Shown: one piece after another, positions 1 through 64,000 of the stretch
Numbering within the stretch: the stretch's first letter is position 1
How the letters are laid out: every line of letters starts with the position of its first letter
Source of the DNA: a virus
Taxonomy: Duplodnaviria > Heunggongvirae > Uroviricota > Caudoviricetes
Strand: one strand, 5' to 3'
IMG/VR virus record: IMGVR_UViG_3300045988_157791
Length of the DNA stretch: 64,000 nt
The notes under the pieces: model-generated
Told to the model about the DNA's origin: nothing
The model's database searches: none
What the model saw: the letters and a program-made list of their open reading frames with translations, nothing else
Made by a program: the position numbers and the translations under genes

Positions 1-54
1 ACCGCTGACATCCTGCTTACAAGGCAGGCGCTCTACCAACTGAGCTAAACCGGC
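1..54 (-). tRNA. tRNA-Thr (anticodon UGU), 3' part cut by window edge
   Basis: Reverse complement reads GCCGGTT-TA-GCTC-AGTTGGTA-GAGC-G-CCTGC-CTTGTAA-GCAGG...; anticodon loop gives UGU. Differs from the host thr tRNA I recall, so probably phage-encoded. Confidence 0.75.
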
Positions 55-58
55 AATT

Positions 59-145
59 TGGTGGGGAGTGATGGAGTCGAACCACCCGAGTCGCAATGAC
101 AGTAGATTTACAGTCTACCCCGCTGCCCCTACGGACTAACTCCCC
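59..145 (-). tRNA. tRNA-Tyr (anticodon GUA), class II with long variable arm
   Basis: Reverse complement GGGGAGT...GTAGA-CTGTAAA-TCTAC...GGTGG-TTCGACT-CCATC-ACTCCCC-A-CCA; anticodon stem-loop, T-arm and acceptor stem pair correctly. Confidence 0.75.
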
Positions 146-150
146 TAAAT

Positions 151-225
151 TGGCGATGGTGGGTGGATTCGAACCACCGACCAGTTGGTTAACAGCCAAC
201 TGCTCTACCGCTGAGCTACACCATC
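151..225 (-). tRNA. tRNA-Asn (anticodon GUU)
   Basis: Reverse complement GATGGTG-TA-GCTC-AGCGGTA-GAGC-A-GTTGG-CTGTTAA-CCAAC-TGGTC-GGTGG-TTCGAAT-CCACC-CACCATC-G-CCA; complete cloverleaf. Confidence 0.85.
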
Positions 226-1003
226 AATTCAGCACTGCCAGTATTTATTACTCAACAGTGCCAATCGCGACGGTTTAGTTTCTGCCAGGAAACGCACCGC
301 TACTTGCACTTTTCGTTAGTGCCAGACGCTTTCGACTTCGCTCAATAGTAGAAGGCAAAATCTTTAAGTAGATGATGTTTCTGAGGACAGCACCTACTTT
401 GTAATTTATACAATGTGATGTATGGAATCATTTGTTGTGAAAACAGGCACCAATGGCAACAGTGGTTAAACCTACACAACAATCCTGTCTTCACAACGTT
501 GAGGCCACTACTCCGATTGAATGTTTGCCCAACATGTTACATATCAACGCTCGCCGGTATCTCTGTGAATAGAACCTTAGAATTGATAAAAATGTAATGG
601 CCTCAACGTTGTGTGCTGGCTAACCATACCAGCCGGGCTACGTCGCCGCCTTTTAACCCAGTATAAACGACATAATTGAACAAAATGACGTAACAGGATG
701 GGCGGTCAGTGGCTAAGAATCCGGGAGTCATATGGAGTTGAAAATATACCAACCGCCCATTCTGTTACTTCATCGGAGGGAACATGAATGTTCCCTCCTG
801 CGTTCTGCAATCACACTCGCTCAGTGTGTCCCATTTCGGTAACGAGGCTGGAAACTGACCTCGCTGGTGTTTGGCTTATTAGGCTACTGCCAGATAGACT
901 TCTTCGTTTGCACTTGTATTTAAGTTCAAACAGTCGCGTCTCAACGAAAACAAAGTCATCTTATACATAAAAGATAAGTAAGTAAATACTTATCATTGTA
1001 TTT

Positions 1004-1294
1004 TTATTCGGTTGTGACTTTTTTGATCAAGGCCACTCTACGACTAGGTGTTCTTGTGATGGTGGCAGTGAATCGTTTCGCTTGGATAGTAATGGTTTCG
1101 TTCTCCTTAAGTTGCCCGTAGCGAGTTTCCACCAGGGTGCCAAGACGCCACAGACCATCATCGATACGTTTATGACTAGCAAATTTAATCAGCAACAGTT
1201 TTACGACTAACTGACCTACGTAAAAGGCGAATGCGACTCCGGCCGCTAAGAAATAGGTGGCCAACCACCATTCCCAAGAAGTTAAATTGCTCAT
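1004..1294 (-). CDS. hypothetical small membrane protein (96 aa)
   Basis: ORF with N-terminal hydrophobic helix (WWLATYFLAAGVAFAFYVGQLVV); AAGGTG ribosome-binding site upstream of ATG. Confidence 0.5.
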   Translation of the reverse strand: MSNLTSWEWWLATYFLAAGVAFAFYVGQLVVKLLLIKFASHKRIDDGLWRLGTLVETRYGQLKENETITIQAKRFTATITRTPSRRVALIKKVTTE

Positions 1295-1439
1295 TTTTTC
1301 ACCTTTGTTTCATGAACTACCCGATACACACGCTTTCCGATGCACAGTGTTTTGGTTTTAAGTTCCTGCTTAATTAAATCACGACAGATGCCGAAGCCGA
1401 TAAGGAAGCCACCCATAAAAGCTAATGAGATGTATGGAA

Positions 1440-1655
1440 TCATTTTAACACTCCTGATTCTACTAATTGCTGTAGCAATACTTTCCCTTTATCAGTTAAC
1501 TGGTAGTTGGCCGAACACCACGTTTCAGAAACGTTTGCAACCAACCCTAAACGCTCTAACTTAGCTCGCGTTTTAGGCTTCCAGTACTCAGGGAACTCCG
1601 GCCACTTACTGATTTCATGAAGCGTTTCCTTCTCCCGTTTACTTAATACGATCAT
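1440..1655 (-). CDS. hypothetical protein (71 aa)
   Basis: AAGGAG ribosome-binding site 5 nt upstream of ATG; start overlaps the stop of an unlisted upstream small ORF. Confidence 0.5.
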   Translation of the reverse strand: MIVLSKREKETLHEISKWPEFPEYWKPKTRAKLERLGLVANVSETWCSANYQLTDKGKVLLQQLVESGVLK

Positions 1656-1818
1656 CCTTAATCTCCTTCAGGGTGTTGGTTATTTCTACAATGCGATAAA
1701 TACGACCGCGTCTTTCTATAACACCGCTTTTAATGTAGTCATTGATGCAACTGGACATCACCACAATACCTATGAAAAAACCAACTGCTAAAAATGCAAT
1801 CATCCAGCCGAGCATCAT
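1639..1818 (-). CDS. unlisted 59-aa membrane protein, translationally coupled to ligase
   Basis: Hand translation gives MMLGWMIAFLAVGFFIGIVVMSSCINDYIKSGVIERRGRIYRIVEITNTLKEIKDDRIK; its ATG overlaps the ligase TGA (ATGA) and its stop overlaps the next start. Below the 60-aa cutoff of the ORF track. Confidence 0.4.
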   Translation of the reverse strand: MMLGWMIAFLAVGFFIGIVVMSSCINDYIKSGVIERRGRIYRIVEITNTLKEIKDDRIK

Positions 1819-3137
1819 TCTTTATCTCCGATTCGATCTTCTGTATCGCGTAAGCAACGCGGCCATTTCAGTCGTGGGTGGCGTAAGCTGCCGTCCGGTG
1901 TTTTCTCGTGACAATGAACCTCGACAATACGACCACGGTACTTCTCTTTGTTGTTCCAGATCTCATCCAGATATTTATGCTTAATGCCGCTCGCACGAAC
2001 GATGACGCCGTTTTCAAGACGAATAACAATTTTTCCAAGTGTGTTGGCAAAACCAGAGTCCGGGTCGCCCGGCTCAAAGTCGATAATTTCACCATCTTCT
2101 GAATCTTCGTCTTTTAACTTCCACCAGCTGCGGGTACGTTTAAACTCGTAAACAGAGTTCGGATCTTTGCCCATCTCCCCTTCTTCGTTATCGTCCAGGC
2201 GTTTCATGAAGCGTTCGATGAAGTCTTCGTGGCTATGGATGATATAGAACGGATGCAGGTGAATGTCTTGTGTGTAGCCTTCACTGCGATCGTTTTTGAA
2301 CAACGCCACGAGAATAGCCAGGCGCTCTTTCAGCTTCATACCTGTCTTTGCATATTCTTTGGATTTAGCCTGTGCCCGCCATTCCGGTAGGAAGAAGTCG
2401 AAAACATGATAAATAGCGCCAATTGCCTGCACGTTCTTTTTGCGCAATGCAGATACGGACTGGTTAAATGAACCGGCTGTTCCTTCACCATCGAAGAAGA
2501 TGTGTTTGTGGCCTGAAAGTTTGCCTAATTCGAGCATGGCTGGCTTTAGGTGATCGAGAGACGTGATTGGATTACCAGTACGAGAAAGGAAGTTCACCTC
2601 TTCCTCGTCAACAATAACCTCACAAATTACTCGCAAACCATCGAGCTTAAGGCTGCCAATCATCGGCCATTTGGCTTTAGGATTTGGCTTGAAGGGGTAT
2701 TTGTCGCCTTTTTCTTTATACGGTGACGCCAGCTGCACCTCAAATTTCGGAATGGGATTTTCAAAAACCTTGTTGCATAGGCTAATCCCAACGCCAGCTT
2801 TCGGATCTTTTAAGAGGAAACGACGGAACACGTCCTGCCCATCGGCGCACATTGACGCCACGATAGACTCAACAGCAGCTATTGCTGCGTTCCCCGTCAG
2901 CTCGCGAGAGGCCAGCTTATTCAGTATATCAATGGCTTTTTCGTCACTTGGGACGGACTCACTAAGCGGCTCTGCCACTTTGTATTTCTTTACCCCAAAA
3001 CGGATGAAAGGGTTGAGCATCAATGAAACCATGCTTTGCTCGAAGTCATCCATGTTGGCCAATGCCTCTTTTTTTGCATTGGTTCCCATAGCTTTCATTT
3101 CGTCCAGCTTATGCTTAAGTGCGATCAACTTTTTCAT
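1815..3137 (-). CDS. ATP-dependent DNA ligase
   Basis: Adenylation motif I KxDGxR present as SLKLDGLRVI; 440 aa, size typical of phage ATP-dependent ligases. Confidence 0.75.
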   Translation of the reverse strand: MKKLIALKHKLDEMKAMGTNAKKEALANMDDFEQSMVSLMLNPFIRFGVKKYKVAEPLSESVPSDEKAIDILNKLASRELTGNAAIAAVESIVASMCADGQDVFRRFLLKDPKAGVGISLCNKVFENPIPKFEVQLASPYKEKGDKYPFKPNPKAKWPMIGSLKLDGLRVICEVIVDEEEVNFLSRTGNPITSLDHLKPAMLELGKLSGHKHIFFDGEGTAGSFNQSVSALRKKNVQAIGAIYHVFDFFLPEWRAQAKSKEYAKTGMKLKERLAILVALFKNDRSEGYTQDIHLHPFYIIHSHEDFIERFMKRLDDNEEGEMGKDPNSVYEFKRTRSWWKLKDEDSEDGEIIDFEPGDPDSGFANTLGKIVIRLENGVIVRASGIKHKYLDEIWNNKEKYRGRIVEVHCHEKTPDGSLRHPRLKWPRCLRDTEDRIGDKE

Positions 3138-3616
3138 TGTTGTTTTGCCTCCATATGTTGATCGATTTGCTCATGTGTTTCTTTTGTTGTTTCTTCAAGC
3201 AACGCCGCATACACGTCAGTGATCGCTGTTTGTGATGTGGTGCTCTTCTTAACCATGCTATTAATCGTTACACTGTCACGTTTTCGTTTTATAGTTCTGG
3301 CTTGTTTATTCCGTTCTTCAACCTCCTTAATGAGCGCGGTCATATCTTCGAAATACAGAGATTCTCCTTTACGAATCTCTTCAACCATCATTTTTAACGC
3401 CTTGCATTTGCCTGCTTTGATAGCGGTTGCGCACGACTGGAATGAAGTTCGAGGAAGACGATTTTCTTTGAAGGCAAGAATGGTGTGCTGGCAAACGGAG
3501 TAGCTGCAATATGCCGACTCACCGTTTATCTTTACTTCCTCACAACGAAGTGAATAACCATTATTTCCTGAAATAGAGGGGATTTTTGACAAATCAGCTT
3601 TCACAACTACCGCCAT
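3134..3616 (-). CDS. hypothetical Cys-rich protein (160 aa)
   Basis: 4-nt overlap with ligase start; several Cys in the N-terminal half suggest a possible metal-binding domain. Confidence 0.5.
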   Translation of the reverse strand: MAVVVKADLSKIPSISGNNGYSLRCEEVKINGESAYCSYSVCQHTILAFKENRLPRTSFQSCATAIKAGKCKALKMMVEEIRKGESLYFEDMTALIKEVEERNKQARTIKRKRDSVTINSMVKKSTTSQTAITDVYAALLEETTKETHEQIDQHMEAKQQ

Positions 3617-3670
3617 AAATAATCTTGTACTTACCTATCGTTATTTGCGTAAAAACGACGCACGGAGAGA

Positions 3671-4453
3671 TTACCAACTTCCCCAGCTAACCATCTTGCG
3701 CTGATTGCTTTCTAAGCGATAGGGGACAAGAAGCTCTGTGACATGATTGGTGGCGTATGATTTAGCCTCTTGCTCTATCATCGGTAATTCGTTAGCAATC
3801 CTGACCATCTTCCCAGCAAATTCCGCCATTACGCCATCACATGCCTTCCCAGCATCAATAACGATATGCACCAGATCCAACTGGCTTTTGCACATGTCGC
3901 AAAGAGACGCATACTCACTCTCTCTGATTACATTTACGGCATCATTAGCCCCTTTATTAAGCAAGACTTCCAACAGGTTTGTCGGGGTAACGAAATCGGC
4001 TTTAAGTGACAATGTTCTCTCACCTTTTATCGACCGTAAGTACTCTTCGTAGTTTTGCTTGTCTTCCAGCAAAACTAAGCTATGCATAGTTAGAAGTGAT
4101 TCCTGAATAGCCTCTTCAATAATACTGTCGTTTGGCGCACAAAAAACGGTATTTGTGTAGATCACTTTGCCATCCATCCATGCACCAACCTGCACTTTAA
4201 GACTGAGCGGGTTTTCTTTGCTAATAAAAACAACTAATGCAGAACGCCGTGCACAAGAAGGTTCACCCCATACGTGTAACTCAACTTTCAGATAAGGTAG
4301 CCCTGGTAGCGGGATCTCAACCAAACGAGTGGCGATATGATCCATTGCTGTTTTTACCGCTTTTTCAATGATGTCTAGTCGATTGCTCTCGCTGATTTCT
4401 AAACCAGTTTTATCAATGATGTCGCAGGCTAATTTCTGAATTTCGTCTTTCAT
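3671..4453 (-). CDS. hypothetical protein (260 aa)
   Basis: Long ORF in the operon frame, preceded by the recurrent TAAGTA/TACTTA intergenic motif. Confidence 0.5.
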   Translation of the reverse strand: MKDEIQKLACDIIDKTGLEISESNRLDIIEKAVKTAMDHIATRLVEIPLPGLPYLKVELHVWGEPSCARRSALVVFISKENPLSLKVQVGAWMDGKVIYTNTVFCAPNDSIIEEAIQESLLTMHSLVLLEDKQNYEEYLRSIKGERTLSLKADFVTPTNLLEVLLNKGANDAVNVIRESEYASLCDMCKSQLDLVHIVIDAGKACDGVMAEFAGKMVRIANELPMIEQEAKSYATNHVTELLVPYRLESNQRKMVSWGSW

Positions 4454-4528
4454 ACCAACTCCTAGCTAACAGATGAAAGTATTCTTACAGAAAGATAAGT
4501 AATCATCTACTTATTTTAGAGGCGCTTG

Positions 4529-5782
4529 TTACGATAGCGCCTTAATGCCCAAAACCTTGCTTTGCAACTCCAACTGTTTGGTATACGGTTTTGCCCGATA
4601 ATAGGCTTTGATAATTTGTTCTGGCGTTGCACCGCCCGGGTCGAGTCCTTCCTCACCCAAACACGCAACTTTGACATTAAGACCGATACTGGTCAGTCGC
4701 CTGGCTGCGGCCATAGTGTTGCGTATAGCTTGCTTTTCACTATCCCACATCATGATCACATTACGTAACCCACGCGCCTTGAGCGTCAGGAACGCGCCCA
4801 ACTGATCTTCTGCATCCTGAGTGGTGTTACCAGATAGATGCATCCCGAACGTTCCTATCGGTTCCACGTAATCACGTAATGTTTCTTCATCAAAAATAGC
4901 TCGTTTAACCCCCATAACATCGAACGCCCCCTCACAGACAACTACAGTCTGTTTGCCGACCGCATTATGGCCGTTGTAGAGAAACTTACCTGAAGCTGGA
5001 AGCTGCATAGGAAAGAGGTAGCGACGTTCAGCTGTACCGGTAATGTCTCGCCCCTGAAATGTCTTCATTACCCCATCCAGATCGTAAACCGGTATCAGTA
5101 TTCGCATATCGAATATCTGTCCTTTAACCTGATCTGTATACGGATCTACATAGGCGTGCTTGCCTTCGACGCAGTATCGTAGGTCAAAATACTTTGCCAT
5201 TTCAGGCGATATGTTTCGTTCAACCAGATAGTCTGGAAGACGGCCATCTATAGGAAGTTCGTAATGACGAGGGAGTGCAAGTGGTCCCTCTAACTCGACT
5301 GTGCTTGCAAGCACTATCTCTTCTTTCTTTGGTGCCCACCCCTGGGAAAGAAGGGCGTTCTGCACATATTCCTCGAACTGTCGTCGTGATTTGCCGCTGT
5401 AGTGCTTGAGGAAGACCAGCTTATTGAACTGAATCTCTTCGGGATGATCACCAGCGAAGCATTTACCGACGCCACTGGTCAGATTGAAATATACCTTCCA
5501 GTTGGAGCTGCCGCATACCGGACACTCCTTGATATTCACTTCACGACCGCGAGCACTCACGCCTCCACGTCGATAAACGATACCTTCAGTGTCCAACCAT
5601 TGTTCAAAATCTAATTCGGTAATTAGCTCTTTCAGCTCGCTCACGATAATTCCACTTTTAATAGGCAATATTGTGACCAACCTAAATGTTGATATAACAT
5701 AAAGGCTCATGTGTTTTTCTTTTGTGGTTTGGCAAAAGAAAAGTTGTTTCACCAATGAATCAAGCGTGGAGGCGTTCTCCAC
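4529..5782 (-). CDS. DNA primase (zinc-binding plus TOPRIM, DnaG/T7-like)
   Basis: CPVCGSS...KCFAGDH zinc-finger-like segment and TOPRIM motif VVVCEGAFDVMG. True start probably the internal ATG near 5710. Confidence 0.65.
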   Translation of the reverse strand: MENASTLDSLVKQLFFCQTTKEKHMSLYVISTFRLVTILPIKSGIIVSELKELITELDFEQWLDTEGIVYRRGGVSARGREVNIKECPVCGSSNWKVYFNLTSGVGKCFAGDHPEEIQFNKLVFLKHYSGKSRRQFEEYVQNALLSQGWAPKKEEIVLASTVELEGPLALPRHYELPIDGRLPDYLVERNISPEMAKYFDLRYCVEGKHAYVDPYTDQVKGQIFDMRILIPVYDLDGVMKTFQGRDITGTAERRYLFPMQLPASGKFLYNGHNAVGKQTVVVCEGAFDVMGVKRAIFDEETLRDYVEPIGTFGMHLSGNTTQDAEDQLGAFLTLKARGLRNVIMMWDSEKQAIRNTMAAARRLTSIGLNVKVACLGEEGLDPGGATPEQIIKAYYRAKPYTKQLELQSKVLGIKALS

Positions 5783-5791
5783 GCTTATTTT

Positions 5792-7132
5792 TTAGGTAAC
5801 GTCTAAGATTCGCTCAATGAAGCGCATTTGTTCGAGGTTTTGTTTAACGCGAATGCTGATCCCTCCCTGCTGGTTACGTGAACCAGCAAAGTAGAGACGA
5901 GCCTCTCCTTTCGCTTCTTCTTCTTCTGTTTTGTTGATCGTTATTACCAGGTCAGCAATACGTACTTTTTCGATGTTGTCGGCAGCGTGCATCATTGTGG
6001 CAACTTCTGACGCGCCACCTTCACGGTTTGTTTGCGATGCTGTGATACCAGCAACGTTGTGTTTGTCATAAAGAGCACGTAAGTCGGTATAGATACTACG
6101 TATGTTGGCGCGATCATCACGAAGGTCATAACTGGCACGCATCAAATCTGCATAGTCGACAACAACCATGTCAGGCACCATGCCATTGGCTTTCATGCTG
6201 TTAAGCATACGATCCAGATCTGCCGGTGACATACTTCCTGACGGACGCTCAACAACCCACAAACTACCAATCCCCTTCGTGGCTCCCAACTCTGCCAACT
6301 TACGATGAACTTCATCGCGCCGTTCCACCAACTTGGACATTTCCGTCTCCGACAATCTTGCATCAAAGCGGTCGGACAAAATGTTGGTGTGAACCTCCAG
6401 CGAGAGATACAGAACATTGTAGCCAGCAAGCGTTGCGTTTATGGAAAACTCACCCATTGCGGTCGATTTACCGGATTTAGCGAACCCCATGAAGAGCACC
6501 ATTTCACGCTTCGCCCAGCCTTTTTGGTACAGCAACCTATCGAGCAGAGGGAGTCCAGTTGTAATGCTGTTTGGCACATACTCCTCTGAAGCCTCATATT
6601 CACGCGCTTTCAATCGCTCACTTGCGGAGGTGTAGTAGTCATAGATTCCGGTCGCTTCGTTCGAGCCTATCTGCTGAACCTTGGCCATGATTGCCATCGC
6701 CCCCTGAAAGTCGCCCTTCTCTTTCAGTTCAGCAGCTTTAATCAGAGCATCATCAAACGCTACACTTTTTGCGAATGTGGATACCTGGTCAACCATGTAC
6801 GAGGTATCAGACAATTTTTCTGCAAGGATGCGCTTAAACGCAGCAACAACATCGGCGAATAGTTCCTCACGGATAGTCTTATCGCGTTTCGCACGCTTAA
6901 GCATATCCAGAATTGCAGATGAAGAGGGCGCGCTCTTGTACATACGGTAATAGCCCGAAACCATATTAACCAATATGGCATTGGCCGCATTGGCAAATTG
7001 GCTAGGCACAACCAGATCTCCCGCACGAGTAAGAAACTCGTGATCACGACAAAAATATGCCGTCAGTCTGTTCTGGAAATCTTCATCAAACTCTTCGGAC
7101 AGCCCGCGTCCTGTATGGCAAAGTTCGGTCAT
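5792..7132 (-). CDS. DnaB-like replicative helicase
   Basis: Walker A GFAKSGKST and DnaB-type Walker B VVVDYADLM. Confidence 0.75.
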   Translation of the reverse strand: MTELCHTGRGLSEEFDEDFQNRLTAYFCRDHEFLTRAGDLVVPSQFANAANAILVNMVSGYYRMYKSAPSSSAILDMLKRAKRDKTIREELFADVVAAFKRILAEKLSDTSYMVDQVSTFAKSVAFDDALIKAAELKEKGDFQGAMAIMAKVQQIGSNEATGIYDYYTSASERLKAREYEASEEYVPNSITTGLPLLDRLLYQKGWAKREMVLFMGFAKSGKSTAMGEFSINATLAGYNVLYLSLEVHTNILSDRFDARLSETEMSKLVERRDEVHRKLAELGATKGIGSLWVVERPSGSMSPADLDRMLNSMKANGMVPDMVVVDYADLMRASYDLRDDRANIRSIYTDLRALYDKHNVAGITASQTNREGGASEVATMMHAADNIEKVRIADLVITINKTEEEEAKGEARLYFAGSRNQQGGISIRVKQNLEQMRFIERILDVT

Positions 7133-7175
7133 GTGCTTTCCTTTGTTTTTTAAACAAATTGTTTTCTAGTATTAG

Positions 7176-7925
7176 TTAATTAGATAGGGGATCAATAAAC
7201 CGCCGTGCTTCTTCCAGTTCTTCTGGAAAGTGGGCGGAAATAAGGCGCTCTGGAACGATTTCCATTAGCCAGATAGCGGAGAAAATTGTGCGTATGCGCT
7301 TGCTGCGAGGGATGGTGCGCAAACGCTCCAGAATCCACTCAAAATAGCTTTCCTGAATCGGGTTGAACTGCATGTCTCCCATATGCTTAAAGCTAACGAG
7401 AGAGTCATCCAGACGGGTTGTTGCGCGTCTGGCTAATTTCTCTTCGAATATCTCAATCAGCTCTGGCTGCCACAAATGCTGTGGGCGCGGCAGCTTGTCC
7501 CACAGCCGTCGTGCAGCTGCGGAAAGAACGGTGGAGATAAAGTAGTCGTATGAGCAGCAATAGCGATCCGCAAACTGGCGTGCTTTCCATAGCGACGTTT
7601 TATTGGCAGTCGACAACTCCTGATAAGGCAGGCGTTTTAACCCGGTGGTGAACGGAGCTGTTTCAAAGTGTTCGCGACCGTGCGTCAGCATGATATTTGA
7701 GTACTGACGTTTGTATGCCTCCGTAAAAAGACAGGTGGCCATGAGAGGATGCATGTCGCGGTAATCAAACCACTTCGTCTCGAAGAGTTCAGCCTCGTCT
7801 TTACAGCGCGACAAACCAATGTTTTCAGCGACCCACTTGTCCATAACAGCGGTATTCCACTCTGTCATGAAGTCGTACTGGTCGTTGTCGATGGTATCGA
7901 AAAAGATTTGGCTCATGTGGCTCAC
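7176..7925 (-). CDS. hypothetical protein (249 aa)
   Basis: ORF at the head of the leftward replication-gene block; no recognisable motif. Confidence 0.5.
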   Translation of the reverse strand: MSHMSQIFFDTIDNDQYDFMTEWNTAVMDKWVAENIGLSRCKDEAELFETKWFDYRDMHPLMATCLFTEAYKRQYSNIMLTHGREHFETAPFTTGLKRLPYQELSTANKTSLWKARQFADRYCCSYDYFISTVLSAAARRLWDKLPRPQHLWQPELIEIFEEKLARRATTRLDDSLVSFKHMGDMQFNPIQESYFEWILERLRTIPRSKRIRTIFSAIWLMEIVPERLISAHFPEELEEARRFIDPLSN

Positions 7926-8032
7926 CTGGTAGGTAGTTACTTACTTATCACGATGAGCGGATGATAGCGACTGGTGGCAGTTTTTGGAAGTGGAAACGGA
8001 AGGGAGTTGTTCTGGTGGTGTCTTTTAAAAGA

Positions 8033-8087
8033 CCTGCTTCCGTATATATTTAATAAGTTACTTATTATTTATATATACAGAAGCAGG
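8033..8087. repeat. 55-bp extended palindrome, copy A
   Basis: CCTGCTTCCGTATATATTTAATAAGTTACTTATTATTTATATATACAGAAGCAGG; outer arms CCTGCTTC/GAAGCAGG around an AATAAGTTACTTATT core. Second copy at 39347-39401. Confidence 0.7.
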
Positions 8088-8198
8088 CATAACTTGTCGT
8101 CTTAGACGCCCAGAAGCTCTACACTTTGAGCCTGTTAAATTGATTAAAAACTTATGTGTAAAATAGAACGCATTAGTCAGTAGCAAAGAGATGCAATA

Positions 8199-8966
8199 AT
8201 GGACGATTTATCGGTATACGCGAGATCATTGGATAAGGCTAAATACTATGTTTACTGTCTCTATGATACAGAAGACAAGATGAAAAGACCGTTTTACATA
8301 GGAAAAGGCAAATCGACTCGTTGTCTCGATCACATCAAGTATCCCGATGACTCTCCCAAATCCATGCGGATCAAAGAACTTTTGGCTAATAAAAAATTAG
8401 GCATAGATATACTTCGTCATGGTATGGATGAAACCACAGCCAAACTTGTTGAGGCGACATGCATCGACCTTATGGGGGTCGGAGAGCTTACGAATAAGGT
8501 ACGAGGAAGTGGTTCCATGATGGGCAGAATATCACTGGACGCCTACCATCACTTAGTGCTGCAAGAGGAAACTGAAATTGCTCCTGAGCACGCCGGTCTT
8601 GCCTTCCTGCTAAACAGCACCTACAAGTCAGGAATGTCCGCTCTGGCATTATATGAAGCTACGCGTGGCGTATGGGCAAAGGTTCCAAGAGACGAGAATC
8701 TCAAATATGCCTACGCTACATATGGTGGGCTGATAATGGAAGTTTATCAGATTGAATGCTGGGTCAAAGCCGGTTCTCAGCAGTACTTTACAAGGGATAT
8801 AGCTCTTGGCCCCGACACAAAACGTTATGAATTTGTTGGCAGAATAGCCGATGAGCATATTAGAAAACTGTATGTAGGCAAATTAATCAAGAAGCCACCA
8901 AGCTACGGTAGCCCTTTTGTGAAGGTTGGGGTGGTTAGGACTGAACATAGTGTTAGCGCGGCATAA
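8199..8966 (+). CDS. GIY-YIG nuclease domain protein, free-standing homing-endonuclease-like
   Basis: N-terminal YYVYCLYD...RPFYIGKGKSTR...H matches the GIY-YIG signature; only plus-strand gene in a minus-strand block. Confidence 0.65.
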   Translation: MDDLSVYARSLDKAKYYVYCLYDTEDKMKRPFYIGKGKSTRCLDHIKYPDDSPKSMRIKELLANKKLGIDILRHGMDETTAKLVEATCIDLMGVGELTNKVRGSGSMMGRISLDAYHHLVLQEETEIAPEHAGLAFLLNSTYKSGMSALALYEATRGVWAKVPRDENLKYAYATYGGLIMEVYQIECWVKAGSQQYFTRDIALGPDTKRYEFVGRIADEHIRKLYVGKLIKKPPSYGSPFVKVGVVRTEHSVSAA

Positions 8967-8983
8967 AGCTGACACTGTAGTTA

Positions 8984-9012
8984 TGCATTGGCGCAATGTA
9001 CGCGCCAATGCA
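8984..9012. terminator. hairpin between convergent genes, likely bidirectional terminator
   Basis: GCATTGGCGC-AATGTA-GCGCCAATGC stem-loop followed by a T-rich tract. Confidence 0.5.
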
Positions 9013-9018
9013 TGATTT

Positions 9019-9378
9019 TTAACCTTTCTTCATCAACTCTCGTTTGATTTCATCGGTACGCATCGTGACATCGGCAGCGGTGATCGCCTCATTCAATTTC
9101 ACGATGTCCTCGATTTCCTGCGGTGACTTCTCTGCCAGATGGAAAATGGCTGCTCGAATCACGTCAGAACGAGTGAACTTCTCGAAGCGAGGGATGAACT
9201 TCATCATCTCCAGCAGTTCGAAGTATTCGTCCTCCAGTGACATTGTGCGGCTTTTAATTTTCTCTTTGCCACGAGTCGGGCGTCCCTGTGGTCTGACTGG
9301 TTGGCGCAAAGGAGTTGTGTTCTTAGCCGGTGCATCAGGCTCTTTGCGCTTTGCTAGGTCACCCATTTTCATGGACAT
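9019..9378 (-). CDS. ParG-like partition/centromere-binding protein (ribbon-helix-helix C-terminus)
   Basis: Directly downstream of the ParA-like gene (start/stop abut at 9378); basic disordered N-terminus plus RHH-like C-terminal segment. Confidence 0.5.
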   Translation of the reverse strand: MSMKMGDLAKRKEPDAPAKNTTPLRQPVRPQGRPTRGKEKIKSRTMSLEDEYFELLEMMKFIPRFEKFTRSDVIRAAIFHLAEKSPQEIEDIVKLNEAITAADVTMRTDEIKRELMKKG

Positions 9379-10046
9379 TATTCTTCTTCCTCCAGACTCA
9401 ACAGATAATCTACAAATTCTTCAAACTCGGCTTCCGCCTTTTTGTCGCGCTCGCTACCGGTCATTTCAAAGATAGAACGACCAGACTCTTCCGCATCATC
9501 ATAGACGTTGCGGTTATATAGATTGACTGGCGCAGACTCGATTCCAAACGTCTCAACAATCTCTTTAGCCGCCAGAATGCGAGACACTTGTGATGGCAAA
9601 GCCGGGCACTGGTTCATGACCGCGCGGACCTTCACTTTATCGTTTACATTGCGAACATTGTCGATAATAGGATCGATGTCACGTAAAGATTTCAAATCAC
9701 GACGCTTAGGACGCAGCGGGATAATGATAACGTCAGCCATCAGCATCGCTTGTCGCTGAATTTCGGAGTCGAAGCCACCAGCATCTACCACTACAAACTC
9801 AGCTCTACCCTGAAGCGATTTTAGGTGCTTAATGATGTCATCCTGAACGTATGCAAAAGGAATCAGCTCAAGGTCTTCGTTCTGTCGACGGTCTTCACAC
9901 CAGCTCGTTGTCGTGCGCTGAATATCTATATCGGTAATATAAACCTTCTTCTTCTTTTTGACTTTCAGGCAAACGGCAATTTGCTGGGCAACGGTGGATT
10001 TGCCAGGCCCGCCCTTTGTGCCGCCAACCACAAAGATCTTGGTCAT
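9378..10046 (-). CDS. ParA-family partition ATPase (small type Ib-like)
   Basis: Deviant Walker A GGTKGGPGKST near the N-terminus and VVVDAGG motif; 222 aa. Confidence 0.7.
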   Translation of the reverse strand: MTKIFVVGGTKGGPGKSTVAQQIAVCLKVKKKKKVYITDIDIQRTTTSWCEDRRQNEDLELIPFAYVQDDIIKHLKSLQGRAEFVVVDAGGFDSEIQRQAMLMADVIIIPLRPKRRDLKSLRDIDPIIDNVRNVNDKVKVRAVMNQCPALPSQVSRILAAKEIVETFGIESAPVNLYNRNVYDDAEESGRSIFEMTGSERDKKAEAEFEEFVDYLLSLEEEE

Positions 10047-10078
10047 TGGAGAGTTCCCTTTGCGTCTATTATTATCGT

Positions 10079-10112
10079 CTGAAACAACTTGTTTTCTTAT
10101 ATGTGATATAGC
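10079..10112. promoter_or_regulatory. palindromic operator GAAACAACTTGTTTTC upstream of the parA-like gene
   Basis: Near-perfect palindrome about 35 bp upstream of the ParA start; same motif recurs upstream of terS and several accessory genes. Confidence 0.5.
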
Positions 10113-10364
10113 CTAAATGCCTACGGCTACGGTGTAAAGGTTAAATGGTAGGTTGTGGTTAACAATTGGCAATCATAGCTTGTATTTGTCTGTTGAAAAA
10201 AGTAACAATGACCTCTATATTACAAGTACGGTGATATGCCGTACACAATTTGATAATGCACACGTAATGGGCTATAGCCTTTTAAAGTAATTTTTGAGTC
10301 GAAAACTCAGTTTGAACAGAGGAGATTGATGGCCTTCCTACATCACGGCCATCAGGAGGAATAC

Positions 10365-10634
10365 ATGTCAGCACTAAAAAAGCAGCGCATCGATTTGAGA
10401 TTAACCGATGACGATAAAAGCATCATCGAGGAAGCTGCCGCAATGTCTAACCAGAGCATTACTCAGTTTATGGTTAGCAGTGCATCTGAACGTGCCGTGA
10501 AAGTTATAGAGCAACACCGTAGACTAGTTCTGAATGAAGAATCCTGGAATCTGGTTATGGACGCTATAAGCAATCCTCCGGCACCGAACGACAAGCTGAA
10601 ACGAGCTGCTGATCGTCTGAAAAGCATGGAGTAG
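10365..10634 (+). CDS. DUF1778-type antitoxin (TacA/AtaR-like)
   Basis: MSALKKQRIDLRLTDDDKSIIEEAA... with AGGAGG ribosome-binding site before the ATG at 10365; 8 bp before the GNAT toxin gene. Confidence 0.75.
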   Translation: MSALKKQRIDLRLTDDDKSIIEEAAAMSNQSITQFMVSSASERAVKVIEQHRRLVLNEESWNLVMDAISNPPAPNDKLKRAADRLKSME

Positions 10635-10641
10635 TTTACTC

Positions 10642-11163
10642 GTGAGCAATACAACGATAGAGATTTTCTCTGGAGAGAAAGATTATGATCTAAACGGTTT
10701 TGATTGCGGCGAAGAGTCACTAAACGCCTTTTTAGCCAACCACTTAAAAAGGCAGCATGAGGGAAAAATTCTTCGTGCTTATGTGCTTTGCACTCAAGAA
10801 GAAAGGCCAAAAGTGTTAGGATATTACACTTTGTCAGGTAGTTGTTTTGAAAAGGAGTCCTTACCTTCAAGAAGCAAACAAAAGAAGGTTCCTTATCGGA
10901 ATGTTCCAAGTGTTACTTTGGGTAGGCTGGCTTTGGACAAGTCCCTTCAAGGTCAAGGATTTGGCTCAATGCTTGTAACACATGCAATGCGCGTTGTGTA
11001 CAATGCATCTCTTGCTGTAGGCATTCATGGACTTTTCGTTGAGGCGTTAAATGACAAAGCCAAGGCGTTTTATAAAAGTTTAGGCTTTATCCAGCTGGTT
11101 GGTAACAACGAGCGTTCTTTGTTCTATCCTACAAAATCTATCGAAAAATTGTTCGAAGAATAA
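10642..11163 (+). CDS. GNAT-family acetyltransferase toxin (TacT/AtaT-like)
   Basis: GNAT motif GQGFGSMLVTHAMR; classical DUF1778 plus GNAT toxin-antitoxin arrangement. Start codon is GTG. Confidence 0.75.
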   Translation: MSNTTIEIFSGEKDYDLNGFDCGEESLNAFLANHLKRQHEGKILRAYVLCTQEERPKVLGYYTLSGSCFEKESLPSRSKQKKVPYRNVPSVTLGRLALDKSLQGQGFGSMLVTHAMRVVYNASLAVGIHGLFVEALNDKAKAFYKSLGFIQLVGNNERSLFYPTKSIEKLFEE

Positions 11164-11331
11164 TGTGTTCCCCTCATTTGAGGGGAACTTCGACATCACC
11201 AACCACAAACCCTCTCTCCCATCGTATTGTGAAAAAGGATTTGGCGTTCGGTTTCTTCAGTCATTACATCATTATTGCTGATATAGATAGGCTCAGCCCC
11301 ATCGCAGAACAACACGCTGGCTGTTTGTGGT

Positions 11332-11583
11332 TTAATGACGCACCCACTTATCATACAACTCACGATGAACGGCAGAAGCATCTTTCTGACGTATTTTACT
11401 GCTCGTCTCATTCACCACTTTCACTGTGTTTTGAAGTCGTTTTCTGTCTTCCTGTTTTGCCTTCTCTTCCATTGCTCGTCGCGCCGCATTCCCGCCCATC
11501 GTGTAAGCGCCGACAAGAACGAAAAGAACGGCAGCCAGCGTAATCAAAGCAACTTTTAGCTTTGTCATCAGGCTGCCTAGCAT
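11332..11583 (-). CDS. small N-terminally anchored protein, possible i-spanin
   Basis: N-terminal helix LKVALITLAAVLFVLVGAY followed by a charged helical region; follows the endolysin candidate. Confidence 0.35.
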   Translation of the reverse strand: MLGSLMTKLKVALITLAAVLFVLVGAYTMGGNAARRAMEEKAKQEDRKRLQNTVKVVNETSSKIRQKDASAVHRELYDKWVRH

Positions 11584-11584
11584 A

Positions 11585-12304
11585 TTAGACCATCCCTTTC
11601 TGGTGTTTTCTTACCTGCGACCAGGCAATGAATCCTGCCACAACAATAGTGGCAATACCGAAGATGATGCGTACTGTATCCCCGCTAGAGATATGACCTT
11701 GTGCTTTATCCATAGCAGCGGAAACCTGCGGCATAACATCGGCCAGCTGCGCCAGACCAATACCTGCTGTAACAGTTGCGCCTGCAGTTTCTTTAGTTAC
11801 AGGAACAGCCTTCACGGTTTTCACCGGCTTAACAACGCCAGCTCGACGCAGACCTTCCTCAATAACTTCTGCCGCATACCAGGTGTTCAGCGTTTTTAGC
11901 GGGCCTCGGCCATTCTCGTGGCGAATGATTGCCTCAACCAAAGGTCGAAGGATGTCGTAATCATGCAGATCGATGATCATGTCTGCGGTTACACCAACGG
12001 CTTTAGACACCTCATTAATGTAGGCGTCAGTATTGTTTTCATTCGGCGGTGCCCAGCGTTCAATAACTTCACGAATGGTATCGATACTTGTGCCGTCTTT
12101 TGCGCGACGTTTATCGTGGTAGGTAATTAGAGTCACCGCCAGCGCACGAATCCCCCAAACAGGGTCTTTAAACGTGCAAAAGCGCGGTTCGTCTGGATTC
12201 GCAACCAGACCTTGCCACGGTGATCCTTTATCAAGATTACCGGGGTTATTATTACGAATGCCTCTCGGAGTCTTCATCCTTGATCTCCTGTTATTGCAGT
12301 CCAC
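11585..12304 (-). CDS. candidate endolysin / cell-wall-active protein with C-terminal membrane anchor
   Basis: RNNNPGNL motif and a C-terminal hydrophobic helix (IIFGIATIVVAGFIAWSQV); placement between two small membrane proteins. Function inferred from context only. Confidence 0.35.
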   Translation of the reverse strand: MDCNNRRSRMKTPRGIRNNNPGNLDKGSPWQGLVANPDEPRFCTFKDPVWGIRALAVTLITYHDKRRAKDGTSIDTIREVIERWAPPNENNTDAYINEVSKAVGVTADMIIDLHDYDILRPLVEAIIRHENGRGPLKTLNTWYAAEVIEEGLRRAGVVKPVKTVKAVPVTKETAGATVTAGIGLAQLADVMPQVSAAMDKAQGHISSGDTVRIIFGIATIVVAGFIAWSQVRKHQKGMV

Positions 12305-12626
12305 TTTTTACGCCATACGCGGCTAACCCCAAAAGCAGTGCGGTAATAATGAACGACGTTATTTTAGAAACAATGCCGCCAAAGAACCCACTTGAGATGG
12401 AATCTAACCGGTTAAGGAGTTTGTCCAGATTGGAGTGTTGAATACTATGTTGCGCCGGGGTCATATCACCAAAGTAGGTTTTCAGCTGATCATTGACCTC
12501 CTGGCCAATTTCTTCACGTAGCTCTTTACCTAATTTGCCAACAACCTCCCGAGCAACGATCGCGGCAATACGCTCAACTTGCTCTGTTGTAACGCCCGCC
12601 ATCTCGTTCGACATGTTTTCCTCCAT
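12291..12626 (-). CDS. small membrane protein, possible holin
   Basis: 111 aa with one C-terminal hydrophobic helix; first gene after the tail fibre; recurrent intergenic motif upstream. Confidence 0.35.
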   Translation of the reverse strand: MEENMSNEMAGVTTEQVERIAAIVAREVVGKLGKELREEIGQEVNDQLKTYFGDMTPAQHSIQHSNLDKLLNRLDSISSGFFGGIVSKITSFIITALLLGLAAYGVKSGLQ

Positions 12627-12816
12627 GAAAAGTCAAATCGGGATGGCGGATTTATATCACACTTCCCCTTTCAATTATAGGTATATACTTACCTATCTAT
12701 GCATATACCGTTTAACGGCTGTTCAAATTCGTATCTAGTAACTCACTAATATATCCCTATGATTGCGGCTGTGAGATCGCATTTTAAACCTCACAGCCAT
12801 ATAAATAATGTCTAAA

Positions 12817-15800
12817 TCAGTTACTTGTTGCCCCAACAGTACCTGCAAATTTCAGCCATTGACCTGACGGACTTCTATTACTACGGTAGTGATAAACGAG
12901 GATTGCGTTTGTAATCCCACCATAGTCAGCTTTGTGTGACGTCGTTAAACGAATTGTATAATCACCGTTAGGTAGATTAAAAACTTCGATTATAGATTCT
13001 GCTAATTCTACAGCACCAAATCCCGTTATATTGTTGATACTGCCAGCATTGAATCCCATAGCATCGCCAAAGCCAATCCAATAACTTTTGCTAAACGCCC
13101 CATTTGATTTTAGGTGGCTAATGAATGCGGACAAGCTCATGCCCATATCCCCACCTGAAACAGAGGAAGTTCGCACAGTCATACTTGGAAGAGCACTGCT
13201 CTTCACATAGGAACTTAGAAGGTTTGTTACCTCTGTTTTCGTGTAAGCATTAAGGTTAGCCGCAGTCAAAGTTATATCGGCAGAGCCATCAAACGCCACA
13301 CCAGCAATTTTCCTTGCTGTCTGCAATTTTGTGGCGGTTGCGGCATTACCAGTAGTGTTCTGATTACCAGTTGTATTCACACCAGGGATTGAATCCTTAG
13401 CGGTATATACCTGCGCCCACGCTGACCATGCCGCATCAGTGGTATCTCTTCGGGAGCGAATGAAAACCGGCGCATGTGCACCGCTCGTACCACTCCAGCC
13501 AATAAGCAACTCGCCCTCACCAGCAGCACTCGCACCTTTCATGTGCAATACGTTGCCATACGTGGTCGGGTAGCTATTGTTGTACGCCTCATACATTTGA
13601 ATGCCAGCAGTGCCTTGAGTAGAGCCGCTTAACGCCGTAACTCGGCCACGAGATACCAATGTATTAATATTGATATCGCCTGAACCATCAAACTTAACAC
13701 CATTGATGTTTCTCGCTGTTTGCAACTTCGTAGCTGTTGAAGCATTACCGTTCAAACTACCATTTACGCCACCAGTCACATTTAGTCCATTACCAATTGA
13801 TACAGCACCGCTGGTATTATTAATTGTAATAGGTCGCAAACCGTTCCATGAACCTAATGTGTCTCCTGATGCTGTTAGCATGAAATATGTGTTCGATCCA
13901 TCATTACGGATAAAGAACCCAAAGCTACCGTAAGCAATGCGGAAACCATTTGCATATTTTGAAATGATCTCGCCAGAAGATGTCAAACCTCCAGATAATG
14001 TACCACCGGTAAGAGGTAATGCACCGACATCAGAGGCTGTTGGTTTGTTTTTCGTGTTATATACTCTTCGCCATCCTGGAGAATAATCTGTGCCATTAAA
14101 TACATAGATAAACTCCGCATTAGTGAGAGCACCGGAAACACTTGTCGTTGTGGCCGTTGTTATGCGGATCGTATAATTATTTGAACTACTACCGTTATTA
14201 AATACTTCTATAACAGCTCCTGCCAATGGAATAACGCCACAACCAGTTTCACTATTTGGTATGGTTGCGCTATTGGCATAGGCCCACGCACATCGAGCAA
14301 TCCATGCCTTTGTGTTAAAGGCTCCATTATTTTGCAATAACGTCACTAACTGGGCTGTTGTTATTGCTCCGCCATTACTTCCTGTAGTTAACCAACCAGT
14401 AGGAGATGCTGGGCAACCTATATTTGCTGGTGACAAGGAAATATTTGCCGAACCGTCAAACGACACCCCATTAATAGTACGCGCAGTCTGCAACTTCGTA
14501 GCAGTAGCCGCATTACCTGTTGTATTCTGATTACCAGTCGTATTAACACCTGGCAAATTAATATTTGCAGTACCATCAAAGCTCACGCCGCCGATAGTTC
14601 TTGCCGTCTGTAGTTTTGTAGCAGTTGCGGCATTACCAGTGGTGTTCTGATTACCCGTAGTGTTTACACCTGGAAGATTAATATTGGCAGAACCGTCGAA
14701 ACCAACTCCACCGATAGTTCTTGCCGTCTGTAATTTCGTTGCTGTAGCAGCATTTCCTGAAAGACTTGAAATAAATGGATGTGAACAGTAATAACCTCGT
14801 CCATTTTTAAAGTCCAAAATTATCTGTGCATTCGTACTTTCTGATAAAGGATCAGTTGCCCCCCACTTATAAGTGGTTTGACCAACTGCATAATCAGCCG
14901 TTGGAACAATCACATTTAATCCTTCCTCAGCAAAAATCTGGATAGGGAATGCTCTTGTCTCAACGTAAAATACACTACACAAATCATCATCTTTTACGCT
15001 TGCGATAATCGAGTGTATAGATCGTTCAACGGTTGAATATATTGAGAAAAAACCAACAGCATATGAACCGCGATCAGACCAACCGCCCGGCATAACAAAA
15101 CCATTAAACTCACAATTATTCATAGCGTATCCGCCAGCTGAGGAATAAGTGGTGATAACCACTCGTGAGGCTAATTCATCTGTGCCACCACCAGTTCGGC
15201 GAAAGACTACAGGATACCACTTACCGCTTACTGCATTTGCAGGAGCAGAGAAAGTGTATTTTCGCATCCCCTTTTTCTTATCCACTTCACCTTTGCTGTA
15301 AACATTAATGTTATTCAGGAAGCGGCCCTTGTCGGGGATATCAGCACCATTCTGATCCTTCTGTAGTCGTTTTTCAGCATTATCATATGCGGTCTTAACT
15401 GCTTTTGGTGTCGCGGCTAAAGATTCACTGGTGCTGTCGACAGCACTGCTAAGTTTCACAACACCTTTGGTGGTAAGGCTTGCGTCTTCCATCGCAACTG
15501 CACCGGCAATCTCTTCAGCACGATCAGCGGCAGCTTCCGCACGGGTCGCAGCGGATTCAGCAGCAGTTTTGCTCTGAGATGCAGCTGTCGCACTGCCTGC
15601 CGCCTCTGTTGCCTTCGTGGATGCCGTTGAAGCACTGCTCTTCGCTGCTGATGCCTGCTTGGTCGCCTCATCTTTTGAAGCGGATGCTGAGGTGGCTGAT
15701 GCAGACGCAGAACTTGCAGATTCAGCAGCTGCCGCCTTAGAGGAAGCAGCATTGTCTTCTGAGGTCTTTGCATTTGTTTCAGAGGTTTTTGCTGCCGATG

Positions 15801-16854
15801 CTGAATTTTTAGCAGCTGTAGCCTGACTCGTCGCCTCTGTCGCTTTTGTGGTAGCTGTTGTCGCGGATGACAATGCGCTATCCGCAGATTTTCCTGCCGC
15901 TGTTGCACTTGATGAAGCACTATCCGCACTTGCTGAGGCTGCACTTGCTGACGCTTCTGCCGCAGATTTCGAACTGTTTGCAGACGATGCACTCTGTTCG
16001 GCTGCCGTTTCAGATGCTTTTGCGTTTGCCTCTGACGTTTTTGCTGCCTTAGAGGAATTTGCAGCTTCTGTTGCCGATGATGCAGCCGCGTTTGCACTCG
16101 ATGAAGCGTTAGTCTCTGATGCTTTGGCTGCATCCTTAGATGCAGAGGCACTGGACGCAGATATTGCAGCCTCCGTTGCTTTGGTCGATGCTACAGACGC
16201 TGATTCTGCTGCCGCTTCTTTGGCGGCCTCTGCGTTCGTTTCAGATCTTTTCGCAGCAGTTGCACTCGCACTTGCAGCACTTTGTGAGGATGCCGCAGCG
16301 GATGCACTTTGAGACGCTTGAGATGCTTTTTCTCCAGCGGTATTGGCGCTTTCTGCCGCTGCGGCAGCACTGGCCGCCGCCTCACGAGCTTTGTCGCCAG
16401 CAGCATCAATCGCGTCAGTGTTATTTTTATACCACTCAACGTTTTCGTTGTGCTCGTTGACGATCTGCATTAGCGGCTTAACGGTCACTTCTGTACCGTC
16501 TTCACGCTCGATTGTCACCTCATCAAGAGCAGTCAACCAACTGCGCATAGACTTGGAATCAGCCGACATACGCGACATTAGTGCAGTAAAGCGCGCGCTA
16601 AACTGCGTTAAGTCACCTTCATAGGTCGTAATGATTCGGCACGGAACTTCAGACTGAGTTTCGCCGGTATAAGGTTCTGAGAGAACAATGTTTGTATCAC
16701 TGGTTACGCGCTTGATCTCATACAGCTTATTGTCGGGGCCAATGACGATCATGCCCGGCAACACACCATTAGCTGTTACGTTCCAGGCTGTTCCAACACC
16801 AACGAGAGTATTGCTACCCTGTGTAAATGTGATAGTACCTTCCCTGTACCACAT
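12817..16854 (-). CDS. tail fibre protein (1345 aa)
   Basis: About 270-aa Ala/Ser/Thr-rich low-complexity segment, then repeated blocks GNQNTTGNAATATKLQTARTIGGVxFDGSANI (at least 5 copies); last gene of the tail operon. Confidence 0.8.
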   Translation of the reverse strand: MWYREGTITFTQGSNTLVGVGTAWNVTANGVLPGMIVIGPDNKLYEIKRVTSDTNIVLSEPYTGETQSEVPCRIITTYEGDLTQFSARFTALMSRMSADSKSMRSWLTALDEVTIEREDGTEVTVKPLMQIVNEHNENVEWYKNNTDAIDAAGDKAREAAASAAAAAESANTAGEKASQASQSASAAASSQSAASASATAAKRSETNAEAAKEAAAESASVASTKATEAAISASSASASKDAAKASETNASSSANAAASSATEAANSSKAAKTSEANAKASETAAEQSASSANSSKSAAEASASAASASADSASSSATAAGKSADSALSSATTATTKATEATSQATAAKNSASAAKTSETNAKTSEDNAASSKAAAAESASSASASATSASASKDEATKQASAAKSSASTASTKATEAAGSATAASQSKTAAESAATRAEAAADRAEEIAGAVAMEDASLTTKGVVKLSSAVDSTSESLAATPKAVKTAYDNAEKRLQKDQNGADIPDKGRFLNNINVYSKGEVDKKKGMRKYTFSAPANAVSGKWYPVVFRRTGGGTDELASRVVITTYSSAGGYAMNNCEFNGFVMPGGWSDRGSYAVGFFSIYSTVERSIHSIIASVKDDDLCSVFYVETRAFPIQIFAEEGLNVIVPTADYAVGQTTYKWGATDPLSESTNAQIILDFKNGRGYYCSHPFISSLSGNAATATKLQTARTIGGVGFDGSANINLPGVNTTGNQNTTGNAATATKLQTARTIGGVSFDGTANINLPGVNTTGNQNTTGNAATATKLQTARTINGVSFDGSANISLSPANIGCPASPTGWLTTGSNGGAITTAQLVTLLQNNGAFNTKAWIARCAWAYANSATIPNSETGCGVIPLAGAVIEVFNNGSSSNNYTIRITTATTTSVSGALTNAEFIYVFNGTDYSPGWRRVYNTKNKPTASDVGALPLTGGTLSGGLTSSGEIISKYANGFRIAYGSFGFFIRNDGSNTYFMLTASGDTLGSWNGLRPITINNTSGAVSIGNGLNVTGGVNGSLNGNASTATKLQTARNINGVKFDGSGDININTLVSRGRVTALSGSTQGTAGIQMYEAYNNSYPTTYGNVLHMKGASAAGEGELLIGWSGTSGAHAPVFIRSRRDTTDAAWSAWAQVYTAKDSIPGVNTTGNQNTTGNAATATKLQTARKIAGVAFDGSADITLTAANLNAYTKTEVTNLLSSYVKSSALPSMTVRTSSVSGGDMGMSLSAFISHLKSNGAFSKSYWIGFGDAMGFNAGSINNITGFGAVELAESIIEVFNLPNGDYTIRLTTSHKADYGGITNAILVYHYRSNRSPSGQWLKFAGTVGATSN
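14440..14790. repeat. about 105-bp tandem DNA repeats inside the tail fibre gene
   Basis: Three near-identical units each encoding TTGNAATATKLQTARTIGGV-FDG-ANINLPGVN. Confidence 0.7.
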
Positions 16855-16947
16855 GTTGAATATGCTCCTTGATTTGGTGGGCTATCCTTGCCCACCATAA
16901 AGTAAGTACCTACTTATTTTTACCGATGTAAATATTTTTTTCTACTA

Positions 16948-19900
16948 TCACAGAAGGCCAATTCTCACTCGGAGGACGTTGTTATCGTCATAAACGTCAA
17001 TCCGCTGACCATTTATGACCAATCGCCCATTGCCGCCGCTATTACCGTTAATCTCAAGCGTTCCATTTTTGCCGAACCGCCATCCAGATCTACCGCTAAC
17101 AAAATTGGTAGATTGCAGATCGCCTACTTTTGCATTGGTGATTGTGCCATCCTTGATATACGCACCATTCATATAGGCGATACTGTTTTCGATAACAAAT
17201 GGCGTGGTGATCTTCCCGTTAACAGAGTTGACCAAACCAAATCTGTCCGCCTGAACCAAAAACTGAGATAGCCCAGTGGTGTCAATACCAAGCGCAATAC
17301 CGGCAACATACTTCTGCCCTCCGCTCGTTGAAGTCTCCATTTTCAACGTCCACGCGGTTGATACTTTTTTGTTGGTATCAGCAATAGCTGTTGCCTGCTG
17401 TTGAATTGTCGCGGTATTTCCATCCACCTCTGCTTTCAGAGTATCGATTCGCCCACTCAGAGCATTATCTGCCTGCGTTCTCGCTGTCGTTTCAGTTGTG
17501 ACCGCCGCAGAAATGTTGGCTGCTGTTTGAGACTCTAAGTTTGTGATTTGAGTCGCCAATGCAGCATCTTGCTCTGTACGCGTTTTCGTTTCGGTTGCTA
17601 CAGCCGCTTTAATATCCTCTTTGTATTGAGAGGTCAGCTTGGTGATCTGAGACGACAACGCCGAGTCAGCATCAGTTCGAGCCTGCGTTTCAACTGCAAC
17701 GGCCGCACTAATATCTTTCGCTGTCTGTGCTTTTAAACTTGAAACCTCTTTTGTTAAAGCGGTATCACCATCTGCACGAGCCGTTGTTTCTCTGGCAAGA
17801 GACGCCTCGAGATCATTAGCTTTTGCTGTAAGAGACGTAATCTGGGTAGACAATGCACTATCGGCATCAGTCCTTGCTTTTGTCTCTACAGCAACCGCTG
17901 CGGCAATATCAGTTCCGGTTTGTGCTCGCAGGCTGTTAATTTCTCGTGAGAGCGCCTGGTCAGCACTTGCTCTGGCCTCCTGCTCCTGAGTGATGGCCGC
18001 GGATATATCACCGTCAACCTTTGACTGAAGCTGGTTTATTTGTTTGGCTAACGCAGAGTCCCCGCTTGCTCGGGCCTCCTGCTCACTACGTATTGCAGCA
18101 GAAATATCATCATCAACCTTTGCCTGAAGTTGGGTGATCTGTCTTGCCAGAGCCGAATCTTCCGTTGCTCGGGCTTCTTGCTCTTCCTTAATAGCTGCGA
18201 CGATATCGTTGCTTACTTTCGACTCAAGCTGAGTGATCTGTGTCGTCAGAGCTTCATCGGCAGATGTACGAGCCTCCTGCTCTGTACTAATCGCCGCGCT
18301 GATATCTCCTTCAAACTTAGATTGCAGCTGAGTGACACGCTTTGCCAACGCTTCATCGCCATCGGCACGAGCGGTGGACTCTTCCAGAATACTGGCCTTA
18401 ATGTCTTCGCCAATTTCTACGCGAATTTCCTCAACCTTCGTGGCCATTGCAGACATATCATCAGCAAAGGTTTTCTGTGTTGTTGCGATCTTCGCGTTAT
18501 TGACCATCTGCTTGTGCTGGTCTTCATCTTGACGAAGAGCCAGGTCAATATTTGTTTTGGCTAACGCCTCAATGTTCGTAGTCAGTTCTGCACTGGCACG
18601 ATCGACCTCTGCAACCGTCTTTTTCATTTCTTCAACGGCAGCGGAGCTTTCCTCTACCGTTGACTGCAACACTTCCAGTTGTTTAGCGTTTGCAGCATCG
18701 CCTTCAACACGAGCCTCGCTTTCCTTAGCAATAAGAGCCGCCGCTTCATCTCTTGCAGCCTTTATTGCCTCGACTGTATTAGCGAGAGCTTTATCGTGTT
18801 CAGATACGGTGTTTTCGATTTCAACAATTGCAGCATCAGTAGCATCAATTTTTTCAAACGCTTCATTGACCTTGTCGATCGTTGCCGAAACCTCACCTTT
18901 AAGCTCGGTTTGTGCGTTCTCCAAAGCATCGCTACGCTCGTTGAATTTTATTTCAAAATCCGCGAGGTTATCGCTGAACTGCTTATCTAATTCAGCTATA
19001 TCTTCCTTAACGTCGTTTACCGCCCCCTCCAAAGATTCGACGCTCTGGTTGATATGCTCATTTAACTCGTCAACTGCTTCTTGAGAGGCTTTGCTGTTGA
19101 TGTCCTCAAGCAGAGCCTGACCAAGCTCGGAAGATGTAATTTTGCCAGTCAGGAACGACAGTACATCGCGAGTTGTCGCCTCTGTACCCAAGTTTGAGTT
19201 CGGAGGACTTAACATACCTCGCTTGTTCGATGCTCGAACCCAGTAATACCACGTTTCGCTATCCCCAAGACCAGCATGTGTAAAGGTGGTGCTTGCAGAC
19301 TCTGCGATCAGTTTCGCCGTATCCAGATTGTTGGTCTGGGATGCGTAAACATTAATGTGATCAAGGTCTACCGAATCTGGATTAACCCAATTCAGTATCA
19401 CATTACGATAGTCTCCAACGGCCGTTAATGACGTTGGGGAATCCGGCGGTGTCATTGTGCCCAACACCTGATAAACGGTACTGATAATCTCTGTTTTTTT
19501 ACCGTTGAATGAAACCGCATACAGCTGGAAGTCGTAGCGTCCATTCTCCGCGACATTAACGATTTCGTATTGCTCTTCGGTTACACGCGCCGATTGCCAG
19601 TTCGATACATTGTTTTCATCAGAACGTCGCCAACTGATCCAATACTCTGGAGATTTCCCTTCCCATGTTGCAGTCAGTTTTACTGACAGGTTGCCCGGGC
19701 TTGAGAGATAAGTCCCTTCAGTGATTTGCAGATTAGATGGCTTGGAGTAAGTCGGGTCCAATACCGTCGTATTTTGCGGGATAAGCGTTGCACCATTGTC
19801 GATCGCCTCATATTTAGACGGATTGTTCTCAACAGCGGTGATGTCAAAGCTACCCGGCGTTTCCCCCTGCGCGATGTTAACGATGCGAACGCGCATAGGT

Positions 19901-21681
19901 TCGAGGTCTGGTTCTGTAATAGTCCAGACGCCGTTCAAAACAGGCGTTTCAGCCGAAGACAGGGCTTTTGAAAACGTAACTTTTGTTATATTTTCGCCAG
20001 TTTCAAGAACATCGCGTTCAACGATTTTGCCTTCCTGATTCAGTATTCGAATAAAGCAGCCGCCTTTGGCTAACGACACAGGCGCATCGAGTGTGACGCT
20101 GTTTTTGGTAAACGCCACAATTCGACCTGAGTTACGTTTGCCTGCGCGATATTTGTTCTGAATCAGAACGGTTTCACCAGGCATCAGAAATGACGCGTCT
20201 AAGCCGGCAGTAAATGTAATTACATCCGACTCCATTCTGGCGGTATATAAAAGCCACAAACCAACTCGGTGAGCCTGCCCTCGGCTTGTACAGCCAAATG
20301 CTACGACTTCTGTCTTACGCTCACCATAACGGCGCATTGCGTCCTGATCTTCAACGTACTCGATGTTTTGCTTATACCCGTCCTCCTTGTTGTTGTAGGT
20401 TACGAGCGCAACGGATGGGCGATCTTTACGCGCAGAACCTTTATAGGTAAACAATCCATCTTTGACGTTAGAGTTGGTAAACATCATTACCGGATCTGAT
20501 GGGCTATCCTGCATGATGTTAACCATCCCACCAGCCCAAAACACCATGCCGCGGAATGCTCCAGCAATATCCTGAATTAGTCGGTATGCGTCCTGTCGAC
20601 TGGTGATCTGCGTATTGATTGCAAAGCGTTTCTCTTTGCCACCAAAGCCATCATCGACCTCTTCGTCACAATATCGACCAATCTGGTACAACTGGCCAAG
20701 GTCAATCATAGATTCCGACACATACTGACCAAGGCCATATCGAGCATTGGTCAGCAAATCAAAGAGAATCCACGCGGGGTTCGAAGAAGACAACAGCTTA
20801 AAAGTGCCATCCCATACCCCAGCGTAAGTGTTACTGGACTCGTTATAGTTTGAAGGTACTCGAATTTTTAGGCCACGCACCAGATAAGAGCGAGATGGCA
20901 TGGTGCTGCCGAATTGCTCAGAGTTTACCTTCAATCCAACTAAAACAGAGTTTGGATAGTTCATCGGTGTATCGACAATTTCCCCGATTGAATCCACCCA
21001 TGTATCGTTATAGAGATACTGGCTACTGTTATCATCGGTAATACGGACCACACGAACCTTGTATGCTCGTCCAGGCTTAGGCAGCTTCAGCTCATAGCTA
21101 CGGTAATAAACGCCGGTCTTCTTTGCTGTTAGCTTAATGCCAACGCTTTTTTCACCTTCAGCGACCACATCTACAAATGTTGAGTCGCCATTTGCTATCT
21201 GGAACTTGTACTCAACAGTCGTACCGTTCGTGTCACCAGTTTTTTTATCTATGCTTCGCAAAGAAGGAAACTTCATGATGACACGAACCCGATCAGCTTC
21301 ATCGTTATCGATTGAAACCGTTACATAATGTGTTTTTTTTAACTGGATATTGACGGATTTAGGCGTTTCAACGAAATCAAAGCCAGACATTGGAGTCTGG
21401 TCTTGTGAACCGTCGCGAAAATCCCATGTGATTCCGCTGAAGTTGGAGGAACCGTCTTCATTTACAATCGGCAGATCGTCGATAAAAATAGATCTTGCGC
21501 CATTTACTAAGCCGCCAATTACCCCTTCCCCAAGAAGATCGAGGATAGCGGCCATTGCACGAGAATTTACGGTATCGTCGGCTTCAACCGGTGTACGGCT
21601 GGAGCTTTTGCTGCTTTTTTTACCCCCCGCACCGGCAATAAACAGCGGTAGCTTTTTCTTCTTGAACTGTTCCATGTTCAA
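16948..21681 (-). CDS. host-specificity / central tail tip protein (lambda J-like, 1577 aa)
   Basis: Position after I/K/L/M-like genes; large internal array of 33-aa repeats DISAAI-EQEAR--AD-AL--QITQL-SKV (about 10 copies). Confidence 0.75.
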   Translation of the reverse strand: MNMEQFKKKKLPLFIAGAGGKKSSKSSSRTPVEADDTVNSRAMAAILDLLGEGVIGGLVNGARSIFIDDLPIVNEDGSSNFSGITWDFRDGSQDQTPMSGFDFVETPKSVNIQLKKTHYVTVSIDNDEADRVRVIMKFPSLRSIDKKTGDTNGTTVEYKFQIANGDSTFVDVVAEGEKSVGIKLTAKKTGVYYRSYELKLPKPGRAYKVRVVRITDDNSSQYLYNDTWVDSIGEIVDTPMNYPNSVLVGLKVNSEQFGSTMPSRSYLVRGLKIRVPSNYNESSNTYAGVWDGTFKLLSSSNPAWILFDLLTNARYGLGQYVSESMIDLGQLYQIGRYCDEEVDDGFGGKEKRFAINTQITSRQDAYRLIQDIAGAFRGMVFWAGGMVNIMQDSPSDPVMMFTNSNVKDGLFTYKGSARKDRPSVALVTYNNKEDGYKQNIEYVEDQDAMRRYGERKTEVVAFGCTSRGQAHRVGLWLLYTARMESDVITFTAGLDASFLMPGETVLIQNKYRAGKRNSGRIVAFTKNSVTLDAPVSLAKGGCFIRILNQEGKIVERDVLETGENITKVTFSKALSSAETPVLNGVWTITEPDLEPMRVRIVNIAQGETPGSFDITAVENNPSKYEAIDNGATLIPQNTTVLDPTYSKPSNLQITEGTYLSSPGNLSVKLTATWEGKSPEYWISWRRSDENNVSNWQSARVTEEQYEIVNVAENGRYDFQLYAVSFNGKKTEIISTVYQVLGTMTPPDSPTSLTAVGDYRNVILNWVNPDSVDLDHINVYASQTNNLDTAKLIAESASTTFTHAGLGDSETWYYWVRASNKRGMLSPPNSNLGTEATTRDVLSFLTGKITSSELGQALLEDINSKASQEAVDELNEHINQSVESLEGAVNDVKEDIAELDKQFSDNLADFEIKFNERSDALENAQTELKGEVSATIDKVNEAFEKIDATDAAIVEIENTVSEHDKALANTVEAIKAARDEAAALIAKESEARVEGDAANAKQLEVLQSTVEESSAAVEEMKKTVAEVDRASAELTTNIEALAKTNIDLALRQDEDQHKQMVNNAKIATTQKTFADDMSAMATKVEEIRVEIGEDIKASILEESTARADGDEALAKRVTQLQSKFEGDISAAISTEQEARTSADEALTTQITQLESKVSNDIVAAIKEEQEARATEDSALARQITQLQAKVDDDISAAIRSEQEARASGDSALAKQINQLQSKVDGDISAAITQEQEARASADQALSREINSLRAQTGTDIAAAVAVETKARTDADSALSTQITSLTAKANDLEASLARETTARADGDTALTKEVSSLKAQTAKDISAAVAVETQARTDADSALSSQITKLTSQYKEDIKAAVATETKTRTEQDAALATQITNLESQTAANISAAVTTETTARTQADNALSGRIDTLKAEVDGNTATIQQQATAIADTNKKVSTAWTLKMETSTSGGQKYVAGIALGIDTTGLSQFLVQADRFGLVNSVNGKITTPFVIENSIAYMNGAYIKDGTITNAKVGDLQSTNFVSGRSGWRFGKNGTLEINGNSGGNGRLVINGQRIDVYDDNNVLRVRIGLL

Positions 21682-21692
21682 AAAATCCTTGT

Positions 21693-22286
21693 TTACATTA
21701 GCTGGTCAATCGTGATTGAAGAACTCACAACCTGTGAGCCAACCAGAATTTCCTCGCCATAGATAAGTTGTACTGGGTTGCCCTGGTTTTCTGTATTTTG
21801 AGGGCCGTCGAAATAATAAGAGTTCGAGTTATCTGCCTGTCTCACACTTTCGTTAGTGGCTTGCGGCGATATGATTTGTGATATGCCGCCCATCATCAGT
21901 GACAAACCGAGAGGTGCTAAAGCAGGCATCACTACCGCCGATACAACCAACAAAGCGGCCCCTACTACCGTCTGAAACCACCCAAAAGCAGATCCACCGC
22001 TTCCTCGCGGAACAGGTGTAATGCGGATTTTGGCAATGTTGTCAGACTGCCCCATCATCTGATATTCACTTTCGTCAACAGACCACTTGTGGCCCTGTTT
22101 ATTGGTGATCTGGATGTGGTAACGGTCATAGGTTTTGATATTGCGCTTCATCCATGCTTTAAACCCAGGCTTGTTGGCCTCAATTAAATCCAGAGCCTGT
22201 TTTGTATTGCGCACCTTTAGATGCCAGTGGCGGCCAAAATGTTTGGCCATAGGGCCGCCAAGCTGCACATGAACTAACTCAGACAC
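21693..22286 (-). CDS. tail assembly protein (lambda I-like)
   Basis: 197 aa, hydrophobic central segment, lies between the K-like and J-like genes. Confidence 0.55.
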   Translation of the reverse strand: MSELVHVQLGGPMAKHFGRHWHLKVRNTKQALDLIEANKPGFKAWMKRNIKTYDRYHIQITNKQGHKWSVDESEYQMMGQSDNIAKIRITPVPRGSGGSAFGWFQTVVGAALLVVSAVVMPALAPLGLSLMMGGISQIISPQATNESVRQADNSNSYYFDGPQNTENQGNPVQLIYGEEILVGSQVVSSSITIDQLM

Positions 22287-23098
22287 GTCTCATCTCCCTT
22301 GAGCAAGTCTCTGTGACGCAAGTGATGCGTCGTATGTTTCTGATACATTCCGCCGTAATAAGCACGACAACTAAGACGGTCGATCTGGTGATGAAGAATC
22401 ATTCCATCGCCGATATAAACCGCGCAGTGATCTGGCATTTTCCCGTATTGAATAAAGAAGACGTCCCCACGTTGAGGCTCTGTTCCAGGCGCAAGCCGTA
22501 CCAATCCCTCGTTTCGGTAGTTCTGGTCGAGAATGTCGTTATCGCCGGTGTACCACGATGGAATATGCAGGTGTGCGTTCGGGTTAAGCTCGACGTTAAA
22601 CTCACGCTTCAAATAGTCCCGACACAACATCCAGCAATCGAATACGCCAAATACATACGGTCTACCCAGGTATGGCATTTCGAAACCATCAGGTGTGATC
22701 ACATTCATCTCGCTAAAATGGAAAGGGGCATCTCCCTCAACATTCTTGCGAATAGCCAGAATCATCCACGGAACTTCCGTCGCTTCACAGCCTGCACGAT
22801 CGGCATCAGATGCTTCTGCTGATTCATCAGTATGTGAATGCCAGATTGCGATTACGTCACCTGCATCCTCTGCCGCCATAATGTCGTCAACGTGCATTAC
22901 AAAAGTGTTCTGCGGGTTCTCCGAAACATTTCGCGCTTCCATAAAGCGATATTTGTCGCCATTAGTTCTCACCAGAAAGCCACACGCTTCATTAGGGTAG
23001 CGATTTATGGCGCAGAGATAGATTTGCTGCATAACATCAGAGCCAAGCTCAGGGATTGCTTTATTACCCATATCGCGTAGCTCCAATAAATCCGCCAA
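22274..23098 (-). CDS. tail tip assembly protein (lambda K-like; JAMM/MPN plus NlpC/P60-like)
   Basis: JAMM motif HSHTDESAEASDAD (HxHx7Sx2D) and a downstream Cys/His pair (DCWMLC ... HCAVYIGDGMILHH). Confidence 0.6.
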   Translation of the reverse strand: MADLLELRDMGNKAIPELGSDVMQQIYLCAINRYPNEACGFLVRTNGDKYRFMEARNVSENPQNTFVMHVDDIMAAEDAGDVIAIWHSHTDESAEASDADRAGCEATEVPWMILAIRKNVEGDAPFHFSEMNVITPDGFEMPYLGRPYVFGVFDCWMLCRDYLKREFNVELNPNAHLHIPSWYTGDNDILDQNYRNEGLVRLAPGTEPQRGDVFFIQYGKMPDHCAVYIGDGMILHHQIDRLSCRAYYGGMYQKHTTHHLRHRDLLKGDETCLS

Positions 23099-23795
23099 AA
23101 TGGATCACACCGTCGGCAAAATAATTCCGACGCGCATTACAGGCGTCATAACGTTTTGTGCAGTAATCCGCACCAGACATAGACGTCTGCTGGTTATTTT
23201 TGTCGAAATATGGACCGGTATAGCCGCATTCTGGCCCTCGGTATTTCCACGGGCAGGTGTTTTTAATGATCTGACGATACGGCAGTTGCACCCCCATCAA
23301 ATCGAACACACTGGACAACTCAAACTCGACAACCTGATGAGTTTCGAGCGTTTTCTGTTCGATAAACCACATTTCATCCGGGAAATGTTGGTTTGGATCT
23401 GCTGTTGGATTACCGTCTTTAAAATTAACGGCATCGAGGAAGCGAGCCAGCGTCATCTTGCGAATAATGCGGCAGCCAACAAGATCGTCGTTTGCCTGAA
23501 CTTCCGCAGAGACGGTTCCGGCAAAGTTCGATACCTGAATTTTTGGACGTGGCAACGTTCCCTGGCCCGTTTTGTCAAAACCTGATGCTTTGATTGGCCA
23601 CGGCTCATATGTCACTCCTTGCCAGACAACCGGTTGCATCAGTTCGTTTGTACCGGCGTGGAAGAATAGCTTTCCCCCTGAAGTTGTATTCGACATATCC
23701 AGTACGAACAACTCAATGAGTGCAGAGGGAGATAAGCTCTGAATATCAGCTTTAATTCCCATTGTTTCATCCTTGAAATAAGTAGGCGCTAACAT
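23064..23795 (-). CDS. minor tail protein (lambda L-like)
   Basis: 243 aa with C-terminal Cys cluster (CPWKYRGPECGYTG...CTKRYDAC), as in Fe-S-containing L proteins. Confidence 0.55.
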   Translation of the reverse strand: MLAPTYFKDETMGIKADIQSLSPSALIELFVLDMSNTTSGGKLFFHAGTNELMQPVVWQGVTYEPWPIKASGFDKTGQGTLPRPKIQVSNFAGTVSAEVQANDDLVGCRIIRKMTLARFLDAVNFKDGNPTADPNQHFPDEMWFIEQKTLETHQVVEFELSSVFDLMGVQLPYRQIIKNTCPWKYRGPECGYTGPYFDKNNQQTSMSGADYCTKRYDACNARRNYFADGVIHFGGFIGATRYG

Positions 23796-23844
23796 CCTGT
23801 TAGCGCCACAATAATAGTAAATTAGTACCTACTTATCCAGATAC

Positions 23845-24180
23845 TTAAGCCTCAAATACTTGTCTGAATGTAGCTGTTAAGACACAGTACCCCTGATATC
23901 GCTTGACCGTATGACTGTCACATACAACTACAATCTGCTTGCCTCTTGGATTAACCCAATAGAACGATTCAACGCCTGATCGCTCAGTCAGGAAGTCATC
24001 GATTGCATTAATTTCGTTGTATGATCTGGTAAAGGTTAACGACCATTCTTCTTTAATACGATTAAGACCTTGAGCCTGTCGCTGTTCGTAGTCATCACCA
24101 AAATTAAGTACAGTTACATTCGGTTTTACGCTTTTTTCAGATTCGTAATCTGGATACCAATTAAACGTTTGTCTTTCCAT
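23845..24180 (-). CDS. minor tail protein (lambda M-like)
   Basis: 111 aa, immediately downstream of the tape measure gene. Confidence 0.5.
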   Translation of the reverse strand: MERQTFNWYPDYESEKSVKPNVTVLNFGDDYEQRQAQGLNRIKEEWSLTFTRSYNEINAIDDFLTERSGVESFYWVNPRGKQIVVVCDSHTVKRYQGYCVLTATFRQVFEA

Positions 24181-24222
24181 CTCACATCCTTGTGAGACTG
24201 CCCCGACCGGGGCAGTCGATAG

Positions 24223-27200
24223 TTAGTTACGTTGAGTGTTTGGGTTGAGTGATCCGCCAGGGCGTTTCTCTTGAGCGATAGTCTCAAGCGCGATTGCTTT
24301 CATCCGTTGAGCGGCATTGTTCCATATGCTTTCTGTATCGCCGGATTCAGTTGTGCTACCGTCACTATGGACGTTGATCTCAATTGATACCGGAGAAAGA
24401 ACATTTCCTCCTCCACTCATACCATCGGTACTGAGCGTTACAGGGATTGTTCGACCATCAGGCAATGGAACATACGCCTCATTCATATCGCCTTCCCCAA
24501 ACAACGCCAATTGAGGTGAGTTGGCGATACCGCCTTTCTGGTATGCCCGGAGCGGGATCACGCCGTCTTTTCCGAATATGCCACCATTTGCAAACTTCGG
24601 AATTGCAGGAATACCATTCGTGCCATCGGCAGCAGAACTGGTCAGATTGTTGAACCCGGAAGTTGAGCCAGAAGAACCGGACATCAATCCATCGAATCCA
24701 CCACCAGCCCATACTGAAACCAAACCAGATGCAACTGTCGCGCCGAAATTCAACCACTTATTACCAGAGCCGGAAGCATTAGCTCCAAGCATTGCAAACG
24801 CGGCAGACAGAGCGCCGGTAACAGAGCTGAGGTTCTGCATCGAGAAGATGGAGTCCTTCACTGCTTTTGTCTCAGCATCTTTGGCTTCGGTGCTATTAAA
24901 TAGCCCTGATACCCAGCTACCAATCGCATTTGTTGCTGTGCCAATTACGCTGGTGGTCTGCTGTGTCGTTTGCCCCAATCCAGTTACCGAACTGGACGTC
25001 TCCTTCGTGGCTTCTCCTACCGACTTGTCGCCATTAACAGTGTTGCTTATGCGCACACCTTGATTGGCAACTGCGGAAGCAACCCCGGTGAGCAAATTAC
25101 CACTCTGTGAACTACCAGCTGCGGTGGTTCCCATCCCCAACATGTTCATTAGAGGCAGCGTGATCTGCGACTTCACGACCATATTGGTGATATCTTTCAA
25201 AATGGACTGAGATAGGCTGGAGAAGCTCATCTTCCCGTTAATAACGAAATCAGTCAGGACATCAGTTAAGCCACTAAACAAATCAGTCCAGGTGCTTTCG
25301 ATCTGCTCTGCCAGATTTTCGTATTCCAGTGCCAACTTCTGCGTCGCAGTCCCCGTCTCTTTAATAAGCGCGGTATTGCCAGCAGCAATCAGTTGATTGA
25401 TTTTCTTTGTATAAAGCGCCACAACTTTAGGATCAGACGCCTTATCACGAAGTTCTATCAACGCTTTGAGATTGCGGTTGTAGGTGTCTTCGAAATCAGC
25501 AACTTTCTCTTCGCGAGACGGCGTATAGCCAGCACTAATAATGGAATCCGCCTCCGGTGCCCAAGTGGAGATCATCTGCTCAACATTGCGGCGATTAAAC
25601 ATCTCGCGATATTCAGGTGTCGCATTTTTGAGGTCTTCAAGACGTTTTTTCGCCTTGTCGATCATCTCTTGAGTGATGAACTCGTTAGGTACCGCATTAG
25701 CCAAATCTGTCAGCGATTTCGTTGTATCGCGAAGAGACTGATCAAACGATACCGTAGCCTTAGAGCTTTCACCCATTTGCCCCATAAGCTGATCAGCTTT
25801 GTCCAGAGCCTTCTGGTATCCGGCTGCCAGTTTCTGTTGCGCTGCCTGTTCCTTCTTGGCAGCACGCTGCGAGGCGTTAGCTGATCGTTGGGCTGCTTTC
25901 TCGGCGGCTGCTGCATCCTGTTCACGTGCTTTAGTCAGTGCGGCAATGGCTGCGGCACGCTCTTCATCGCTCATTTTCTCCAGAGAGCTGGCACTGGATG
26001 CTTTCTGCAAATTAAGCTGCGTCTTGAGTTGTTTAGGCCCAATAATCGGCTTACCTTCGAAGTCCATCATCGGAGTGCCGTCAGGCAAAGTACGCTGATA
26101 AGTCGCAGAATCCATCTGGTTTCGCATATATTGCGCCAACGCCTTCTGAGCAGCTTTATCAGTTGTACCTAACCCCAGAACATCTCCATTGATTGACACT
26201 AAGCCATTACCACTTTTGGCCGCGTTATCCCTCTTAAACTCTGCCTGAGTCAGTTCCTGAGCAACGACTTCCAAATGCTCCTGATAGCCACGAATACTTC
26301 CTTGCAGTTTCTGAATCTGCTCGGTATTTCCTTCCTTTTTCGCTTTTTCAAGCTGATCATTAAGAGTCGCGATTTGCTTCTCGGTCGCATTCTTACGAGA
26401 AGAAAGTGAATCAACCAGTTTTTGCGCAGGCTCCAGATAGCTTTTGTTTACCGTTTCACGTAACGGTGCCAATAGCTTGCTCTTTTCGTCATCCGAAAGT
26501 GAACCGTCATCCTTGATTTTCTGGATTTTCTCCAGAGCCTCCTGACGAGCTTTCACGAACGTTGCCGCAAAGTCTCTATTCTCTTCGAGTATTTTCTCTA
26601 TCTGGGATTCTGCCGTCTCTTTTGCCAGACGTTTGGCTACAGCCAAATCCCCTCTGGCAATAGTTTCATTGGTTTCATCGCGTTTCTTACGAAGTTCATT
26701 TAGCTCATTTTCTATTCGCTTACGTTCATCATGATTAATCTTTACTGTAGTTCCGGCCATACCCGGCCCATAAACCACCTTTTCGCCAGATTTTAACTCT
26801 TGTTCCTTTTGCGTGATTTGTTGCTCAAGACGCGCTTTATACTCGGCCATCTGTGCACGTTTAGCCGCCGTCATCGCTTCTGGTATTTTCCTAATCTCGT
26901 CAACGACCTTTGAAGTTTCGCTACGAAGCATGGTCATATACGTGATTAAGCCAGCAACAGCTACAGTGGCGACTGTAAATGCTGCCCCTATAGGGTTTGC
27001 CGCAATGAACGCCGTTAATCCTGCAAAAGCGCCTTTAAGCCCCGTAATCGCCCCACGGATGGCGAAAATAAGAGAGGGGATCGGAGCCAGCCCCATACGT
27101 GCCGCACGATTGAATCGAGTTACTGCTGTAGCGCCGAGGTTAAATGGAGTCTGTATGGCGGTCGCCATCGTGGCAAAGGTGCTAACCATCTGGCTCCCAG

Positions 27201-28821
27201 CGCCAACTACCCCCATGATCCCTGCTCGCATCAGTTTGAACGCAACCATCGCGGCCACGACCTTACCAAGATTAATTACCAGCTCTTGGTTCTTTGCTAA
27301 CCATTGAGCAAGCTGACGCAACCCATCGATTGCCGTCGTTAACCCCGAACCTAAAGAATTGGCAAACGAAATCCCTTCGGCGCTATTCATGATTGAAGCC
27401 AGTTCTTTCATCCCCTTTGATAGAGAATCCAGATATCCGGTCTGACCAACTCGATCAGCAAATAACGTGAATGACGTCTGAAGTTGCGCCAGCGCACCTG
27501 TGTAGGTTTGCATCATGTCTTTCGCTGCGTTCTCGTTCTCCGCACGCAGACCAACAAACATCAGAGACAACGCCTGCTTTGCCTCAACCGTACCGCTGGC
27601 AACGGCTTTAGTCAGTTCCCCCATAGTGATGCCTGCGGCGTCTGCCATTGCCTGCATCGCGTTAGGAACGGCTTCACCTAATTGCTGACGTAGCTCTTCC
27701 ATTGACACAACGCCCTTACCGGACATCTGCTGAACGGCCACAGCCGCACGTTTCAACAGCTCACTATCACCACCAAAACGAGCAACGGAGTCCACCAGCG
27801 CCTTCAGAGAACCATCGGTTGGATCTAAGCCAGCAGAACGAAACTTCACGAAGGAATCTGTTAACGCCTGCATCGCGAACGGCGCATTTTGCGCCATGTC
27901 TACGATGTACTTCATATCATCAGCGGCAGCCTGGCCCGGGTTGGACTTCTCCTTATTCAACCCTCGAAGCATCACCCGCATACGTTCCATTTCGGCCGCA
28001 GCTTCAACAATAGGCTTCTGCCACCCAAACATGATGTCAGTAACCGTTCTGGCTGCATCTCCGATCTCGCCAAGCAGGAAAATGTTGCCACGAAGGCCAG
28101 AGAACATACCTCCTTCGTTACTTTTACCGCTATGGCCAGAAGCGCCGCTACGCCGCCCGCTACCACCATCGCCACTTCCAGATGTACGAACGCGTACCGG
28201 CTTGCTAATCAGTTGCTGACGTCCGATAACTTCGTCCATCTGCTCACGAACCTTTTTCAGTCCCTCGGCAGCCTGACTCGTTGTGACACCCCAATTACTG
28301 AGTCGCTTCGTCGTGGTATTAAGGCGCGTATTCATGCCACTCACGGACGCAGAGGCTTCTTTGACCTCCGTACCAAAGCGGCTTGCGCTTTTGCTTGCAT
28401 AGGTCGCCCAATCAGAGAAATCATTTAGCTCTGATTGCACTTTACGTAATGACGCGGTGAGTTTATCTACTGAAGAAGTTGTCGTATCGACGCGCTCAAT
28501 CAGGGCTTTAAGACCAGAATTGAGGCTGGTGATGTTGCCACGCATTTTACGCGTAGCATCTGAAGCAAGCTCAAAACCGGCAGCTACATCCTGTAGTTTA
28601 TCTGCCGTAGAATCGAGCTTGCTTTCCAGAACGCCAATGATACGGGCGACCGAACCCAAAGAGCGTTCAAAGGTTTGGATTTTTTGAGCAGGCTTTGTTA
28701 CCTGCTCACCAAATCGAGTAAGCAGTTTCCCCGCACGATCGATTGACGCTGTAAACTGTTTGTCTTCCAGCGACAGGATAAACTCTACGTTTTGTGACAT
28801 TCCCTTGTCATCCTCTGCCAA
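24223..28821 (-). CDS. tail tape measure protein (1532 aa)
   Basis: Very long helical protein with hydrophobic central segments, Gly-rich C-terminal region, downstream of the G/T chaperone pair. Confidence 0.85.
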   Translation of the reverse strand: MAEDDKGMSQNVEFILSLEDKQFTASIDRAGKLLTRFGEQVTKPAQKIQTFERSLGSVARIIGVLESKLDSTADKLQDVAAGFELASDATRKMRGNITSLNSGLKALIERVDTTTSSVDKLTASLRKVQSELNDFSDWATYASKSASRFGTEVKEASASVSGMNTRLNTTTKRLSNWGVTTSQAAEGLKKVREQMDEVIGRQQLISKPVRVRTSGSGDGGSGRRSGASGHSGKSNEGGMFSGLRGNIFLLGEIGDAARTVTDIMFGWQKPIVEAAAEMERMRVMLRGLNKEKSNPGQAAADDMKYIVDMAQNAPFAMQALTDSFVKFRSAGLDPTDGSLKALVDSVARFGGDSELLKRAAVAVQQMSGKGVVSMEELRQQLGEAVPNAMQAMADAAGITMGELTKAVASGTVEAKQALSLMFVGLRAENENAAKDMMQTYTGALAQLQTSFTLFADRVGQTGYLDSLSKGMKELASIMNSAEGISFANSLGSGLTTAIDGLRQLAQWLAKNQELVINLGKVVAAMVAFKLMRAGIMGVVGAGSQMVSTFATMATAIQTPFNLGATAVTRFNRAARMGLAPIPSLIFAIRGAITGLKGAFAGLTAFIAANPIGAAFTVATVAVAGLITYMTMLRSETSKVVDEIRKIPEAMTAAKRAQMAEYKARLEQQITQKEQELKSGEKVVYGPGMAGTTVKINHDERKRIENELNELRKKRDETNETIARGDLAVAKRLAKETAESQIEKILEENRDFAATFVKARQEALEKIQKIKDDGSLSDDEKSKLLAPLRETVNKSYLEPAQKLVDSLSSRKNATEKQIATLNDQLEKAKKEGNTEQIQKLQGSIRGYQEHLEVVAQELTQAEFKRDNAAKSGNGLVSINGDVLGLGTTDKAAQKALAQYMRNQMDSATYQRTLPDGTPMMDFEGKPIIGPKQLKTQLNLQKASSASSLEKMSDEERAAAIAALTKAREQDAAAAEKAAQRSANASQRAAKKEQAAQQKLAAGYQKALDKADQLMGQMGESSKATVSFDQSLRDTTKSLTDLANAVPNEFITQEMIDKAKKRLEDLKNATPEYREMFNRRNVEQMISTWAPEADSIISAGYTPSREEKVADFEDTYNRNLKALIELRDKASDPKVVALYTKKINQLIAAGNTALIKETGTATQKLALEYENLAEQIESTWTDLFSGLTDVLTDFVINGKMSFSSLSQSILKDITNMVVKSQITLPLMNMLGMGTTAAGSSQSGNLLTGVASAVANQGVRISNTVNGDKSVGEATKETSSSVTGLGQTTQQTTSVIGTATNAIGSWVSGLFNSTEAKDAETKAVKDSIFSMQNLSSVTGALSAAFAMLGANASGSGNKWLNFGATVASGLVSVWAGGGFDGLMSGSSGSTSGFNNLTSSAADGTNGIPAIPKFANGGIFGKDGVIPLRAYQKGGIANSPQLALFGEGDMNEAYVPLPDGRTIPVTLSTDGMSGGGNVLSPVSIEINVHSDGSTTESGDTESIWNNAAQRMKAIALETIAQEKRPGGSLNPNTQRN

Positions 28822-29077
28822 ATATTTGCATCAGTTGCTCTTTGGCGTCAGGGTCTGCCTTATCCTGGCTTGGATCGTAGACTTTATCTGTTACGACTGG
28901 TCTTCCAATCCTGAGTTGCAAACCCTCCATGAACGCCTTCACAGCCTCGCCATCCGCCTGGGACGCACGAGCGACTTGTAAGTTGCGGACATCCTCTTCC
29001 GCACGCAGACGGTCTATATTGCGACTGAGCATCCAGAACATCGTGAGAGGAACGTTCAGTAGCTCTAATGGCGACAC
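28808..29077 (-). CDS. tail assembly chaperone T-like frame (probable -1 frameshift extension of the G-like gene)
   Basis: ORF lies in the -1 frame relative to 29158-29475 and overlaps the tape measure start, as in lambda G/GT. Confidence 0.4.
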   Translation of the reverse strand: MSPLELLNVPLTMFWMLSRNIDRLRAEEDVRNLQVARASQADGEAVKAFMEGLQLRIGRPVVTDKVYDPSQDKADPDAKEQLMQIFGRG

Positions 29078-29157
29078 GGCGTAGTGAGCAACTACACGAC
29101 TGAAATAGAATCCGAGATCTATTGAGACGGTCCTTGTCCCGGATTCATCGCGGGAAA

Positions 29158-29475
29158 TTACTTTGCCCCTTCGCCAGCCGCTTTTTCGTTTTCTTCATCA
29201 ATCACTTCCATAGCGAAGGTGAAGATCTGCTGGAGTTGCGGAACAGTCAGTTTTTCAAGAACTTCGTCAGGTACTGAAGGGATAACCTTACGAACCAGAT
29301 CTGCATAAGCTGTCACTTGCTCAACAGGAGACATATTCATGAGATCTTTGCCTTCCATCTGCTTGATGGAAACGAACAGACCTACCGTCATTTCAACGAT
29401 GGGATATTCCTGACCGCCAAATTTGATGCTTTTCTTCGGAGGCAGAATGGAATCTAGATCGAGTAATTTGGTCAT
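29158..29475 (-). CDS. tail assembly chaperone (lambda G-like)
   Basis: 105-aa acidic protein between the major tail and tape measure genes. Confidence 0.55.
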   Translation of the reverse strand: MTKLLDLDSILPPKKSIKFGGQEYPIVEMTVGLFVSIKQMEGKDLMNMSPVEQVTAYADLVRKVIPSVPDEVLEKLTVPQLQQIFTFAMEVIDEENEKAAGEGAK

Positions 29476-29530
29476 TGGTTAAAATCCTTTTAAAAGAGAG
29501 GCCCATCCTGAGCCTCTGCTTAATTACTGA

Positions 29531-30313
29531 TTAATCTGCGGGGTTAATCGTTACTGACTTAGTTGCCTTCTTACCACCGCTATTGCTGGTGAAGGAGATA
29601 TTTGTAGAACCCTGCGCCACACCACGTACCAGACCCGTTTGATCTACCGTGGCCTTTTCCTGGTCTTCGGATTCCCAAACACCGGTTTTGTCTGCGGCAT
29701 CAGCTGGAGTGATTTCGGCTGTCAGTTGCACAGTTTCTCCAGCTTTTACGGTTGGAGATTCCGGTGAGATCGACACAGTTTTTACCGGTTTAGGACCGCT
29801 CATTTTGCCCAGAACGCCTTCATCATCCGGGTATGCGCTGAACTGAACAGAGAACACACGAACATCATCAGACTGGTAGGTCATAGTGAAGTTGCCCGCG
29901 GTTGCCGCTTTCGGGATGGTCAACACATAGTCGGTGGTGTCCTGCGGAGTCAGAACCAGCTCCTTCGCCACATCAATCAGGTTAACGCCCTGTGCAGATG
30001 TGATCGTGACAGAGTTGTCATCTTCGCTCAGAGTAGAGCCAGGCATCAGGTCAACCATGTTTTGGAGTACAGACTCAGCCAGAGGCGCGGTGATGGTAAT
30101 GTTGCGCCCCTGAACTAATTCGGAAATTACGGTCTGCCCCAACTGATCGACGGTGACTTTCAGCGTTTCAGTGGCTACTTCAACCTGAACACCACCTTTG
30201 GTGTAACCCAAATCCACACCACCAAACGACACCTTACAGGCACCAAGTTTGATGTTTTTTACATGGGTATTAGACATTGATGGAAAACTCCTTTTTCCGT
30301 TAATTCTACGCAT
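29531..30313 (-). CDS. major tail tube protein with C-terminal Ig-like (Big_2-type) domain
   Basis: C-terminal VSISPESPTVKAGETVQLTAEITPADAADKTGVWESED...ATVDQTGLV is a typical Big_2 fold signature. Likely true start MSNTHVKN near 30277 with AAAGGAG ribosome-binding site. Confidence 0.65.
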   Translation of the reverse strand: MRRINGKRSFPSMSNTHVKNIKLGACKVSFGGVDLGYTKGGVQVEVATETLKVTVDQLGQTVISELVQGRNITITAPLAESVLQNMVDLMPGSTLSEDDNSVTITSAQGVNLIDVAKELVLTPQDTTDYVLTIPKAATAGNFTMTYQSDDVRVFSVQFSAYPDDEGVLGKMSGPKPVKTVSISPESPTVKAGETVQLTAEITPADAADKTGVWESEDQEKATVDQTGLVRGVAQGSTNISFTSNSGGKKATKSVTINPAD

Positions 30314-30351
30314 TCATTGCGCTAATAGTAAGTATATACTTACCAATTGAG

Positions 30352-30858
30352 TTAATTCAATAAATAGCCAGCAAATTCAACAGGAATGCCTGCTTCTATT
30401 AATGCCCCATCATTTTTGGGATAAATGATTGGCATCGCCATCGGTCGTACAAGTCGAAAATAAACACCACCAGATTCCGTTTCCTCTACTGGAAACATCT
30501 CAATGATTTTATTGGCTTTCTCAACCGTCGTAGTAATTGACGAACCACGCACAATGATTGTGAATGATTCGTGATAAAAGCCCTGTAGCTCATGATCGAT
30601 GCTGATGCCGGTATTTGGGTTAATAAGCAGGACGCCAGATTTCACATTGGCAGGCAAGTAGTGACAGAAAATGTCAGTCCCGACCGTGCCAATCTTTGCC
30701 TTCTGCATCAAACTTGCAAACGCTTCAATAAACACATTAACCTCTCGTAAATCCGGCTTTTCTGGCAGCCTCAAGAATCGCTTCTGAGAACTGCTTCTCG
30801 CTAATTTCCACCGCTCTTTCCAGAAAGTGTGGCCCAACACGGGGTTTAACACCGGCAA
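30352..30858 (-). CDS. tail terminator-like or head-tail joining protein
   Basis: ORF directly upstream of the major tail gene; real start probably internal (near 30708) because the listed start overlaps the preceding gene by 122 nt. Confidence 0.4.
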   Translation of the reverse strand: MPVLNPVLGHTFWKERWKLARSSSQKRFLRLPEKPDLREVNVFIEAFASLMQKAKIGTVGTDIFCHYLPANVKSGVLLINPNTGISIDHELQGFYHESFTIIVRGSSITTTVEKANKIIEMFPVEETESGGVYFRLVRPMAMPIIYPKNDGALIEAGIPVEFAGYLLN

Positions 30859-31210
30859 TTGGTGGGTTTGTCACGTTCTTCATTCGAGAAAGATAACCGA
30901 GTCGGTATTTACCCAGCTCCATGTACTTAGCATAGTCACCTACTTCTACGCCCGGATGCCCCTGACGTGGTTTTGCTCCAGACACAGAAAGCTCAATACG
31001 CAGCCCTGAATAACCTTCTTTAATCACCCTGGCAAAGATGGCTGTCTCCAGAGATCCGGTTTCCAGCGGGGCCATTGCACGGCTGAGACGCTCAACCAAA
31101 CGCGCCAGCTTTTCCATGTCCCGGATAAGATATCGCTTAAATGCTTTCTGGCTGTTGTTGAGTCGATTCCCCGCACGTTTGAACTGATGCGCATCGTATT
31201 TCAGACCCAT
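30737..31210 (-). CDS. head-tail connector / tail completion protein candidate
   Basis: 157-aa ORF in the neck-gene block, overlapping neighbours. Confidence 0.4.
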   Translation of the reverse strand: MGLKYDAHQFKRAGNRLNNSQKAFKRYLIRDMEKLARLVERLSRAMAPLETGSLETAIFARVIKEGYSGLRIELSVSGAKPRQGHPGVEVGDYAKYMELGKYRLGYLSRMKNVTNPPIAGVKPRVGPHFLERAVEISEKQFSEAILEAARKAGFTRG

Positions 31211-31641
31211 ATATTCGCCCCTACTTCAAGATGCCCAGGTCTTCCTCGTAGCCCCCAGCGGCGATGAACACTGGACACCTTTAATTTTTGACCTTCAAGG
31301 ATCAGTACATCATCAAGTTGTACAGCCGCTTCCAAAGGGACAACTAACACAGCATCAAACAGCTCCAGACTCGCCTTACCACGACTACCAGAGCTATCAG
31401 CACGAACTGACGATTTCTCATTACTCTGTTCGAACTTAACCACGCCGACATTCGTCTTCCTGACGAATTGTAATTGCGCCTCGCCGTAAACGTTCTTTGC
31501 GCCAAAGCGGTAGATCGCAATTTCTGTTTGCCACGAAATATTCATGCTCTCTCTCTGTTGTTGTCGGTCGCTCTCATTACTGGCCAAAAACCCTTTCGAC
31601 CAAAAGTAAATAATGCGACTGGCGTTACGCACGGCGAACAA
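31201..31641 (-). CDS. head-tail adaptor candidate
   Basis: 146-aa ORF in the neck-gene block with start/stop overlaps. Confidence 0.4.
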   Translation of the reverse strand: MFAVRNASRIIYFWSKGFLASNESDRQQQRESMNISWQTEIAIYRFGAKNVYGEAQLQFVRKTNVGVVKFEQSNEKSSVRADSSGSRGKASLELFDAVLVVPLEAAVQLDDVLILEGQKLKVSSVHRRWGLRGRPGHLEVGANIWV

Positions 31642-32458
31642 TCATACGGTTGTTGATGTAACTGACCAGCAAGCGCCAGGTACTGCGAGCCACATGCACG
31701 TTTGCAGCTTTACCGGTACGGTACATGTTGGTTGTTTCACCGATTGACTCTGACAAAATGCCATCCTCTCGTGCTGCGGCAACATCATTGCCATTTGCGA
31801 TCTCACACGCTTCGTTGACAACGGCAAGCATCAACGCTTCTTTGAAGTAGTCAGGGAACTCTTCAAACTTCTCCTGCGTCATCTTTTCCCAATCGACTAA
31901 ATCATGCCGGTACGCTCCATCTGCTCCCCACGGAATGTCATACACATTCAGCATATTTTGAGGGCGATCGTATCGGTCAAAGTCGATACGTAGAATTTTG
32001 CGGATTGAGAACGGTAAAGTTTTAATTCGTCTGGTAGCCTCAATGAGACGCTTGCGCATTAAGCCTTCACCATCCGACAGCAAAGTGTCCCCATTCAGCA
32101 TATCGATCGCCTGCATTTGAGCATCAGCGACAGTTGCAAACGACTGTTCTGGTATCGACAGTTCAAAACTATTCAGCAGAACATACATTTGCCGCTCTTC
32201 ATGCGTCAGACCCGATGCAACAGCCTTCACAATGACGTACCGCAGATCGCGTTCTTTCTCAGAGAGCTGGTTATATTCAGCCGACACGACAACCGGAATC
32301 GACATTTGACCGCTGGTAATTTCTAGCGGCTCGCCATCAACGAGAATAGCCCCGGTGCTGTCCTTTACTGTGTAGGTAGCAGATTCGATATCCAGCACGT
32401 TGAAGGCAAATGAAAGGGAAACAGCTTCACCGCTACGATACGAGTCGATCTGCGCCAT
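31625..32458 (-). CDS. hypothetical head/neck morphogenesis protein (277 aa)
   Basis: ORF in the structural block; start overlaps the stop of the upstream gene. Confidence 0.4.
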   Translation of the reverse strand: MAQIDSYRSGEAVSLSFAFNVLDIESATYTVKDSTGAILVDGEPLEITSGQMSIPVVVSAEYNQLSEKERDLRYVIVKAVASGLTHEERQMYVLLNSFELSIPEQSFATVADAQMQAIDMLNGDTLLSDGEGLMRKRLIEATRRIKTLPFSIRKILRIDFDRYDRPQNMLNVYDIPWGADGAYRHDLVDWEKMTQEKFEEFPDYFKEALMLAVVNEACEIANGNDVAAAREDGILSESIGETTNMYRTGKAANVHVARSTWRLLVSYINNRMIVRRA

Positions 32459-32892
32459 TACTCACCGCCTTGTGCTTTCAGGATGCCTTCAATCATCTCG
32501 ACAATTCCTTTCGCTTTGACACCAACCTGATTACCAATCACACGTAGACCGGCAATGCCTTCATTGTCTGCAATTGACTCCAACTCTTCTCGTGTGAAAG
32601 TCTGGATCTGTTTGGCCGGTTCATCTGGTGTCCCACGTTTCATTGGCACAATGTCAGGTGCTGCTGGCTCGGTAATCAGGTCTGCGGTCAACTCGCCACG
32701 ATCACTGTATGCGGCAGACGGAGAAACATTTTTGCCCTCGACTGTTGATGCTCGCATTGAGGCACAAATCCTTTGCTGATCGATAAAAGGCAACTCCGCT
32801 ACGGACACCCCGTTCTCGAACTGAACGCCGCACAACATTCCCGAATAACCGGAAAATTGCGGTTCTAATAAAACAATTTTTGCTGGTTTCAT
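32458..32892 (-). CDS. hypothetical head protein (144 aa)
   Basis: Follows the Ig-like decoration gene in the capsid block. Confidence 0.4.
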   Translation of the reverse strand: MKPAKIVLLEPQFSGYSGMLCGVQFENGVSVAELPFIDQQRICASMRASTVEGKNVSPSAAYSDRGELTADLITEPAAPDIVPMKRGTPDEPAKQIQTFTREELESIADNEGIAGLRVIGNQVGVKAKGIVEMIEGILKAQGGE

Positions 32893-32936
32893 AACGCATT
32901 CTCTCTACATGGGCGGCTTTCGCCGCCCAATATTGA

Positions 32937-33857
32937 TTATTCCTGTGCAGCAGTGACTTCTACGGTCGCTGTCGCTTTGTGGCTACCATCTTGGGTAGTA
33001 ACCTCGATTGTGGCAGTACCAGCCGCAACGCCAGTTACAACACCGGTTTCGCTATCCACCGTTGCAAACTCGGTATTTTTGGATTCCCAAGTAACGGTTT
33101 TATTTGTTGCTCCTGCCGGCTCGACATTTGCGGTCAGCTGAACAGTTTTGTTTGCCTCAACGGTTGTGCTATTTGGGTCGATTTCGACGCCGGTAACAGC
33201 CACAACAGGCGCAGTTACTTCCACCGTTGCAGTTGCCTTTTTGCTGCCATCTTGGGAAACGATCTCAATCGTCGCAGTGCCAACTTCTACACCAGTAACG
33301 TTCCCGCTCTGGTCTACCGTTGCCTTATCTTCATTTTTGGAAGACCAGGTAACAGCCTTATTCGTCGCATTTGACGGCTGAACATTCGCTTTCAGACTGA
33401 CTGATTTCCCTTTCTCAACAGACGTTGATTCTGGCGTTACCGTTACGGATTGAACGGCTACCGGATTTACGGTGACTTCCACTGAAGCGGAAAGCTGGGT
33501 TTCCTGATCAGTTGCAGTAATTTTTACTTTGCCTGATGCTACGCCAGTTACTAATCCAGTGCCGTTAACGGTTGCAATTTGGTCATTGGCTGACTTCCAG
33601 GTGAATGAACTGGCACTCTTACCCATACTAATACCTGCACTAAGTTGAACAGTTTTCCCAACCAAAACTGACGGTGAAGCCGGGGTTATGTTTACGGATT
33701 GGGAGAGGGGAACCGCCTGCAAACAAGCAGATAGCTGACTTTGTTGCCGCTCGGTTAAAGGTTCATCGGAGATAGAATTGGTAAATCCGGCACGGCACAT
33801 ATGCCCCGTAAAATCCGAAAATGCCTCTTCTGTAATCTTCATCTTTTGTTCTGGCAT
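32937..33857 (-). CDS. capsid decoration / Ig-like domain protein (tandem Big_2-like domains)
   Basis: Three repeats of the pattern VTVTPESTSV..GKSVSL.A.V.P..ATNK.VTW.S....ATVD..G.VTGV; directly follows the capsid gene. Confidence 0.6.
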   Translation of the reverse strand: MPEQKMKITEEAFSDFTGHMCRAGFTNSISDEPLTERQQSQLSACLQAVPLSQSVNITPASPSVLVGKTVQLSAGISMGKSASSFTWKSANDQIATVNGTGLVTGVASGKVKITATDQETQLSASVEVTVNPVAVQSVTVTPESTSVEKGKSVSLKANVQPSNATNKAVTWSSKNEDKATVDQSGNVTGVEVGTATIEIVSQDGSKKATATVEVTAPVVAVTGVEIDPNSTTVEANKTVQLTANVEPAGATNKTVTWESKNTEFATVDSETGVVTGVAAGTATIEVTTQDGSHKATATVEVTAAQE

Positions 33858-33930
33858 TTCTCGCTCCTACAAAAAGGGTGGGCGTATAGCCCACCCTTTA
33901 ACATAGATAACTACCTATCTACCACACTGA

Positions 33931-34806
33931 TTAAATTTTTACATTGGTCAGTGCAGCGATAGCCTTATCGTGCTTATTCGCCAGAGAGCAGTACCACTTC
34001 ACACGGGTACGTACTGCGTCTTTGTTCTGTACAGTACCAATGTTTTCAACAACGATACCTGCGTTGTCGCCGCCATACAGACCAGTAACGCCGTTCTCTT
34101 CTGACAGATGCAGGCAGTAGATGCTTGCTTTGCCAGAATCGGTCGGGATGAAGTCGTTGATGATGAACGGAACGCCGTTATGACACAGCATCGGACGACC
34201 GAAGTTCTCCATCATGATTTCAGACGGACCTACGTTTACTGTACGCAGCAGCGCACGGTAAGCACGCAGGTGCTCTGAACGCATCATGATGCAGTCAGCA
34301 CCAAGATCTTTCACCGCATCGACCAGTTCGTCGAACATAGAGAAAGTCATAGATGCACCGGCGATATCGATCTTCTGATCTGCGTGCATCAGGCGTGGAA
34401 TGCCGTCAAACGCCTTGTTGTTGGAGCTGGAGTCACCCAAAATCAGGTTGCGACGGAACGCACGAGCCAGACCTTTAACTTTCTGACGAACCTGAATAGC
34501 CAACTGGTTGTTGGTGTCGGCCATAGTGGTCGCCAGGAATTTATCAACGTCTACGTCACCAGCCAGAATACGCAGTTTCGCAACGCATTCTTCGAAGGTT
34601 GCTGCACCTTCAGGGATGGTGTCGTTAACGTCGATGAAGGTAGCTTCACTCAGCGTTTTTTCACGGTTGTACAGATATGCCTTTGAATTAATTTTCATAA
34701 AAGGCAGGATGGCAAACAGGTCATCGCGATCGATGATAGTTTCGATCACACCCTGTTCAAGTTCGTTGTTAGACAGCTTTTCAGCTTCTTCACGCAGTAA
34801 TGGCAT
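33931..34806 (-). CDS. major capsid protein
   Basis: 291-aa ORF between scaffold and decoration genes, preceded by a strong hairpin and ribosome-binding site. Assigned by synteny. Confidence 0.6.
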   Translation of the reverse strand: MPLLREEAEKLSNNELEQGVIETIIDRDDLFAILPFMKINSKAYLYNREKTLSEATFIDVNDTIPEGAATFEECVAKLRILAGDVDVDKFLATTMADTNNQLAIQVRQKVKGLARAFRRNLILGDSSSNNKAFDGIPRLMHADQKIDIAGASMTFSMFDELVDAVKDLGADCIMMRSEHLRAYRALLRTVNVGPSEIMMENFGRPMLCHNGVPFIINDFIPTDSGKASIYCLHLSEENGVTGLYGGDNAGIVVENIGTVQNKDAVRTRVKWYCSLANKHDKAIAALTNVKI

Positions 34807-34831
34807 CTATCAATTCCCTTTGATTTAGATG

Positions 34832-35719
34832 TTACTTAAGTCCAATTTTCCCCAGACCGGAGGCCAACTTATCCATAGTCGACTTATTCTTCGGTTGGGA
34901 TATTGTGTAGGTCGATTTGGAATGTGAGCCTACACCCTGCTTGGCTTCGCTACGCATCAATGCGTCAGCTTCCGGATCTGCCCGCACAATGCGTTCAATC
35001 GCGGATTCAAACGGCAACGGCTTACCTTCACCGTCAACCAGAACAGCTCGTTCTTTGTGACCTGCCGGTTTGTCATAACCCACTACGCTACCGTCTTCAC
35101 CCACTTCAAAATGAGAACCGTAGATCACGCGGGCTTTTGCCGGGGTCATCAGAACTTTGTCACGTAGGAAGAGAGAGTTACTGAAGGAAGCGCCCACGGT
35201 CATCTCGACTAATTGAGATTTCAGTGATGCGTTTTCACTTTCCAGTGCTGCATAACGTTCGTCACGCTGTGCCAGCTCTGCCTGGTGTGCTTCGATCATC
35301 TGTTTTTTAACAGCATCGAACTCACCACGACGCTCCAGTTCAGCTTGCTCCGCCTCACGACGTGCGTTTTCTGCGGCCTGTTCAGCTTCTAAAAGCTGGC
35401 GAGCACGAGCCGGATCGATATCACCGTACTGAGCAAGCTGATCGGCCAATGTGCGCTCTTTCTCTTTGCGCTTCATGTTCTCCTTCAGCAGTTCAGCACC
35501 AGCTTTCTTGGTTTTACGAAGTTCGGCCAGTAACTCTTCCTGAGTCATGCCAGCGTATTCGTCATCGCCCTTCGGCTGCTCTTTTTGTTCACCCTGTTTG
35601 TCAGGATCTTGTGTACTCTGCTCATTATCAGCAGCTACACCGCCAGCGCCTCCACGCTCATGCGCTTCAGCGACATCCATCAGACCACGACGGGCCAAAA
35701 GCATTTGCCACAGATTCAT
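34832..35719 (-). CDS. scaffolding protein
   Basis: Highly charged Glu/Ala/Arg/Lys-rich helical protein between portal and capsid genes. Confidence 0.55.
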   Translation of the reverse strand: MNLWQMLLARRGLMDVAEAHERGGAGGVAADNEQSTQDPDKQGEQKEQPKGDDEYAGMTQEELLAELRKTKKAGAELLKENMKRKEKERTLADQLAQYGDIDPARARQLLEAEQAAENARREAEQAELERRGEFDAVKKQMIEAHQAELAQRDERYAALESENASLKSQLVEMTVGASFSNSLFLRDKVLMTPAKARVIYGSHFEVGEDGSVVGYDKPAGHKERAVLVDGEGKPLPFESAIERIVRADPEADALMRSEAKQGVGSHSKSTYTISQPKNKSTMDKLASGLGKIGLK

Positions 35720-35740
35720 AAAAATTCCTTTTGTTACTTA

Positions 35741-37315
35741 TCACTCGTTCTCTTGAGTAGATGAGTCCCCATTCCCTCGGGGTTGATCTTGCCCGCTTTC
35801 TTGGGCTGCACCACGATCATAAGTAAGTACTGACTTATTTTCAAGGGTATTTAGATCATTTTTTGGAGGAAAATTCAAGAGATCTTTATCAAATTCCTTT
35901 TTCATCGCCTCAGTAATGTTCGGGAAAATCTTCTCAATAAGCATTTCCATCTGGTGACGACGTACAGAGTCCGGTGCCTGAAGTAATGACAGTTTCTCGG
36001 CAACAGAAAATTCATCAGTAAGGCCACGAATATCGAAACTTTCTGGATATGCAATTAAAGAGTGGTCTTCGTCCAGATCTACCCCCATCCATTTCGCAAC
36101 CAGTAGCATGATTTGGCGTTCAGCCCTTTCCAGACGCTCTGCTTTTGTGACAAGCAAGCTATTTACACGCTGGAAGTCATACATTTTTGCGGCACCAGAT
36201 GAATTATCGATTCCCTGTGCGTTGTCCTGCTTCGTTCGCTCACCAGCTACACCAACTGAATGGTAGATTTCGTTAATCACCGTCTTAATCGTAGTGATGA
36301 TCATCTGAGCTTGTTTCGGGTCTGGTGACAGATAAAACGGCTGGTTTCCACCTTCAGAATCGTAGGTGAAGACTCGCTTTGTGCCCATTTCAAGCACTTT
36401 AGTGTGGTTTTCATCACCAGGTAAAAGCGACTGTACCGGTATAGCCAACTGGCTAAATGTCTGATCCTGAATAATGGCATCAAGGTTTGACAGATAGTTT
36501 GCAACCGCACGATCAAGATAAGCGATATCATCGATCAACGATGGGCTGAAATACGGTGATTCACTTTCTCCAATACAATCAACAGGAAACACAGGAACTA
36601 CGCCGAGATTATGCTCACCGCTATCCTCTAAAATAACTTTTGCCTGACGGCGACCTGCTCCACCAGCGCCCTTCTTCACTTCCTCACGGAACAGATACCA
36701 CTCGTTTTGTGTCCACAGACGATAACGTTGGTATTCCTGACCTGTAGAAGTAAAAGGATCTGCGTCATCACGAGCGACTTCCACAATTAACGCCCACAAC
36801 ATATTCCCGTCGTCGTCCCATGCCACATCCAGCATTTGCTGAGGTGAAATCCAGTAGGCGTAGGCGCGAGCATCTTTCTTTTTCTCGTCAGCTACTGACT
36901 CAACATCACCACTCATCGTGCTATCGACAACAACCCATATGCGACCGTAAATAGACGACTGCAAATCAATAGCGGCCATAAATGAGTCAATAGAGGCATT
37001 CTGGCGAGTCGCACGTTTCCAGAAATTGCGGATCTGCTCTGGTGCCTCTTCGATATTTCTATGAATGTCTTCTTTAAAGAGATATTTGTTGATGAGGTTT
37101 ACCACCTCACGAGTGTGGTTGAAGCGATAAGCACGTTCAACTCGCTCCTTAAACTCCTGATCTCCCTCTTTAAAGTAACGAAAGATATTGTCTGTAAACC
37201 AACCACGCCCGCCAGCGTAAGTGCTGGCGAGGAAGTCCCAATGTTCTTTTTTCTTTTCGTATTCCGGGTGGCGTCGCGCCACCAGATCCTTAATTTGTTT
37301 GTCGTTCAATTCCAT
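35741..37315 (-). CDS. portal protein
   Basis: 524 aa, immediately downstream of TerL; acidic C-terminal tail. Confidence 0.65.
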   Translation of the reverse strand: MELNDKQIKDLVARRHPEYEKKKEHWDFLASTYAGGRGWFTDNIFRYFKEGDQEFKERVERAYRFNHTREVVNLINKYLFKEDIHRNIEEAPEQIRNFWKRATRQNASIDSFMAAIDLQSSIYGRIWVVVDSTMSGDVESVADEKKKDARAYAYWISPQQMLDVAWDDDGNMLWALIVEVARDDADPFTSTGQEYQRYRLWTQNEWYLFREEVKKGAGGAGRRQAKVILEDSGEHNLGVVPVFPVDCIGESESPYFSPSLIDDIAYLDRAVANYLSNLDAIIQDQTFSQLAIPVQSLLPGDENHTKVLEMGTKRVFTYDSEGGNQPFYLSPDPKQAQMIITTIKTVINEIYHSVGVAGERTKQDNAQGIDNSSGAAKMYDFQRVNSLLVTKAERLERAERQIMLLVAKWMGVDLDEDHSLIAYPESFDIRGLTDEFSVAEKLSLLQAPDSVRRHQMEMLIEKIFPNITEAMKKEFDKDLLNFPPKNDLNTLENKSVLTYDRGAAQESGQDQPRGNGDSSTQENE

Positions 37316-37341
37316 TTGAATAACCTTAGATAATTACTTAC

Positions 37342-38598
37342 CTATCGAGAACCACCAAGAATAACACGGTTTTTGACTGGATACCTACGATGTACTGGAT
37401 AGCCCAATGCGTCTGCACTATGCTCAATGCCACCTGTCTTATCCATATCTCGTGTTCCAGGCTTGTAGATGACTTTTTCCAGTGAATCAATCAAATGCTT
37501 GCACTTCGGATCGATATACAGCCGGATATCTCCAGATGCGGACATCAGCATTCGGTTAACAGCATTAACACGATCCGCAATTGGCGGGTGCTTTTTCGAA
37601 TAATCGACACGTAAGAATCCCTTCTCTTTGAATATGTCTACGTCAGACTCCCCACGAGCATGTTGGCGATAAGCACCTGCCGGATCTGGAAATACCGTTA
37701 CCTGTGATTTCCAGCGCCAGAAGCGTCTCTCAAGCTCATCACAAACTTCTGCCGTGTTAGAGGAAAAGAGCACCAATTCATCAATTGCCCATAGCTCACC
37801 ATTTGGCTGAGGTTGCAAAATTACTGAAGACATCGGGTCAATGTTGAAGTCCTGCCCTACCCATATAGGCAACCGAGGGTTGAACTGAAGCGGTTTTACA
37901 TGCACGTTACGATCGAACGGGTAGTAAACGCGCCCGGACATGTTCTCAAAGCTGGCCAGGTACTCCTGAGCGAACGATTTGGGGTCCATATCGTTCTTAG
38001 CAGCTTCAATTTCCGCCGTAGGTACAAACGGAGAATCGGCAGTTACAAACTGCCAGCTCTTCCACTGTCCCTTTCTTTGCAGCTCTACGTTCTGGCCTAT
38101 AGTCCACAGTTTGTGAAATTCCGAGAAGCCTTTTGGCGTACCAATGATCAGTGCACCGCCGCGTGTCGATGAAAGAGTAGGTCGTAACACCTTGTACCAG
38201 GTGTCAGCCTTCATATCCTGAAATTCATCAAGCACTACAAAATGCAACGCTACGCCGCGCAGAGTGTCAGGCTTATCAGCACCTTTGAGGGCGATCTCCG
38301 AACCGTTCTTCAACACGATTGTCATCGTGGTGTCGTTCTTTTTCCTAACCCACTTACGAGGCAGAACTTCCTGTAGATCGTCCCACAAAATCTGGCGAGC
38401 CATCTGGTAAGTAGGAGCGACATACCAGACCCTTTGCTTTTTTTCCTTTGCCGCCGCACGAATAATAGTGGAGATCGACAACCGGGATTTTCCCCAGCGT
38501 CGACCAGCACAAACAACTTTAAATCGATGCGGAGACTGGAAGACTTTCATCTGTCCAGAATGCAGTTGCACAAGACTGAGCGAGGACGGGATTGCCAT
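37342..38598 (-). CDS. terminase large subunit
   Basis: Walker A VVCAGRRWGKS near the N-terminus, size 418 aa, 4-nt overlap with the upstream small subunit gene. Confidence 0.8.
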   Translation of the reverse strand: MAIPSSLSLVQLHSGQMKVFQSPHRFKVVCAGRRWGKSRLSISTIIRAAAKEKKQRVWYVAPTYQMARQILWDDLQEVLPRKWVRKKNDTTMTIVLKNGSEIALKGADKPDTLRGVALHFVVLDEFQDMKADTWYKVLRPTLSSTRGGALIIGTPKGFSEFHKLWTIGQNVELQRKGQWKSWQFVTADSPFVPTAEIEAAKNDMDPKSFAQEYLASFENMSGRVYYPFDRNVHVKPLQFNPRLPIWVGQDFNIDPMSSVILQPQPNGELWAIDELVLFSSNTAEVCDELERRFWRWKSQVTVFPDPAGAYRQHARGESDVDIFKEKGFLRVDYSKKHPPIADRVNAVNRMLMSASGDIRLYIDPKCKHLIDSLEKVIYKPGTRDMDKTGGIEHSADALGYPVHRRYPVKNRVILGGSR

Positions 38599-39230
38599 TA
38601 TTCGTCCTCCCCTTCACTTCCAACATCTGTCGCATCAAATTCGCTTAGAGCTTCTTCTTCCAACGTCTCAAGCAATTCGTCATCGATGATTTCAGGCTCG
38701 TCGTCTTCCTGACGTAATTTCGCCACCTGGGAAGGCGTAAGCTCACCAAATACCAGGTTCGGAATTTCTTCCTCGTCATTTTCCGCATGATCCATGCCCA
38801 ATGCTTTGGACGAAACTTCAAAGCATTTTGCAAGGGTATTACTGGCTCTCTGTAAGCTCTTGAGAGAATCCTCAATCGCCCCTAAAGGCTTACCCTCACG
38901 TTTGGCCGTAGTGACTTCGACCATCACCATCTGCCCCAACGCATACGCCCAGCCGTCATAACGTGTACGACGTTCTTCTATCTTTTCCGCACGGGCTTTA
39001 GCGCGAAGCTCTGCGTCAGATTTAAGAGACTCACGAACCATCTTCCCAACAGAGTCCGCGCCTTTCTCTAATCCTCGCTTTTTGAAATGTCTGGAGAGTG
39101 TTTCACGACGAATGCCGTACTCTTCCTCCAGCTTTGAGAGTGTATATTCGCCTGACGTCCATTTGGCTTCAGCTTCGGCCCACTCCGCTGGTGTCAGGCG
39201 AGTTTTTACCTCGTCTTTTTCGACCGTCAT
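38598..39230 (-). CDS. terminase small subunit (HTH-containing)
   Basis: N-terminal helix-turn-helix-like LSKLEEEYGIRRETLSRHF, very acidic C-terminus, coupled to TerL. Confidence 0.55.
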   Translation of the reverse strand: MTVEKDEVKTRLTPAEWAEAEAKWTSGEYTLSKLEEEYGIRRETLSRHFKKRGLEKGADSVGKMVRESLKSDAELRAKARAEKIEERRTRYDGWAYALGQMVMVEVTTAKREGKPLGAIEDSLKSLQRASNTLAKCFEVSSKALGMDHAENDEEEIPNLVFGELTPSQVAKLRQEDDEPEIIDDELLETLEEEALSEFDATDVGSEGEDE

Positions 39231-39269
39231 AGATCCCTCTAAAACACACAGAGCGCGTCCATGCGCTCT

Positions 39270-39313
39270 AAAACAACTTGTTTACTGCATCTGCTAACCA
39301 ACTTGTTTTCTGG
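39270..39313. promoter_or_regulatory. two AACAACTTGTTT operator-like half-palindromes upstream of terS
   Basis: AAAACAACTTGTTTA and CCAACTTGTTTTCTGG, same family as the parA and accessory-gene operators; adjacent hairpin AGAGCGC-GTCCAT-GCGCTCT at 39251-39271. Confidence 0.45.
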
Positions 39314-39346
39314 GGTGTTTAATTAGGTCTGGCATGTCTTACGAAG

Positions 39347-39401
39347 CCTGCTTCCGTATATATTTAATAAGTTACTTATTATTTATATATACAGATGCAG
39401 G
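39347..39401. repeat. 55-bp extended palindrome, copy B
   Basis: CCTGCTTCCGTATATATTTAATAAGTTACTTATTATTTATATATACAGATGCAGG; one mismatch to copy A. Confidence 0.7.
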
Positions 39402-39425
39402 TCTTTAAATAAGCTCCCAGACCGA

Positions 39426-39692
39426 TTACATCACCAGTAACTTCGCTTTGGCTCGACCTAAAGTGGTTAACCCAAGAGTCCGGCGGTGATAGCGATTGTC
39501 ACTGCGTTGGCGCGTATGCCCTTTCTCCACCAGCCCCTTTTTTATCAGAGCGCGAATTGAGAACTGGATACTTTGCTTGGTTGTCTTGTACGGCAAAACT
39601 TCAAGCAATTCGTCCAGGTCAAGTAGATGACCTCGCTCATAACCGAGATTGAGCGTTTTGATGATGTCCTTTTGTTTATCGGTTAACGTCAT
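39426..39692 (-). CDS. small winged-helix-like DNA-binding protein (88 aa)
   Basis: Last gene of the five-gene operon; basic C-terminus. Fold assignment tentative. Confidence 0.4.
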   Translation of the reverse strand: MTLTDKQKDIIKTLNLGYERGHLLDLDELLEVLPYKTTKQSIQFSIRALIKKGLVEKGHTRQRSDNRYHRRTLGLTTLGRAKAKLLVM

Positions 39693-39701
39693 GGCAAATC
39701 C

Positions 39702-40592
39702 TTATGCCGGTAAAGCAATTTCTAACGGTTTATCCAAAGGTTGTTTGTCGAATGCCAGCAGTGGCAGCGTGTCAGGCAGTCGACGGCCAAAGTCAGGGTT
39801 TCGGTACACACCATACAACGGAGACGTAAAGCTCAGGTTGTGAATGTCCTTGAGCAGCTTCACAATGCTGGCCTCGTCCACCAGACTGTCGGCAATGTCC
39901 TGAATCGTCGTGCCACGATTCCGCCCAGCTTTTGCCAGGGAACTGTTCTTGTGGTAGTCCGCCACCAGATCACGCAGTGCACGGCGACGACGAGACTCGC
40001 TCATAGCGAACAACTCTTTGACGATCGCCTCGTTATCACCCGGGTCGGAGCGGAAATGGCGCTGGAACACACGCAGTGCACTTTCATAGCTCTTCGGTCG
40101 CTCAGGGCGGATGAACTTAAACCCTGCTTTCATGGCGAAGGGATTGTATTTGCTCATCGATGACTGGATCTCAATGATTGGCCGGTCATGCATCCTGCTA
40201 ACCAGGTTAATCATTCGATAAGAGACGCCTACGCCACGATACTGAGTATCCACAACTGAGCGACTGATCACCGCAAAGTTGTTATTCACGTACCGACCCC
40301 AGTACTGGTTAGCCACGGTGGTATTAGTGGTTGGTTTCAACTTAGGAAACATGCGGTGGCGAGGTGCCAGCAGTAGTTTCGGATAAGCCATAACCACGAC
40401 GCCCACCAGACGGTCATCAAGTTCGCAGCGATAGTAAGTTGGCGCGAAAGGTTTGCCGTCTGTTTTGTAGTGAAGCGACTTAAGAGCGTGCCAGTCCTCT
40501 ACAGTTCCCTTTGTGACTGTCATTCGTTCCAGAAAGTCCAGATGACGCGGAAACTCTTCAGGGCGGTAGCGTTTAATGATGATGTCCGTCAT
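39702..40592 (-). CDS. GNAT-like acetyltransferase-fold protein (296 aa)
   Basis: Putative acetyl-CoA binding motif TQYRGVGVSYRMINL; 4-nt overlap with the upstream ATPase gene. Confidence 0.4.
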   Translation of the reverse strand: MTDIIIKRYRPEEFPRHLDFLERMTVTKGTVEDWHALKSLHYKTDGKPFAPTYYRCELDDRLVGVVVMAYPKLLLAPRHRMFPKLKPTTNTTVANQYWGRYVNNNFAVISRSVVDTQYRGVGVSYRMINLVSRMHDRPIIEIQSSMSKYNPFAMKAGFKFIRPERPKSYESALRVFQRHFRSDPGDNEAIVKELFAMSESRRRRALRDLVADYHKNSSLAKAGRNRGTTIQDIADSLVDEASIVKLLKDIHNLSFTSPLYGVYRNPDFGRRLPDTLPLLAFDKQPLDKPLEIALPA

Positions 40593-41254
40593 GAATGGAC
40601 CTCATCATGACTACCATTGTGATATTCCACCTTCACGCGTTCTTTGTAGTGCTTGGTGATCTGCATATCCGGGCGCAGCGCGTTCTTCAGGTCTTCGTGA
40701 GTCGTCGCCACCATTACCGTCGCACCAACCTTTCGAGCGGCACGCTGGAGGTTAGATGCCACAACCTGAGCGGTTACACGGTCTAAAACAGCACCGAACT
40801 CGTCAGCAGCCCACACTTTAGCGCCTGACTCAATCAGTTTGGCAATCTTGAGACGATATTTCTGACCGTCTGACATTTCAGAAGGCTTGCGAACAAACAG
40901 ATATGCATCGTTCAGACCAGCCATAGATAACAATCCAAGCGCATCACTGGTCGTTTTGCCCAACTGATCGATGACGTTAACCTCATTATCGAAGGTAAAA
41001 TCATCGATGGAGGCTACAGACAGCCCTTCATCCTTCATCTGTCGTTGCAACTCGCGCAGCACAACGGATTTGCCGGAACCGGATTGGCCGGTGATGTACA
41101 CCACATCGCCCTGCTTCACTTCCAGCTCCAGATTGTCGTAAAGCGTCCACTCTTTTTCGTCCAGACCAAGCCCGAACGACTCAGCGATTTCCAACGTGCG
41201 CGTGGTTTTATTTACGCGTGTCTGAAACGATACGTTGATGATGTATTTGCTCAT
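40589..41254 (-). CDS. minimal ABC-type ATPase (221 aa)
   Basis: Walker A GQSGSGKS, ABC signature-like SDGQKYR, Walker B WAADEFGAVLD, H-loop TTHEDL. Confidence 0.65.
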   Translation of the reverse strand: MSKYIINVSFQTRVNKTTRTLEIAESFGLGLDEKEWTLYDNLELEVKQGDVVYITGQSGSGKSVVLRELQRQMKDEGLSVASIDDFTFDNEVNVIDQLGKTTSDALGLLSMAGLNDAYLFVRKPSEMSDGQKYRLKIAKLIESGAKVWAADEFGAVLDRVTAQVVASNLQRAARKVGATVMVATTHEDLKNALRPDMQITKHYKERVKVEYHNGSHDEVHS

Positions 41255-41952
41255 GCAGCCATCTCCCCGGAAGAGATCTTCTCCGCATATGCCACAAATG
41301 CGTCTACCCCGCTTTCTCCCGTCATTTCTTCCATGTGGGCAAGCAAATCACCAACAACAATGGCAGAGCCAGCAGGAAGCGTTTTAAAGCCCAATACGTC
41401 GACAACACGTACTTCTTCCGCTGCAACTTCACGACTGATCTCGGTGTGTTCATCCTTCTGTCGTTTAGTTTCTTCGCCAAGATCGATAACTAGCGAGTCG
41501 GTGTCCATTTCTTCTGTCATACTGCCAACGAGAACATTCAACTCACGCTCTTCAAAGCCGAAAACCTCGATATCGTCCAGAACAAGCGACTCAAGCTCTT
41601 TCTGTAGCTTAATTGCATCGTAATCAATGCTGGCAAGTCGGTTATCTTCAAGGCGCTTCGCACGAACCTCGTCATCACTGAGATCATCGCGAACAATAAC
41701 CGGTACGCGCTCAAGTCCAGCAAAAATTGCAGCCTCACGGCGGCCATGACCAGTAATAATTACGTCGTTCTTATCGACCGTAATTGGCTGGTCAAATCCG
41801 CGCTTTTTAATGGCTGCGGCCAGATCTCTGATCTGCTGTTCATCATGCTTTTTGGCATTCATCTCATAGGGAATAAGATCTGCCGGGTCGCGATATACGA
41901 TTTCAAACTTTTTGGTCATTACATACGCTCCTTGTAGTAGTCGACCAGCCAC
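41251..41952 (-). CDS. ParB/Srx-like N-terminal domain protein (233 aa)
   Basis: ParB-box-like ITGHGRREAA; acidic C-terminal half. Confidence 0.6.
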   Translation of the reverse strand: MAGRLLQGAYVMTKKFEIVYRDPADLIPYEMNAKKHDEQQIRDLAAAIKKRGFDQPITVDKNDVIITGHGRREAAIFAGLERVPVIVRDDLSDDEVRAKRLEDNRLASIDYDAIKLQKELESLVLDDIEVFGFEERELNVLVGSMTEEMDTDSLVIDLGEETKRQKDEHTEISREVAAEEVRVVDVLGFKTLPAGSAIVVGDLLAHMEEMTGESGVDAFVAYAEKISSGEMAA

Positions 41953-42617
41953 ACCAGAGCCTCACCAGCGTTCTCCATTTCATTACCGGTGTTAATAGCC
42001 TGCTCTTTGATGATGTTTTTTATGGTTTCTGCAACACGATCTGACGCATCGAAAGTTACTTTGAAGCGCATGGTCTGATGTTCCGCACCCACACGTTCGG
42101 TTTTCTCTCGTTTGTCGGTATCGACAGGCTCATCACTACCACGAGACAACGCCTCCAGTGCTTCAAGGTCGATTGCCGCCTCTTTTGCTAAAACCATCGA
42201 GATTTCGTCGTCATACGGGGCGATTTCAGACAGTTGATAGTCAAGTTCTGACTGAATTTCTTCAATGAAGCGTTGCAATGCGATTTGGTCGTCTTCACCG
42301 TATCGCTCGTTGTCCACCAGTGACATCTGTTTAGCTACGACATCGCTAATTTTGCCCACAGAAAGCACCGGAACCGTTGAAATTCCTTGCTCAATAGCGG
42401 CACGCCAGCGATGTTCGCCGCCGAGGATTTCAAAAAATCCATCTTCAAGTTCACGAGCCAAAATTGGCTTAAAAAAGCCCAATTTTTCGATAGAACCTTT
42501 CAGTTTTTCAAAATTCTGCGCACCAACCGAATTGGTGTTCCAGGTATTCGGGCGAAGGTTGGCAACATCAACCTGCAAAATCGTGATTTTTACATCCATT
42601 TTATTGCTACAATCCAC
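41919..42617 (-). CDS. ParB/Srx-like N-terminal domain protein (232 aa), paralogue of the downstream gene
   Basis: ParB-box-like LGGEHRWRAA; first gene of the operon, divergent from the SF2 helicase. Confidence 0.6.
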   Translation of the reverse strand: MDCSNKMDVKITILQVDVANLRPNTWNTNSVGAQNFEKLKGSIEKLGFFKPILARELEDGFFEILGGEHRWRAAIEQGISTVPVLSVGKISDVVAKQMSLVDNERYGEDDQIALQRFIEEIQSELDYQLSEIAPYDDEISMVLAKEAAIDLEALEALSRGSDEPVDTDKREKTERVGAEHQTMRFKVTFDASDRVAETIKNIIKEQAINTGNEMENAGEALVWLVDYYKERM

Positions 42618-42681
42618 TAAGTAATCACTTACTTATTATAATAGCCAAATAACATACAAAAGGCACTAAGGAAAGAGGTTT

Positions 42682-44241
42682 ATGACTGTTCGGATTGTAT
42701 CTAACGCAGTAAATGCGCTTATTTCTGGCGCAGATGACAAGGTAAAGCAACTGGTGCAGCAAATGTTGAGCTACGAAGTCGAGACTGGCGACTGGAAGGG
42801 CACAAGCACGATGTTCAACTGGAGTAAAAACTCGTTCCCTGCTGGCTTTGCCAAGCCTGTAGCGGCGAACTTGAACAAGGCGGGCATCAAATGTGTTCAT
42901 ATCCGCAAAGACAAAGCCCCGGCGCTTGGAAAGCCAAATCCGGCGGTTAACCCATTCCCATACAATCCTGATTATGCGTATCAGGATCAGACTGTGGAAA
43001 CACTAGTTCGCGAGGGAATGATGATTGCGCAGATCGCTACTGGTGGCGGGAAATCTAATGTTGCCTGCAAAGCAGCTGCACGTATCGGTCGAATGACATT
43101 ATTTTTAACAACCCGCTCTGTTCTGATGTTTCAAATGGCCGAAAACTTCCAGAGATCCATCGACTACCGCGCCAAAAATGGCGAACCGTGGTTAAAAGAC
43201 CAAAAGGTTGGAGTCATTGGCTCGGGTGAGTTCCAGGTATCACGACATATCAACGTCGCTACAGTTCAAACTCTGGCAAGTTTCCTTGAAGAACCACCAC
43301 GCGATGCAACACCAGATAAGAAGAGCTACCACCTCAAACGTCGGGACTTGGTGAAACGCTTCCTTTCAAGTGTGTCTCTGCTTATTCTGGAAGAGGCGCA
43401 TGAGTCTTCAGGCTCTAATTTCTATGACATCGCCAGATTATGTGTGAACGCAGACTATCGTCTGGCGCTTACAGCCACGCCGTTCATGAAGGATTCTACA
43501 GAAGCCAACATGCGTCTGATGGCTGTGGCCGGGCGAATTGAAATTAAAGTCACAGAAAAGTACCTGATTGATCGAGGCATTCTGGCAAAACCGTACTTCC
43601 TTTATCATAAAGTTGCTTACAAGCCAGACGAGGTCAGAATCAAGGCGGAACTTGCCAACAAACACCTTAATTTTAGAGTAGGTATGAGCACTGCCTACCA
43701 AAAGGCTTATCAGTTGGGGATCGTGTATAATTTGGGACGTAACGAGGCCATTGTGCGCGAAGCATTGCTCTATAAGCAACATTCTCTCAATTGTATGACT
43801 CTGGTTCGTCTTAAACGCCACGGGCAAATCCTGATGGAGATGATGAAGGAGTCCGGCCTTAGAGTTGACTTCATTTATGGGGAATCGAACCAGGCGACAA
43901 GGCAAGCAAAGCTGAACAGTTTAGCGTCTGGCGAAATAGATGTTTTAATAGGCTCGACTATTCTGGATGTCGGTGTTGATGTGCCAAGCGTGGGCGCGGT
44001 CATTCTTGCTGGTGGTGGGAAAGCAGAAGTTGAAATGAGACAGCGTGTCGGTCGTGGCTTACGAGCAAAAAAAAATCAGGCAAACGTGTGTTTTATCACT
44101 GATTTCATTGACATTAGCAACAAATACCTGTTGTCTCACTCTTATGAGCGAAAACACATCATCGACACCACACCTGGCTTTGCAGAAGGTGTATTGCCTA
44201 TTGATGGCGCATTCGATTTTGGAGTTCTGAAACGAGATTAG
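42682..44241 (+). CDS. superfamily 2 DEAD/DEAH-box-type helicase
   Basis: Motif I ATGGGKS, motif II LEEAHE, motif III TATP, motif VI QRVGRGLR. Confidence 0.75.
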   Translation: MTVRIVSNAVNALISGADDKVKQLVQQMLSYEVETGDWKGTSTMFNWSKNSFPAGFAKPVAANLNKAGIKCVHIRKDKAPALGKPNPAVNPFPYNPDYAYQDQTVETLVREGMMIAQIATGGGKSNVACKAAARIGRMTLFLTTRSVLMFQMAENFQRSIDYRAKNGEPWLKDQKVGVIGSGEFQVSRHINVATVQTLASFLEEPPRDATPDKKSYHLKRRDLVKRFLSSVSLLILEEAHESSGSNFYDIARLCVNADYRLALTATPFMKDSTEANMRLMAVAGRIEIKVTEKYLIDRGILAKPYFLYHKVAYKPDEVRIKAELANKHLNFRVGMSTAYQKAYQLGIVYNLGRNEAIVREALLYKQHSLNCMTLVRLKRHGQILMEMMKESGLRVDFIYGESNQATRQAKLNSLASGEIDVLIGSTILDVGVDVPSVGAVILAGGGKAEVEMRQRVGRGLRAKKNQANVCFITDFIDISNKYLLSHSYERKHIIDTTPGFAEGVLPIDGAFDFGVLKRD

Positions 44242-44243
44242 TT

Positions 44244-44522
44244 ATGAGCGAAAAGAAAACAACTTATTGCCAAGTGGCATTGTCTGATAAGGCCAATGAA
44301 AAACTTGGAAAATTTCAAATAAAACTCAAAGAGAAAAAAATCAAGATGTCTAAGGCTGAAGTTATCAATGCCATTCTGGAGACGATGACTATGGCTGAAT
44401 TTGACAAAGTCACATCTGCCGTTGGGGTTTCCGCTAAGACGCGTGAGAAAATCATGCGCATCTATGAGAACTCCAATATGACAAAAAAAGATCTAGAGGA
44501 AATACTGAGCAGGTTGCCGTAA
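44244..44522 (+). CDS. small ribbon-helix-helix-like protein (92 aa)
   Basis: Starts 2 nt after the helicase stop; KMSKAEVINAILE resembles an RHH strand-helix. Confidence 0.4.
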   Translation: MSEKKTTYCQVALSDKANEKLGKFQIKLKEKKIKMSKAEVINAILETMTMAEFDKVTSAVGVSAKTREKIMRIYENSNMTKKDLEEILSRLP

Positions 44523-44554
44523 CATTTCATATTTACCCCCTATCTACTAATTCT

Positions 44555-45154
44555 ATGATGTGCTCACTTGTTAGAAAGGAGCACATCATGAGTTGGTTAA
44601 AAGAATTATCATTTGTTGACACCACTGGCGCTAAGAAAAATCATTCTTTCTGGAAAGTCAGCGATCCTTCCGATTTTCTTGTTGGTGCTAATGCTGCTTT
44701 TGAATTGCTTAACTTTTATCAACGTTATCCTGAAATGAAACACAGTCCACTCCTGTACAGAATAACAAACGATATGAATAGGTCTGGTTTATTATCAAGT
44801 GAGTCAGCGAAAGGCTTTTTTAGCAAAATTACGCCACACATATCATTCGATTCAGCAAACGAAATTGATTATCTACCCACGAAACCTCAAGAACAATTAT
44901 CTGTACCACCTGAGAAAAAAGAAAGACGAATTGCCAGCATTGAAAATATATCGAAAGAGCTTCGCACAACAACGTTGAGGCTGCTGAACTTTCTTACGCT
45001 ACTTAATTGGATAGATGATCAAACATTGATTCCATCAACCGATGCGTTGGATAACAGAGTCCTTAGGCTGAACAAAAAATCGCAATTTGGTTTTGTGTTC
45101 ACCAAAAAAGGTGAAGATTTAATCAAAAGAAAATATAGATTATTGAATGATTAA
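44555..45154 (+). CDS. hypothetical protein (likely 188 aa from ATG at 44588)
   Basis: AAAGGAG ribosome-binding site and ATG at 44588 lie inside an 11-bp inverted repeat (ATGATGTGCTC ... GAGCACATCAT) that could sequester the site. Confidence 0.5.
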   Translation: MMCSLVRKEHIMSWLKELSFVDTTGAKKNHSFWKVSDPSDFLVGANAAFELLNFYQRYPEMKHSPLLYRITNDMNRSGLLSSESAKGFFSKITPHISFDSANEIDYLPTKPQEQLSVPPEKKERRIASIENISKELRTTTLRLLNFLTLLNWIDDQTLIPSTDALDNRVLRLNKKSQFGFVFTKKGEDLIKRKYRLLND

Positions 45155-45539
45155 TAGTCTACATGCAGGTGTATGAGAGCACCTGCATGTGACACTCATC
45201 ACATTTTTGAATGTATATACCTTCGGCTGAAAAAAGATCTTGATAGGCTGAATGATATTTGTAGGCTTCGCCTCCGAAGAAATTCGGAGGATATATGCGA
45301 CAATTTATAAAAACGTGTGACCTAAGAAATATAGTAGATGATATTGCATGTGATGAAATTAGCAAAAAAGAGAAGAACAAAAACGCCAATTAACGCTATC
45401 TACCTATAAATCTGAAGAGTTCAATAGGATGCATATCTGAAACACGCCCTCGACGATACCAAAAAGATTTGTCGAGGGCGTCGGGCTTTCCCTATGTCTG
45501 AACGATTAAATTTTACAGCAATTAAATATTTTGTATATG

Positions 45540-46340
45540 TTATTCTTCTGGTGGTACGACAAAATCGTCGAGTTTATTCTTTTCGTCTCGAAGCAACCTG
45601 ATTTCTTCTTCTGTTATGCATTTGTCATAATCTGTTTGTTCAGAATGGCACAGCGCAACTGCGAATGGATAGCCGGTGTAAGACAGCCCTCTAACAGGTT
45701 CTAATTCACCGTTGTCTTTTTTCCTAAATTTGTAAAAGTCAGGAGTGTCATAATTGGTGACGCTAACAAGAGCATATTTATCATTTTCTCTTGCATACAC
45801 TTCACTAACACCTCTCGATTCGCCCAACTCTCTACTCACATATGTCGAATCACTTGCAGCATCAAACACAGCCTGACCTAATGGAGTTTTTTTTAAATCA
45901 TCTATTTTCTCTTTTTCCTTCCTGATTTTAGATTCGTTTTCCAGATAAAGTTTCACACCATTTTCTTTACATGCTAGATTTTGGCGTTCAAAACGTAATC
46001 GTTCTCTTGCCGAGTTGGTACTTTTATCCATTGTAACGAATACAATCGGGTTACGTTCACGAACATCAAAGATGTGTGCATTGAATGCGGTCGCACCTGT
46101 ATAGGCGTTCAAGACGTTTTTGCCATTCACCTCTCCACATACCATATATGAATAGCTATTTTCACCTAACTGAATAGCTCGCATATTCGTGAACCGACCA
46201 GCATCAGGATCTAGCAGTGTAGAGCGAATATCCTTTTCAACTAGATTTATGGCTCGCTCTTCATCAGAATCACAACCTGTTAATAGTAAAGCCGCTATTA
46301 ACAATGCTAATGAGTATTTTTTATTCACCCCATTCTTCAT
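45540..46340 (-). CDS. lipoprotein (266 aa)
   Basis: Signal peptide with lipobox LLTGC; hairpin terminator CGCCCTCGAC...GTCGAGGGCG downstream. Confidence 0.55.
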   Translation of the reverse strand: MKNGVNKKYSLALLIAALLLTGCDSDEERAINLVEKDIRSTLLDPDAGRFTNMRAIQLGENSYSYMVCGEVNGKNVLNAYTGATAFNAHIFDVRERNPIVFVTMDKSTNSARERLRFERQNLACKENGVKLYLENESKIRKEKEKIDDLKKTPLGQAVFDAASDSTYVSRELGESRGVSEVYARENDKYALVSVTNYDTPDFYKFRKKDNGELEPVRGLSYTGYPFAVALCHSEQTDYDKCITEEEIRLLRDEKNKLDDFVVPPEE

Positions 46341-46442
46341 GAAACTTATTCCATAATCAATTTTTGGTGGAATGTACGGTTAGTCTGTCTACGCATCATA
46401 GAGATGTATATAATGACCAAAAAAGACTTAAAAAGGTAGACT

Positions 46443-46964
46443 ATGGTTAAAGACATCACCTACGGCATACCGGCTGAAGTCTGGCCGCGAGACTACGAAC
46501 ATGCTGAAAACATACTTATGTTCTGGCGGAAGAACAACATTCCTGTAAGAGTCACGCTTGAAGACGGTCAGGTGTTTTGCATGTACGTTCAGGGGACAAT
46601 GCCTTCCCGCAATAAGCTAGATTTATGCCCGCTTCCATATGATAAAGAAAATCGTATAAGACTCCCACTTGAGCGCATTAGCACAATTGAATCAGGTGTA
46701 ATCGATGGCATTGCTCGCGAGTTCAAAGGTAGGCTAACAATACATCCAGACTATGTTGACAATCAGCCATCACGCCGTGACTTTTTTGCGATATGTCGCA
46801 AGGCTTATCAAAACGACCAATCTATAAGGGTCTACATGGCAGACGGTCGTGAAATAGAAGGGGTGTCAAGAGGCGTTGATGCTTGTCAGGTCACTCTTAA
46901 GTTAGAAGACGGCAGAAAAATACTTGTTTTCTTCGATTGGGTTGAACGAATCCTTCCATTTTAA
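46443..46964 (+). CDS. hypothetical protein (173 aa)
   Basis: ORF followed by a clear intrinsic terminator. Confidence 0.5.
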   Translation: MVKDITYGIPAEVWPRDYEHAENILMFWRKNNIPVRVTLEDGQVFCMYVQGTMPSRNKLDLCPLPYDKENRIRLPLERISTIESGVIDGIAREFKGRLTIHPDYVDNQPSRRDFFAICRKAYQNDQSIRVYMADGREIEGVSRGVDACQVTLKLEDGRKILVFFDWVERILPF

Positions 46965-46976
46965 ATCTATAAGGGT

Positions 46977-47006
46977 AATAACCGGCTAAGTCCGGTTATT
47001 ATTTTA
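46977..47006 (+). terminator. intrinsic terminator
   Basis: AATAACCGG-CTAAGT-CCGGTTATT hairpin followed by ATTTTA. Confidence 0.65.
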
Positions 47007-47155
47007 CATGCCATTCATTTAAAACTCTTTCAATGCCACTCTGTATAAATATATAAGGTTAAAAGCCTGAATTGATTATTTATTTAGGGAACACCTTCGA
47101 CGATCTTGCTTTTATTTCTAGGACTTTCATCCCTGCAAAAATTTAAAAAAAACAC

Positions 47156-47183
47156 TTGCAATCTTTTTTCACGTATCGATAAT
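47156..47183 (+). promoter_or_regulatory. sigma70-like promoter
   Basis: TTGCAA, 16-nt spacer, GATAAT, about 70 bp upstream of the 47250 ORF. Confidence 0.45.
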
Positions 47184-47249
47184 TGAACTCGTCGAAAGCG
47201 AGCTGGCTAACGACAGCAAAAAATAAATTCATTTTAATTTTTCGTAAGG

Positions 47250-47909
47250 ATGTCCATCATGGCTAACATTATCATTTCTAAAAAATCCATCGTTGAAGCT
47301 GCTTCCATTGTATCCGATGAACTGCGCGAAAAAGCAGATCTGGCAACTCAAACATATAACGAACATTATAAAAATGGTACGCACACTAAAGCAGACAAAG
47401 CAAATATGCAAGCTGCGACCACTAAACTTGCTTACTTCATCAACAACGTTGTAAACGCTGTAGAAGAAGAAAAATTATGCTCTGTTTTCTACTATGCGAT
47501 CAAAGCAAGTAAACAAGCGCCAGAAGCATTTTTCCGTGATGCAATGGCTAACAGTTATTCTCTGGAAAAACTGGTTTATCTGGTCAAATCAATTAAATCT
47601 GGTAAATGCGTTTATTCCGTCGCTGATATGTCAGGATCTCGTGTATTCGCTTTAATCGATATGATTAACGACGAGATCGACACGTTCACCAATGGCGCTG
47701 TTTTCGATTTAATGAATGAAGCAAAAAAAGCGTGCGAAATTAAATTGGACGCTGGCTATACTCAAGCCAACCAGTTGATCAATCTTTGCGAACGTCTCGG
47801 ACTTGTTGAAAAAGTCAAAGGAGCTGGGAGCGCGAAAGCTGGTACTCAGCAATATCGCTTCATTAAAAATGATTTCTATAACTATCTGGCTGATGCTTTT
47901 AAAGCGTAA
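47250..47909 (+). CDS. hypothetical protein (219 aa)
   Basis: ORF with upstream promoter-like elements and downstream terminator. Confidence 0.5.
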   Translation: MSIMANIIISKKSIVEAASIVSDELREKADLATQTYNEHYKNGTHTKADKANMQAATTKLAYFINNVVNAVEEEKLCSVFYYAIKASKQAPEAFFRDAMANSYSLEKLVYLVKSIKSGKCVYSVADMSGSRVFALIDMINDEIDTFTNGAVFDLMNEAKKACEIKLDAGYTQANQLINLCERLGLVEKVKGAGSAKAGTQQYRFIKNDFYNYLADAFKA

Positions 47910-47918
47910 TTAATGGAA

Positions 47919-47945
47919 TCTGGCGCCCACTATGGGCGCTTTTAA
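47919..47945 (+). terminator. intrinsic terminator (GCGCCCACTATGGGCGC hairpin plus T-run)
   Basis: Perfect stem-loop followed by TTTT; identical hairpin repeated at 48194-48220. Confidence 0.7.
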
Positions 47946-47957
47946 GGAGTTTTAATC

Positions 47958-48188
47958 ATGTATGTTCTTATCGCTGGCGTTAACGTGCGCAATGAATATT
48001 TTGTTAATCGCATCGCTGGGATCGCTGGCTACGCTGGGCGCTCAGTCGAGTTTATCGATGAAACAACGCGTAAAATTGACTTATTGAACGACCAGGAGCG
48101 AAAAAAAGCTGAGGTGAACGACGCTGATATATTTTTAATGTTAAAAGCGTTTGTAGAAATGGGATTTGAAATCAGTTTACATAAATAA
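47958..48188 (+). CDS. hypothetical small protein (76 aa)
   Basis: AAGGAG ribosome-binding site upstream; flanked by two identical terminator hairpins. Confidence 0.5.
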   Translation: MYVLIAGVNVRNEYFVNRIAGIAGYAGRSVEFIDETTRKIDLLNDQERKKAEVNDADIFLMLKAFVEMGFEISLHK

Positions 48189-48193
48189 AATCG

Positions 48194-48220
48194 AGCGCCC
48201 ACTATGGGCGCTTTTTTCGT
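48194..48220 (+). terminator. intrinsic terminator, second copy of the same hairpin
   Basis: GAGCGCCCACTATGGGCGCT followed by TTTTTT. Confidence 0.7.
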
Positions 48221-48240
48221 TTCCAATACTTCCACAATAA

Positions 48241-48266
48241 CGCGCCATTGATGGCGCGTTTTTTAT
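48241..48266 (+). terminator. intrinsic terminator
   Basis: CGCGCCATTGATGGCGCG hairpin followed by TTTTTTATT. Confidence 0.65.
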
Positions 48267-48683
48267 TGTCTTTGACTCACTCCAACAACATAAAAATAAG
48301 CGCCAAAATAACGCCATAAACGCGCTTTTATATCCTTGCCAGTACATACCCATTACTTAACACATTAACGCGCTTAAAATGCGTTATATTGCGCTATAAC
48401 GTATGGCTAATCATTGGCTTTTAGTCTTGCTATGTGATCCGCGTTTATTTGTCGGCGCGGATCGGCATTTTGTGTTGTTTTGTATCCGCTCGCATATGAT
48501 TGCCACGTTGGGCAACGTGTACGCGCTTACAGTGATTTACCCACGGATTCACATAATCACATAGCGAAAGCTATCTGGATGGCCCAGGGGCTGAAACCCC
48601 CACCAGCGATACCCCAGCGCCGCTACGCAATTTCTGGCGCGATTCCGGGTTTCTCCCGCTCAGTTTTCTACATAAAGGCGAAT

Positions 48684-48803
48684 GCAGCCGTTTCCCGAAA
48701 AAATCCTGGCCGTTTCCCGTCGGCTCATGAATGCGTTCCTCGCCGTTTCTGAAAATTTCCCTGCGGCAGCTGGTGGCTATAGAGAAAGGGCCGTTTCTGG
48801 CCC
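48684..48803. repeat. iteron-like direct repeat array 1 (four units of GCCGTTTCCCG-AAAA type)
   Basis: GCAGCCGTTTCCCGAAAA, CTGGCCGTTTCCCGTCGG, CTCGCCGTTTCTGAAAA, GGGCCGTTTCTGGCCC at roughly 22-30 bp spacing. Confidence 0.6.
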
Positions 48804-48812
48804 TCTTCTCAG

Positions 48813-49295
48813 TTACACGCCATCAAGGATGTGGATGCGGTTGCTTGCGTATACATTCAGCATAAAGTTAGCGCAAAACAGTTTCCATGTGTCAACGCCA
48901 GCGGTATACGTAATGTTTTTGCATTTAATTGCATTGTTGGCGATCCGCATCCCCTGCGATACTGCTTCATCGTCGGAAAATTTGAACGACGATTGAGTTT
49001 TAATCCAGACAGAAATCTGCGTAGCGAACTCAATCAGCTTGGACTGGCAGAATCGCCCGGAGCGCACCGGAAAGACGAACGTTCCGAATCCAGAATTTAC
49101 CACATATGCTTTCTCAAATACCCGCGAGTAACGACGATTGCCAATGATGTTGCGTACAATAATGCATTTTTCTTGTTCTGACAGTTCTACCGTCTCATTG
49201 TGACGCCAGGCACCAAGTACTCGTTTTTCAATGTCAGAGAACGTTACAGCGATATTGCCATGTGCGGGTGCGTTTACAGTAGCGATAAAATTCAT
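48813..49295 (-). CDS. hypothetical protein (160 aa) with own operator cassette
   Basis: ATG at 49295 preceded by a conserved cassette (GATAAT-like box then AGAAAACAATTTGTT palindrome). Confidence 0.5.
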   Translation of the reverse strand: MNFIATVNAPAHGNIAVTFSDIEKRVLGAWRHNETVELSEQEKCIIVRNIIGNRRYSRVFEKAYVVNSGFGTFVFPVRSGRFCQSKLIEFATQISVWIKTQSSFKFSDDEAVSQGMRIANNAIKCKNITYTAGVDTWKLFCANFMLNVYASNRIHILDGV

Positions 49296-49335
49296 GATTA
49301 ATTCCTTATCGTAAATAACAAATTGTTTTCTTGTT

Positions 49336-49385
49336 GGCGTTAATTATCGTTGTACGAATAAGGCGTCAAAGTGGAAAGTTGCGGT
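49336..49385 (-). promoter_or_regulatory. conserved promoter/operator cassette
   Basis: AACAAATTGTTTTCTTGTTGGCGTTAATTATCG...GAATAAGGCG; near-identical cassettes at 49798-49853, 51451-51502, 51934-51988 and 54735-54810. Confidence 0.5.
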
Positions 49386-49499
49386 AGCCGGACGGGAACA
49401 GGTGGGTTTGTCGGTTGCCTGGAGGTAAGAGGTTGGTGTTTTTAGCCTGAGGGAAACAGGATGGTCATTTAAGGCCACCAGCATTGGTGGCCTTAGTCT

Positions 49500-49781
49500 T
49501 TAGTGGAGCAGACCGATGTCGATGGTATCCCCTGAATCACCCACACGGATCATCAGCATGGCGAAGGCGTTTAGTGGATAACTGGCGTGCCATTCAGGGA
49601 AGCGGTCATCTCGCATGAAGTCGGCAATGTCGTAAACGCAGCCCTCAAAGTGGAAGAATCGCGTGCTTACCTGCTCGTCATATTCCACATGATCCATTTC
49701 TTGCTGTTCTGTTTCCGGCAAGTCCAGCCATGATTCAAGGAATACATTTTGTGCTTTAGGGGTAATGGTGAAATCAGTCAT
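49500..49781 (-). CDS. small acidic protein (about 93 aa)
   Basis: Likely start MTDF at 49781 immediately downstream of a conserved cassette; Asp/Glu-rich. Confidence 0.5.
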   Translation of the reverse strand: MTDFTITPKAQNVFLESWLDLPETEQQEMDHVEYDEQVSTRFFHFEGCVYDIADFMRDDRFPEWHASYPLNAFAMLMIRVGDSGDTIDIGLLH

Positions 49782-50116
49782 GAGCATATCCTCACTGCGT
49801 AAACATGTTGTTTTCTTGTTGGTGTAATTATCGCAGTGTAGATAAGGCATAAAAGAAGTTAATACAGGCTGAATACACAAGAAAGGTTCTGGAAGTTGAT
49901 AACCAGGTTTCAAACTAACCTTCGGTTATTAAAAGTCATTTAAGGCCACCAATGCTGGTGGCCTTAATAATTATCGCCCGATTACGCTAAGGATCTTTTC
50001 CTCAACTGATTTGTTGTTGCGACTAAACTGCCTTGCGTATCTGATGACAGAAGAGGCGTTTTGCTTTCTGACCATCTCGGCTCTTTCCTTCAGGCGTTTC
50101 TTGAAATCGCCCATAT

Positions 50117-50533
50117 TTACCACCAGGCACGGAACGTCAGTCTATTATTGTGAAAGTCGTGGTTCTTAATCAGATCTTCCACAAGCTCTTTCAACTCCCC
50201 CACATCATGCCAGTAACCTTCATCGTACTCCTGACTGCCGAAGAAAAAACCTTCCCGGGTAGGCAAGTACTCTTCGCAATTACTTTCGTTTATGTGCATC
50301 AAATGAGCCTTCAGAAAACAAATGTCATTCATCGTTAATTCTAAAAGCTCACAATTTTCGACTTCACCTACGTTGCGCTCCATCCACCCAACGAGCGCAT
50401 TGAACTTACGGAAGTAAGCAACCTGCTTTCTGGATGCCTCGTTATTCAGATCGTTTTTAGGCTGCGTCTCGATATAGATATCAAGTCCCATGATGGTTTC
50501 CTTATTAAGTTGCTTCAGTGAAATCATTTTCAC
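50117..50533 (-). CDS. hypothetical acidic protein (start probably MGLDIYIE near 50491)
   Basis: ORF with AGAAAACAGATTGTT palindrome at 50549-50563 upstream. Confidence 0.45.
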   Translation of the reverse strand: MKMISLKQLNKETIMGLDIYIETQPKNDLNNEASRKQVAYFRKFNALVGWMERNVGEVENCELLELTMNDICFLKAHLMHINESNCEEYLPTREGFFFGSQEYDEGYWHDVGELKELVEDLIKNHDFHNNRLTFRAWW

Positions 50534-50608
50534 AAATCAGATAAGGCAGAAAACAGATTGTTATCGGGCATAAGAAAATGGCGCGGTTTACGCGCCATTC
50601 AAAGAGGA

Positions 50609-51070
50609 TTAAGCGAATACGCTTTCAGGGATTAAGGTGTCAGCAGGAATGCCGGAGGTAATGCGCAGGCCGTACTGACCAATCCAGGTAGTGTTGGTAT
50701 TCAGGCTGGAGGCGAATACGGTGTTAACCATATTCATCATGGTTTCAAACACCTCTTCATCAACCTGGCGGAAGTAGTTCTCGATTTTCAGCAGCAGCGG
50801 GTCAGTTGCATCGAAAATAGACTGGTATTGAGTCGCGTACTCGCCGCCGGAGGCATCACCTTTACGCACGATCGTACTGGCCTGGACTTCGGCACCAGTT
50901 TCGGTGTTGTACGTAACAACGGTGATTTTTGCCACATTCTTACCTTCGGCGGTTTCAGAGGCATAGTAAACATCAACTGTCAGTTTTTCGCGTTTAACGG
51001 TCATTTCACTCTCCGTAGTGTATTGGTTATTTTTATATTCTATGATCGTAAGTATGTACTTACAATACAA
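50609..51070 (-). CDS. hypothetical protein (start probably MTVKREK near 51004)
   Basis: TAAGTATGTACTTAC motif and a hairpin immediately upstream. Confidence 0.45.
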   Translation of the reverse strand: MYCKYILTIIEYKNNQYTTESEMTVKREKLTVDVYYASETAEGKNVAKITVVTYNTETGAEVQASTIVRKGDASGGEYATQYQSIFDATDPLLLKIENYFRQVDEEVFETMMNMVNTVFASSLNTNTTWIGQYGLRITSGIPADTLIPESVFA

Positions 51071-51130
51071 AAAAGCCCCGTAAGGATGGCGGGGCTGTCG
51101 TACGGTCGACTAATTACCACTTGCACATTA

Positions 51131-51472
51131 TCAGGCTATTGCCATCACTGATGCTCTCTGAATCTCTTGCTGGGCCACGCGGTTAACTTCCATCAAAGCC
51201 AGTTCGAGCTGATGTTCCGGCCACATTCTTTGAAATGCCACCCAGCCTTTTCCACGCTGGCGACGAACATTCATTACATAACGAGTAAAGGTGTTTTTAT
51301 CGAAAGACACCGCTGTTTCACGGAATAGACGAATAGAGGTTCCATTGGCAACGATATCCAGCAAAGTTAATTGAGCAACCAGTGCAGGCTTCTCTTTTCT
51401 CTTCTGGTCTTTGTCCAGACCAAGAACCAATGATTTTTTCATCACAACTCCGTAAACAACTTGTTTTCTCAA
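51131..51472 (-). CDS. hypothetical small basic protein (start probably MKKSLVLG at 51442)
   Basis: Conserved cassette AACAACTTGTTTTCTCAATGGCGTAAATAATACC directly upstream. Confidence 0.45.
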   Translation of the reverse strand: MRKQVVYGVVMKKSLVLGLDKDQKRKEKPALVAQLTLLDIVANGTSIRLFRETAVSFDKNTFTRYVMNVRRQRGKGWVAFQRMWPEHQLELALMEVNRVAQQEIQRASVMAIA

Positions 51473-51595
51473 TGGCGTAAATAATACCAGTAAGAAAACG
51501 GCTACAAAGCATATTGATCAGGTGCATGAGCGATATGCAGGTTCTTCCCTGCGGCTATAGAGAAATTAAGCCAGCAAAGCTGGCTTTGGTTGGGG

Positions 51596-51946
51596 TTACT
51601 CGAATACTTCAAGAAACTCCTGAACGTCCCAATGCTGGACGAGGTGAAGATAGACCTTAGAAATCACGTCATTTTCGCTATCGCATGTGAAGTAGTACTT
51701 CTGGCTGCGGTTGTATGTGTCCACACAAAATTCGCTCATATCCATAAAGTCAGCATCTTCACCCATGTCGCAAATCATCAAAGCAGGTGCGTCATCACGA
51801 GTCATCAGCTCAAGCACCCACCGCGAATTGATCAGAGTGGAAGACCAACCTTCTAACTCATAAAACTGATCAAACTCTTTTTGAGTTAATTTCTTGATTT
51901 GGTTGATGTCGATATTTGCAAACATAAAGCAACCCTTAAACAACAT
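51596..51946 (-). CDS. small acidic protein (start probably MFANIDIN near 51925)
   Basis: Conserved cassette AACAACATGTTTTCTTATTGGTGTTATTATCGC directly upstream; Asp/Glu-rich. Confidence 0.45.
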   Translation of the reverse strand: MLFKGCFMFANIDINQIKKLTQKEFDQFYELEGWSSTLINSRWVLELMTRDDAPALMICDMGEDADFMDMSEFCVDTYNRSQKYYFTCDSENDVISKVYLHLVQHWDVQEFLEVFE

Positions 51947-52283
51947 GTTTTCTTATTGGTGTTATTATCGCAATAACGCATAGGCGAAAAAGGATTTTAT
52001 TCCGGTGAATGTGGTTTTGGCAGTGAGTTTTCAGGTTCAGTACCGAGTACACTTTTTACATTATTCTGATTTAGTAGCCGAAGGTGGCTGGTGGGCAGAA
52101 TAATCATCTCCCCGAAAACCTACTGAAATCGATTGTGACCCGTTGGCTGTCTGGCACAATTACGCTGTAGCTGGGCATTCAGAGGGAATCCAGCGGTAAG
52201 TAAGTTCGCCTGCACGTGAGCGCCTCTCTTCTTCCCGCACATTACAGGTGGGTAGCCGCAACTCTCCCTCTCGCTATACCGGT

Positions 52284-52420
52284 ACGCCGCCGTTCCTGAA
52301 CCGGCATCGAGCCTTTTCCCGAAATCCACACAGGCAACTCGACCGTTTCCCTGAAAACCTCCAGCCGTTCCCCGAAGGCAACCCAGCCGTTTCTGTAGCG
52401 GGATGCAGCCTTTTCCCTGT
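52284..52420. repeat. iteron-like direct repeat array 2 (about six units)
   Basis: CGCCGTTCCTGAA, GAGCCTTTTCCCGAAA, CGACCGTTTCCCTGAAAA, CAGCCGTTCCCCGAAGG, CAGCCGTTTCTGTAGC, GCAGCCTTTTCCCTG; same orientation as array 1. The overlapping track ORF 52120-52578 is probably not a gene. Confidence 0.6.
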
Positions 52421-52579
52421 ATGGACCGAAGGCTGACCGTAGGGGTGTTACGGGGGATAAAATCAGGAGTTGAATAAATACGAAAAAGGAGGCGACACCC
52501 CTCCTTCCCTCCCAACTTATACATACCTGTCTTGTTCGCTATACATGTTGTGTTTTCTTCGTGTTTTATCTGTTTCAAC

Positions 52580-53400
52580 CTCTCTATAGGCGTTAATGCT
52601 CACTCCTTCCAGAACGTTCTATACGGCGACTATTTCTGTTGGTGAATTGGGTGTGTTGTTTTCCCTGTCGGTGTATGTGGTTTCGTTCGTTTTGCGATGG
52701 TTCTTCTATGGGGTGTTCTCGTCGTTTTGGTGATTGTTCTTCTCCGTGTATGGAGTAATGGCAGGTGGGCGATTCCTTTCGTTATTGTGTTTGAGTTGTT
52801 TGTCTGGAGTGCGTGAAGGGCTTTTGTAGTTATTCGTGTATTGGGTAATGGCGTTTCCCGTGATTGTTATGTTTCGTGTCTTTTGGGATTGAGAGAAACC
52901 TTGCGGTTACAGGCTTCGTTGGGGTTTCAGTGATTCTGATGTTTCTTCGCTGTTTGGGTAATGGCGTGTCGTGGGTATCGCGCGTATGAATGTTTTCGGA
53001 TTGCCTGTGAAAGTTAGGTTGGTTGTCCGGTAGCCTGGGAAGAAGAGGTGGGTCTTTTCGGTAGCCTGCCATAAAGAGGTTGGTTGTTTTTGGTAATGGC
53101 ATATGTGTTATTTAGTTGTTTTGTTATACCTGAAAATAAGTTGTTTATATGGTTATGTAACGCAACGGGAGCGATTTTGAGCGTGTGTTTTTGTTGGTAG
53201 TGTGTTGGGTCGTCTGTGGTGAAAATTGGACGCTGTGGCGCTGTCTGCTGCGTAGAGTTACGGGTATAAGAAGTGATGTGTGAAAACGTCAATTTTTTAG
53301 ACCAAATCGGGTGAAAGCGTTGACGTTTCGTTGATCTGTTATTTAGTTGTTTTCTTATTTGTATAAACAACCATAACCTATTGATATTTAATGATGTGAT
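52580..53400. repeat. about 800-bp strongly GT-skewed non-coding region with dispersed GGTAATGGC repeats
   Basis: Plus strand is G+T-rich throughout; GGAGTAATGGCAGG, TGGGTAATGGCGTT, TGGGTAATGGCGTG, TGGTAATGGCATAT at about 100-bp intervals; minus-strand ORFs are low-complexity. Confidence 0.55.
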
Positions 53401-53489
53401 TGCTGGTATGGGAGGGGAGTAGTGGCGATCAACGGATTCTTATAGAAAAGAATCAAATTGTGACCGCCATTATCAATGAGTTGCAACCG

Positions 53490-54059
53490 TTAGTTGTTCA
53501 GATAAACATTTGGAACACGGACGTAGAAGTTCCTGTCGCCGGTAAGTTCCAGAGTAATGTTAATGTCATTACCATTGTCTAGTGTAGCCGTTGCTCTATA
53601 GAACTTATCCGTCACCTTGTCCTCTATTGTCACCTTCATACATTTTGGTGCAGTCGAACCGTTATTCTCTTTCAGAATAGTTGTCACGAGAGGGCAGGCT
53701 GCTTCTTCAAGAGCAACCTCGTCCTTGTGTGGGATGCCGATGAAGATAACCCAAGCCAGCGACGCAACGATTATGATAAATGGCACTCTGCTGCCTTTTG
53801 TAATAGTCGCGCGCTTCCAGAGATAGACAGGCAGGAGGAATACCCCCCATAGAATTGAAGGTGGTTCACAGCCAGACTCCGATAGAGCCATTCTGTCAGC
53901 TACTAACAAACCGATGGTAGTTACACCCCCAATTATAATAGCGTAATTGGTATACTCTTCCGGCGATACTCCAAAGAAGAAAGGCATGAACGCTAGAATC
54001 CACGCATAAATGTTATTCAGAGGTTTTGTTTGTTGGTTCTGGGTTTCCATCACATCCAT
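53490..54059 (-). CDS. integral membrane protein (189 aa)
   Basis: Several hydrophobic helices (IYAWILAFMPFFFG, IIIGGVTTIGLLV, LWGVFLLPVYLW, FIIIVASLAWVIFIGI) and a hydrophilic C-terminal domain. Confidence 0.5.
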   Translation of the reverse strand: MDVMETQNQQTKPLNNIYAWILAFMPFFFGVSPEEYTNYAIIIGGVTTIGLLVADRMALSESGCEPPSILWGVFLLPVYLWKRATITKGSRVPFIIIVASLAWVIFIGIPHKDEVALEEAACPLVTTILKENNGSTAPKCMKVTIEDKVTDKFYRATATLDNGNDINITLELTGDRNFYVRVPNVYLNN

Positions 54060-54211
54060 TCCATCACATAAAAATCGCGTTTATATATTATCAATTTTCT
54101 CACTTGTATAACCTAAATACGCATCCGTTTATCAATCCACCTTCCACAAACATCAGCTTTAGCTATGAAAAATAACAATCTCAAAGTGAAAACCATTATC
54201 ATAGGAAACGA

Positions 54212-54397
54212 TTAGATGAGATGGTCTAATTCATCATCTATCATTGCTTTAACACTTGAGTCATTAACCCCGTATTGATTTATGAACCGTTTCAGCTCCG
54301 GTGAAAACTGAAGGTAGATATCGTGAGCGTTTTTCACTGTAGGTTCAACGCCACGCATTTCAAGCGCCTTTAGTAGATATGAGTCTTCTTTAAGCAT
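54212..54397 (-). CDS. hypothetical small protein (61 aa)
   Basis: Short ORF downstream of 54434-54742; weak evidence. Confidence 0.3.
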   Translation of the reverse strand: MLKEDSYLLKALEMRGVEPTVKNAHDIYLQFSPELKRFINQYGVNDSSVKAMIDDELDHLI

Positions 54398-54433
54398 AAA
54401 TTCTCCGTTGTCTAGTATGAAGCGATTGCCGGA

Positions 54434-54742
54434 TTACCATTGCCAGCACTCTAGCCCTTCAACGACCGGTGCACCACAATCAAAATGTACAGAGTCAAAG
54501 CCTACATCAAGTACTTTCTGAATGTTCGCAATCGCGCCCTCGGATATACCATATCGACGCAACTCATCTTTCCAGTCATCGTCCTGTAACCCGGCGTGGA
54601 CAATGCAACCGTACTCAATTTGTGAAACCCAATCCAGCTCATTGCTTGCGATCATGAATCGGCGAGCATCTTCCTCTGATGTATGAGATGAGCTGATCAA
54701 TGCCACCTGGTAGGCTTGGGTAATGTTCAACATTTCAACCAC
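54434..54742 (-). CDS. small acidic protein (start probably MLNITQAY near 54730)
   Basis: Two operator palindromes (AAAACAAGTTGTTTT and AGAAAACAAATTGTTTT) at 54737-54802 upstream. Confidence 0.45.
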   Translation of the reverse strand: MVEMLNITQAYQVALISSSHTSEEDARRFMIASNELDWVSQIEYGCIVHAGLQDDDWKDELRRYGISEGAIANIQKVLDVGFDSVHFDCGAPVVEGLECWQW

Positions 54743-54844
54743 TCCAAAACAAGTTGTTTTCTTATGTGGTTTATTATCTCCATCAACAAAAGGCAGAAAA
54801 CAAATTGTTTTAGGTACTGTGTAAATCAGAAGGGATTGTGTCTA

Positions 54845-54875
54845 TATGAAAATGCCCGGCGTGTTGCCGGGCATT
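54845..54875 (-). terminator. metG intrinsic terminator
   Basis: GCCCGGCGTGTTGCCGGGC hairpin just after the metG stop, followed by a T-rich tract on the minus strand. Confidence 0.65.
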
Positions 54876-54894
54876 GCGAAGAGAGGTTGTTTAA

Positions 54895-56928
54895 TTACTT
54901 AACCTGGTGGCCAGGTTTAGCACCAGCATCCGGGCTTAACAGGAAGATATCTTTCCCGCCGGGGCCAGCAGCCATCACCATGCCTTCAGAGATACCGAAG
55001 CGCATTTTACGTGGTGCCAGGTTAGCCACCATAATGGTGTGACGACCAATCAGTGCCTGCGGATCCGGGTAGGCAGAACGAATACCGGAGAAGACATTGC
55101 GTTTTTCACCGCCGAGATCCAGTGTCAGGCGCAGCAGTTTGTCAGAACCTTCAACAAACTCTGCGTTTTCGATCAGCGCTACGCGCAGGTCAACTTTGGC
55201 GAAGTCGTCAAAGGTGATGGTTTCCTGAATCGGATCATCTGCCAGTGGGCCAGTAACTGGCGCGGCAGCTGCTTTCACTTCTTCTTTAGACGCTTCCACC
55301 AGTGCTTCAACCTGCTTCATATCGATGCGGTTATACAGTGCCTTGAACGGATTTACTTTATGGCCCAGCAGCGGTTGCTGGATACCATCCCAGGTCAGTT
55401 CTGTATTCAGGAATGCTTCTGCACGTTCAGTCAGTTTCGGCAGTACCGGCTTCAGGTACGTCATCAGCACGCGGAACAGGTTAATGCCCATAGAGCAAAT
55501 CGCCTGCAGATCGGCATCGCGTCCTTCCTGCTTCGCCACCACCCACGGAGCCTGTTCATCGACATAGCGGTTAGCCAGGTCAGCCAGTGCCATGATTTCA
55601 CGGATAGCTTTACCAAATTCGCGGCTTTCCCACGCTTCACCAATCACTTCAGCGGCATCAGTGAAGGTTTTGTACAACTGCGGGTCAGCCAGCTCGCTTG
55701 CCAGCACACCGTCAAAACGCTTATTGATAAAGCCAGCGTTACGGGACGCCAGGTTAACCACTTTGTTCACGATATCGGCATTCACACGCTGAACGAAATC
55801 CTCCAGGTTGAGATCGATATCATCAATGCGCGAAGAGAGTTTCGCAGTGTAGTAGTAACGCAGGCTGTCAGCGTCAAAATGATTCAGCCAGGTGCTGGCT
55901 TTAATAAAGGTGCCGCGAGACTTGGACATCTTCGCGCCGTTCACCGTCACATAGCCATGAACAAACAGGTTGGTCGGCTTGCGGAAGTTGCTGCCTTCCA
56001 GCATGGCAGGCCAGAACAGGCTGTGGAAGTAAACGATATCTTTACCGATGAAGTGGTACAGCTCGGCGGTGGAGTCTTTCTTCCAGTATTCATCGAAGCT
56101 TACGCTGTCGCCGCGCTTGTCGCACAGATTCTTGAAAGAACCCATGTAGCCAATCGGTGCGTCCAGCCAGACGTAGAAATATTTGCCCGGCGCGTTCGGA
56201 ATTTCAAAACCGAAGTAAGGGGCGTCGCGGGAGATATCCCACTGTTGCAGGCCAGATTCAAACCACTCCTGCATTTTATTTGCCACCTGCTCCTGCAACG
56301 CACCGCTGCGGGTCCATGCCTGCAACATTTCGCTGAAAGAGGGCAGATCAAAGAAGAAGTGTTCAGAATCACGCATTACCGGCGTAGCACCAGAAACCAC
56401 CGATTTCGGTTCAATCAGTTCAGTCGGGCTGTAGGTCGCGCCGCAGACTTCACAGTTATCGCCGTATTGATCTGGCGCTTTACATTTCGGGCAGGTGCCT
56501 TTCACAAAACGGTCCGGCAGGAACATGCCTTTTTCCGGATCGTACAGCTGAGAGATGGTGCGGTTTTTAATAAAACCGTTTTCTTTCAGGCGAGAGTAGA
56601 TAAGTTCTGACAACTGGCGGTTCTCTTCGCTGTGCGTCGAGTGATAGTTGTCATAGCTGATGTTAAAGCCTGCGAAATCAGTCTGATGTTCCTGACTCAT
56701 TTCGCCAATCATCTGCTCCGGTGTGATACCAAGCTGCTGAGCTTTAAGCATGATCGGCGTGCCGTGGGCATCGTCGGCGCAGATGAAGTTGACCTCGTGG
56801 CCGCGCATTCGCTGGTAACGGACCCAGACATCAGCCTGGATGTGCTCCAGCATATGGCCGAGGTGGATTGAGCCGTTAGCGTACGGCAGCGCGCACGTCA
56901 CCAGAATTTTCTTCGCGACTTGGGTCAT
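54895..56928 (-). CDS. metG: methionyl-tRNA synthetase
   Basis: 677-aa protein from [31 protein letters not shown] with class I HIGH-type (HLGH) and KMSKS motifs and C-terminal tRNA-binding domain. The track ORF extends upstream to a non-ATG start. Confidence 0.95.
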
Positions 56929-57085
56929 AGTAGGCATTACTTCTTTGTAGTGAAAAGGGGCTTGATAGTAACAAAATGGCCTTATGTCTGCCATGTGATA
57001 ACAGCATTTCTCATAAATGATTAAATGTCGTAGCTGGAGTACACTACAAGGCGACAATTGCGCAAATTAAAATAAAGGAGACGGG

Positions 57086-58186
57086 ATGAGCGAGTCCAAA
57101 TCGCCGGATGCCCTGAGAGCAATGGTAGCCGGTACGCTGGCTAATTTTCAGCACCCAACCCTGAAACACAACCTGACTACGCTTAAAGCGTTACACCATG
57201 TTGCGTTGATGGATGACACACTGCATGTCGAACTAATCATGCCTTTCGTGTGGAATAAGCCTTTTGAAGACCTGAAAGAGCAATGTAGTGGTGATCTGCT
57301 CCGTATCACTGGCGCAAAGGCTATTGACTGGAAGCTGTCGTACAACATTGCCACGCTTAAGCGCGTCAAAAACCAACCAGGCATTAATGGCGTTAAGAAC
57401 ATTATCGCCGTCAGCTCAGGCAAGGGCGGCGTAGGTAAATCCTCCACGGCGGTAAATCTGGCACTGGCGTTGGCTGCTGAAGGTGCGAAAGTTGGTATTT
57501 TGGATGCCGATATCTATGGTCCATCAATTCCAACCATGCTGGGCGCGGAAAACCAACGTCCAACCTCACCGGACGGTACTCACATGGCACCTATCATGTC
57601 TCATGGCCTGGCAACCAACTCTATTGGTTATCTGGTCACCGACGACAATGCAATGGTGTGGCGTGGACCGATGGCCAGCAAGGCGCTGATGCAGATGTTG
57701 CAGGAAACTCTATGGCCTGATCTGGACTATCTCGTTCTCGATATGCCGCCGGGCACTGGTGATATTCAGTTGACGCTGGCGCAGAACATTCCTGTAACTG
57801 GTGCGGTTGTGGTAACTACGCCGCAAGACATCGCGCTGATCGATGCGAAGAAAGGCATTGTGATGTTCGAAAAAGTCGAAGTGCCGGTACTGGGTATCGT
57901 CGAAAACATGAGTGTGCATATTTGCAGTAACTGCGGTCATCACGAGCCAATTTTTGGCACCGGTGGCGCACAGAAACTGGCCGAGAAATACAACACGCAG
58001 TTGTTAGGCCAAATGCCACTTCATATCTCTCTTCGTGAAGATCTGGATAACGGAACACCAACCGTTATTAGTCGTCCAGATAGCGAATTTACGGCTATTT
58101 ATCGTGACCTCGCAGATCGCGTTGCTGCCCAAATGTATTGGCAAGGTGAAGTAATACCTGGCGAAATCGCATTCCGCGCAGTGTGA
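57086..58186 (+). CDS. apbC: Mrp/ApbC Fe-S cluster carrier ATPase
   Basis: Deviant Walker A SSGKGGVGKSST, CSNCGHH Cys motif, divergent from metG with about 157-bp spacer, the usual enterobacterial arrangement. Confidence 0.9.
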   Translation: MSESKSPDALRAMVAGTLANFQHPTLKHNLTTLKALHHVALMDDTLHVELIMPFVWNKPFEDLKEQCSGDLLRITGAKAIDWKLSYNIATLKRVKNQPGINGVKNIIAVSSGKGGVGKSSTAVNLALALAAEGAKVGILDADIYGPSIPTMLGAENQRPTSPDGTHMAPIMSHGLATNSIGYLVTDDNAMVWRGPMASKALMQMLQETLWPDLDYLVLDMPPGTGDIQLTLAQNIPVTGAVVVTTPQDIALIDAKKGIVMFEKVEVPVLGIVENMSVHICSNCGHHEPIFGTGGAQKLAEKYNTQLLGQMPLHISLREDLDNGTPTVISRPDSEFTAIYRDLADRVAAQMYWQGEVIPGEIAFRAV

Positions 58187-58212
58187 TAAAAAGGCGGTGC
58201 AATGCACCGCCT
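58187..58212. terminator. hairpin terminator between convergent apbC and the UmuD-like gene
   Basis: GGCGGTGCAATGCACCGCC stem-loop flanked by A-run on one side, so a T-run for the minus strand. Confidence 0.55.
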
Positions 58213-58223
58213 AATCAGTTCTC

Positions 58224-58613
58224 CTACATCACGGGACAATCATCAAACTCGCCACTTCTTGCGTCGTTGATAATGTGAGTGATCACACCAAACACGGCAT
58301 TGCTGCCCGTGCATCCATCGTCATCCTTTGGCAATGCTTCCTTCTTACCGGTTCTTAAATCCTCCAGATGCTGACGTGGGTACTTCCGGTATCTTTTTAC
58401 GCGATATTCCCCATCCAGAGCGCATACAAGCAGAGAACCATCAACTGGGGTAAGTGAGGAATCAACCACCAGCAATGCACCCTGTAATATTCCCTCACGA
58501 TGATGACTATCAGCTGCCCGCATGAAGTAGGTCGCTGAAGGATGTCTGATTAGTTGCTGATCAAGAGAAATACGGCTCTCTGCATAATCCGCCGCAGGAG
58601 AAGGGAAGCCCAT
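58224..58613 (-). CDS. UmuD'-like S24 peptidase-fold protein (129 aa), lacks the N-terminal cleavage region
   Basis: MGFPSPAADYAESRISLDQQLIRHPSATYF... parallels UmuD from the post-cleavage Gly onward; Ser (ADSH) and Lys (RVKR) positions retained. No umuC-like gene adjacent. Confidence 0.6.
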   Translation of the reverse strand: MGFPSPAADYAESRISLDQQLIRHPSATYFMRAADSHHREGILQGALLVVDSSLTPVDGSLLVCALDGEYRVKRYRKYPRQHLEDLRTGKKEALPKDDDGCTGSNAVFGVITHIINDARSGEFDDCPVM

Positions 58614-58712
58614 AGCGTTTTACCTCAATGATACTGTTTATTCATACAGTATACATTGAAAAGGCATAGTTTGTGAAAGCGGGGTTTGCAGGCGCGCCAC
58701 GCTGGGGGCTAA

Positions 58713-59105
58713 TCACATTGGTGGCGTGAACTTGCCATTCATATATTGCAAAATGCTTGACTCAATTTTTTCATTAAAATCAGAATGATGCTCCTCAAGG
58801 ACAAAGCGCGCCTTATTGTTGCGCACAATAACCTCCGCCAACGGACTAACCAGAGATGTGGAGTTAGAGATTTTCTCGGCGCGCTCTACATCGCTTTTAA
58901 ACGTTACGATGAAGTGCTGGTGGCCTGGTGACCGGCGACACAACATGCGTCGCACTTCCACGGTATCTTCACGGCCTTGAGTATGTACAGGAAAGCTATC
59001 GACCACCGCTGTATTGGTGCGGATTGTCTGCATAGAACGCGTGTTGTCGTGATAGTTAAGCATGTTTAATGTCTTCCCCATCTTGCCGTTATTTTCTTGG
59101 TGCAT
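58713..59105 (-). CDS. hypothetical protein (130 aa)
   Basis: ORF in leftward operon; no recognisable motif. Confidence 0.4.
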
Positions 59106-59340
59106 CCTCGTTCTGATACACCGGATGGCTTCCTTTTGGCAACTGGAGGCTTAACTGCCGGTAGTGCCGTAACCGTTCCATGAAATAGGTGCGCAGGTTC
59201 TCTGGTTGCTCGCGGGCTACCTGTTCAGCTATGACAGGTATGTTCAATCGCTCTTTGTACGCCACACCGCTGGCAGCCAGATCAACGTTAACCTTATCCC
59301 GTTCTTCCTGACTTTTAGCTGCAATATTCCAGTCGCTCAT
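59089..59340 (-). CDS. hypothetical small protein (83 aa)
   Basis: Charged small ORF, overlaps downstream start. Confidence 0.4.
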
Positions 59341-59342
59341 AT

Positions 59343-59615
59343 TTAAGGCTCACATTTCCAGATGGTATTCTGAACACCCGAACCGGGCGCAAGATTAGGG
59401 TTAGCGTTCGCGCTATGCTGATATACTGCTTTAGACTTCCCATATTGCTGACAGGCTTTATCTGCGGTTTTTTGCAGGCTATCCAGGCCATACCAACCAT
59501 CTGACTGTATGCTTACCTTTTCACCGTCGTTGTATTGCACCATTGCACACCCAGATATAGCCAGTATCGCGCCGACAATAACGCTTTTCCATAAAACTCT
59601 ATGCAACATATACAA
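59343..59615 (-). CDS. small lipoprotein (90 aa)
   Basis: Signal peptide with lipobox AISGC. Confidence 0.5.
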
Positions 59616-59654
59616 AAATCCCCTCTGTGAATTGAGGGGATTTTAGCATGGTGA

Positions 59655-60413
59655 TCAGATATCGGCCTTATTCGGAATTTTATCAGCCACCAGCGGCAAT
59701 AAAGCCTTCGCCATTTCATGAACCAACATGGCATCAATGACGCCTAGCGTATGGACCGGCTTAATCTTTAATGCGGCCTCAAGATAGCCTCTTTCCAGAG
59801 TGGTTTTTACGCTTTTCTTGGGCGATTGTTGGGAACTATCCGGAAAATCCGGATGGTTGCCAGCCAGTCTACGCAAAACGGCCTTAACAGCCTCAATACG
59901 GTCATCATCAACTTTTTCTACAATATTGGAATTTAAATACTTCGAAGCCTTGCTATGCCAATCGCTGGTTTTAGGGTCTTGTCCATCCATCAAACGCCAA
60001 GCTTCAGCGATTAACTCATAGCCAGTAACAGTGGCTTCCTGCGCATCACCAATCAGTTGTGTGATCTCTCTTTCAAGCATGCTTAGAGCGTTAGGCATTG
60101 GTTTTTCTTCCGGTACTACTGGCACTGGAGGGGCGGCGTATACTTCAATTGTCCCATTATCAATAGGCCATTCTCCATCCTTGAGGTAGTCACTTGTGCC
60201 GTCAACTTGCTGTTCTGCAATGTGGAATGCACCTATTGGTTTTGCCTCAAGCGAGGCCAGTGCAATTCGTGCCAGTTTTAGATCTCGTGCAACCATCTCA
60301 ATAACAACTTTGCAGTCCGCACCTTCTTTACTAACACGTCCTTTCAAGTCTTCCAGATAACTAACGCTTTCGCGTGCATGGGAGATTAACTGTTCTTTGG
60401 TTAAGGTGGTCAT
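59655..60413 (-). CDS. hypothetical protein (252 aa)
   Basis: ORF in leftward early-type operon. Confidence 0.45.
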   Translation of the reverse strand: MTTLTKEQLISHARESVSYLEDLKGRVSKEGADCKVVIEMVARDLKLARIALASLEAKPIGAFHIAEQQVDGTSDYLKDGEWPIDNGTIEVYAAPPVPVVPEEKPMPNALSMLEREITQLIGDAQEATVTGYELIAEAWRLMDGQDPKTSDWHSKASKYLNSNIVEKVDDDRIEAVKAVLRRLAGNHPDFPDSSQQSPKKSVKTTLERGYLEAALKIKPVHTLGVIDAMLVHEMAKALLPLVADKIPNKADI

Positions 60414-60634
60414 TAGGCAGCTCTCTCAACAACAAGCAATTCGTCGTAGTCATAATCCGTTTCGGAACCATCCGTACCGAACAGAGTCACTTTGTCACCT
60501 TCCATCCAGAAAGATTTAACCGCACATCGTTTGCCTTTAGATGTTATGACCACATCACCTTGGGTTACATCTTCAGCGCGAACTTCTACTGTTCTCATAA
60601 TGCTGACCCTCTTTGGTGAAAACGCCTGATGCAA
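60413..60634 (-). CDS. hypothetical small protein (73 aa)
   Basis: Start/stop abuts the downstream gene. Confidence 0.35.
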   Translation of the reverse strand: MHQAFSPKRVSIMRTVEVRAEDVTQGDVVITSKGKRCAVKSFWMEGDKVTLFGTDGSETDYDYDELLVVERAA

Positions 60635-61139
60635 TACTGTTTATGATGCTGTCAGTACAGGGAGTAGAAAGCTGGGCATCTCCAGCTATTTTCATGACTT
60701 CGACATTCGCATATCGAATACCGAGGTGTATCAGACCTGCTATACCTGACTTAAGTCGAACATTTTCCATAAACAGATCCTTTTCCCGCTGTTTAACGGT
60801 CTCCAGCTCAACACGCAGTTTCTCAAGCGTTAGGGCCATCTCTACGTTCTCCTGCTCAAGACGTCGGATGTGTTGCTGTCTTTTATCCAGTTCGTCCAGC
60901 AGTGCAATCACATCGGGATCACTATCATCAACTACTGTTACGCGTGATTTTTCATAATGTTCATCTGCAAAAGTACGCCCTATCTTAAAATATCCGTCAT
61001 CACTCTCACCGGAACAGGCATAAACAACATGTGCTCCAGATATGCGCTGTATTGACATTTCCTCGCCACAAACAGAGCATTTAGGCGCTGGTTTTGGTGA
61101 ATAACGTTCACGTAACGTCAGGTAGTAAATCTCATTCAC
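60573..61139 (-). CDS. zinc-ribbon plus coiled-coil protein (188 aa)
   Basis: CSVCGEE...YACSG zinc-ribbon-like N-terminus followed by a coiled-coil segment (RRLEQENVEMALTLEKLRVELETVKQREKDL). Confidence 0.45.
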   Translation of the reverse strand: MNEIYYLTLRERYSPKPAPKCSVCGEEMSIQRISGAHVVYACSGESDDGYFKIGRTFADEHYEKSRVTVVDDSDPDVIALLDELDKRQQHIRRLEQENVEMALTLEKLRVELETVKQREKDLFMENVRLKSGIAGLIHLGIRYANVEVMKIAGDAQLSTPCTDSIINSIASGVFTKEGQHYENSRSSR

Positions 61140-61591
61140 TGTTTATTTCCTGTACGAAGCTCAGCGGCAAAAGCTACTGCGTGATCATGATGTTCAAGTG
61201 TGTATGCGCACTCAGCAAACATCTCCACGCCCTGCGCACGTACTTCAGCCAGAAAAGCATCGGTGGCTGGAGTCTCCGTTAATTCGCTAACCCAATTATC
61301 TCCGTGTTCCTCGGCACACATCGCATCGAATGCTCGCTCAGATTCTTTCAGGGCTGCATTCTCCGCCGCTAATGCGTCTCTCTGCGCCCGCAACTTCTCA
61401 ATTTCAGCAGCCATGTAGTAACCAACCATAGCGAAGACGGCAAAAGAGTTGTCTGCCTCATCAGGCGACACTGAGGCCATTAGCAGGCCATCGTAAAAAT
61501 CGTGACTCCCATTGGTGATCGCCACCGCATAGGAGTCGTGGTTCTCGCGCTTGTGAATGAGAACTACGGGATTTTCGATTTTGTTACTCAT
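61136..61591 (-). CDS. hypothetical protein (151 aa) with coiled-coil segment
   Basis: 4-nt overlap with the downstream gene; AGAAAACAATTT operator-like motif upstream near 61650. Confidence 0.45.
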   Translation of the reverse strand: MSNKIENPVVLIHKRENHDSYAVAITNGSHDFYDGLLMASVSPDEADNSFAVFAMVGYYMAAEIEKLRAQRDALAAENAALKESERAFDAMCAEEHGDNWVSELTETPATDAFLAEVRAQGVEMFAECAYTLEHHDHAVAFAAELRTGNKQ

Positions 61592-61729
61592 GTGTTTTTC
61601 TCTTCTTTGCTGTTACATAAGCACTACCAAGTGCTGGTTTATTTTCACAAATAAGAAAATGTAGAAAACAATTTATTTAAGGCCATAAGTCATGGCCTTT
61701 ATTTATTCATGCAGAAGGATTTGTAGCGC

Positions 61730-62110
61730 CTAATTGCCGTATAAAATGGGTTGAGGCGCTTGCCAGTAAGCTCCACCGTCCCATGTGAACCCCATGCGAA
61801 TAAGAGTGTTTATTGCGGCTTTGGTAGACTCTGATTCGACGCTGACTTTTCGAAACTCTTGAACCTCTTTCGCCAACTTGTATGTAATTGTGCAGGGGAC
61901 GATTGCAGCCCAGCCTTTCTCATGACTGTTAATGACCATCTGGATGTGACCATCCAGAATAGGTTGATCAGGCATGTTATTGAAAACGTCTGCCTGTTTT
62001 TGAATGTGAAGAAAAAGCCTTGCCAGCTCCATTTGCTCACTACGAGACAAGGGATTATCAAGAGGGCTTTTTGCAAAAGCGGCTATACGCTGTGCGTCAA
62101 TGCCAAACAT
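61730..62110 (-). CDS. hypothetical protein (126 aa)
   Basis: Start abuts the stop of 62110-62814. Confidence 0.45.
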   Translation of the reverse strand: MFGIDAQRIAAFAKSPLDNPLSRSEQMELARLFLHIQKQADVFNNMPDQPILDGHIQMVINSHEKGWAAIVPCTITYKLAKEVQEFRKVSVESESTKAAINTLIRMGFTWDGGAYWQAPQPILYGN

Positions 62111-62814
62111 CAGCGCACCTCACCATCTTTATGGCTGGAGTTAACTTCCGTCATTAAATGTCTGACGTAATCGACAAGAGAGCCGCCTGGTGGAATCTGG
62201 CATTCCTCAACTAACTGGAAGTAGATATCCGCTGCATTACGTGTATTGCTACCCGCGCATATTCTTTCTTCCCGAAGTGCATGAAGCTCGTTGATCAAAC
62301 GGTCACACTCTCCGTTACGCTGATCCACAACAGCCTCAAGTTCTGCGACGCGTTCACCTGGCGTCTTACCTTCTTTGCGTTGGATGGTAACGACGAAATC
62401 GCCAATTGCAGGGACGTTGTAATCCAGCTCAAGGTAGTTTTTGGCACCGCTGCGGACGAACTCACCCGCGAACATGGTGGCGAACATCGCAGAGGCCACT
62501 TCGCCGTTGAAAAGTGACTCCAGATCTAACGGAGTCCCGGCATCAAGAGCCTCTTTTGCTGTATCCATTGCATCCATGAACCGATCAAACTCATTGGCGC
62601 GCTTTTCCAAGTTTTTCCATTGCTCGCTCCAACGTTTGGCAACGAAGTCTATGAATGTTTTCGCGGATTCATCAAAATCCCCCTCAAACTTAACGATGCC
62701 TTTATCAATAATGATCTGGCCTACCGCATCCTCTGCATAACCTTTCAATGTAAACTTGAAAGGAAAATCAGAATGGCCTGTGACGTTAAAATGCTCTAAC
62801 TGGAGGTTGTTCAT
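62110..62814 (-). CDS. hypothetical protein (234 aa)
   Basis: Preceded by TAGGTAAGTATTTACCTATC motif at 62855-62880. Confidence 0.45.
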   Translation of the reverse strand: MNNLQLEHFNVTGHSDFPFKFTLKGYAEDAVGQIIIDKGIVKFEGDFDESAKTFIDFVAKRWSEQWKNLEKRANEFDRFMDAMDTAKEALDAGTPLDLESLFNGEVASAMFATMFAGEFVRSGAKNYLELDYNVPAIGDFVVTIQRKEGKTPGERVAELEAVVDQRNGECDRLINELHALREERICAGSNTRNAADIYFQLVEECQIPPGGSLVDYVRHLMTEVNSSHKDGEVR

Positions 62815-62875
62815 GTGTTTTTCTCTTATCGTTTAGTAACTACATTCTTACACAAATTAGGTAAGTATTTACCTA

Positions 62876-63931
62876 TCATTTAACGCGTTTGAAAACGTAT
62901 ACGCTGACTGTGATCCCTGTGTCTTCAAACTCGTTGGTAAACGACTTCCCTCTGGCATAAACGTAATTATCCATCGTCATCCAGTCCAGTATTGGCGCAG
63001 TGCCCGGCAATACTGCTACAAGACGCCCGCCGACTTTCAGATGCCCCAGCGCAGCCAGCGTGTGCTCTCTATGACGACCAAGCGAGTACGGCGGGTTCAT
63101 AACGATTTTGTCGAACTGATAACCTACGTTGTCCTCAGACCACTTTATGAAGTCGCAGCAAATCGTGTTCGTATACCCTTTTCCGCGCAGGATATCAGCG
63201 AAGAGAGGTGCGATTTCTATGCAGGTAACATCTTCCAGATCGGCGTTGATATAGGCCAGAAGATCCCCACGTCCGGCTTGAGGCTCCAGCAGCTTCTCAC
63301 CAGACTTCAATTCAGTGGCTCTGGCAACGTACTCAGCAATCAAGCGTGGGGTAGGGTAGAACTGGTGTGATTTTGTATCCGGTATTAATCCGGTAGCCAC
63401 AATCGTATTTAGCGTATGGCCGATCTCATACGGGAACTGCCAGTGCTTTTTCTCCTGCACGCCGCCAATGAAGCTCAGTGTGCGCTCAAGCTCTTCCACC
63501 TGCGACTTCTGGAGAGCTGAATCAGAGAAGTACCATACGCCTTTGTCTTTGCTTAATCGCCCGTCACGAAGCGCAGTGCGAACCGGCACGGAGATCGTCT
63601 TCTGGATTAACCCGAACTGCTTTGGTGCCCGTGTTTTTGGCGCGGTGCGACATGGCGCGGGGATTGCAGCAGGCATACTGTAAGCCAGCACCTCATTCAA
63701 CTTCCAGGCCACGTCAGGATGTATTTCAAAGTGAACGTTGCCGTTCTTGAACATCTTCACGCGCATTAGATTTCCATCGACGTTCATCCAGTCACCGGTC
63801 TGGCAGTCGTTTGCCCGATACGCAGCTGATAGCACCTCAGCAGTGCGGTTGATGGTAATAAATTCTTTGTGCGCGAAGAAATGAAGCAAGACACGCAGAT
63901 CGTCGATATAGTCCTCTTTGCGATAGTTCAC
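62876..63931 (-). CDS. N6-adenine DNA methyltransferase
   Basis: Motif I LEPQAGRGDL (S-adenosylmethionine binding) and motif IV NPPY; no restriction endonuclease gene adjacent in window. Confidence 0.75.
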   Translation of the reverse strand: MNYRKEDYIDDLRVLLHFFAHKEFITINRTAEVLSAAYRANDCQTGDWMNVDGNLMRVKMFKNGNVHFEIHPDVAWKLNEVLAYSMPAAIPAPCRTAPKTRAPKQFGLIQKTISVPVRTALRDGRLSKDKGVWYFSDSALQKSQVEELERTLSFIGGVQEKKHWQFPYEIGHTLNTIVATGLIPDTKSHQFYPTPRLIAEYVARATELKSGEKLLEPQAGRGDLLAYINADLEDVTCIEIAPLFADILRGKGYTNTICCDFIKWSEDNVGYQFDKIVMNPPYSLGRHREHTLAALGHLKVGGRLVAVLPGTAPILDWMTMDNYVYARGKSFTNEFEDTGITVSVYVFKRVK

Positions 63932-64000
63932 ACTAACGCTGTCCCGCCAGAAATCAGAAATGCAGTCAGCGATTATCAGACGTTCGCTGAAACCGTTTGT

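What the first reader, a model, noticed from the sequence alone, without database searches (positions are those of the whole stretch)
48684..52420. Two iteron-like direct repeat arrays about 3.5 kb apart
Arrays of 4 and about 6 direct repeats of a CCGTTTCCC(G)AAAA-type unit at 20-30 bp spacing (48684-48803 and 52284-52420, same orientation) bracket a set of small genes. Paired iteron arrays flanking a gene block are characteristic of plasmid or phage replication origins and copy-control/incompatibility loci, or of centromere-like sites. With the ParA/ParG pair and toxin-antitoxin genes this suggests a plasmid-like replicon, but no canonical Rep initiator was recognised between the arrays.
Basis: partly seen in the sequence, partly recalled or inferred. 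Interest (0 to 1): 0.6.

Follow-up and report, generated by a model that had tools for sequence, protein, structure and literature searches.

The report
Conserved protein-binding repeat arrays in phage-plasmid
Two real, deeply conserved clusters of evenly spaced DNA repeats in an SSU5/pHCM2-type phage-plasmid are not its plasmid replication origin; they are most likely docking sites for a previously uncharacterised winged-helix protein encoded next to them, and their function has not been tested.

Summary
Repeats with core CCGTTTCCC cluster at 48687-48766 (3 units plus a half unit) and 52289-52417 (6 units). All are on the + strand, non-coding, spaced in whole helical turns (mostly 22 bp), and essentially absent elsewhere.

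The window is an SSU5/pHCM2/pLF82(Cyrano)-type phage-plasmid. Its plasmid replicon is a Rep3-family initiator with unrelated ~21-bp iterons and lies outside the window. No Rep gene, DnaA box or adjacent AT-rich element accompanies the arrays, so the origin/iteron reading is not supported.

Both arrays recur in about 80 relatives and in five lineages of 34-54% GC. Cores are conserved and spacers drift. The arrays always flank a variable island of small self-contained gene cassettes.

The best candidate binder is the adjacent 219-aa winged-helix protein (47250-47909). It is the only local gene always linked to the repeats, and its recognition helix is nearly invariant. Published RNA-seq shows it silent in the lysogen, like lytic genes, whereas ParA, its partner and RepA are expressed. 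This suggests a lytic or establishment-phase role as a boundary, loop or origin-like element. A centromere for the distant ParA/RHH pair remains a live rival. Function is unproven.

The parts
48687..48766 (+). Array 1: three full repeats (48687-48696, 48709-48718, 48742-48751; core GCCGTTTCC/T) plus a half unit TTTCCCTGCGG (48756-48766). A conserved Chi site GCTGGTGG follows at 48769-48776.
   Evidence: Cores are about 97% conserved against about 79% for spacers over 72 non-redundant relatives.
48788..48803 (-). Terminator hairpin of the gene at 48813-49295 (GGGCC-GTTTCT-GGCCC).
   Evidence: Compensatory change to GGGGC...GCCCC in other clades. Its position is directly 3' of the gene.
52289..52417 (+). 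Array 2: six repeats starting at 52289, 52311, 52342, 52364, 52386 and 52408.
   Evidence: Cores are about 86% conserved against about 68% for spacers over 63 non-redundant relatives.
47250..47909 (+). Candidate binder: a 219-aa protein with an N-terminal helical domain and a C-terminal winged helix. The recognition helix is YTQANQLINLCER (about residues 170-182). It equals CYRAN_113 and SSU5_120.
48193..48464 (+). Three consecutive plus-strand terminator-like hairpins (48193-48213, 48239-48260, 48435-48464) between the wHTH operon and array 1.
48813..51925 (-). The island bracketed by the arrays: small genes of unknown function (48813-49295, 49500-49781, 49971-50123, 50117-50491, 50609-51004, 51131-51442, 51596-51925). 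Several (4 of the 6 checked) carry the promoter, AAGAAAACAAnTTGTTT leader and terminator module.
   Evidence: Island content varies, with arrays 1.5-4.5 kb apart. Only the genes at 51131-51442 (69 of 69 loci) and 48813-49295 are universal.
52483..52509 (-). Minus-strand intrinsic terminator immediately upstream (in the minus sense) of array 2.
52520..53490 (.). Rest of the 1.5-kb gene-free gap that holds array 2. It is strongly G+T-rich on the + strand, carries GGGTAATGGC repeats (52755-53100) and has AT-rich tracts at its far end (53079-53167, 53318-53410).
   Evidence: The same strand asymmetry recurs in four lineages.
9019..10046 (-). Rival binder system: type Ib ParA (9378-10046) and its 119-aa RHH-like partner (9019-9378), 39 kb from the arrays.
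   Evidence: No repeat array lies upstream of parA. Both genes are expressed in the lysogen.

Best explanation
The two arrays are clusters of binding sites for one sequence-specific DNA-binding protein, built into the phage backbone of an SSU5/pHCM2/pLF82-type phage-plasmid. Each site has an asymmetric core of about 10 bp (CCGTTTCCC). Sites are spaced by whole helical turns, mostly 22 bp, so the bound proteins sit head-to-tail on one face of the DNA.

The most likely binder is the 219-aa winged-helix protein encoded 0.8 kb upstream of array 1. This protein is switched off in the plasmid (lysogenic) state. The arrays would therefore be occupied during lytic growth or just after infection. They would form two oriented nucleoprotein complexes, possibly bridged through the protein's helical N-terminal domain, that delimit the variable island of small gene cassettes.

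I take the most likely consequence to be architectural or regulatory: a boundary, roadblock or loop that isolates or co-regulates the island. A role as recognition sites of a lytic-phase origin is the main alternative.

Shown: the repeats, their phasing, their conservation, their non-coding nature, their separation from the plasmid Rep system, and their linkage to the wHTH gene. Inferred: that wHTH is the binder, the timing of binding, any bridging, and the function.
For: Reality, phasing and conservation:
- Of 440 adjacent-repeat intervals in 112 non-redundant arrays, 229 are exactly 22 bp; the rest cluster at 11, 31-34 and 42-44 bp.
- Cores are more conserved than spacers (0.97 vs 0.79 and 0.86 vs 0.68).
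- Both arrays are present in the same orientation in 67 of 84 sequences (83 loci plus the window) by a strict pattern, and in SSU5 and CP027615.

Evidence for the wHTH protein as binder:
- The model is confident and has a C-terminal winged helix.
- The gene accompanies array 1 in 76 of 78 loci.
- Across natural derivatives it is the only local candidate always retained with the repeats. pMT1 lacks ParA/RHH, the 249-aa protein and DnaB. p3RM15115 lacks both ParB-like proteins, the ABC ATPase and TerS. L159 lacks the anchor gene, p103, p131, the FljA-like gene and p76.
- In five lineages (34-54% GC, wHTH identity down to 33%) C(G/T)TTTCCC clusters lie on the wHTH gene's strand directly 3' of it, and again in the second gene-free gap in all four lineages whose contig reaches it (L159 ends before it). 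The recognition helix stays (Y/F)TQxxQxxKLCERxGxV.
- The protein family exists only in these elements.
- One asymmetric 10-bp core per 22 bp fits one roughly 25-kDa protein per site (inference).

Timing: CYRAN_113 is at the RNA-seq floor in the LF82 lysogen, like the terminase, tail and helicase-loader genes, whereas ParA, its partner, RepA and the repressor are expressed (PMC9928086).

Boundary role: both arrays sit directly after minus-strand terminators, at the exact edges of an island whose content varies between relatives.
Against: - There is no binding data of any kind.
- Linkage of the gene and the sites could be plain synteny.
- The RHH partner's predicted DNA-reading strand is equally conserved, and RHH was not assessable in L159, L161 or L162 because the contigs are short.
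- The arrays in pMT1 and p3RM15115 might be non-functional relics.
- Expression evidence comes from one strain and one study. Low-level expression could suffice for a DNA-binding protein.
- The proposed consequence (boundary or loop) is inferred from position only.
Confidence: 0.4

Rival explanations
1. Centromere. The arrays are the parS/parC-like sites of the type Ib ParA (9378-10046) and its RHH partner (9019-9378). They would be bound in the plasmid state and used to segregate the roughly 5-copy plasmid, with sites dispersed away from the par operon as in phage-plasmid N15.
For: - The par operon has no direct-repeat array of its own. The only conserved element in its promoter is the family-wide leader palindrome.
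- Apart from the Rep iterons and the GGGTAATGGC repeats, these are the only non-coding iteron-like arrays in a complete 113-kb relative.
- ParA and its partner are expressed in the lysogen.
- The partner's beta-strand segment IKSRTMS is conserved at 48% overall identity while the array core is unchanged.
- A 62-kb derivative without virion genes keeps both the arrays and the par genes.
Against: - The arrays are 39 kb from parA. Type Ib centromeres normally overlap the parA promoter (established knowledge).
- pMT1 keeps an intact array 1 but has no ParA/RHH and uses a P1-type ParAB.
- The unit is a 10-bp asymmetric core plus about 12 bp of non-conserved spacer. Known RHH centromeres have contiguous 4-11 bp units (established knowledge).
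- In distant lineages the repeats stay next to the wHTH gene.
Confidence: 0.2
2. Lytic-phase replication origin. The repeats are initiator-binding sites of a bipartite phage origin (compare P4 ori and crr, SPP1 oriL and oriR, and the lambda ori iterons). The wHTH protein would be the origin-binding protein, and the 1.5-kb gene-free gap would be the origin region.
For: - Iteron-like 22-bp phasing.
- Two clusters 1.5-4.5 kb apart.
- A 1.4-1.9 kb non-coding gap conserved in four lineages, with AT-rich tracts at its far end in three of them.
- wHTH is co-silent with the helicase-loader, helicase and primase genes in the lysogen.
Against: - No AT-rich unwinding element adjoins either array, and there are no DnaA boxes.
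- The gene is 40 kb from the helicase and primase.
- A more origin-like region lies right next to the 249-aa/DnaB/primase genes at 7930-8200, with an AT-rich palindrome, a direct-repeat pair and a strict DnaA box.
Confidence: 0.15
3. Plasmid Rep iterons: origin plus copy-control/incompatibility arrays of the P1/RepFIB type.
For: The form matches: direct repeats, about 22-bp spacing, two clusters in the same orientation flanking genes.
Against: - No Rep gene lies between the arrays or anywhere in the window.
- The family's Rep3 initiator lies elsewhere with more than 20 iterons of its own, unrelated in sequence.
- Rep and its iterons differ between SSU5 and the E. coli lineage (50% identity, different iteron sequence), while these arrays are unchanged.
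- The array motif is absent around RepB.
- No DnaA box or unwinding element is present.
Confidence: 0.03
4. Sites for a host factor, or for another element-encoded protein not examined here (for example the prophage repressor, or the ParB-like pair). They would act as transcriptional roadblocks or replication-fork barriers at the one place where gene orientation converges.
For: - Array 1 lies in the only convergent zone of the genome, 48.2-48.8 kb.
- All repeats share one orientation, which suits a polar barrier.
- The ParB-like proteins are conserved in all five lineages.
Against: - p3RM15115 keeps both arrays but lacks the ParB-like genes.
- I know of no E. coli factor with this motif (own knowledge, not a database test).
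- The motif is confined to this element family; four unrelated IMG/VR contigs with the pattern are short tandem repeats in unrelated DNA.
Confidence: 0.12

Closest known systems
P1 / RepFIB-type iteron replicons (oriR iterons plus incA-type control iterons flanking repA)
   Same: Direct repeats with a conserved core, spaced by whole helical turns (22 or 33 bp), in two same-orientation clusters that flank genes. One binding protein per roughly 22 bp is plausible.
   Different: There is no Rep gene between or near the arrays. The element's real Rep3 initiator and iterons lie elsewhere and are unrelated in sequence. There is no DnaA box or unwinding element. The candidate binder has one MarR-like winged helix rather than a WH1-WH2 pair, and it is silent in the plasmid state.
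Phage P4 ori + crr (and SPP1 oriL/oriR): two clusters of initiator-binding repeats kilobases apart
   Same: A bipartite arrangement of the same short repeat a few kb apart in a phage that can live as a plasmid. The candidate binder shows lytic-phase expression.
   Different: The P4 alpha protein is a primase-helicase and SPP1 G38P lies next to its loader and helicase. Here the candidate is a small wHTH protein 40 kb from the replisome genes. No AT-rich region adjoins the repeats.
Plasmid centromeres made of direct-repeat arrays (R1/pSK41 parC, pB171 parC1/parC2, TP228 parH, pSM19035 omega sites, TubR-tubC of pBtoxis; dispersed sopC-like sites of N15)
   Same: Arrays of phased direct repeats in two clusters. 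An orphan type Ib ParA/RHH pair in the same element lacks an identified centromere. TubR and AspA, which are wHTH centromere binders, are among the fold matches of the candidate binder.
   Different: The arrays are 39 kb from the par operon and not in its promoter. The units are not contiguous. pMT1 keeps array 1 without that par system. There is no TubZ. The wHTH gene is not expressed in the plasmid state.
Coliphage 186 Apl / P2 Cox / lambda Xis: small (w)HTH proteins that coat arrays of phased direct repeats at two separate loci
   Same: A small phage DNA-binding protein, head-to-tail binding to helically phased direct repeats, and two separate target regions, acting during the switch to lytic growth.
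   Different: Those sites are spaced about 10-11 bp apart and lie at the switch promoters and attP. Here the spacing is 22 bp, and the sites lie after terminators at the edges of a cassette island. No recombinase site or switch promoter is evident.

Membership tests
Iteron-type plasmid origin / copy-control locus (Rep3, RepFIB, P1 oriR-incA) | Direct repeats of about 17-22 bp at helical (about 22 bp) spacing | tested here: met
   229 of 440 intervals are exactly 22 bp; the others are near 11, 33 and 44 bp. In the window the spacings are 22/33/10 and 22/31/22/22/22.
Iteron-type plasmid origin / copy-control locus (Rep3, RepFIB, P1 oriR-incA) | Cognate Rep initiator gene adjacent to or between the iteron sets | tested here: not met
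   No Rep domain in any gene between or beside the arrays. No Rep3 homologue anywhere in the window. The Rep3 initiator with its own iterons lies elsewhere.
Iteron-type plasmid origin / copy-control locus (Rep3, RepFIB, P1 oriR-incA) | Iteron sequence matches and co-varies with the element's Rep | tested here: not met
   The Rep iterons are CTCTCTACAGTGGWTAG (SSU5) or GTATGCTG/CAGCGGTA (E. coli lineage), and the two Rep proteins are 50% identical. The GCCGTTTCCC arrays are the same in both lineages and absent around Rep.
Iteron-type plasmid origin / copy-control locus (Rep3, RepFIB, P1 oriR-incA) | AT-rich unwinding element and DnaA box(es) next to the iterons | tested here: not met
   No DnaA box in 47.8-54.2 kb. 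The nearest AT-rich tracts are 0.5-0.7 kb away. There is no GATC cluster.
Iteron-type plasmid origin / copy-control locus (Rep3, RepFIB, P1 oriR-incA) | The fragment supports autonomous replication or exerts incompatibility | not testable with these tools
   This needs cloning and incompatibility assays.
Type Ib partition centromere (ParA + RHH centromere-binding protein) | Array(s) of short direct repeats bound by the RHH partner | tested here: inconclusive
   The arrays exist. The partner has only a weak RHH-type hit. No binding data exist. The unit is a 10-bp core plus about 12 bp of variable spacer, unlike the contiguous units of known RHH centromeres.
Type Ib partition centromere (ParA + RHH centromere-binding protein) | Centromere adjacent to, and usually overlapping, the parA promoter (autoregulation) | tested here: not met
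   The arrays are 39-43 kb from parA. The parA upstream region has no such repeats, and its only conserved element is the leader palindrome.
Type Ib partition centromere (ParA + RHH centromere-binding protein) | Sites and par genes co-occur | tested here: inconclusive
   They co-occur in SSU5, CP027615, p3RM15115 and most plasmids. pMT1 keeps array 1 but has no ParA/RHH. The par genes could not be assessed in L159, L161 or L162.
Type Ib partition centromere (ParA + RHH centromere-binding protein) | Centromere-binding protein expressed in the plasmid state | tested here: met
   CYRAN_28 (ParA) and CYRAN_29 (partner) have log2 values of 5-11 in the LF82 lysogen.
Winged-helix centromere binders (TubR-tubC type III; AspA-ParB-ParA) | wHTH protein encoded next to direct-repeat arrays, together with its motor (TubZ, or ParA plus adaptor) in one operon | tested here: not met
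Bipartite phage lytic origin (P4 ori/crr, SPP1 oriL/oriR) | Two clusters of initiator-binding repeats kilobases apart | tested here: met
   The arrays are 1.5-4.5 kb apart in 67 of 84 sequences (83 loci plus the window).
Bipartite phage lytic origin (P4 ori/crr, SPP1 oriL/oriR) | The binder is a replication initiator (helicase/primase, or recruits them) and an unwinding element adjoins the repeats | tested here: not met
   The wHTH protein has no helicase, primase or Rep fold. No AT-rich element is adjacent. Recruitment of the replisome cannot be tested here.

The most novel reading that the evidence does not exclude
The arrays plus the neighbouring 219-aa protein form a previously undescribed cis/trans module specific to SSU5-supergroup phage-plasmids (pHCM2, pMT1, pLF82 and Klebsiella/Enterobacter relatives). 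A lytic-phase winged-helix protein of a new family would polymerise on two oriented, 22-bp-phased site arrays. It would either fire a bipartite lytic origin or form a polar boundary or loop around a hypervariable accessory-gene island. This would be a new kind of genome-organising element in phage-plasmids.
Probability: 0.3. Interest if true: 0.7.

Novelty: new variant of a known kind. Interest (0 to 1): 0.5.

Why it matters
SSU5-type phage-plasmids are common in clinical Enterobacteriaceae: pHCM2 of S. Typhi, pMT1 of Y. pestis, pLF82/Cyrano, S. sonnei pWPMR2, and many Klebsiella and Enterobacter plasmids. More than 700 PLSDB records match this region. They carry resistance and fitness cargo, and here they carry metG and apbC. 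Their biology beyond Rep/Par typing is almost unstudied.

The arrays are among the most conserved non-coding DNA in the family. They mark the edges of the island where accessory cassettes, including toxin-antitoxin pairs, are exchanged.

Knowing whether they are a centromere, a lytic origin or a boundary element would have three uses:
- It would identify a missing maintenance or replication function.
- It would explain where cargo is inserted.
- It would give a specific handle for curing or tracking these elements, such as an incompatibility fragment or a titration target.

If the arrays are merely regulator sites, the finding is a useful annotation but ordinary.

Tried and rejected
- Rfam scan of 44-56 kb (E up to 1): only sub-threshold chance hits.
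- Tandem Repeats Finder does not report the arrays, because the spacers are too divergent.
- Literature: searches for SSU5/pHCM2/pMT1 iterons or origins, and for the motif string, found nothing on these repeats.
- Pattern scan of IMG/VR for two adjacent cores found the same SSU5-type contigs plus four unrelated contigs that share nothing else with the window. These are chance or unrelated short tandem repeats.
- Conservation of candidate proteins between the window and SSU5 did not discriminate, because all are conserved.
- Conservation of DNA-reading elements in the 48-49%-identity Klebsiella lineage did not discriminate between wHTH and RHH.
- The search for the RHH partner outside SSU5-type elements found none. 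The one non-SSU5 hit is an IS-truncated remnant.
- The open-frame test over the arrays was uninformative for such short segments. The non-coding status rests on indels and on the core/spacer conservation pattern instead.
- p76 (47958-48188) is rejected as binder: it is present in only 40 of 78 loci.
- p103 (51131-51442) is rejected as a likely DNA binder: it has a beta-meander plus helix with NTF2/cystatin-like matches only.
- The anchor protein and FljA-like protein are disfavoured: both are absent from the L159 locus, which still has repeats next to the wHTH gene.
- PADLOC: none of the six island proteins scanned matches a defence model.
The BFVD search gave only generic HTH hits.
- A Chi site next to array 1 is not special in itself, because Chi is enriched element-wide (17 in 64 kb).

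Full report
**What the window is.** The 4.3-kb region matches Escherichia phage Cyrano (pLF82) at 98%, other E. coli phage-plasmids at 93-98%, and Salmonella phage SSU5 at 76%. It also matches 727 PLSDB plasmids from Klebsiella, Escherichia, Enterobacter, Yersinia (pMT1), Salmonella and others, nearly all non-mobilisable and about 105-115 kb. A complete relative, pNT1F31-113kb, shows that the window corresponds to about 64 kb of such an element. This stretch covers ligase, primase, a DnaB-like helicase, ParA, a GNAT toxin-antitoxin pair, tail, head and terminase genes, two ParB-N-domain proteins, a DEAD-box helicase, the region of interest, and then metG and apbC as plasmid cargo. Cyrano is a functional, inducible phage-plasmid with about 5.5 copies per cell (PMC9928086).

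**The observation.** The repeats are real.
- On the + strand, full units start at 48687, 48709 and 48742, with a half unit at about 48756.
- Six further units start at 52289, 52311, 52342, 52364, 52386 and 52408.
- The degenerate core GCCKTTYCY occurs 13 times in 64 kb against 4.2 expected. No shuffle out of 100 reached 13, and 9 of the 13 matches lie in the two arrays. ACCGTTTCC at 52342 is a tenth unit that this pattern misses; it is found. Clusters of this size are expected fewer than 1e-7 times by chance.
- In the whole 113-kb relative and in SSU5, the motif clusters nowhere else.
It changes by compensatory substitutions in other clades.

**Conservation and geometry.** I collected 83 related loci with 64-98% identity in the adjacent gene.
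- Array 1 always abuts the 3' end of the gene at 48813-49295.
- Array 2 lies 1.5-4.5 kb further on, on the same strand.
- Alignments show near-invariant cores and drifting spacers, with 1-2-nt indels. Mean column conservation is 0.97 against 0.79 for array 1 and 0.86 against 0.68 for array 2. The DNA is therefore constrained as sites, not as a coding frame.
- Over 112 non-redundant arrays, 229 of 440 adjacent intervals are exactly 22 bp. The rest cluster at 11, 31-34 and 42-44 bp, which are integer numbers of helical turns.
- The core is asymmetric. A GAAA that sometimes follows it sits at a variable distance, so no dyad is conserved (listing).

**Not the plasmid origin.**
- In SSU5 the plasmid replicon is SSU5_069, a Rep3-family (WH1+WH2) initiator. 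It is flanked on both sides by more than 20 iterons of the type CTCTCTACAGTGGWTAG at about 21-bp spacing.
- pMT1 and the E. albertii derivative p3RM15115 have annotated RepA/RepB at the equivalent place.
- In the E. coli lineage the iterons read GTATGCTG/CAGCGGTA and lie at the record start, outside the window.
- No Rep homologue or Rep iteron occurs in the window, and the array motif is absent around RepB.
- The two Rep proteins are only 50% identical and their iterons differ, yet the GCCGTTTCCC arrays are the same in both lineages.
- No DnaA box, adjacent AT-rich element or GATC cluster accompanies the arrays.
- A more origin-like stretch lies at 7930-8200, next to the 249-aa/DnaB/primase genes. 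It has an AT-rich palindrome, a direct-repeat pair and one of the window's three strict DnaA boxes.

**The local setting.**
- Both arrays lie directly downstream of minus-strand terminators (48788-48803 and 52483-52509).
- Array 1 is in the genome's only convergent zone. There the one plus-strand operon (42682-48188) ends in three terminators and meets the minus-strand genes.
- Between the arrays lie six or seven small genes of unknown function (PHROG families only). Several (4 of the 6 checked) have the same module: promoter, leader AAGAAAACAAnTTGTTT, ORF, terminator.
- Island content varies between relatives. It holds a ParE/RelE pair in p3RM15115. Only the genes at 51131-51442 (69 of 69 loci) and 48813-49295 are universal.
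- Array 2 sits in a 1.5-kb gene-free gap whose remainder is strongly G+T-rich on the + strand.

**Who binds?** I tested the candidates one by one.
- The ParA partner (9019-9378) has a weak RHH-type hit.
- Its family has only 22 hits among 1.84 billion cluster representatives, all from such elements.
- p103 is a beta-meander plus helix and not a DNA-binding fold.
- p76 is missing from half of the loci.

Natural derivatives give an intersection test:

| Element | Arrays kept | Candidates lost |
|---|---|---|
| pMT1 | array 1 | ParA/RHH, the 249-aa protein, DnaB |
| p3RM15115 (62 kb, no virion genes) | both | both ParB-like proteins, the ABC ATPase, TerS |
| L159 (distant relative, 34% GC) | repeats just 3' of its wHTH gene | anchor gene, p103, p131, the FljA-like gene, p76 |

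Only the wHTH gene is always present with the repeats.

In five lineages (34-54% GC, wHTH identity down to 33%), clusters of C(G/T)TTTCCC lie on the wHTH gene's strand in the gap directly after it, and again in the second gene-free gap in all four lineages whose contig reaches it (L159 ends before it). The recognition helix remains (Y/F)TQxxQxxKLCERxGxV.

The RHH partner's beta-strand is equally conserved in the one lineage where it could be compared, so RHH is not excluded. However, one asymmetric 10-bp core per 22 bp suits one roughly 25-kDa winged-helix protein per site better than RHH dimers, which in known centromeres occupy contiguous 4-11-bp units (inference from established knowledge).

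**When?** In the published LF82 RNA-seq (PMC9928086):

| Gene | Product | log2 range in the lysogen |
|---|---|---|
| CYRAN_28 | ParA | 5.2-10.1 |
| CYRAN_29 | ParA partner (annotated there as RelE/ParE) | 6.3-10.8 |
| CYRAN_63 | RepA | 6.6-8.3 |
| CYRAN_45 | repressor | 6.4-10.4 |
| CYRAN_113 | wHTH | 2.3-3.9 in eight of ten samples, 5.5-5.7 in the two 6-h macrophage samples |

The detection floor is 2.32. The wHTH gene behaves like the terminase, tail and helicase-loader genes. If wHTH is the binder, the arrays work in lytic growth or establishment, not in steady-state partition.

**Verdict.**
- The interpretation as a plasmid origin or copy-control locus is not supported.
- The centromere reading remains possible (about 0.2).
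- The best-supported reading (about 0.4) is a conserved module made of a new winged-helix protein and two oriented arrays of its sites, which delimit a variable cassette island and act outside the lysogenic state. A lytic-origin role (about 0.15) is the main alternative consequence.
- None of this has been tested experimentally, and I found no description of these repeats in the literature.

Noticed in passing
window minus strand at about 54762, 53355, 52558, 51953, 51469, 49816, 49331, 39311/39282, 10097 and 7167: A palindromic promoter-proximal leader motif, AAGAAAACAAnTTGTTT, marks the start of at least nine transcription units: the island cassettes, parA, the DnaB operon, the terminase operon and the gene-free gap. 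It is the only element conserved in the parA promoter across three lineages. It may be the operator of a global repressor (P1 C1-like dispersed operators) or a 5'-UTR target.
   Followed up: partly
window 52520-53400 (also L156 14766-15797, L161 14091-14700, L162 12271-13020): The gene-free gap beside array 2 is strongly G+T-rich on the + strand (GC skew up to +0.48, AT skew down to -0.55) in four lineages with unrelated sequence and GC content. A minus-strand promoter module lies at about 53355 and a terminator at 52509-52483. Together these would give an ~850-nt C/A-rich, G-poor non-coding transcript, which could be rut-like or sponge-like. Alternatively the asymmetry reflects a strand-specific DNA function.
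   Followed up: partly
window 52755-53100: Four dispersed GGGTAATGGC repeats (starts 52755, 52845, 52958, 53093; spacing 90-140 bp) lie inside the skewed gap. They are conserved as GGGwGATGGCAGGTAG in Klebsiella plasmid CP027615. This is a third unassigned family of repeated sites in the element.
   Followed up: partly
window 7930-8200: This is a candidate lytic origin next to the 249-aa/DnaB-like helicase/primase genes. It has an AT-rich palindrome (8033-8087), a direct-repeat pair (7971 and 8012) and a strict DnaA box at 8155.
   Followed up: partly
whole window; locally 48600, 48769, 49475, 49954 and 52087: Chi (GCTGGTGG) is about 8-fold enriched: 17 sites in 64 kb against about 2 expected, and 28 in the 113-kb relative. 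Five sites lie within 3.5 kb around the island. Two of them are built into the stems of the twin terminator hairpins at 49469-49496 and 49940-49967, and one is conserved next to array 1.
   Followed up: partly
window 46443-46964 (+): A full-length FljA-like protein (Pfam Flag1_repress, E = 5e-81, with a weak Hfq/LSM-like C-terminal signal) is encoded just upstream of the wHTH gene. FljA is an mRNA-binding translational repressor in Salmonella. It could target the shared leader of the cassette genes.
   Followed up: no
window 54895-58186: Complete copies of metG (methionyl-tRNA synthetase) and apbC are carried as cargo on the phage-plasmid. The same cargo is present in pNT1F31-113kb, Cyrano and p3RM15115.
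   Followed up: partly
window 9019-9378 (-); Cyrano CYRAN_29: The 119-aa gene directly downstream of parA is annotated in Cyrano as a 'RelE/ParE putative toxin'. Here it shows only an RHH-type hit and the position of a ParG/omega-like ParA partner, so that annotation is probably wrong. The published list of Cyrano 'toxins' expressed in lysogeny may therefore include a partition protein.
   Followed up: partly
window 48813-51925 and the equivalent region of 83 loci: The island between the arrays behaves as an exchange hotspot. Gene content differs between close relatives, with eight combinations of five cassette genes and a ParE/RelE pair in p3RM15115. The cassettes share a promoter/leader module, and two (48813-49295 and 51596-51925) also share a terminator module (TTCCCTGCGG...CTATAGAGAAA plus a hairpin), which could drive recombination.
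   Followed up: partly
window 40589-44241: A conserved block of two ParB-N-domain proteins, an ABC-type ATPase and a divergently transcribed DEAD/DEAH helicase lies between the terminase region and the wHTH operon in every lineage examined. The helicase gives weak PADLOC hits to PbeA and the ATPase to mad3/mad8. Its role is unknown.
   Followed up: no
NC_003134.1 (pMT1) 38084-38542: In Y. pestis pMT1 an IS1541 insertion or deletion has removed the rest of the island, array 2 and the gene-free gap. pMT1 also lacks the type Ib ParA/RHH pair and the helicase/primase block, and carries a P1-type ParAB instead.
   Followed up: yes

Follow-up and report, generated by a model that had tools for sequence, protein, structure and literature searches.

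The window analysed here, a 64,000-nucleotide stretch of DNA, belongs to an E. coli SSU5-type phage-plasmid of the Cyrano/pHCM2/pMT1 family; its identity with phage Cyrano and with E. coli plasmids of ~110 kb is 97-99%. Positions 48813-54742 hold an island of small minus-strand genes whose coverage among relatives ranges from 100% down to 12%; in relatives, defence systems (type I R-M, DUF262) adjoin this accessory arm. Reading in gene orientation, the first unit begins directly after the metG terminator, where a 17-bp palindrome (54796..54812, score 28.8) stands 17 nt before the -10 hexamer GATAAT (54773..54778) and a second palindrome (54745..54761, score 26.0; centre ~+15) follows it, 51 bp from the upstream copy. 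This unit encodes a 99-aa acidic protein (54434..54733, pI 4.3) with a C-terminal DUF5983 (Pfam PF19419, E=7.5e-13), a family of uncharacterised function that is the sole curated-family match among the island proteins, and a 61-aa protein (54212..54397, pI 4.9) assigned to a PHROG of unknown function, for which the only other match is to 17 residues of T7 gp5.9, below threshold. An open reading frame for a 189-aa protein with several hydrophobic segments, a predicted multi-pass membrane protein, follows at 53490..54059; Cyrano has a different gene in place of 53479-54433, which spans the 189-aa and 61-aa genes. About a quarter of the island interval is a conserved, repeat-rich non-coding region of ~1.4 kb (52050..53480), C+A-rich on the minus strand and containing invariant blocks in a four-way alignment, with a degenerate operator (53132-53148), operator half-sites, four GCCATTACYY units, ACCCACCTCTT..CAGGCTACCG units, five to six GGGAAAMGG units and a terminator-like hairpin (52483-52509).

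Beyond this region the units are compact. A 109-aa acidic protein (51596..51925, pI 4.2, net charge -14; terminator 51568-51586) is preceded by a palindrome at 51936..51952 and the -10 element TGcGATAAT (hexamer 51964-51969), and a 103-aa basic protein (51131..51442, pI 10.5) by a palindrome of the best-scoring class (51452..51468) and TGgTATTAT (hexamer 51481-51486). The AlphaFold model of the 103-aa protein (pLDDT 78.7) suggests a four-stranded sheet with a C-terminal helix, which does not resemble a classical DNA-binding fold, and a fold search with it gave no match at E<0.01. The next gene, for a 131-aa protein (50609..51004), has its own consensus-like promoter (TTGTAA-17-TAGAAT, 51037-51065) and no operator. 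It is followed by a two-gene unit (49971..50491; a 124-aa acidic protein at 50117-50491, a 47-aa basic open reading frame at 49971-50114 and a terminator at 49940-49967), the palindrome of which (50549..50565) adjoins the upstream terminator, with TGtGAAAAT (50526-50531) following 17 nt downstream. A 93-aa acidic protein (49500..49781, pI 4.2; palindrome 49799..49815, TGcGATAAT hexamer 49827-49832, terminator 49469-49496) is found throughout the SSU5 group including pMT1, and in another E. coli element its whole unit is deleted between two repeated terminators. The last gene, for a 160-aa basic protein (48813..49295, pI 9.3; palindrome 49314..49330, -10 GATAAT 49343-49348), is the best conserved of the island and is flanked by CAGGCTACCG and GGGAAACGG repeats, as in the non-coding region; the two best-conserved island genes are near-core across the group, pMT1 included. 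The island is an accessory and variable series of small genes, each with its own promoter and terminator, under a common operator; this supports the initial annotation in part, with two amendments: the promoter-operator cassette that it gave to each gene is present in most units and is missing from 50609-51004, and the small acidic products that it described make up six of ten by pI (<5; four with net charge -11 to -14 at pI 4.2-4.8), the others including three basic proteins (pI 9.3-11) and the membrane protein. Such a unit structure would permit the gain and loss of single genes.

A repeat search and a motif scan confirm the cassettes on the minus strand where they had been described: four 55-nt repeat copies (49317, 49801, 51455, 51939) share 60-73% identity with the reference copy, and a fifth copy lies upstream of 54733. 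In gene orientation, five minus-strand island genes carry (TGn)GATAAT or TATTAT separated by 11-12 nt from a following GAAAACAA-N-TTGTTT(AC/AA/TG). The palindrome itself has the 7-1-7 consensus GAAAACAA-N-TTGTTTTC. With a position weight matrix derived from the sites of the window, 13 matches score >=14 compared with 0.0 in shuffled sequence, and the pattern AGAAAACAANNTGTTT with <=2 mismatches occurs 22 times in the window compared with 1.1 expected. The repetition, far above chance, bears out the first description, which needs correction in that the promoter-distal arm is consistently degenerate, that a second geometry exists and that the sites are not limited to the island. A simple symmetric dimer does not account for the unequal conservation of the two halves.

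The two geometries differ in the position of the palindrome relative to the -10 hexamer. In type A it lies downstream, by 11-12 nt in the island copies, with its centre at ~+15; in type B, which serves the sixth island unit and provides the second copy at the first gene, it lies exactly 17 nt upstream, with its centre at ~-38 (50549-50565, 54796-54812, 61664-61680). Type B copies are inverted and are not transcribed from the promoter that they accompany. At least seven promoters have palindrome pairs 51 bp apart. A TGn extended -10 can be read in five of eight promoters (the six island cassettes and the units at 61672 and 7158), and a scan for consensus -35/-10 pairs detected none of these promoters; the module thus reads as an extended -10 sigma-70 promoter that probably has no usable -35. 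No stable or common RNA hairpin was found in the 5'UTRs (z -0.9 to +0.35); this and the position of type B copies ahead of the promoter both favour action on DNA. Together, the geometry and the missing stable hairpin point to a dimeric DNA-binding repressor.

The cassette is not a feature peculiar to the island, as first supposed, since the same palindrome occurs on the minus strand at five further places in the window: twice, 25 bp apart (starting at 39269 and 39294; 39269..39310), shortly before terS and the structural operon; in the parA promoter (10080..10096) and upstream of a DnaB-like helicase gene (7150..7166); and, as type B, before an operon for a 151-aa protein and an Ead/Ea22-like protein (61664..61680). 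Cyrano has ~20 sites, almost all of which precede a start codon by 18-48 nt, and SSU5 has 20 compared with 0 in shuffles. Orthologous sites are present in both at terS (again double), parA, dnaB, cobT and nrdB, and relatives from Klebsiella, Enterobacter and Y. pestis (pMT1) have the motif as well. The cassettes are therefore part of a set of ~20 copies of a 17-bp palindrome that extends over the whole phage-plasmid and is densest in the island. Among 5,426 complete E. coli genomes, 958 of the 962 matches are on plasmids and 4 on chromosomes, which amounts to absence from the host chromosome and excludes a host regulon.

The common operator implies that the island genes are presumably co-repressed, as the initial annotation had suggested, and expression data from a relative agree. 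In RNA-seq of an LF82 lysogen of Cyrano (97.8% identical), operator-linked genes, those of the island included, stand at background, with 5.7-25 normalised reads, the median over the prophage being 9.8; of the operator-linked operons, that of parA alone reaches moderate expression (50-89, with 89 for the gene after parA discussed below) (PMC9928086 table S1). These values are consistent with repression and do not discriminate, because most prophage genes are silent.

The best candidate for the repressor is a 119-aa ParG/omega-like protein (9019..9378, minus strand), encoded directly after the ParA-type ATPase whose promoter carries the palindrome. Its sequence shows an invariant MGDLAKR at the N terminus, a basic GRP arm, a strand predicted at SRTMSLEDE and a helix that begins with TRSDVIRAAI, and its putative DNA-contacting segments stay invariant while overall identity drops to ~50% and to 27-31%. 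A ribbon-helix-helix fold is suggested by this reading and by one source that labels a distant relative an Arc/MetJ-type ribbon-helix-helix regulator; Pfam and PDB profile searches gave no match, and the sequence matches none of ParG, omega and KorB. A distant Pectobacterium relative that does not have the 17-bp palindrome carries, upstream of parA, the only inverted AAGAAAAC pair in 40 kb, with the half-sites arranged differently, ~30 nt apart. Further small proteins that might bind DNA are one of 92 aa, which the lysogen expresses, one of 88 aa that weakly matches LexA_DNA_bind, and the HTH repressor CYRAN_45, which is expressed in the lysogen and has its own control region with a different palindrome.

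The explanation that we consider probable is an element-wide operator regulon under a dimeric repressor encoded by the element, most likely the 119-aa protein. In the plasmid-prophage state this protein would occupy the sites and block RNA polymerase, with cooperative action at sites paired 51 bp apart; upon infection of a naive cell or induction the sites would become free and the units would fire. The regulon would comprise the terS/structural operon, parA, the replicative helicase, cobT, nrdB and the island, whose units would mostly be driven by descendants of one promoter module with the palindrome on one or both sides.

Several known systems resemble parts of this arrangement. In phage-plasmid P1, a C1 monomer binds operators that are asymmetric 17-mers. 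P1 likewise is a plasmid-prophage in which one operator sequence, scattered and overlapping many promoters, keeps unrelated operons silent in lysogeny; the element described here differs in its 7-1-7 palindrome, often in pairs 51 bp apart, in giving no support for a C1 homologue and in a terS/structural operon that appears to be directly under the operator. The partition proteins KorB/KorA of RK2, omega of pSM19035 and ParG of TP228 double as global repressors. The likeness to these lies in the site in a parA-type operon promoter, the small parA-adjacent candidate binder and identical sites, -35-overlapping and downstream, at many promoters of the replicon. In contrast to them, short repeats do not form an array here, each promoter having one palindrome; the replicon is a phage, with virion and lytic replication genes among the targets; and the 119-aa candidate, with its fold suggested as above, does not match them in sequence. 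Morons are autonomous promoter-gene-terminator insertions in temperate phages and are typically expressed from the repressed prophage. The island units share with them an own promoter and terminator and presence or absence between relatives, but are at lysogen background and use one homologous promoter/operator module throughout. Small, often acidic proteins, strong promoters and an inverted-repeat operator also recall acr-aca operons and the anti-defence islands of plasmid leading regions (PMC11541004); however, the island has no HTH Aca-type gene (the one basic candidate, the 103-aa protein, being modelled without a DNA-binding fold) and no recognised anti-defence gene, and its operator is common to housekeeping phage operons.

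A dedicated anti-defence or host-takeover island, with acidic DNA mimics or inhibitors of R-M, CRISPR or Abi systems made in a burst on entry and then shut off by the common repressor, is possible and on balance unlikely. The four small, strongly acidic products, the variable gene content, units that allow single-gene exchange and silence in the lysogen, as expected of entry-phase genes, would all suit it, as would the defence systems beside the arm in relatives and an SSU5 operator (site 82474) upstream of SSU5_095, annotated as a putative DNA modification methylase. Comparison of the island proteins with Pfam, PHROGs, NCBIfam, PADLOC and PDB sequences gave no anti-restriction, anti-CRISPR or other characterised family, and two AlphaFold models gave no significant fold match and little information (93-aa protein: pLDDT 61). 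In a published DefenseFinder survey of SSU5-group elements, known anti-defence systems were few, with Rad alone present in a subset (10.1101/2025.09.12.675607). The near-core status of the two most conserved genes is atypical of arms-race genes, three products are basic, one is a membrane protein and a quarter of the interval is non-coding, and an operator common to replication, partition and structural operons is no mark of an anti-defence programme; such a role is a guess from size and charge.

Control at the RNA level seems highly improbable. The FljA-family gene beside the island (46443..46964, plus strand; Pfam PF03614, E=5e-81) is kept in every relative examined, including pMT1, and its product can be read as two Sm-like halves, matches Hfq weakly and is homologous to FljA, a post-transcriptional repressor that is reported to stop translation of the fliC mRNA (PMC2652032); it might bind A-rich mRNA 5' ends (AAGAAAACAA...) by the Shine-Dalgarno sequence and block translation, and the type A element does lie in the predicted 5'UTR directly before the Shine-Dalgarno sequence, with the sense-strand half better conserved. 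Inverted, untranscribed type B copies, the fixed 51-bp pairing and 17-nt spacing, which are DNA-level constraints, and the missing RNA structure argue against this, and the E. coli K-12 fliC leader has no copy of the motif. Somewhat less improbable, yet still doubtful, is a Cro-like lytic timing switch in which an early phage protein binds the palindrome and shuts off early units or gates the late operon while another repressor upstream silences the lysogen. One candidate for the early protein is the 88-aa protein: its gene (39426-39692) directly precedes the double site of terS, its LexA_DNA_bind match is full-length (E=0.07), and it is nearly identical in pMT1 as judged by adjacent RefSeq protein accessions. 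CYRAN_45, in turn, is a separate repressor with different operators of its own; however, at lysogen background (7.8) the 88-aa gene alone cannot explain lysogenic silence, and the parA operon, required in the plasmid state, has the same site.

Under the favoured reading of an element-wide repressor regulon, the palindrome set most likely keeps lytic and accessory genes silent during plasmid life. If the 119-aa protein is the repressor, partition of the phage-plasmid would be tied to this silencing.

The island, a minus-strand accessory interval (48813-54742) encoding ten small proteins, and its flanks are 97-99% identical to non-mobilizable plasmids of approximately 110 kb in complete E. coli genomes; 245 of 5,426 such genomes have plasmid matches and none has a chromosomal match. 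Escherichia phage Cyrano is 97.8% identical across 83% of the same sequence, Salmonella phage SSU5 and Klebsiella phage-plasmids are more distant relatives, and PLSDB contains 730 matching plasmids (Klebsiella, Escherichia, Enterobacter, Yersinia, Salmonella and others). Annotation of the close relatives indicates the layout of the window, the minus strand of which is the plus strand of Cyrano: replication genes (1-12 kb); tail, head and terminase genes up to terS at 39230; ParB-like and ABC genes and a UvsW-type helicase gene between terS and the island; an FljA-family gene (46443-46964, plus strand) that adjoins the island; the island itself on the minus strand; and, next to it, a captured host metG/apbC pair. 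Three tRNA genes lie at the edge of the window (1-225, minus strand; Rfam tRNA matches), annotated as Asn, Thr and Ser in Cyrano.

A repeat search recovered the promoter/operator cassettes of the initial annotation as a four-member, 55-nt family (49317, 49801, 51455 and 51939), and a fifth copy precedes the ATG at 54733. In gene orientation, the cassette runs from a GATAAT/TATTAT -10 box through 11-12 nt to a 17-bp palindrome (GAAAACAA-N-TTGTTT..), followed directly by the Shine-Dalgarno sequence and the start codon. The palindrome pattern matches the window 22 times versus 1.1 expected, and a weight matrix finds 13 sites scoring at least 14 versus none in shuffles; the promoter-distal half is always the weaker half. 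Besides this arrangement (type A, with the palindrome downstream of the -10 box) there is a type B, in which the palindrome directly adjoins the terminator upstream of it, at a distance of exactly 17 nt from the -10 box that follows (50549-50565, 54796-54812 and 61664-61680); the first gene of the island has one copy of each type, 51 bp apart. The spacing between palindrome and -10-like box is fixed. By our reading, the upstream parts of the type A cassettes (TTTTaTGCCTTAT) resemble decayed type B copies, and thus all of the cassettes appear to be descended from a single ancestral module. A TGn extended -10 can be read in five of eight promoters examined and a usable -35 box in none of the eight, so that a scan for consensus sigma-70 promoters misses every cassette. 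Intrinsic terminators close the units of the island, and two of these terminators are repeats, 82% identical to each other. The cassettes, the terminators and the variation of units among relatives together support the proposed architecture of separately promoted, commonly controlled accessory genes.

The cassette had been presented as a feature of the island, but the same palindrome precedes the DnaB-like helicase gene (7150), parA (10080), the Ead/Ea22 operon (61664) and, as a pair of copies spaced by 25 bp (39269 and 39294), terS with the structural operon. The complete genome of Cyrano has approximately 20 sites and that of SSU5 has 20 (versus 0 in shuffles), nearly all of them 18-48 nt upstream of start codons, and the orthologous promoters of terS (with its double site), parA, the helicase gene, cobT and nrdB carry the palindrome in both phages. 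About half of the sites are in the accessory arm, pairs spaced by 51 bp occur in at least seven promoters, and the palindrome is unchanged in one Klebsiella plasmid, one Enterobacter plasmid and pMT1 of Y. pestis. This element-wide regulon, extending beyond the island, is the more interesting result. We found no description of the operator in the searchable literature; an exact-pattern scan of viral contigs was uninformative, its matches being mostly single and due to chance. A nested AT-rich inverted repeat of approximately 55 bp (39347-39401) immediately precedes the double operator of terS and may be a site for packaging or late control.

In its many scattered operator copies, the regulon recalls the dispersed-operator lysogeny regulon of P1 C1, but with a different operator sequence and a candidate binder; it is likewise similar to the partition-linked global repression of KorB/omega, again with a different operator and with a binder that may be ParG-like. 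Published RNA-seq of the lysogen LF82(Cyrano), which gives normalised reads per Cyrano gene (PMC9928086, supplementary table S1), is compatible with such control. Genes linked to the operator are at background level (terS, 7.1 reads; helicase, 21; cobT, 7.8; nrdB, 12.9; prophage median, 9.8), except for the parA operon (50, 89 and 55 reads), the level of which fits that expected of an autoregulated operon needed in the plasmid state. Silence in the lysogen fits repression but does not discriminate, because most prophage genes are silent. The island genes CYRAN_101, 105, 106, 108, 110 and 111 have 5.7-25 reads, below the cutoff of 49 by which the authors of that study define morons (PMC9928086); CYRAN_102, a gene missing from the window, and the 47-aa open reading frame CYRAN_109 are exceptions. 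The island units have the promoter and terminator of their own and the presence or absence between relatives that characterize morons; however, morons are usually expressed in the lysogen, and these units are not expressed from the repressed prophage. The CYRAN_109 region (49971-50114) has 58 reads compared with 5.7 for its upstream neighbour in the unit, a difference of approximately tenfold that points to a separate small transcript, with its end at the 49940-49967 terminator.

Three further features of lysogen expression concern genes outside the island. Of the host-type metG (methionyl-tRNA synthetase) and divergent apbC/mrp genes carried by the phage-plasmid beside the island (54895-58186), apbC is expressed in the LF82 lysogen (92 reads) and metG barely (16 reads). 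A stand-alone S24 peptidase of 129 aa (58224-58613, minus strand), UmuD'/HumD-like and without a DNA-binding domain, has a Cyrano orthologue among the most highly expressed genes of the lysogen (148 reads). CYRAN_43, a hypothetical gene outside the window (Cyrano 40268-40822) near the integrase and HTH repressor genes, is expressed at approximately 720 times the prophage background.

What binds the palindrome was considered at the level of both DNA and RNA. A host transcription factor was rejected: the perfect extended palindrome occurs at 962 places in complete E. coli genomes, 958 on plasmids and 4 on chromosomes, so that the site belongs to the element rather than to a host regulon. An RNA operator, targeted in the cassette 5'UTRs by an FljA-like protein, was considered because type A copies would be transcribed and adjoin the ribosome-binding site, and because the gene next to the island (46443-46964) belongs to the FljA family, which is reported to block translation of fliC mRNA (PMC2652032). 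The family assignment is strong (PF03614 over its full length, E=5.3e-81, residues 4-170 against positions 1-170 of 170); all relatives examined, Y. pestis pMT1 among them, keep the gene beside the island, and its product reads as two Sm-like halves with a weak match to Hfq. Four observations weigh against RNA: type B copies are inverted and lie upstream of the -10 box; spacings of 17 nt and 51 bp are constraints of DNA; no fold of the predicted 5'UTRs is stable or common to them (z -0.9 to +0.35); and the motif does not occur in the fliC leader of K-12. A hairpin or riboswitch in the RNA was rejected, given the lack of a stable fold and of Rfam matches in the island. The ligand of the palindrome is therefore likely to be a dimeric DNA-binding protein, and the site centres near +15 and -38 would be positions suited to a repressor. 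An additional copy of the palindrome lies inside the 3' end of the FljA-family gene (46915-46931), in E. coli lineages only.

Among the regulators encoded by the element, the HTH repressor CYRAN_45, located outside the window, has a different palindrome (GGTAAGNNCTTACC) in its own control region, from which we infer that it is not the direct binder. The 88-aa protein encoded upstream of terS (39426-39692) has a weak LexA_DNA_bind match and is at background level in the lysogen. Strand-helix-helix readings combined with lysogen expression single out a 92-aa protein encoded after the helicase (44244-44522; 114 reads) and a 119-aa protein encoded directly after parA (9019-9378; 89 reads). The presumed DNA-facing strand positions of the 92-aa protein vary, and the 119-aa protein is the better candidate. 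The 119-aa gene overlaps by one base the end of parA (9378-10046; ParA/MipZ/CbiA domains) and so occupies the place of ParG/omega genes, directly downstream of a small Walker-type ParA; the promoter of its partner parA contains the palindrome in the window, in Cyrano and in SSU5. Invariant segments of the protein are an N-terminal MGDLAKR, an arm (RPQGRPTRGK) that we read as AT-hook-like, a strand (SRTMS.EDE) and a helix start (TRSDVIRAAI); the remainder falls to approximately 50% identity in Klebsiella elements that retain the same operator, and the core pattern is kept in relatives at 27-31% identity. The ribbon-helix-helix pattern is our reading of the sequence, together with the label of one source, which calls a distant relative an Arc/MetJ-type ribbon-helix-helix regulator; Pfam and PDB searches with the 119-aa protein returned no match supporting that fold, and PDB sequence searches with three candidate regulators, plus two profile searches, gave nothing meaningful. 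A profile scan of genome contigs with the 119-aa protein, intended as a test of co-variation with the operator, recovered close relatives only. In the Pectobacterium plasmid Drgb1, which encodes a homologue 30% identical to the 119-aa protein, the 17-bp palindrome is absent from the 40 kb examined, and the only inverted AAGAAAAC pair in those 40 kb is located 80-120 nt upstream of parA. On balance, it is possible, though we would sooner bet against it, that the 119-aa protein is the repressor that binds the palindrome. Drgb1 (NZ_KP942676.1) is a distant SSU5-like element that also has annotations of an Hfq gene before its DnaB-like helicase gene, of a colicin-like pore-former and, among its tail genes, of a gene with a Shedu SduA domain.

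The island proteins had been proposed to counter host defences, a function for which we found no support beyond their size and charge. Six of the ten have a pI below 5, and those of 93, 109, 99 and 124 aa are strongly acidic (pI 4.2-4.8, net charge -11 to -14); those of 160, 103 and 47 aa are basic, and one island protein has several hydrophobic segments. All of them fall into PHROGs families of unknown function, DUF5983 is the only Pfam match among the ten, and searches of NCBIfam and PADLOC with all ten and of PDB with three were empty or returned noise, as we consider the weak Cas/Csm6/Dsr1 matches and a match below threshold between 17 residues of the 61-aa protein and T7 gp5.9 to be. No recognised anti-defence homology was found in Pfam, PHROGs, NCBIfam or PDB (the models of PADLOC represent defence, not anti-defence). 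Homologue searches with three proteins, the 103-aa and 93-aa ones among them, recovered families restricted to SSU5-like elements, and the alignments are correspondingly shallow. The AlphaFold model of the 103-aa protein is fair (pLDDT 78.7; four strands and a helix), and a fold search with it gave no match better than E=0.03; that of the acidic 93-aa protein is of low confidence (pLDDT 61) and has no fold match. The 103-aa protein, the only basic candidate for an Aca-like HTH autorepressor in the island, was dropped from that role since its modelled fold is not a DNA-binding one and has no match. Thus, the family and structure searches provide no positive evidence for anti-restriction, anti-CRISPR or other activity.

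Coverage of the island among relatives ranges from 100% down to 12%, and only the 160-aa and 93-aa genes are near-universal. The breakpoints show that whole units are exchanged: what is missing from one E. coli plasmid is exactly 49496-49934, bounded by the two repeated terminators; in Cyrano, 53479-54433 is replaced by another gene; and a Klebsiella element has the 124-aa and 93-aa genes as a single operon, preceded by a cassette matching its E. coli counterpart. Promoter/operator and terminator sequences shared by the units are therefore plausible recombination points, through which new genes could join the regulon. A quarter of the interval (52050-53480, minus strand; approximately 1.4 kb) has no conserved open reading frame, yet long blocks of it are invariant in an alignment of E. 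coli, Enterobacter, SSU5 and Klebsiella sequences. One operator in it is good in relatives and decayed in the window, and half-sites of the operator are present as well. A hairpin resembling a terminator accompanies repeats of three types, namely four GCCATTACYY..ACACGGAGAAGAAC units, five to six GGGAAAMGG units and ACCCACCTCTT..CAGGCTACCG units; the CAGGCTACCG and GGGAAAMGG repeats occur elsewhere only on either side of the 160-aa gene (48680-48790 and 49379-49466). The ACA..GGA cores resemble CsrA-binding motifs. This region may serve as an origin or as a set of sites for protein binding, or it may encode a non-coding RNA under operator control.

SSU5-type phage-plasmids are common in clinical Enterobacteriaceae, among them pHCM2 of S. 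Typhi, pMT1 of Y. pestis and plasmids of approximately 110 kb in E. coli, Shigella and Klebsiella, and the maintenance of their lysogeny is essentially uncharacterised. A 17-bp site that marks approximately 20 promoters gives a concrete, testable map of a regulatory circuit, a handle for the hunt for its repressor and a signature by which promoters and accessory units can be annotated in hundreds of plasmids. The island proteins, which are probably controlled together with lytic genes and do not behave as products of lysogenic conversion, are remaining candidates for entry-phase functions. In a speculative scheme, which we think rather doubtful as a whole, the ParG-like partner of ParA would be the master phage silencer of the SSU5/pHCM2/pMT1 family: the palindrome would have spread from the par promoter to approximately 20 promoters of virion, lytic-replication and accessory units, a single protein would run both plasmid partition and lysogeny maintenance, the dispersed operators might double as centromere sites, and new genes would plug into the circuit at the island, by recombination at the shared promoter/operator and terminator sequences. 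If the partition partner is indeed the repressor, this would represent a new coupling of plasmid inheritance to prophage silencing.

What the first reader, a model, noticed from the sequence alone, without database searches (positions are those of the whole stretch)
49336..54810. Phage-wide palindromic operator AAAACAA-N-TTGTTTT shared by partition, terminase and accessory promoters
The 15-17 bp palindrome occurs upstream of the parA-like gene (10079-10112), upstream of terS (39270-39313, two copies), in front of the accessory genes (49337-49351, 49801-49816, 50549-50563, 51460-51476, 51941-51957, 54737-54751, 54786-54802) and, in degenerate form, in the right-hand region near 61650. This points to one repressor or activator coordinating maintenance, late and accessory functions. 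No obvious CI-like regulator gene was identified, so the binding protein is unknown.
Basis: seen in the sequence. Interest (0 to 1): 0.65.

Follow-up and report, generated by a model that had tools for sequence, protein, structure and literature searches.

The report
Shared repressor operator of SSU5-like phage-plasmids
A 13-15 bp palindrome (AAACAA-N-TTGTTT) sits at a fixed distance from the core of about 20 promoters in this SSU5-like phage-plasmid, and is best read as the binding site of one still unidentified repressor that keeps replication, packaging and accessory genes silent while the phage lives as a plasmid.

Summary
The window is about 97% identical to E. coli phage-plasmid Cyrano (SSU5 family).

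AAAACAA-N-TTGTTTT with up to 2 mismatches occurs 14 times against 0.94 expected. Twelve to thirteen copies lie in the 8% of the sequence that is intergenic.

The sites fall into two fixed geometries:
- **Class A:** centred about +13/+14, 20-21 nt after a mostly TG-extended -10 hexamer.
- **Class B:** centred about -38.

Where both occur on one promoter they are always 51 bp apart.

The same consensus and layout recur in SSU5, Klebsiella plasmids and Y. pestis pMT1. They are absent from the distant Pectobacterium and Moellerella relatives.

Deviations are always one-sided, the leaders do not fold, and published LF82 RNA-seq shows the target genes at background in the lysogen. I therefore read it as a DNA operator for a dimeric repressor, not an activator site or an RNA element.

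The binder is not identified. The ParG-like protein downstream of parA (9019-9378) is my best candidate, at about 0.3.

A second dispersed palindrome (TAGGTAAGT·ACTTACCTA) marks a second regulon, probably that of the XRE repressor encoded outside the window.

This is a new member of a known kind: a dispersed-operator global regulon, as in P1 C1 or RK2 KorA/KorB.

The parts
7151..7165 (.). Motif-1 operator, class A-like, 19 nt upstream of the ATG of the DnaB-like helicase gene (5792-7132, - strand). It heads the helicase-primase-ligase operon.
   Evidence: Conserved footprint against SSU5 and pRHB30-C05_4.
10081..10095 (.). Motif-1 operator in the parA promoter (parA 9378-10046, - strand). The ParG-like gene 9019-9378 is in the same operon.
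   Evidence: Conserved footprint.
39270..39309 (.). Two motif-1 operators 25 bp apart (39270-39284 and 39295-39309) in the promoter/leader of terS (38598-39230, - strand), the start of the roughly 27 kb late operon.
   Evidence: The same pair occurs in SSU5 and pMT1. Klebsiella has one copy.
49315..49329 (.). Class A operator. The -10 hexamer GATAAT ends 21 nt upstream of its centre. Target gene is 48813-49295 (-), 160 aa, PHROG 1641, function unknown.
49800..49814 (.). Class A operator. TGcGATAAT ends 20 nt upstream of its centre. Target gene is 49500-49781 (-), 93 aa.
50550..50564 (.). Class B operator. Its centre lies 26 nt before the extended -10 TGtGAAAAT, directly after the terminator hairpin of the preceding gene. 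Target gene is 50117-50491 (-).
51453..51467 (.). Class A operator. TGgTATTAT ends 21 nt upstream of its centre. Target gene is 51131-51442 (-), 103 aa, PHROG 5125.
51937..51951 (.). Class A operator. TGcGATAAT ends 20 nt upstream of its centre. Target gene is 51596-51925 (-), 109 aa.
53133..53147 (.). Motif-1 copy (2 mismatches) inside the non-coding, G/T-skewed repeat region 52100-53400. Extra TTGTTT half-sites lie nearby (5 half-site 6-mers in 53081-53400). Its role is unclear.
   Evidence: Orthologous copies occur in SSU5 (90739) and Klebsiella (25868).
54746..54811 (.). One promoter with both operators: class B (54797-54811, about -38) and class A (54746-54760, about +14), centres 51 bp apart, flanking the -10 GATAAT. 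Target gene is 54434-54733 (-), DUF5983.
   Evidence: The same 51 bp pairs occur in SSU5 (88318/88369, 93661/93712) and pMT1 (14680/14731).
61665..61679 (.). Class B operator (2 mismatches). Its centre lies 26 nt before TGtGAAAAT, after a terminator hairpin. Target gene is 61136-61591 (-), the first gene of the Ea22/Ead-like cluster.
9019..9378 (-). Best candidate for the binding protein. It is a 119-aa ParG/omega-like small protein immediately downstream of parA, with a disordered N-terminal tail and then the motifs IKSRTMSLEDEY and FTRSDVIRAAI.
   Evidence: Its own operon carries the operator. It is expressed in the lysogen (89 against a background of 9.8). The two motifs are invariant in 48-100% identical orthologues. 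There is a weak sub-threshold hit to the aCcr1 ribbon-helix-helix family. The fold was not confirmed.
44244..44522 (+). Second candidate: a 92-aa protein co-transcribed with the UvsW-like helicase on the minority strand. It is highly expressed in the lysogen.
   Evidence: Expression 114. It is only 52-58% conserved where the motif is invariant. No DNA-binding fold or family was found.
39426..39692 (-). Third candidate: an 88-aa winged-helix-like protein encoded just upstream of the terS operators.
   Evidence: 84-100% conserved. Weak Sta1/Lrs14/LexA-N winged-helix hits. It is at background in the lysogen (7.8), so it is unlikely to be the lysogenic repressor.

Best explanation
Motif-1 (core AAACAA-N-TTGTTT, often extended to AGAAAACAA-N-TTGTTTTCT) is a DNA operator. 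A symmetric (dimeric or tetrameric) phage-encoded repressor binds it.

The operator is built into about 20 sigma-70-type promoters, mostly of the extended -10 type, at two fixed positions:
- over the start of the transcript (centre about +13/+14);
- over the -35 region (centre about -38).

Some promoters carry both, 51 bp (about five helical turns) apart, with the extended half-sites facing the -10. That arrangement would allow cooperative clamping of the promoter.

While the element is maintained as a plasmid, bound repressor occludes RNA polymerase. This keeps four sets of genes off:
- the helicase-primase operon;
- nucleotide-metabolism genes;
- the late (terS) operon;
- a row of one-gene accessory cassettes.

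The partition operon is only throttled. On entry into a naive cell, or after induction, the promoters would fire together.

**Shown here:** the sites, their excess, their geometry, their conservation, and the silence of the target genes in a published lysogen transcriptome.

**Inferred:** repression, the promoter assignments (no transcription start sites have been mapped), and the identity of the protein.

My ranking of the binder is:
- ParG-like small protein at 9019-9378: about 0.3;
- 92-aa protein at 44244-44522: about 0.1-0.15;
- 88-aa wHTH: about 0.1;
- XRE repressor outside the window: about 0.1;
- another protein: the rest.
For: - **Excess and placement:** 14 sites against 0.94 expected, 12-13 of them in the 8% of the sequence that is intergenic.
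- **Fixed geometry relative to -10 hexamers:** the class A centre lies 20-21 nt after GATAAT/TATTAT, three of five with a TG extension. The class B centre lies 26 nt before TGtGAAAAT or GATAAT.
- **Too close to the gene for a downstream promoter:** the palindrome ends 11-20 nt before the ATG in the accessory genes and directly abuts the Shine-Dalgarno sequence. Class A sites therefore cannot be classical activator sites.
- **Invariant pair spacing:** 51 bp B+A pairs and 25 bp terS pairs recur in E. coli, Salmonella and Yersinia elements.
- **Half-site behaviour:** in 51 sites from four genomes the central base is free (A16/C13/G12/T10). All 25 inner deviations are one-sided and none is compensatory.
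- **Cross-genus conservation:** the same consensus and layout occur in SSU5 (21 sites), Klebsiella pJN2-26, pMT1 and the divergent pRHB30-C05_4. In the helicase and parA promoters the motif is the conserved block while the flanks diverge.
- **Silence in the lysogen:** the first genes downstream of the sites have a median of about 7.5 against a background median of 9.8. The parA operon is the exception at 50-89 (PMC9928086 S1 Table).
- **Specificity to the family:** loci with 4 or more sites in IMG/VR are SSU5-like, with one AT-rich exception.
Against: - No binding protein is identified, and no transcription start sites are available. The +14/-38 assignment rests on consensus -10 matches.
- The generic promoter scan did not call these promoters, because their -35 elements are poor.
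- The parA operon carries a near-perfect site yet is expressed in the lysogen.
- The promoter-proximal half (AATAAGAAAA) is also conserved in the distant Drgb1 and Moellerella relatives, which lack the palindrome. Part of the conservation may therefore reflect the promoter or initial transcribed region rather than the operator.
- Many accessory promoters are paralogous, so their sites are not fully independent.
- The site set used for the compensatory-change count was chosen by similarity to the consensus.
- SSU5, isolated as a plaque-forming phage, keeps all the sites.
Confidence: 0.7

Rival explanations
1. The palindrome is the site of a transcription activator made in the lytic cycle, for example the 88-aa winged-helix protein encoded just upstream of terS. 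The promoters would be silent in the lysogen simply because the activator is absent.
For: - The 88-aa gene is silent in the lysogen, as are the targets.
- It is very conserved (84-100%), like the motif.
- The -35 elements are poor.
- Class B sites at about -38 could fit a class II activator.
Against: - Class A sites lie between a good, mostly TG-extended -10 and the Shine-Dalgarno sequence, 11-20 nt from the ATG. No promoter can lie downstream of them.
- Extended -10 promoters do not need -35 contacts or activators (established knowledge of sigma-70 promoters).
- The same site occurs on early-type and late operons alike.
Confidence: 0.07
2. The element acts in RNA, as a 5'-UTR hairpin next to the ribosome-binding site. 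It would be a translational operator or stability element, possibly bound by the FljA-like RNA-binding repressor encoded at 46443-46964.
For: - Class A copies would be transcribed and abut the Shine-Dalgarno sequence.
- A strong FljA (Flag1_repress) homologue is encoded in the window.
Against: - Class B copies lie upstream of the -10 and would not be in the mRNA they control.
- Five leader RNAs fold no better than shuffles (z from -1.1 to +0.6), and in four of the five the palindrome does not pair with itself.
- 0 of 25 inner deviations are compensatory.
- There is no Rfam match.
- The spacing is fixed relative to the -10, while the distance to the ATG varies from 11 to 40 nt.
Confidence: 0.04
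3. There is no dedicated binding protein. The similarity would reflect duplication of one promoter cassette, plus a conserved initial transcribed or discriminator sequence that RNA polymerase itself prefers.
For: - The accessory promoters share extended similarity (GCCTTAT-N-GATAAT-N-CCAAnAAGAAAACAA), which looks paralogous.
- The left half, AATAAGAAAA, is conserved even in Drgb1 and Moellerella, which lack the right half.
Against: - The palindrome also occurs in promoters with unrelated flanks: parA, helicase, terS, cobT-like and RNR-beta.
- It occurs in both orientations and at two positions relative to the -10 (class A and class B).
- Both halves are equally conserved and the central base is free.
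- It is the conserved block in diverged orthologous promoters.
Confidence: 0.08
4. A host (enterobacterial) transcription factor binds the palindrome, so the phage-plasmid plugs its promoters into a host regulon.
For: - The consensus is identical in elements from Escherichia, Salmonella, Klebsiella and Yersinia.
- No phage-encoded binder could be pinned down.
Against: - From my own knowledge of E. coli regulator consensus sites (LexA, CRP, Fur, FNR, the LacI/GalR family, CusR/HprR and others), none matches AAACAA-N-TTGTTT. This was not tested with a tool.
- The only LexA box in the window is elsewhere (58634-58649).
- The motif is absent from the related Pectobacterium and Moellerella elements, which fits a co-evolving element-encoded factor.
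Confidence: 0.05

Closest known systems
Phage-plasmid P1: C1 repressor and its dispersed operators
   Same: Both are plasmid-prophages whose lytic, replication and accessory operons each carry a copy of one operator scattered around the genome, rather than a single immunity region. Repression is relieved by secondary antirepressor circuits.
   Different: - As I recall it, the P1 operator is an asymmetric 17-bp sequence (ATTGCTCTAATAAATTT) bound by a 283-aa monomeric-type repressor. Here the operator is a 13-19 bp perfect-type palindrome.
- No C1 homologue was seen in the Pfam, PHROG or NCBIfam scans of the candidate proteins; only a subset of the window's proteins was scanned.
- In SSU5-likes the late operon itself carries operators.
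IncP-1 (RK2/RP4) KorB-OB and KorA-OA global regulons
   Same: - Short palindromes (OB is 13 bp with a single central base) are repeated in the promoters of replication, partition and other operons.
- There are two distinct operator families and two global repressors.
- Operators occur at about -40 or downstream of the promoter.
- One of the repressors is also the partition protein.
   Different: - KorB is a ParB-family CTP-dependent clamp. Here the two ParB_N proteins (41251-42617) are not expressed in the lysogen.
- The sequence of the operator is unrelated.
- The element is a phage, not a conjugative plasmid.
pSM19035 omega and TP228 ParG: ribbon-helix-helix centromere-binding proteins that double as transcriptional repressors
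   Same: - A small protein is encoded right after a ParA-type ATPase, and its own promoter carries the site.
- Two 7-bp half-sites in converging orientation resemble a pair of omega heptads.
- Omega regulates copy number, partition and toxin-antitoxin promoters with the same repeats.
   Different: - Omega and ParG sites are arrays of short repeats next to the par genes. Here single palindromes are spread over about 100 kb and no repeat array flanks parA in the window.
- The RHH fold of the 119-aa protein is not confirmed.
- Binding is untested.
IncN/IncW conserved upstream (CUP) repeats with ArdK/KorA control of leading-region anti-restriction genes
   Same: A row of small one-gene cassettes each has a near-identical strong promoter plus operator. 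This would give a burst of expression on entry into a new cell and silence afterwards.
   Different: - The sequences and proteins are different.
- An anti-defence role for the accessory genes here is only hinted at, by DUF5983 and a sub-threshold T7 gp5.9-like hit.

Membership tests
Dispersed-operator regulon of a plasmid-prophage master repressor (P1 C1 type) | Many copies of one operator are scattered over the genome, each in or next to a promoter. | tested here: met
   13 sites in the window, 19 in Cyrano and 21 in SSU5, nearly all intergenic and at a fixed distance from -10 hexamers.
Dispersed-operator regulon of a plasmid-prophage master repressor (P1 C1 type) | A C1-family repressor protein and the asymmetric 17-bp C1 operator sequence. 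| tested here: not met
   The operator is a palindrome of unrelated sequence. No C1-like family appeared in the Pfam, PHROG or NCBIfam scans of the candidate proteins. It works like the P1 system but is not a member.
Dispersed-operator regulon of a plasmid-prophage master repressor (P1 C1 type) | Target operons are silent in the lysogen and de-repressed on induction. | tested here: inconclusive
   Silence in the LF82 lysogen is shown by published RNA-seq. No induced-state transcriptome or reporter data were available.
KorB/OB-type (ParB-family) global repressor regulon | A short palindromic operator with a single central base is repeated in the promoters of maintenance and other operons. | tested here: met
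   AAACAA-N-TTGTTT with a free central base. Sites precede the parA, helicase, terS and accessory genes.
KorB/OB-type (ParB-family) global repressor regulon | The binder is a ParB/KorB-family protein expressed in the maintained state. | tested here: not met
   Two ParB_N proteins are encoded, but they are at background in the lysogen (5.0 and 9.5).
RHH centromere-binding protein acting as global repressor (omega / ParG type) | A small protein is encoded directly downstream of a ParA-type (type Ib) ATPase. | tested here: met
   parA is at 9378-10046 (NCBIfam ParA_partition match, E 1.9e-33, 115.7 bits, below the 180-bit curated cut-off). The 119-aa gene at 9019-9378 overlaps its stop codon.
RHH centromere-binding protein acting as global repressor (omega / ParG type) | A ribbon-helix-helix fold. 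| tested here: inconclusive
   The sequence pattern (beta-strand-like IKSRTMSL, then FTRSDVIRAAI) is invariant, and there is a weak aCcr1 RHH-family hit (E 2e-4, below cut-off). However, the AF2 monomer model is poor (pLDDT 63). There is also no Foldseek, PDB, Pfam or hhalign support.
RHH centromere-binding protein acting as global repressor (omega / ParG type) | Its own promoter carries the binding site (autoregulation). | tested here: met
   There is a near-perfect site in the parA promoter in all lineages. AAACA/TGTTT boxes persist there even in pRHB30, Drgb1 and Moellerella. Binding itself was not tested.
RHH centromere-binding protein acting as global repressor (omega / ParG type) | The protein binds the repeats. 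| not testable with these tools
   Requires EMSA, footprinting or ChIP.
Lambda-type immunity region (CI/Cro with clustered OR/OL operators) | Operators are clustered next to a divergent repressor/cro gene pair. | tested here: not met
   No motif-1 site lies in the XRE (CYRAN_45) divergent region. That region instead carries the different palindrome GGTAAGTGCTTACC.
Structured 5'-UTR RNA element or translational operator | A stable hairpin maintained by compensatory changes. | tested here: not met
   Leaders fold no better than shuffles. 0 of 25 deviations are compensatory. There is no Rfam family match.

The most novel reading that the evidence does not exclude
The partition protein itself, the ParG/omega-like product of 9019-9378, is the global silencer. 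In that case about 20 dispersed palindromes would serve both as a distributed centromere and as operators. Plasmid segregation and maintenance of lysogeny in SSU5-like phage-plasmids (including S. Typhi pHCM2-type elements) would then be run by one protein. A separate XRE repressor with its own dispersed palindrome (motif-2) would form a second tier. This would be a KorA/KorB-like two-repressor network in a tailed phage.
Probability: 0.25. Interest if true: 0.75.

Novelty: new member of a known kind. Interest (0 to 1): 0.5.

Why it matters
**The family.** SSU5-like phage-plasmids are common in Enterobacteriaceae. About 800 PLSDB plasmids carry the marker proteins. They include the Y. pestis plasmid pMT1/pFra, which carries the F1 capsule genes, and they occur in pathogenic E. 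coli such as LF82. Published work also reports resistance genes on phage-plasmids.

**The gap.** I found no description of how this family controls lysogeny in four full-text searches.

**What this adds.** A defined operator with about 20 mapped positions, plus a second operator family, gives a concrete regulatory map. The map:
- predicts which operons fire together on infection or induction;
- supplies probes for identifying the repressors;
- offers a handle for curing or inducing these elements.

It also shows a row of individually promoted and individually repressed small genes that look like entry-phase (possibly anti-defence) cassettes.

Tried and rejected
- **Family scans of the candidates.** Pfam, PHROG and NCBIfam scans of the target genes and candidate regulators mostly gave no family, or only 'unknown function' PHROGs.
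- **PDB sequence searches.** The 88-, 92- and 103-aa proteins and the ParG-like profile gave nothing useful.
- **Structure models.** AF2 models of the 92-aa and ParG-like proteins were low-confidence monomers (pLDDT 68 and 63). Their Foldseek PDB searches gave no hits with E below 1.
- **hhalign against ParG.** The ParG-like profile against my recalled TP228 ParG sequence gave no signal. That test depends on my memory of the sequence.
- **Exhaustive HMMER search with the 92-aa profile.** It found only 26 representatives, none with a DNA-binding Pfam domain. One has a SHOCT C-terminus.
- **Co-variation test using distant relatives.** Drgb1 and Moellerella lack the palindrome, but all the candidates are diverged there too, so the test does not discriminate.
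- **pMT1 as a natural ParG-less case.** pMT1 has also lost the lysis, par and helicase regions and is evolutionarily very recent, so it is uninformative.
- **The XRE repressor as the binder.** I rejected it as unlikely because its own control region carries a different, also dispersed, palindrome.
- **A missing file.** I first thought locus L003 was missing from the scripting folder. It was stored inside L002.fa.
- **Literature.** Four searches found no description of this operator. The bioRxiv hit on p-p47 phage-plasmids concerns another family.

Full report
**What the window is.** The region 49200-55000 matches Escherichia phage Cyrano (OV696614.1) at 97.8% identity. Cyrano is the SSU5-like phage-plasmid of E. 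coli LF82. More distant matches are SSU5 and Klebsiella phage-plasmids. By synteny with the Cyrano annotation the window runs from the DNA ligase/helicase-primase region to the Ea22-like genes. In between it crosses the ParA operon, the lysis genes, the whole tail-head late operon back to terS, a ParB-ParB-ATPase cluster, a minority-strand island (UvsW-like helicase, 92-aa gene, FljA-like gene) and a row of small accessory genes. Almost all genes are on the - strand.

**Checking the observation.**
- The strict pattern AAAACAA-N(0-3)-TTGTTTT occurs twice, against 0.01 expected.
- AAACAANTTGTTT with up to one mismatch occurs 12 times, against 0.53 expected. None of 100 shuffles reached 12.
- The 15-mer with up to two mismatches occurs 14 times, against 0.94 expected.
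- ORFs cover 92% of the window, yet 12 of the 14 are intergenic. A 13th lies in a spurious ORF inside a non-coding repeat region. Only one (46916) is clearly coding.
- With three or four mismatches the counts fall to background, so the site set is sharply defined.

**Anatomy.** Read in gene orientation, the sites fall into two classes.

*Class A* has the form -10 hexamer, 11-13 nt, AGAAAACAA-N-TTGTTT, Shine-Dalgarno, ATG.
- In the five accessory-gene promoters the hexamer (GATAAT or TATTAT) ends 20-21 nt before the palindrome centre. Three of the five have a TG extension.
- With a start 6-8 nt after the hexamer, the centre is at about +13/+14.
- The palindrome ends 11-20 nt before the ATG in the accessory and helicase genes. 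There is therefore no room for a promoter downstream of it.

*Class B* has the form AAACAA-N-TTGTTTTCT-GCCTTAT-N9-TGtGAAAAT (or GATAAT).
- The centre lies 26 nt before the hexamer, at about -38.
- These sites usually sit directly after the terminator hairpin of the preceding cassette.

*Paired sites.*
- At 54746-54811 one promoter carries both classes, centres 51 bp apart, with the longer half-sites facing the -10.
- The same 51 bp pairs occur in SSU5 (88318/88369, 93661/93712), in pMT1 (14680/14731) and in Klebsiella.
- The terS leader has two copies 25 bp apart in E. coli, SSU5 and pMT1.

The generic promoter scan does not call these promoters because their -35 elements are poor. That is expected for extended -10 promoters.

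**Is it DNA or RNA, and is it a protein site?**
- In 51 sites from the window, the rest of Cyrano, SSU5 and Klebsiella, the central base is unconstrained.
- Half-site positions 2-7 are 91-100% conserved.
- All 25 inner deviations are one-sided and none is compensatory. This is how two independently read half-sites behave, not a hairpin. The caveat is that the sites were selected by similarity to the consensus.
- Five predicted leaders fold no better than shuffles, and in four of them the palindrome does not self-pair.
- Rfam finds nothing.
- Class B copies would not even be part of the regulated mRNA.

**Conservation.**
- The same consensus, classes and spacings are present in SSU5 (21 sites), Klebsiella phage pJN2-26 and Y. 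pestis pMT1.
- They are also present in the divergent Klebsiella plasmid pRHB30-C05_4.
- In alignments of the helicase and parA promoters, (T)AAGAAAACAA-N-TTGTTT is the conserved block, apart from the ribosome-binding site. The flanks diverge and the central base changes.
- The whole Cyrano genome has 19 sites, each in front of an operon start. These are terS, parA, helicase, the cobT-like gene, CYRAN_58, RNR-beta, TciA-like, CYRAN_87, CYRAN_93 and the accessory genes 101-111.
- An exact-match scan of IMG/VR returned 120 loci. Loci with four or more sites are SSU5-like, with one exception (L100, 34% GC). Unrelated hits are single matches in 27-44% GC contigs without the promoter context.
- The distant relatives Pectobacterium Drgb1 and Moellerella pW18-2-b are syntenic but lack the palindrome. 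Their promoters keep only ATAAT-N-AATAAGAAAA. The promoter-proximal half therefore seems older than the dyad.

**Direction of control.** The published LF82 transcriptome (PMC9928086, S1 Table) gives normalised expression for every Cyrano gene in the lysogen, with a background median of 9.8.
- The first genes behind motif-1 sites are at background: terS 7, helicase 21, CYRAN_47 8, 58 6, 70 13, 85 7, 87 7, 93 6, 101 7, 105 13, 106 12, 108 6, 110 7, 111 25.
- The parA operon is the exception, at 50-89.
- Together with the +14/-38 geometry on promoters that should not need an activator, this points to repression in the plasmid state.
- The same paper shows that Cyrano is induced 39-fold by ciprofloxacin, so some SOS-linked relief must exist.

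**Who binds?** This could not be settled.

*(i) The XRE-type repressor next to the integrase (CYRAN_45).*
- It lies outside the window and is expressed in the lysogen at 96.
- It is present in essentially all SSU5-like plasmids, including pMT1 and Salmonella plasmids, but is missing from the plaque-forming phage SSU5.
- Its own divergent control region carries a different palindrome, GGTAAGTGCTTACC, which is conserved in pMT1 and Klebsiella.
- That palindrome is itself dispersed. The full form is about TAGGTAAGT·ACTTACCTA, often immediately followed by a -10-like TAnnnT.
- GGTAAGTNCTTACC with up to 2 mismatches gives 3 sites in the window, 9 in Cyrano, 10 in SSU5 and 8 in 50 kb of Klebsiella DNA. 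Expectation is 0.2-0.6 in each case.
- It precedes the portal gene, the holin gene, RNR-alpha and Dam, it sits in the ParB/UvsW divergent region, and it precedes the one accessory gene that lacks motif-1.
- The XRE protein therefore most likely owns this second regulon, not motif-1.

*(ii) The 88-aa winged-helix-like protein.* It is 84-100% conserved. It is at background in the lysogen (7.8), which does not fit a lysogenic repressor.

*(iii) The 92-aa protein.*
- It is the most highly expressed conserved small gene, at 114.
- It is only 52-58% identical between clades that share an invariant motif.
- It has no detectable DNA-binding domain by Pfam, PDB search, an AF2 model, Foldseek or an exhaustive profile search.

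*(iv) The 119-aa protein directly after parA.*
- It looks like a type Ib centromere-binding protein: a disordered basic tail, then IKSRTMSLEDEY and FTRSDVIRAAI.
- It is expressed in the lysogen, at 89.
- Its operon carries a near-perfect operator.
- The two motifs are invariant in orthologues down to 48% identity, all of which sit behind a parA promoter containing AAACA/TGTTT boxes.
- The boxes persist at the parA promoter even in Drgb1 and Moellerella.
- The only database support for a ribbon-helix-helix fold is a sub-threshold aCcr1 hit. Structure prediction and profile comparisons were inconclusive.
- pMT1 lacks this gene yet keeps the sites. However, pMT1 has also lost the lysis, par and helicase regions and is very young, so this says little.

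I rank the ParG-like protein first (about 0.3) and leave about 0.35 for a protein I did not consider.

**Comparison with known systems.** Functionally this is the P1 C1 or RK2 KorA/KorB design: one short operator copied into many promoters of a plasmid-borne element. There are two operator families, and possibly a partition protein acts as one of the repressors. It is not a member of the C1 family (different operator type, no C1 homologue). It is not demonstrably KorB-like, because the ParB_N proteins are silent in the lysogen. Membership of the omega/ParG class is open. The row of one-gene cassettes, each with its own promoter, operator and terminator, resembles the CUP/ArdK-controlled leading-region genes of IncN plasmids.

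**Novelty and verdict.** Four full-text searches found no description of this operator or of SSU5-family gene regulation. This covers only the held library. I classify the finding as a new member of a known kind. It is real, conserved and useful as a regulatory map for a medically relevant phage-plasmid family, but it is not mechanistically surprising unless the partition protein proves to be the global silencer.

Noticed in passing
window 12680-12693, 16901-16914, 30331-30344, 37329-37342, 42620-42633, 51051-64, 62860-62873, 7928-7945, 981-994; Cyrano L003 2606-2619: There is a second dispersed palindrome, about TAGGTAAGT·ACTTACCTA with core GGTAAGTNCTTACC, often abutting a -10-like TAnnnT. 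The perfect copy lies in the control region of the XRE repressor CYRAN_45. Other copies precede the portal gene, the holin gene, tail genes, RNR-alpha and Dam, and one lies in the ParB/UvsW divergent region. With up to 2 mismatches the counts are 3 in the window, 9 in Cyrano, 10 in SSU5 and 8 in 50 kb of Klebsiella DNA, against 0.2-0.6 expected. It is probably a second global regulon.
   Followed up: partly
window 39346-39405 and 8032-8088: A 20-bp element, AAATATATACGGAAGCAGGC, occurs as two inverted pairs. One pair is just upstream of the terS operators; the Cyrano and SSU5 records are opened there. The other is in the 7925-8199 intergenic region. A related element, TCTATAAATAcTATGGGAGCaCGGCATT, recurs in Drgb1. 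It could be a specialised (late?) promoter or a packaging-related site.
   Followed up: partly
window 39243-39265 (- strand): A GC-rich hairpin, AGAGCGC-ATGGAC-GCGCTCT, followed by GTGTGTTTT lies between the terS operators and the terS start codon. It is conserved in SSU5, Klebsiella and pMT1. It looks like a leader terminator, which suggests antitermination control of the late operon.
   Followed up: no
window 46443-46964 (+): This is a full-length homologue of FljA, the post-transcriptional repressor of phase-1 flagellin (Pfam Flag1_repress, E 5e-81). It is carried on the phage-plasmid and conserved in SSU5, Klebsiella and pMT1. It could be a moron that alters host flagellin expression.
   Followed up: no
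window 52100-53400: This is a non-coding region of about 1.3 kb with strong G/T skew and degenerate repeats: GTGTATnGnGTAATGGC about every 90-113 bp, and CGGTAGCCTG(N)AGAGGTnGGT twice. It contains a cluster of TTGTTT half-sites at 53081-53400. It is partly conserved in SSU5. It may be an origin, a centromere-like site or a non-coding RNA locus.
   Followed up: partly
window 58224-58649: This is an S24 peptidase-only (UmuD-like) gene of 129 aa with no HTH. The only LexA box in the window (CTGTTTATTCATACAG, 58634-58649) sits just upstream of it. It is highly expressed in the lysogen and rises further in macrophages. Drgb1 has umuDC at the equivalent place.
   Followed up: partly
window 8199-8966 (+) versus Cyrano CYRAN_30 (window about 8240-9043, -): The + strand ORF has a GIY-YIG (LEM-3-like) Pfam hit above the curated cut-off. 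The Cyrano record instead annotates an overlapping hypothetical gene on the opposite strand. One of the two gene calls is probably wrong.
   Followed up: no
window 54895-57057 (-) and 57086-58186 (+): The phage-plasmid carries a gene that the Cyrano record annotates as methionyl-tRNA synthetase, and a divergent Mrp/NUBPL-type P-loop ATPase (Pfam PF10609 'ParA', E 2e-102). The Cyrano record annotates the latter as MinD. The ATPase is expressed in the lysogen.
   Followed up: no
window 54212-54733 (-): Two of the accessory cassette genes give family hits. One is a DUF5983 protein (E 7.5e-13). The other is a 61-aa protein with a sub-threshold match to the T7 gp5.9 RecBCD inhibitor (E 0.006). This hints that the operator-controlled cassettes are entry-phase anti-defence genes.
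   Followed up: no
Cyrano L003 268-822 (outside the window): CYRAN_43 is a 184-aa protein with no family hit. It is by far the most highly expressed Cyrano gene in the lysogen, at about 7000 against a background of 10. It lies in the integrase/XRE module that SSU5 lacks.
   Followed up: no
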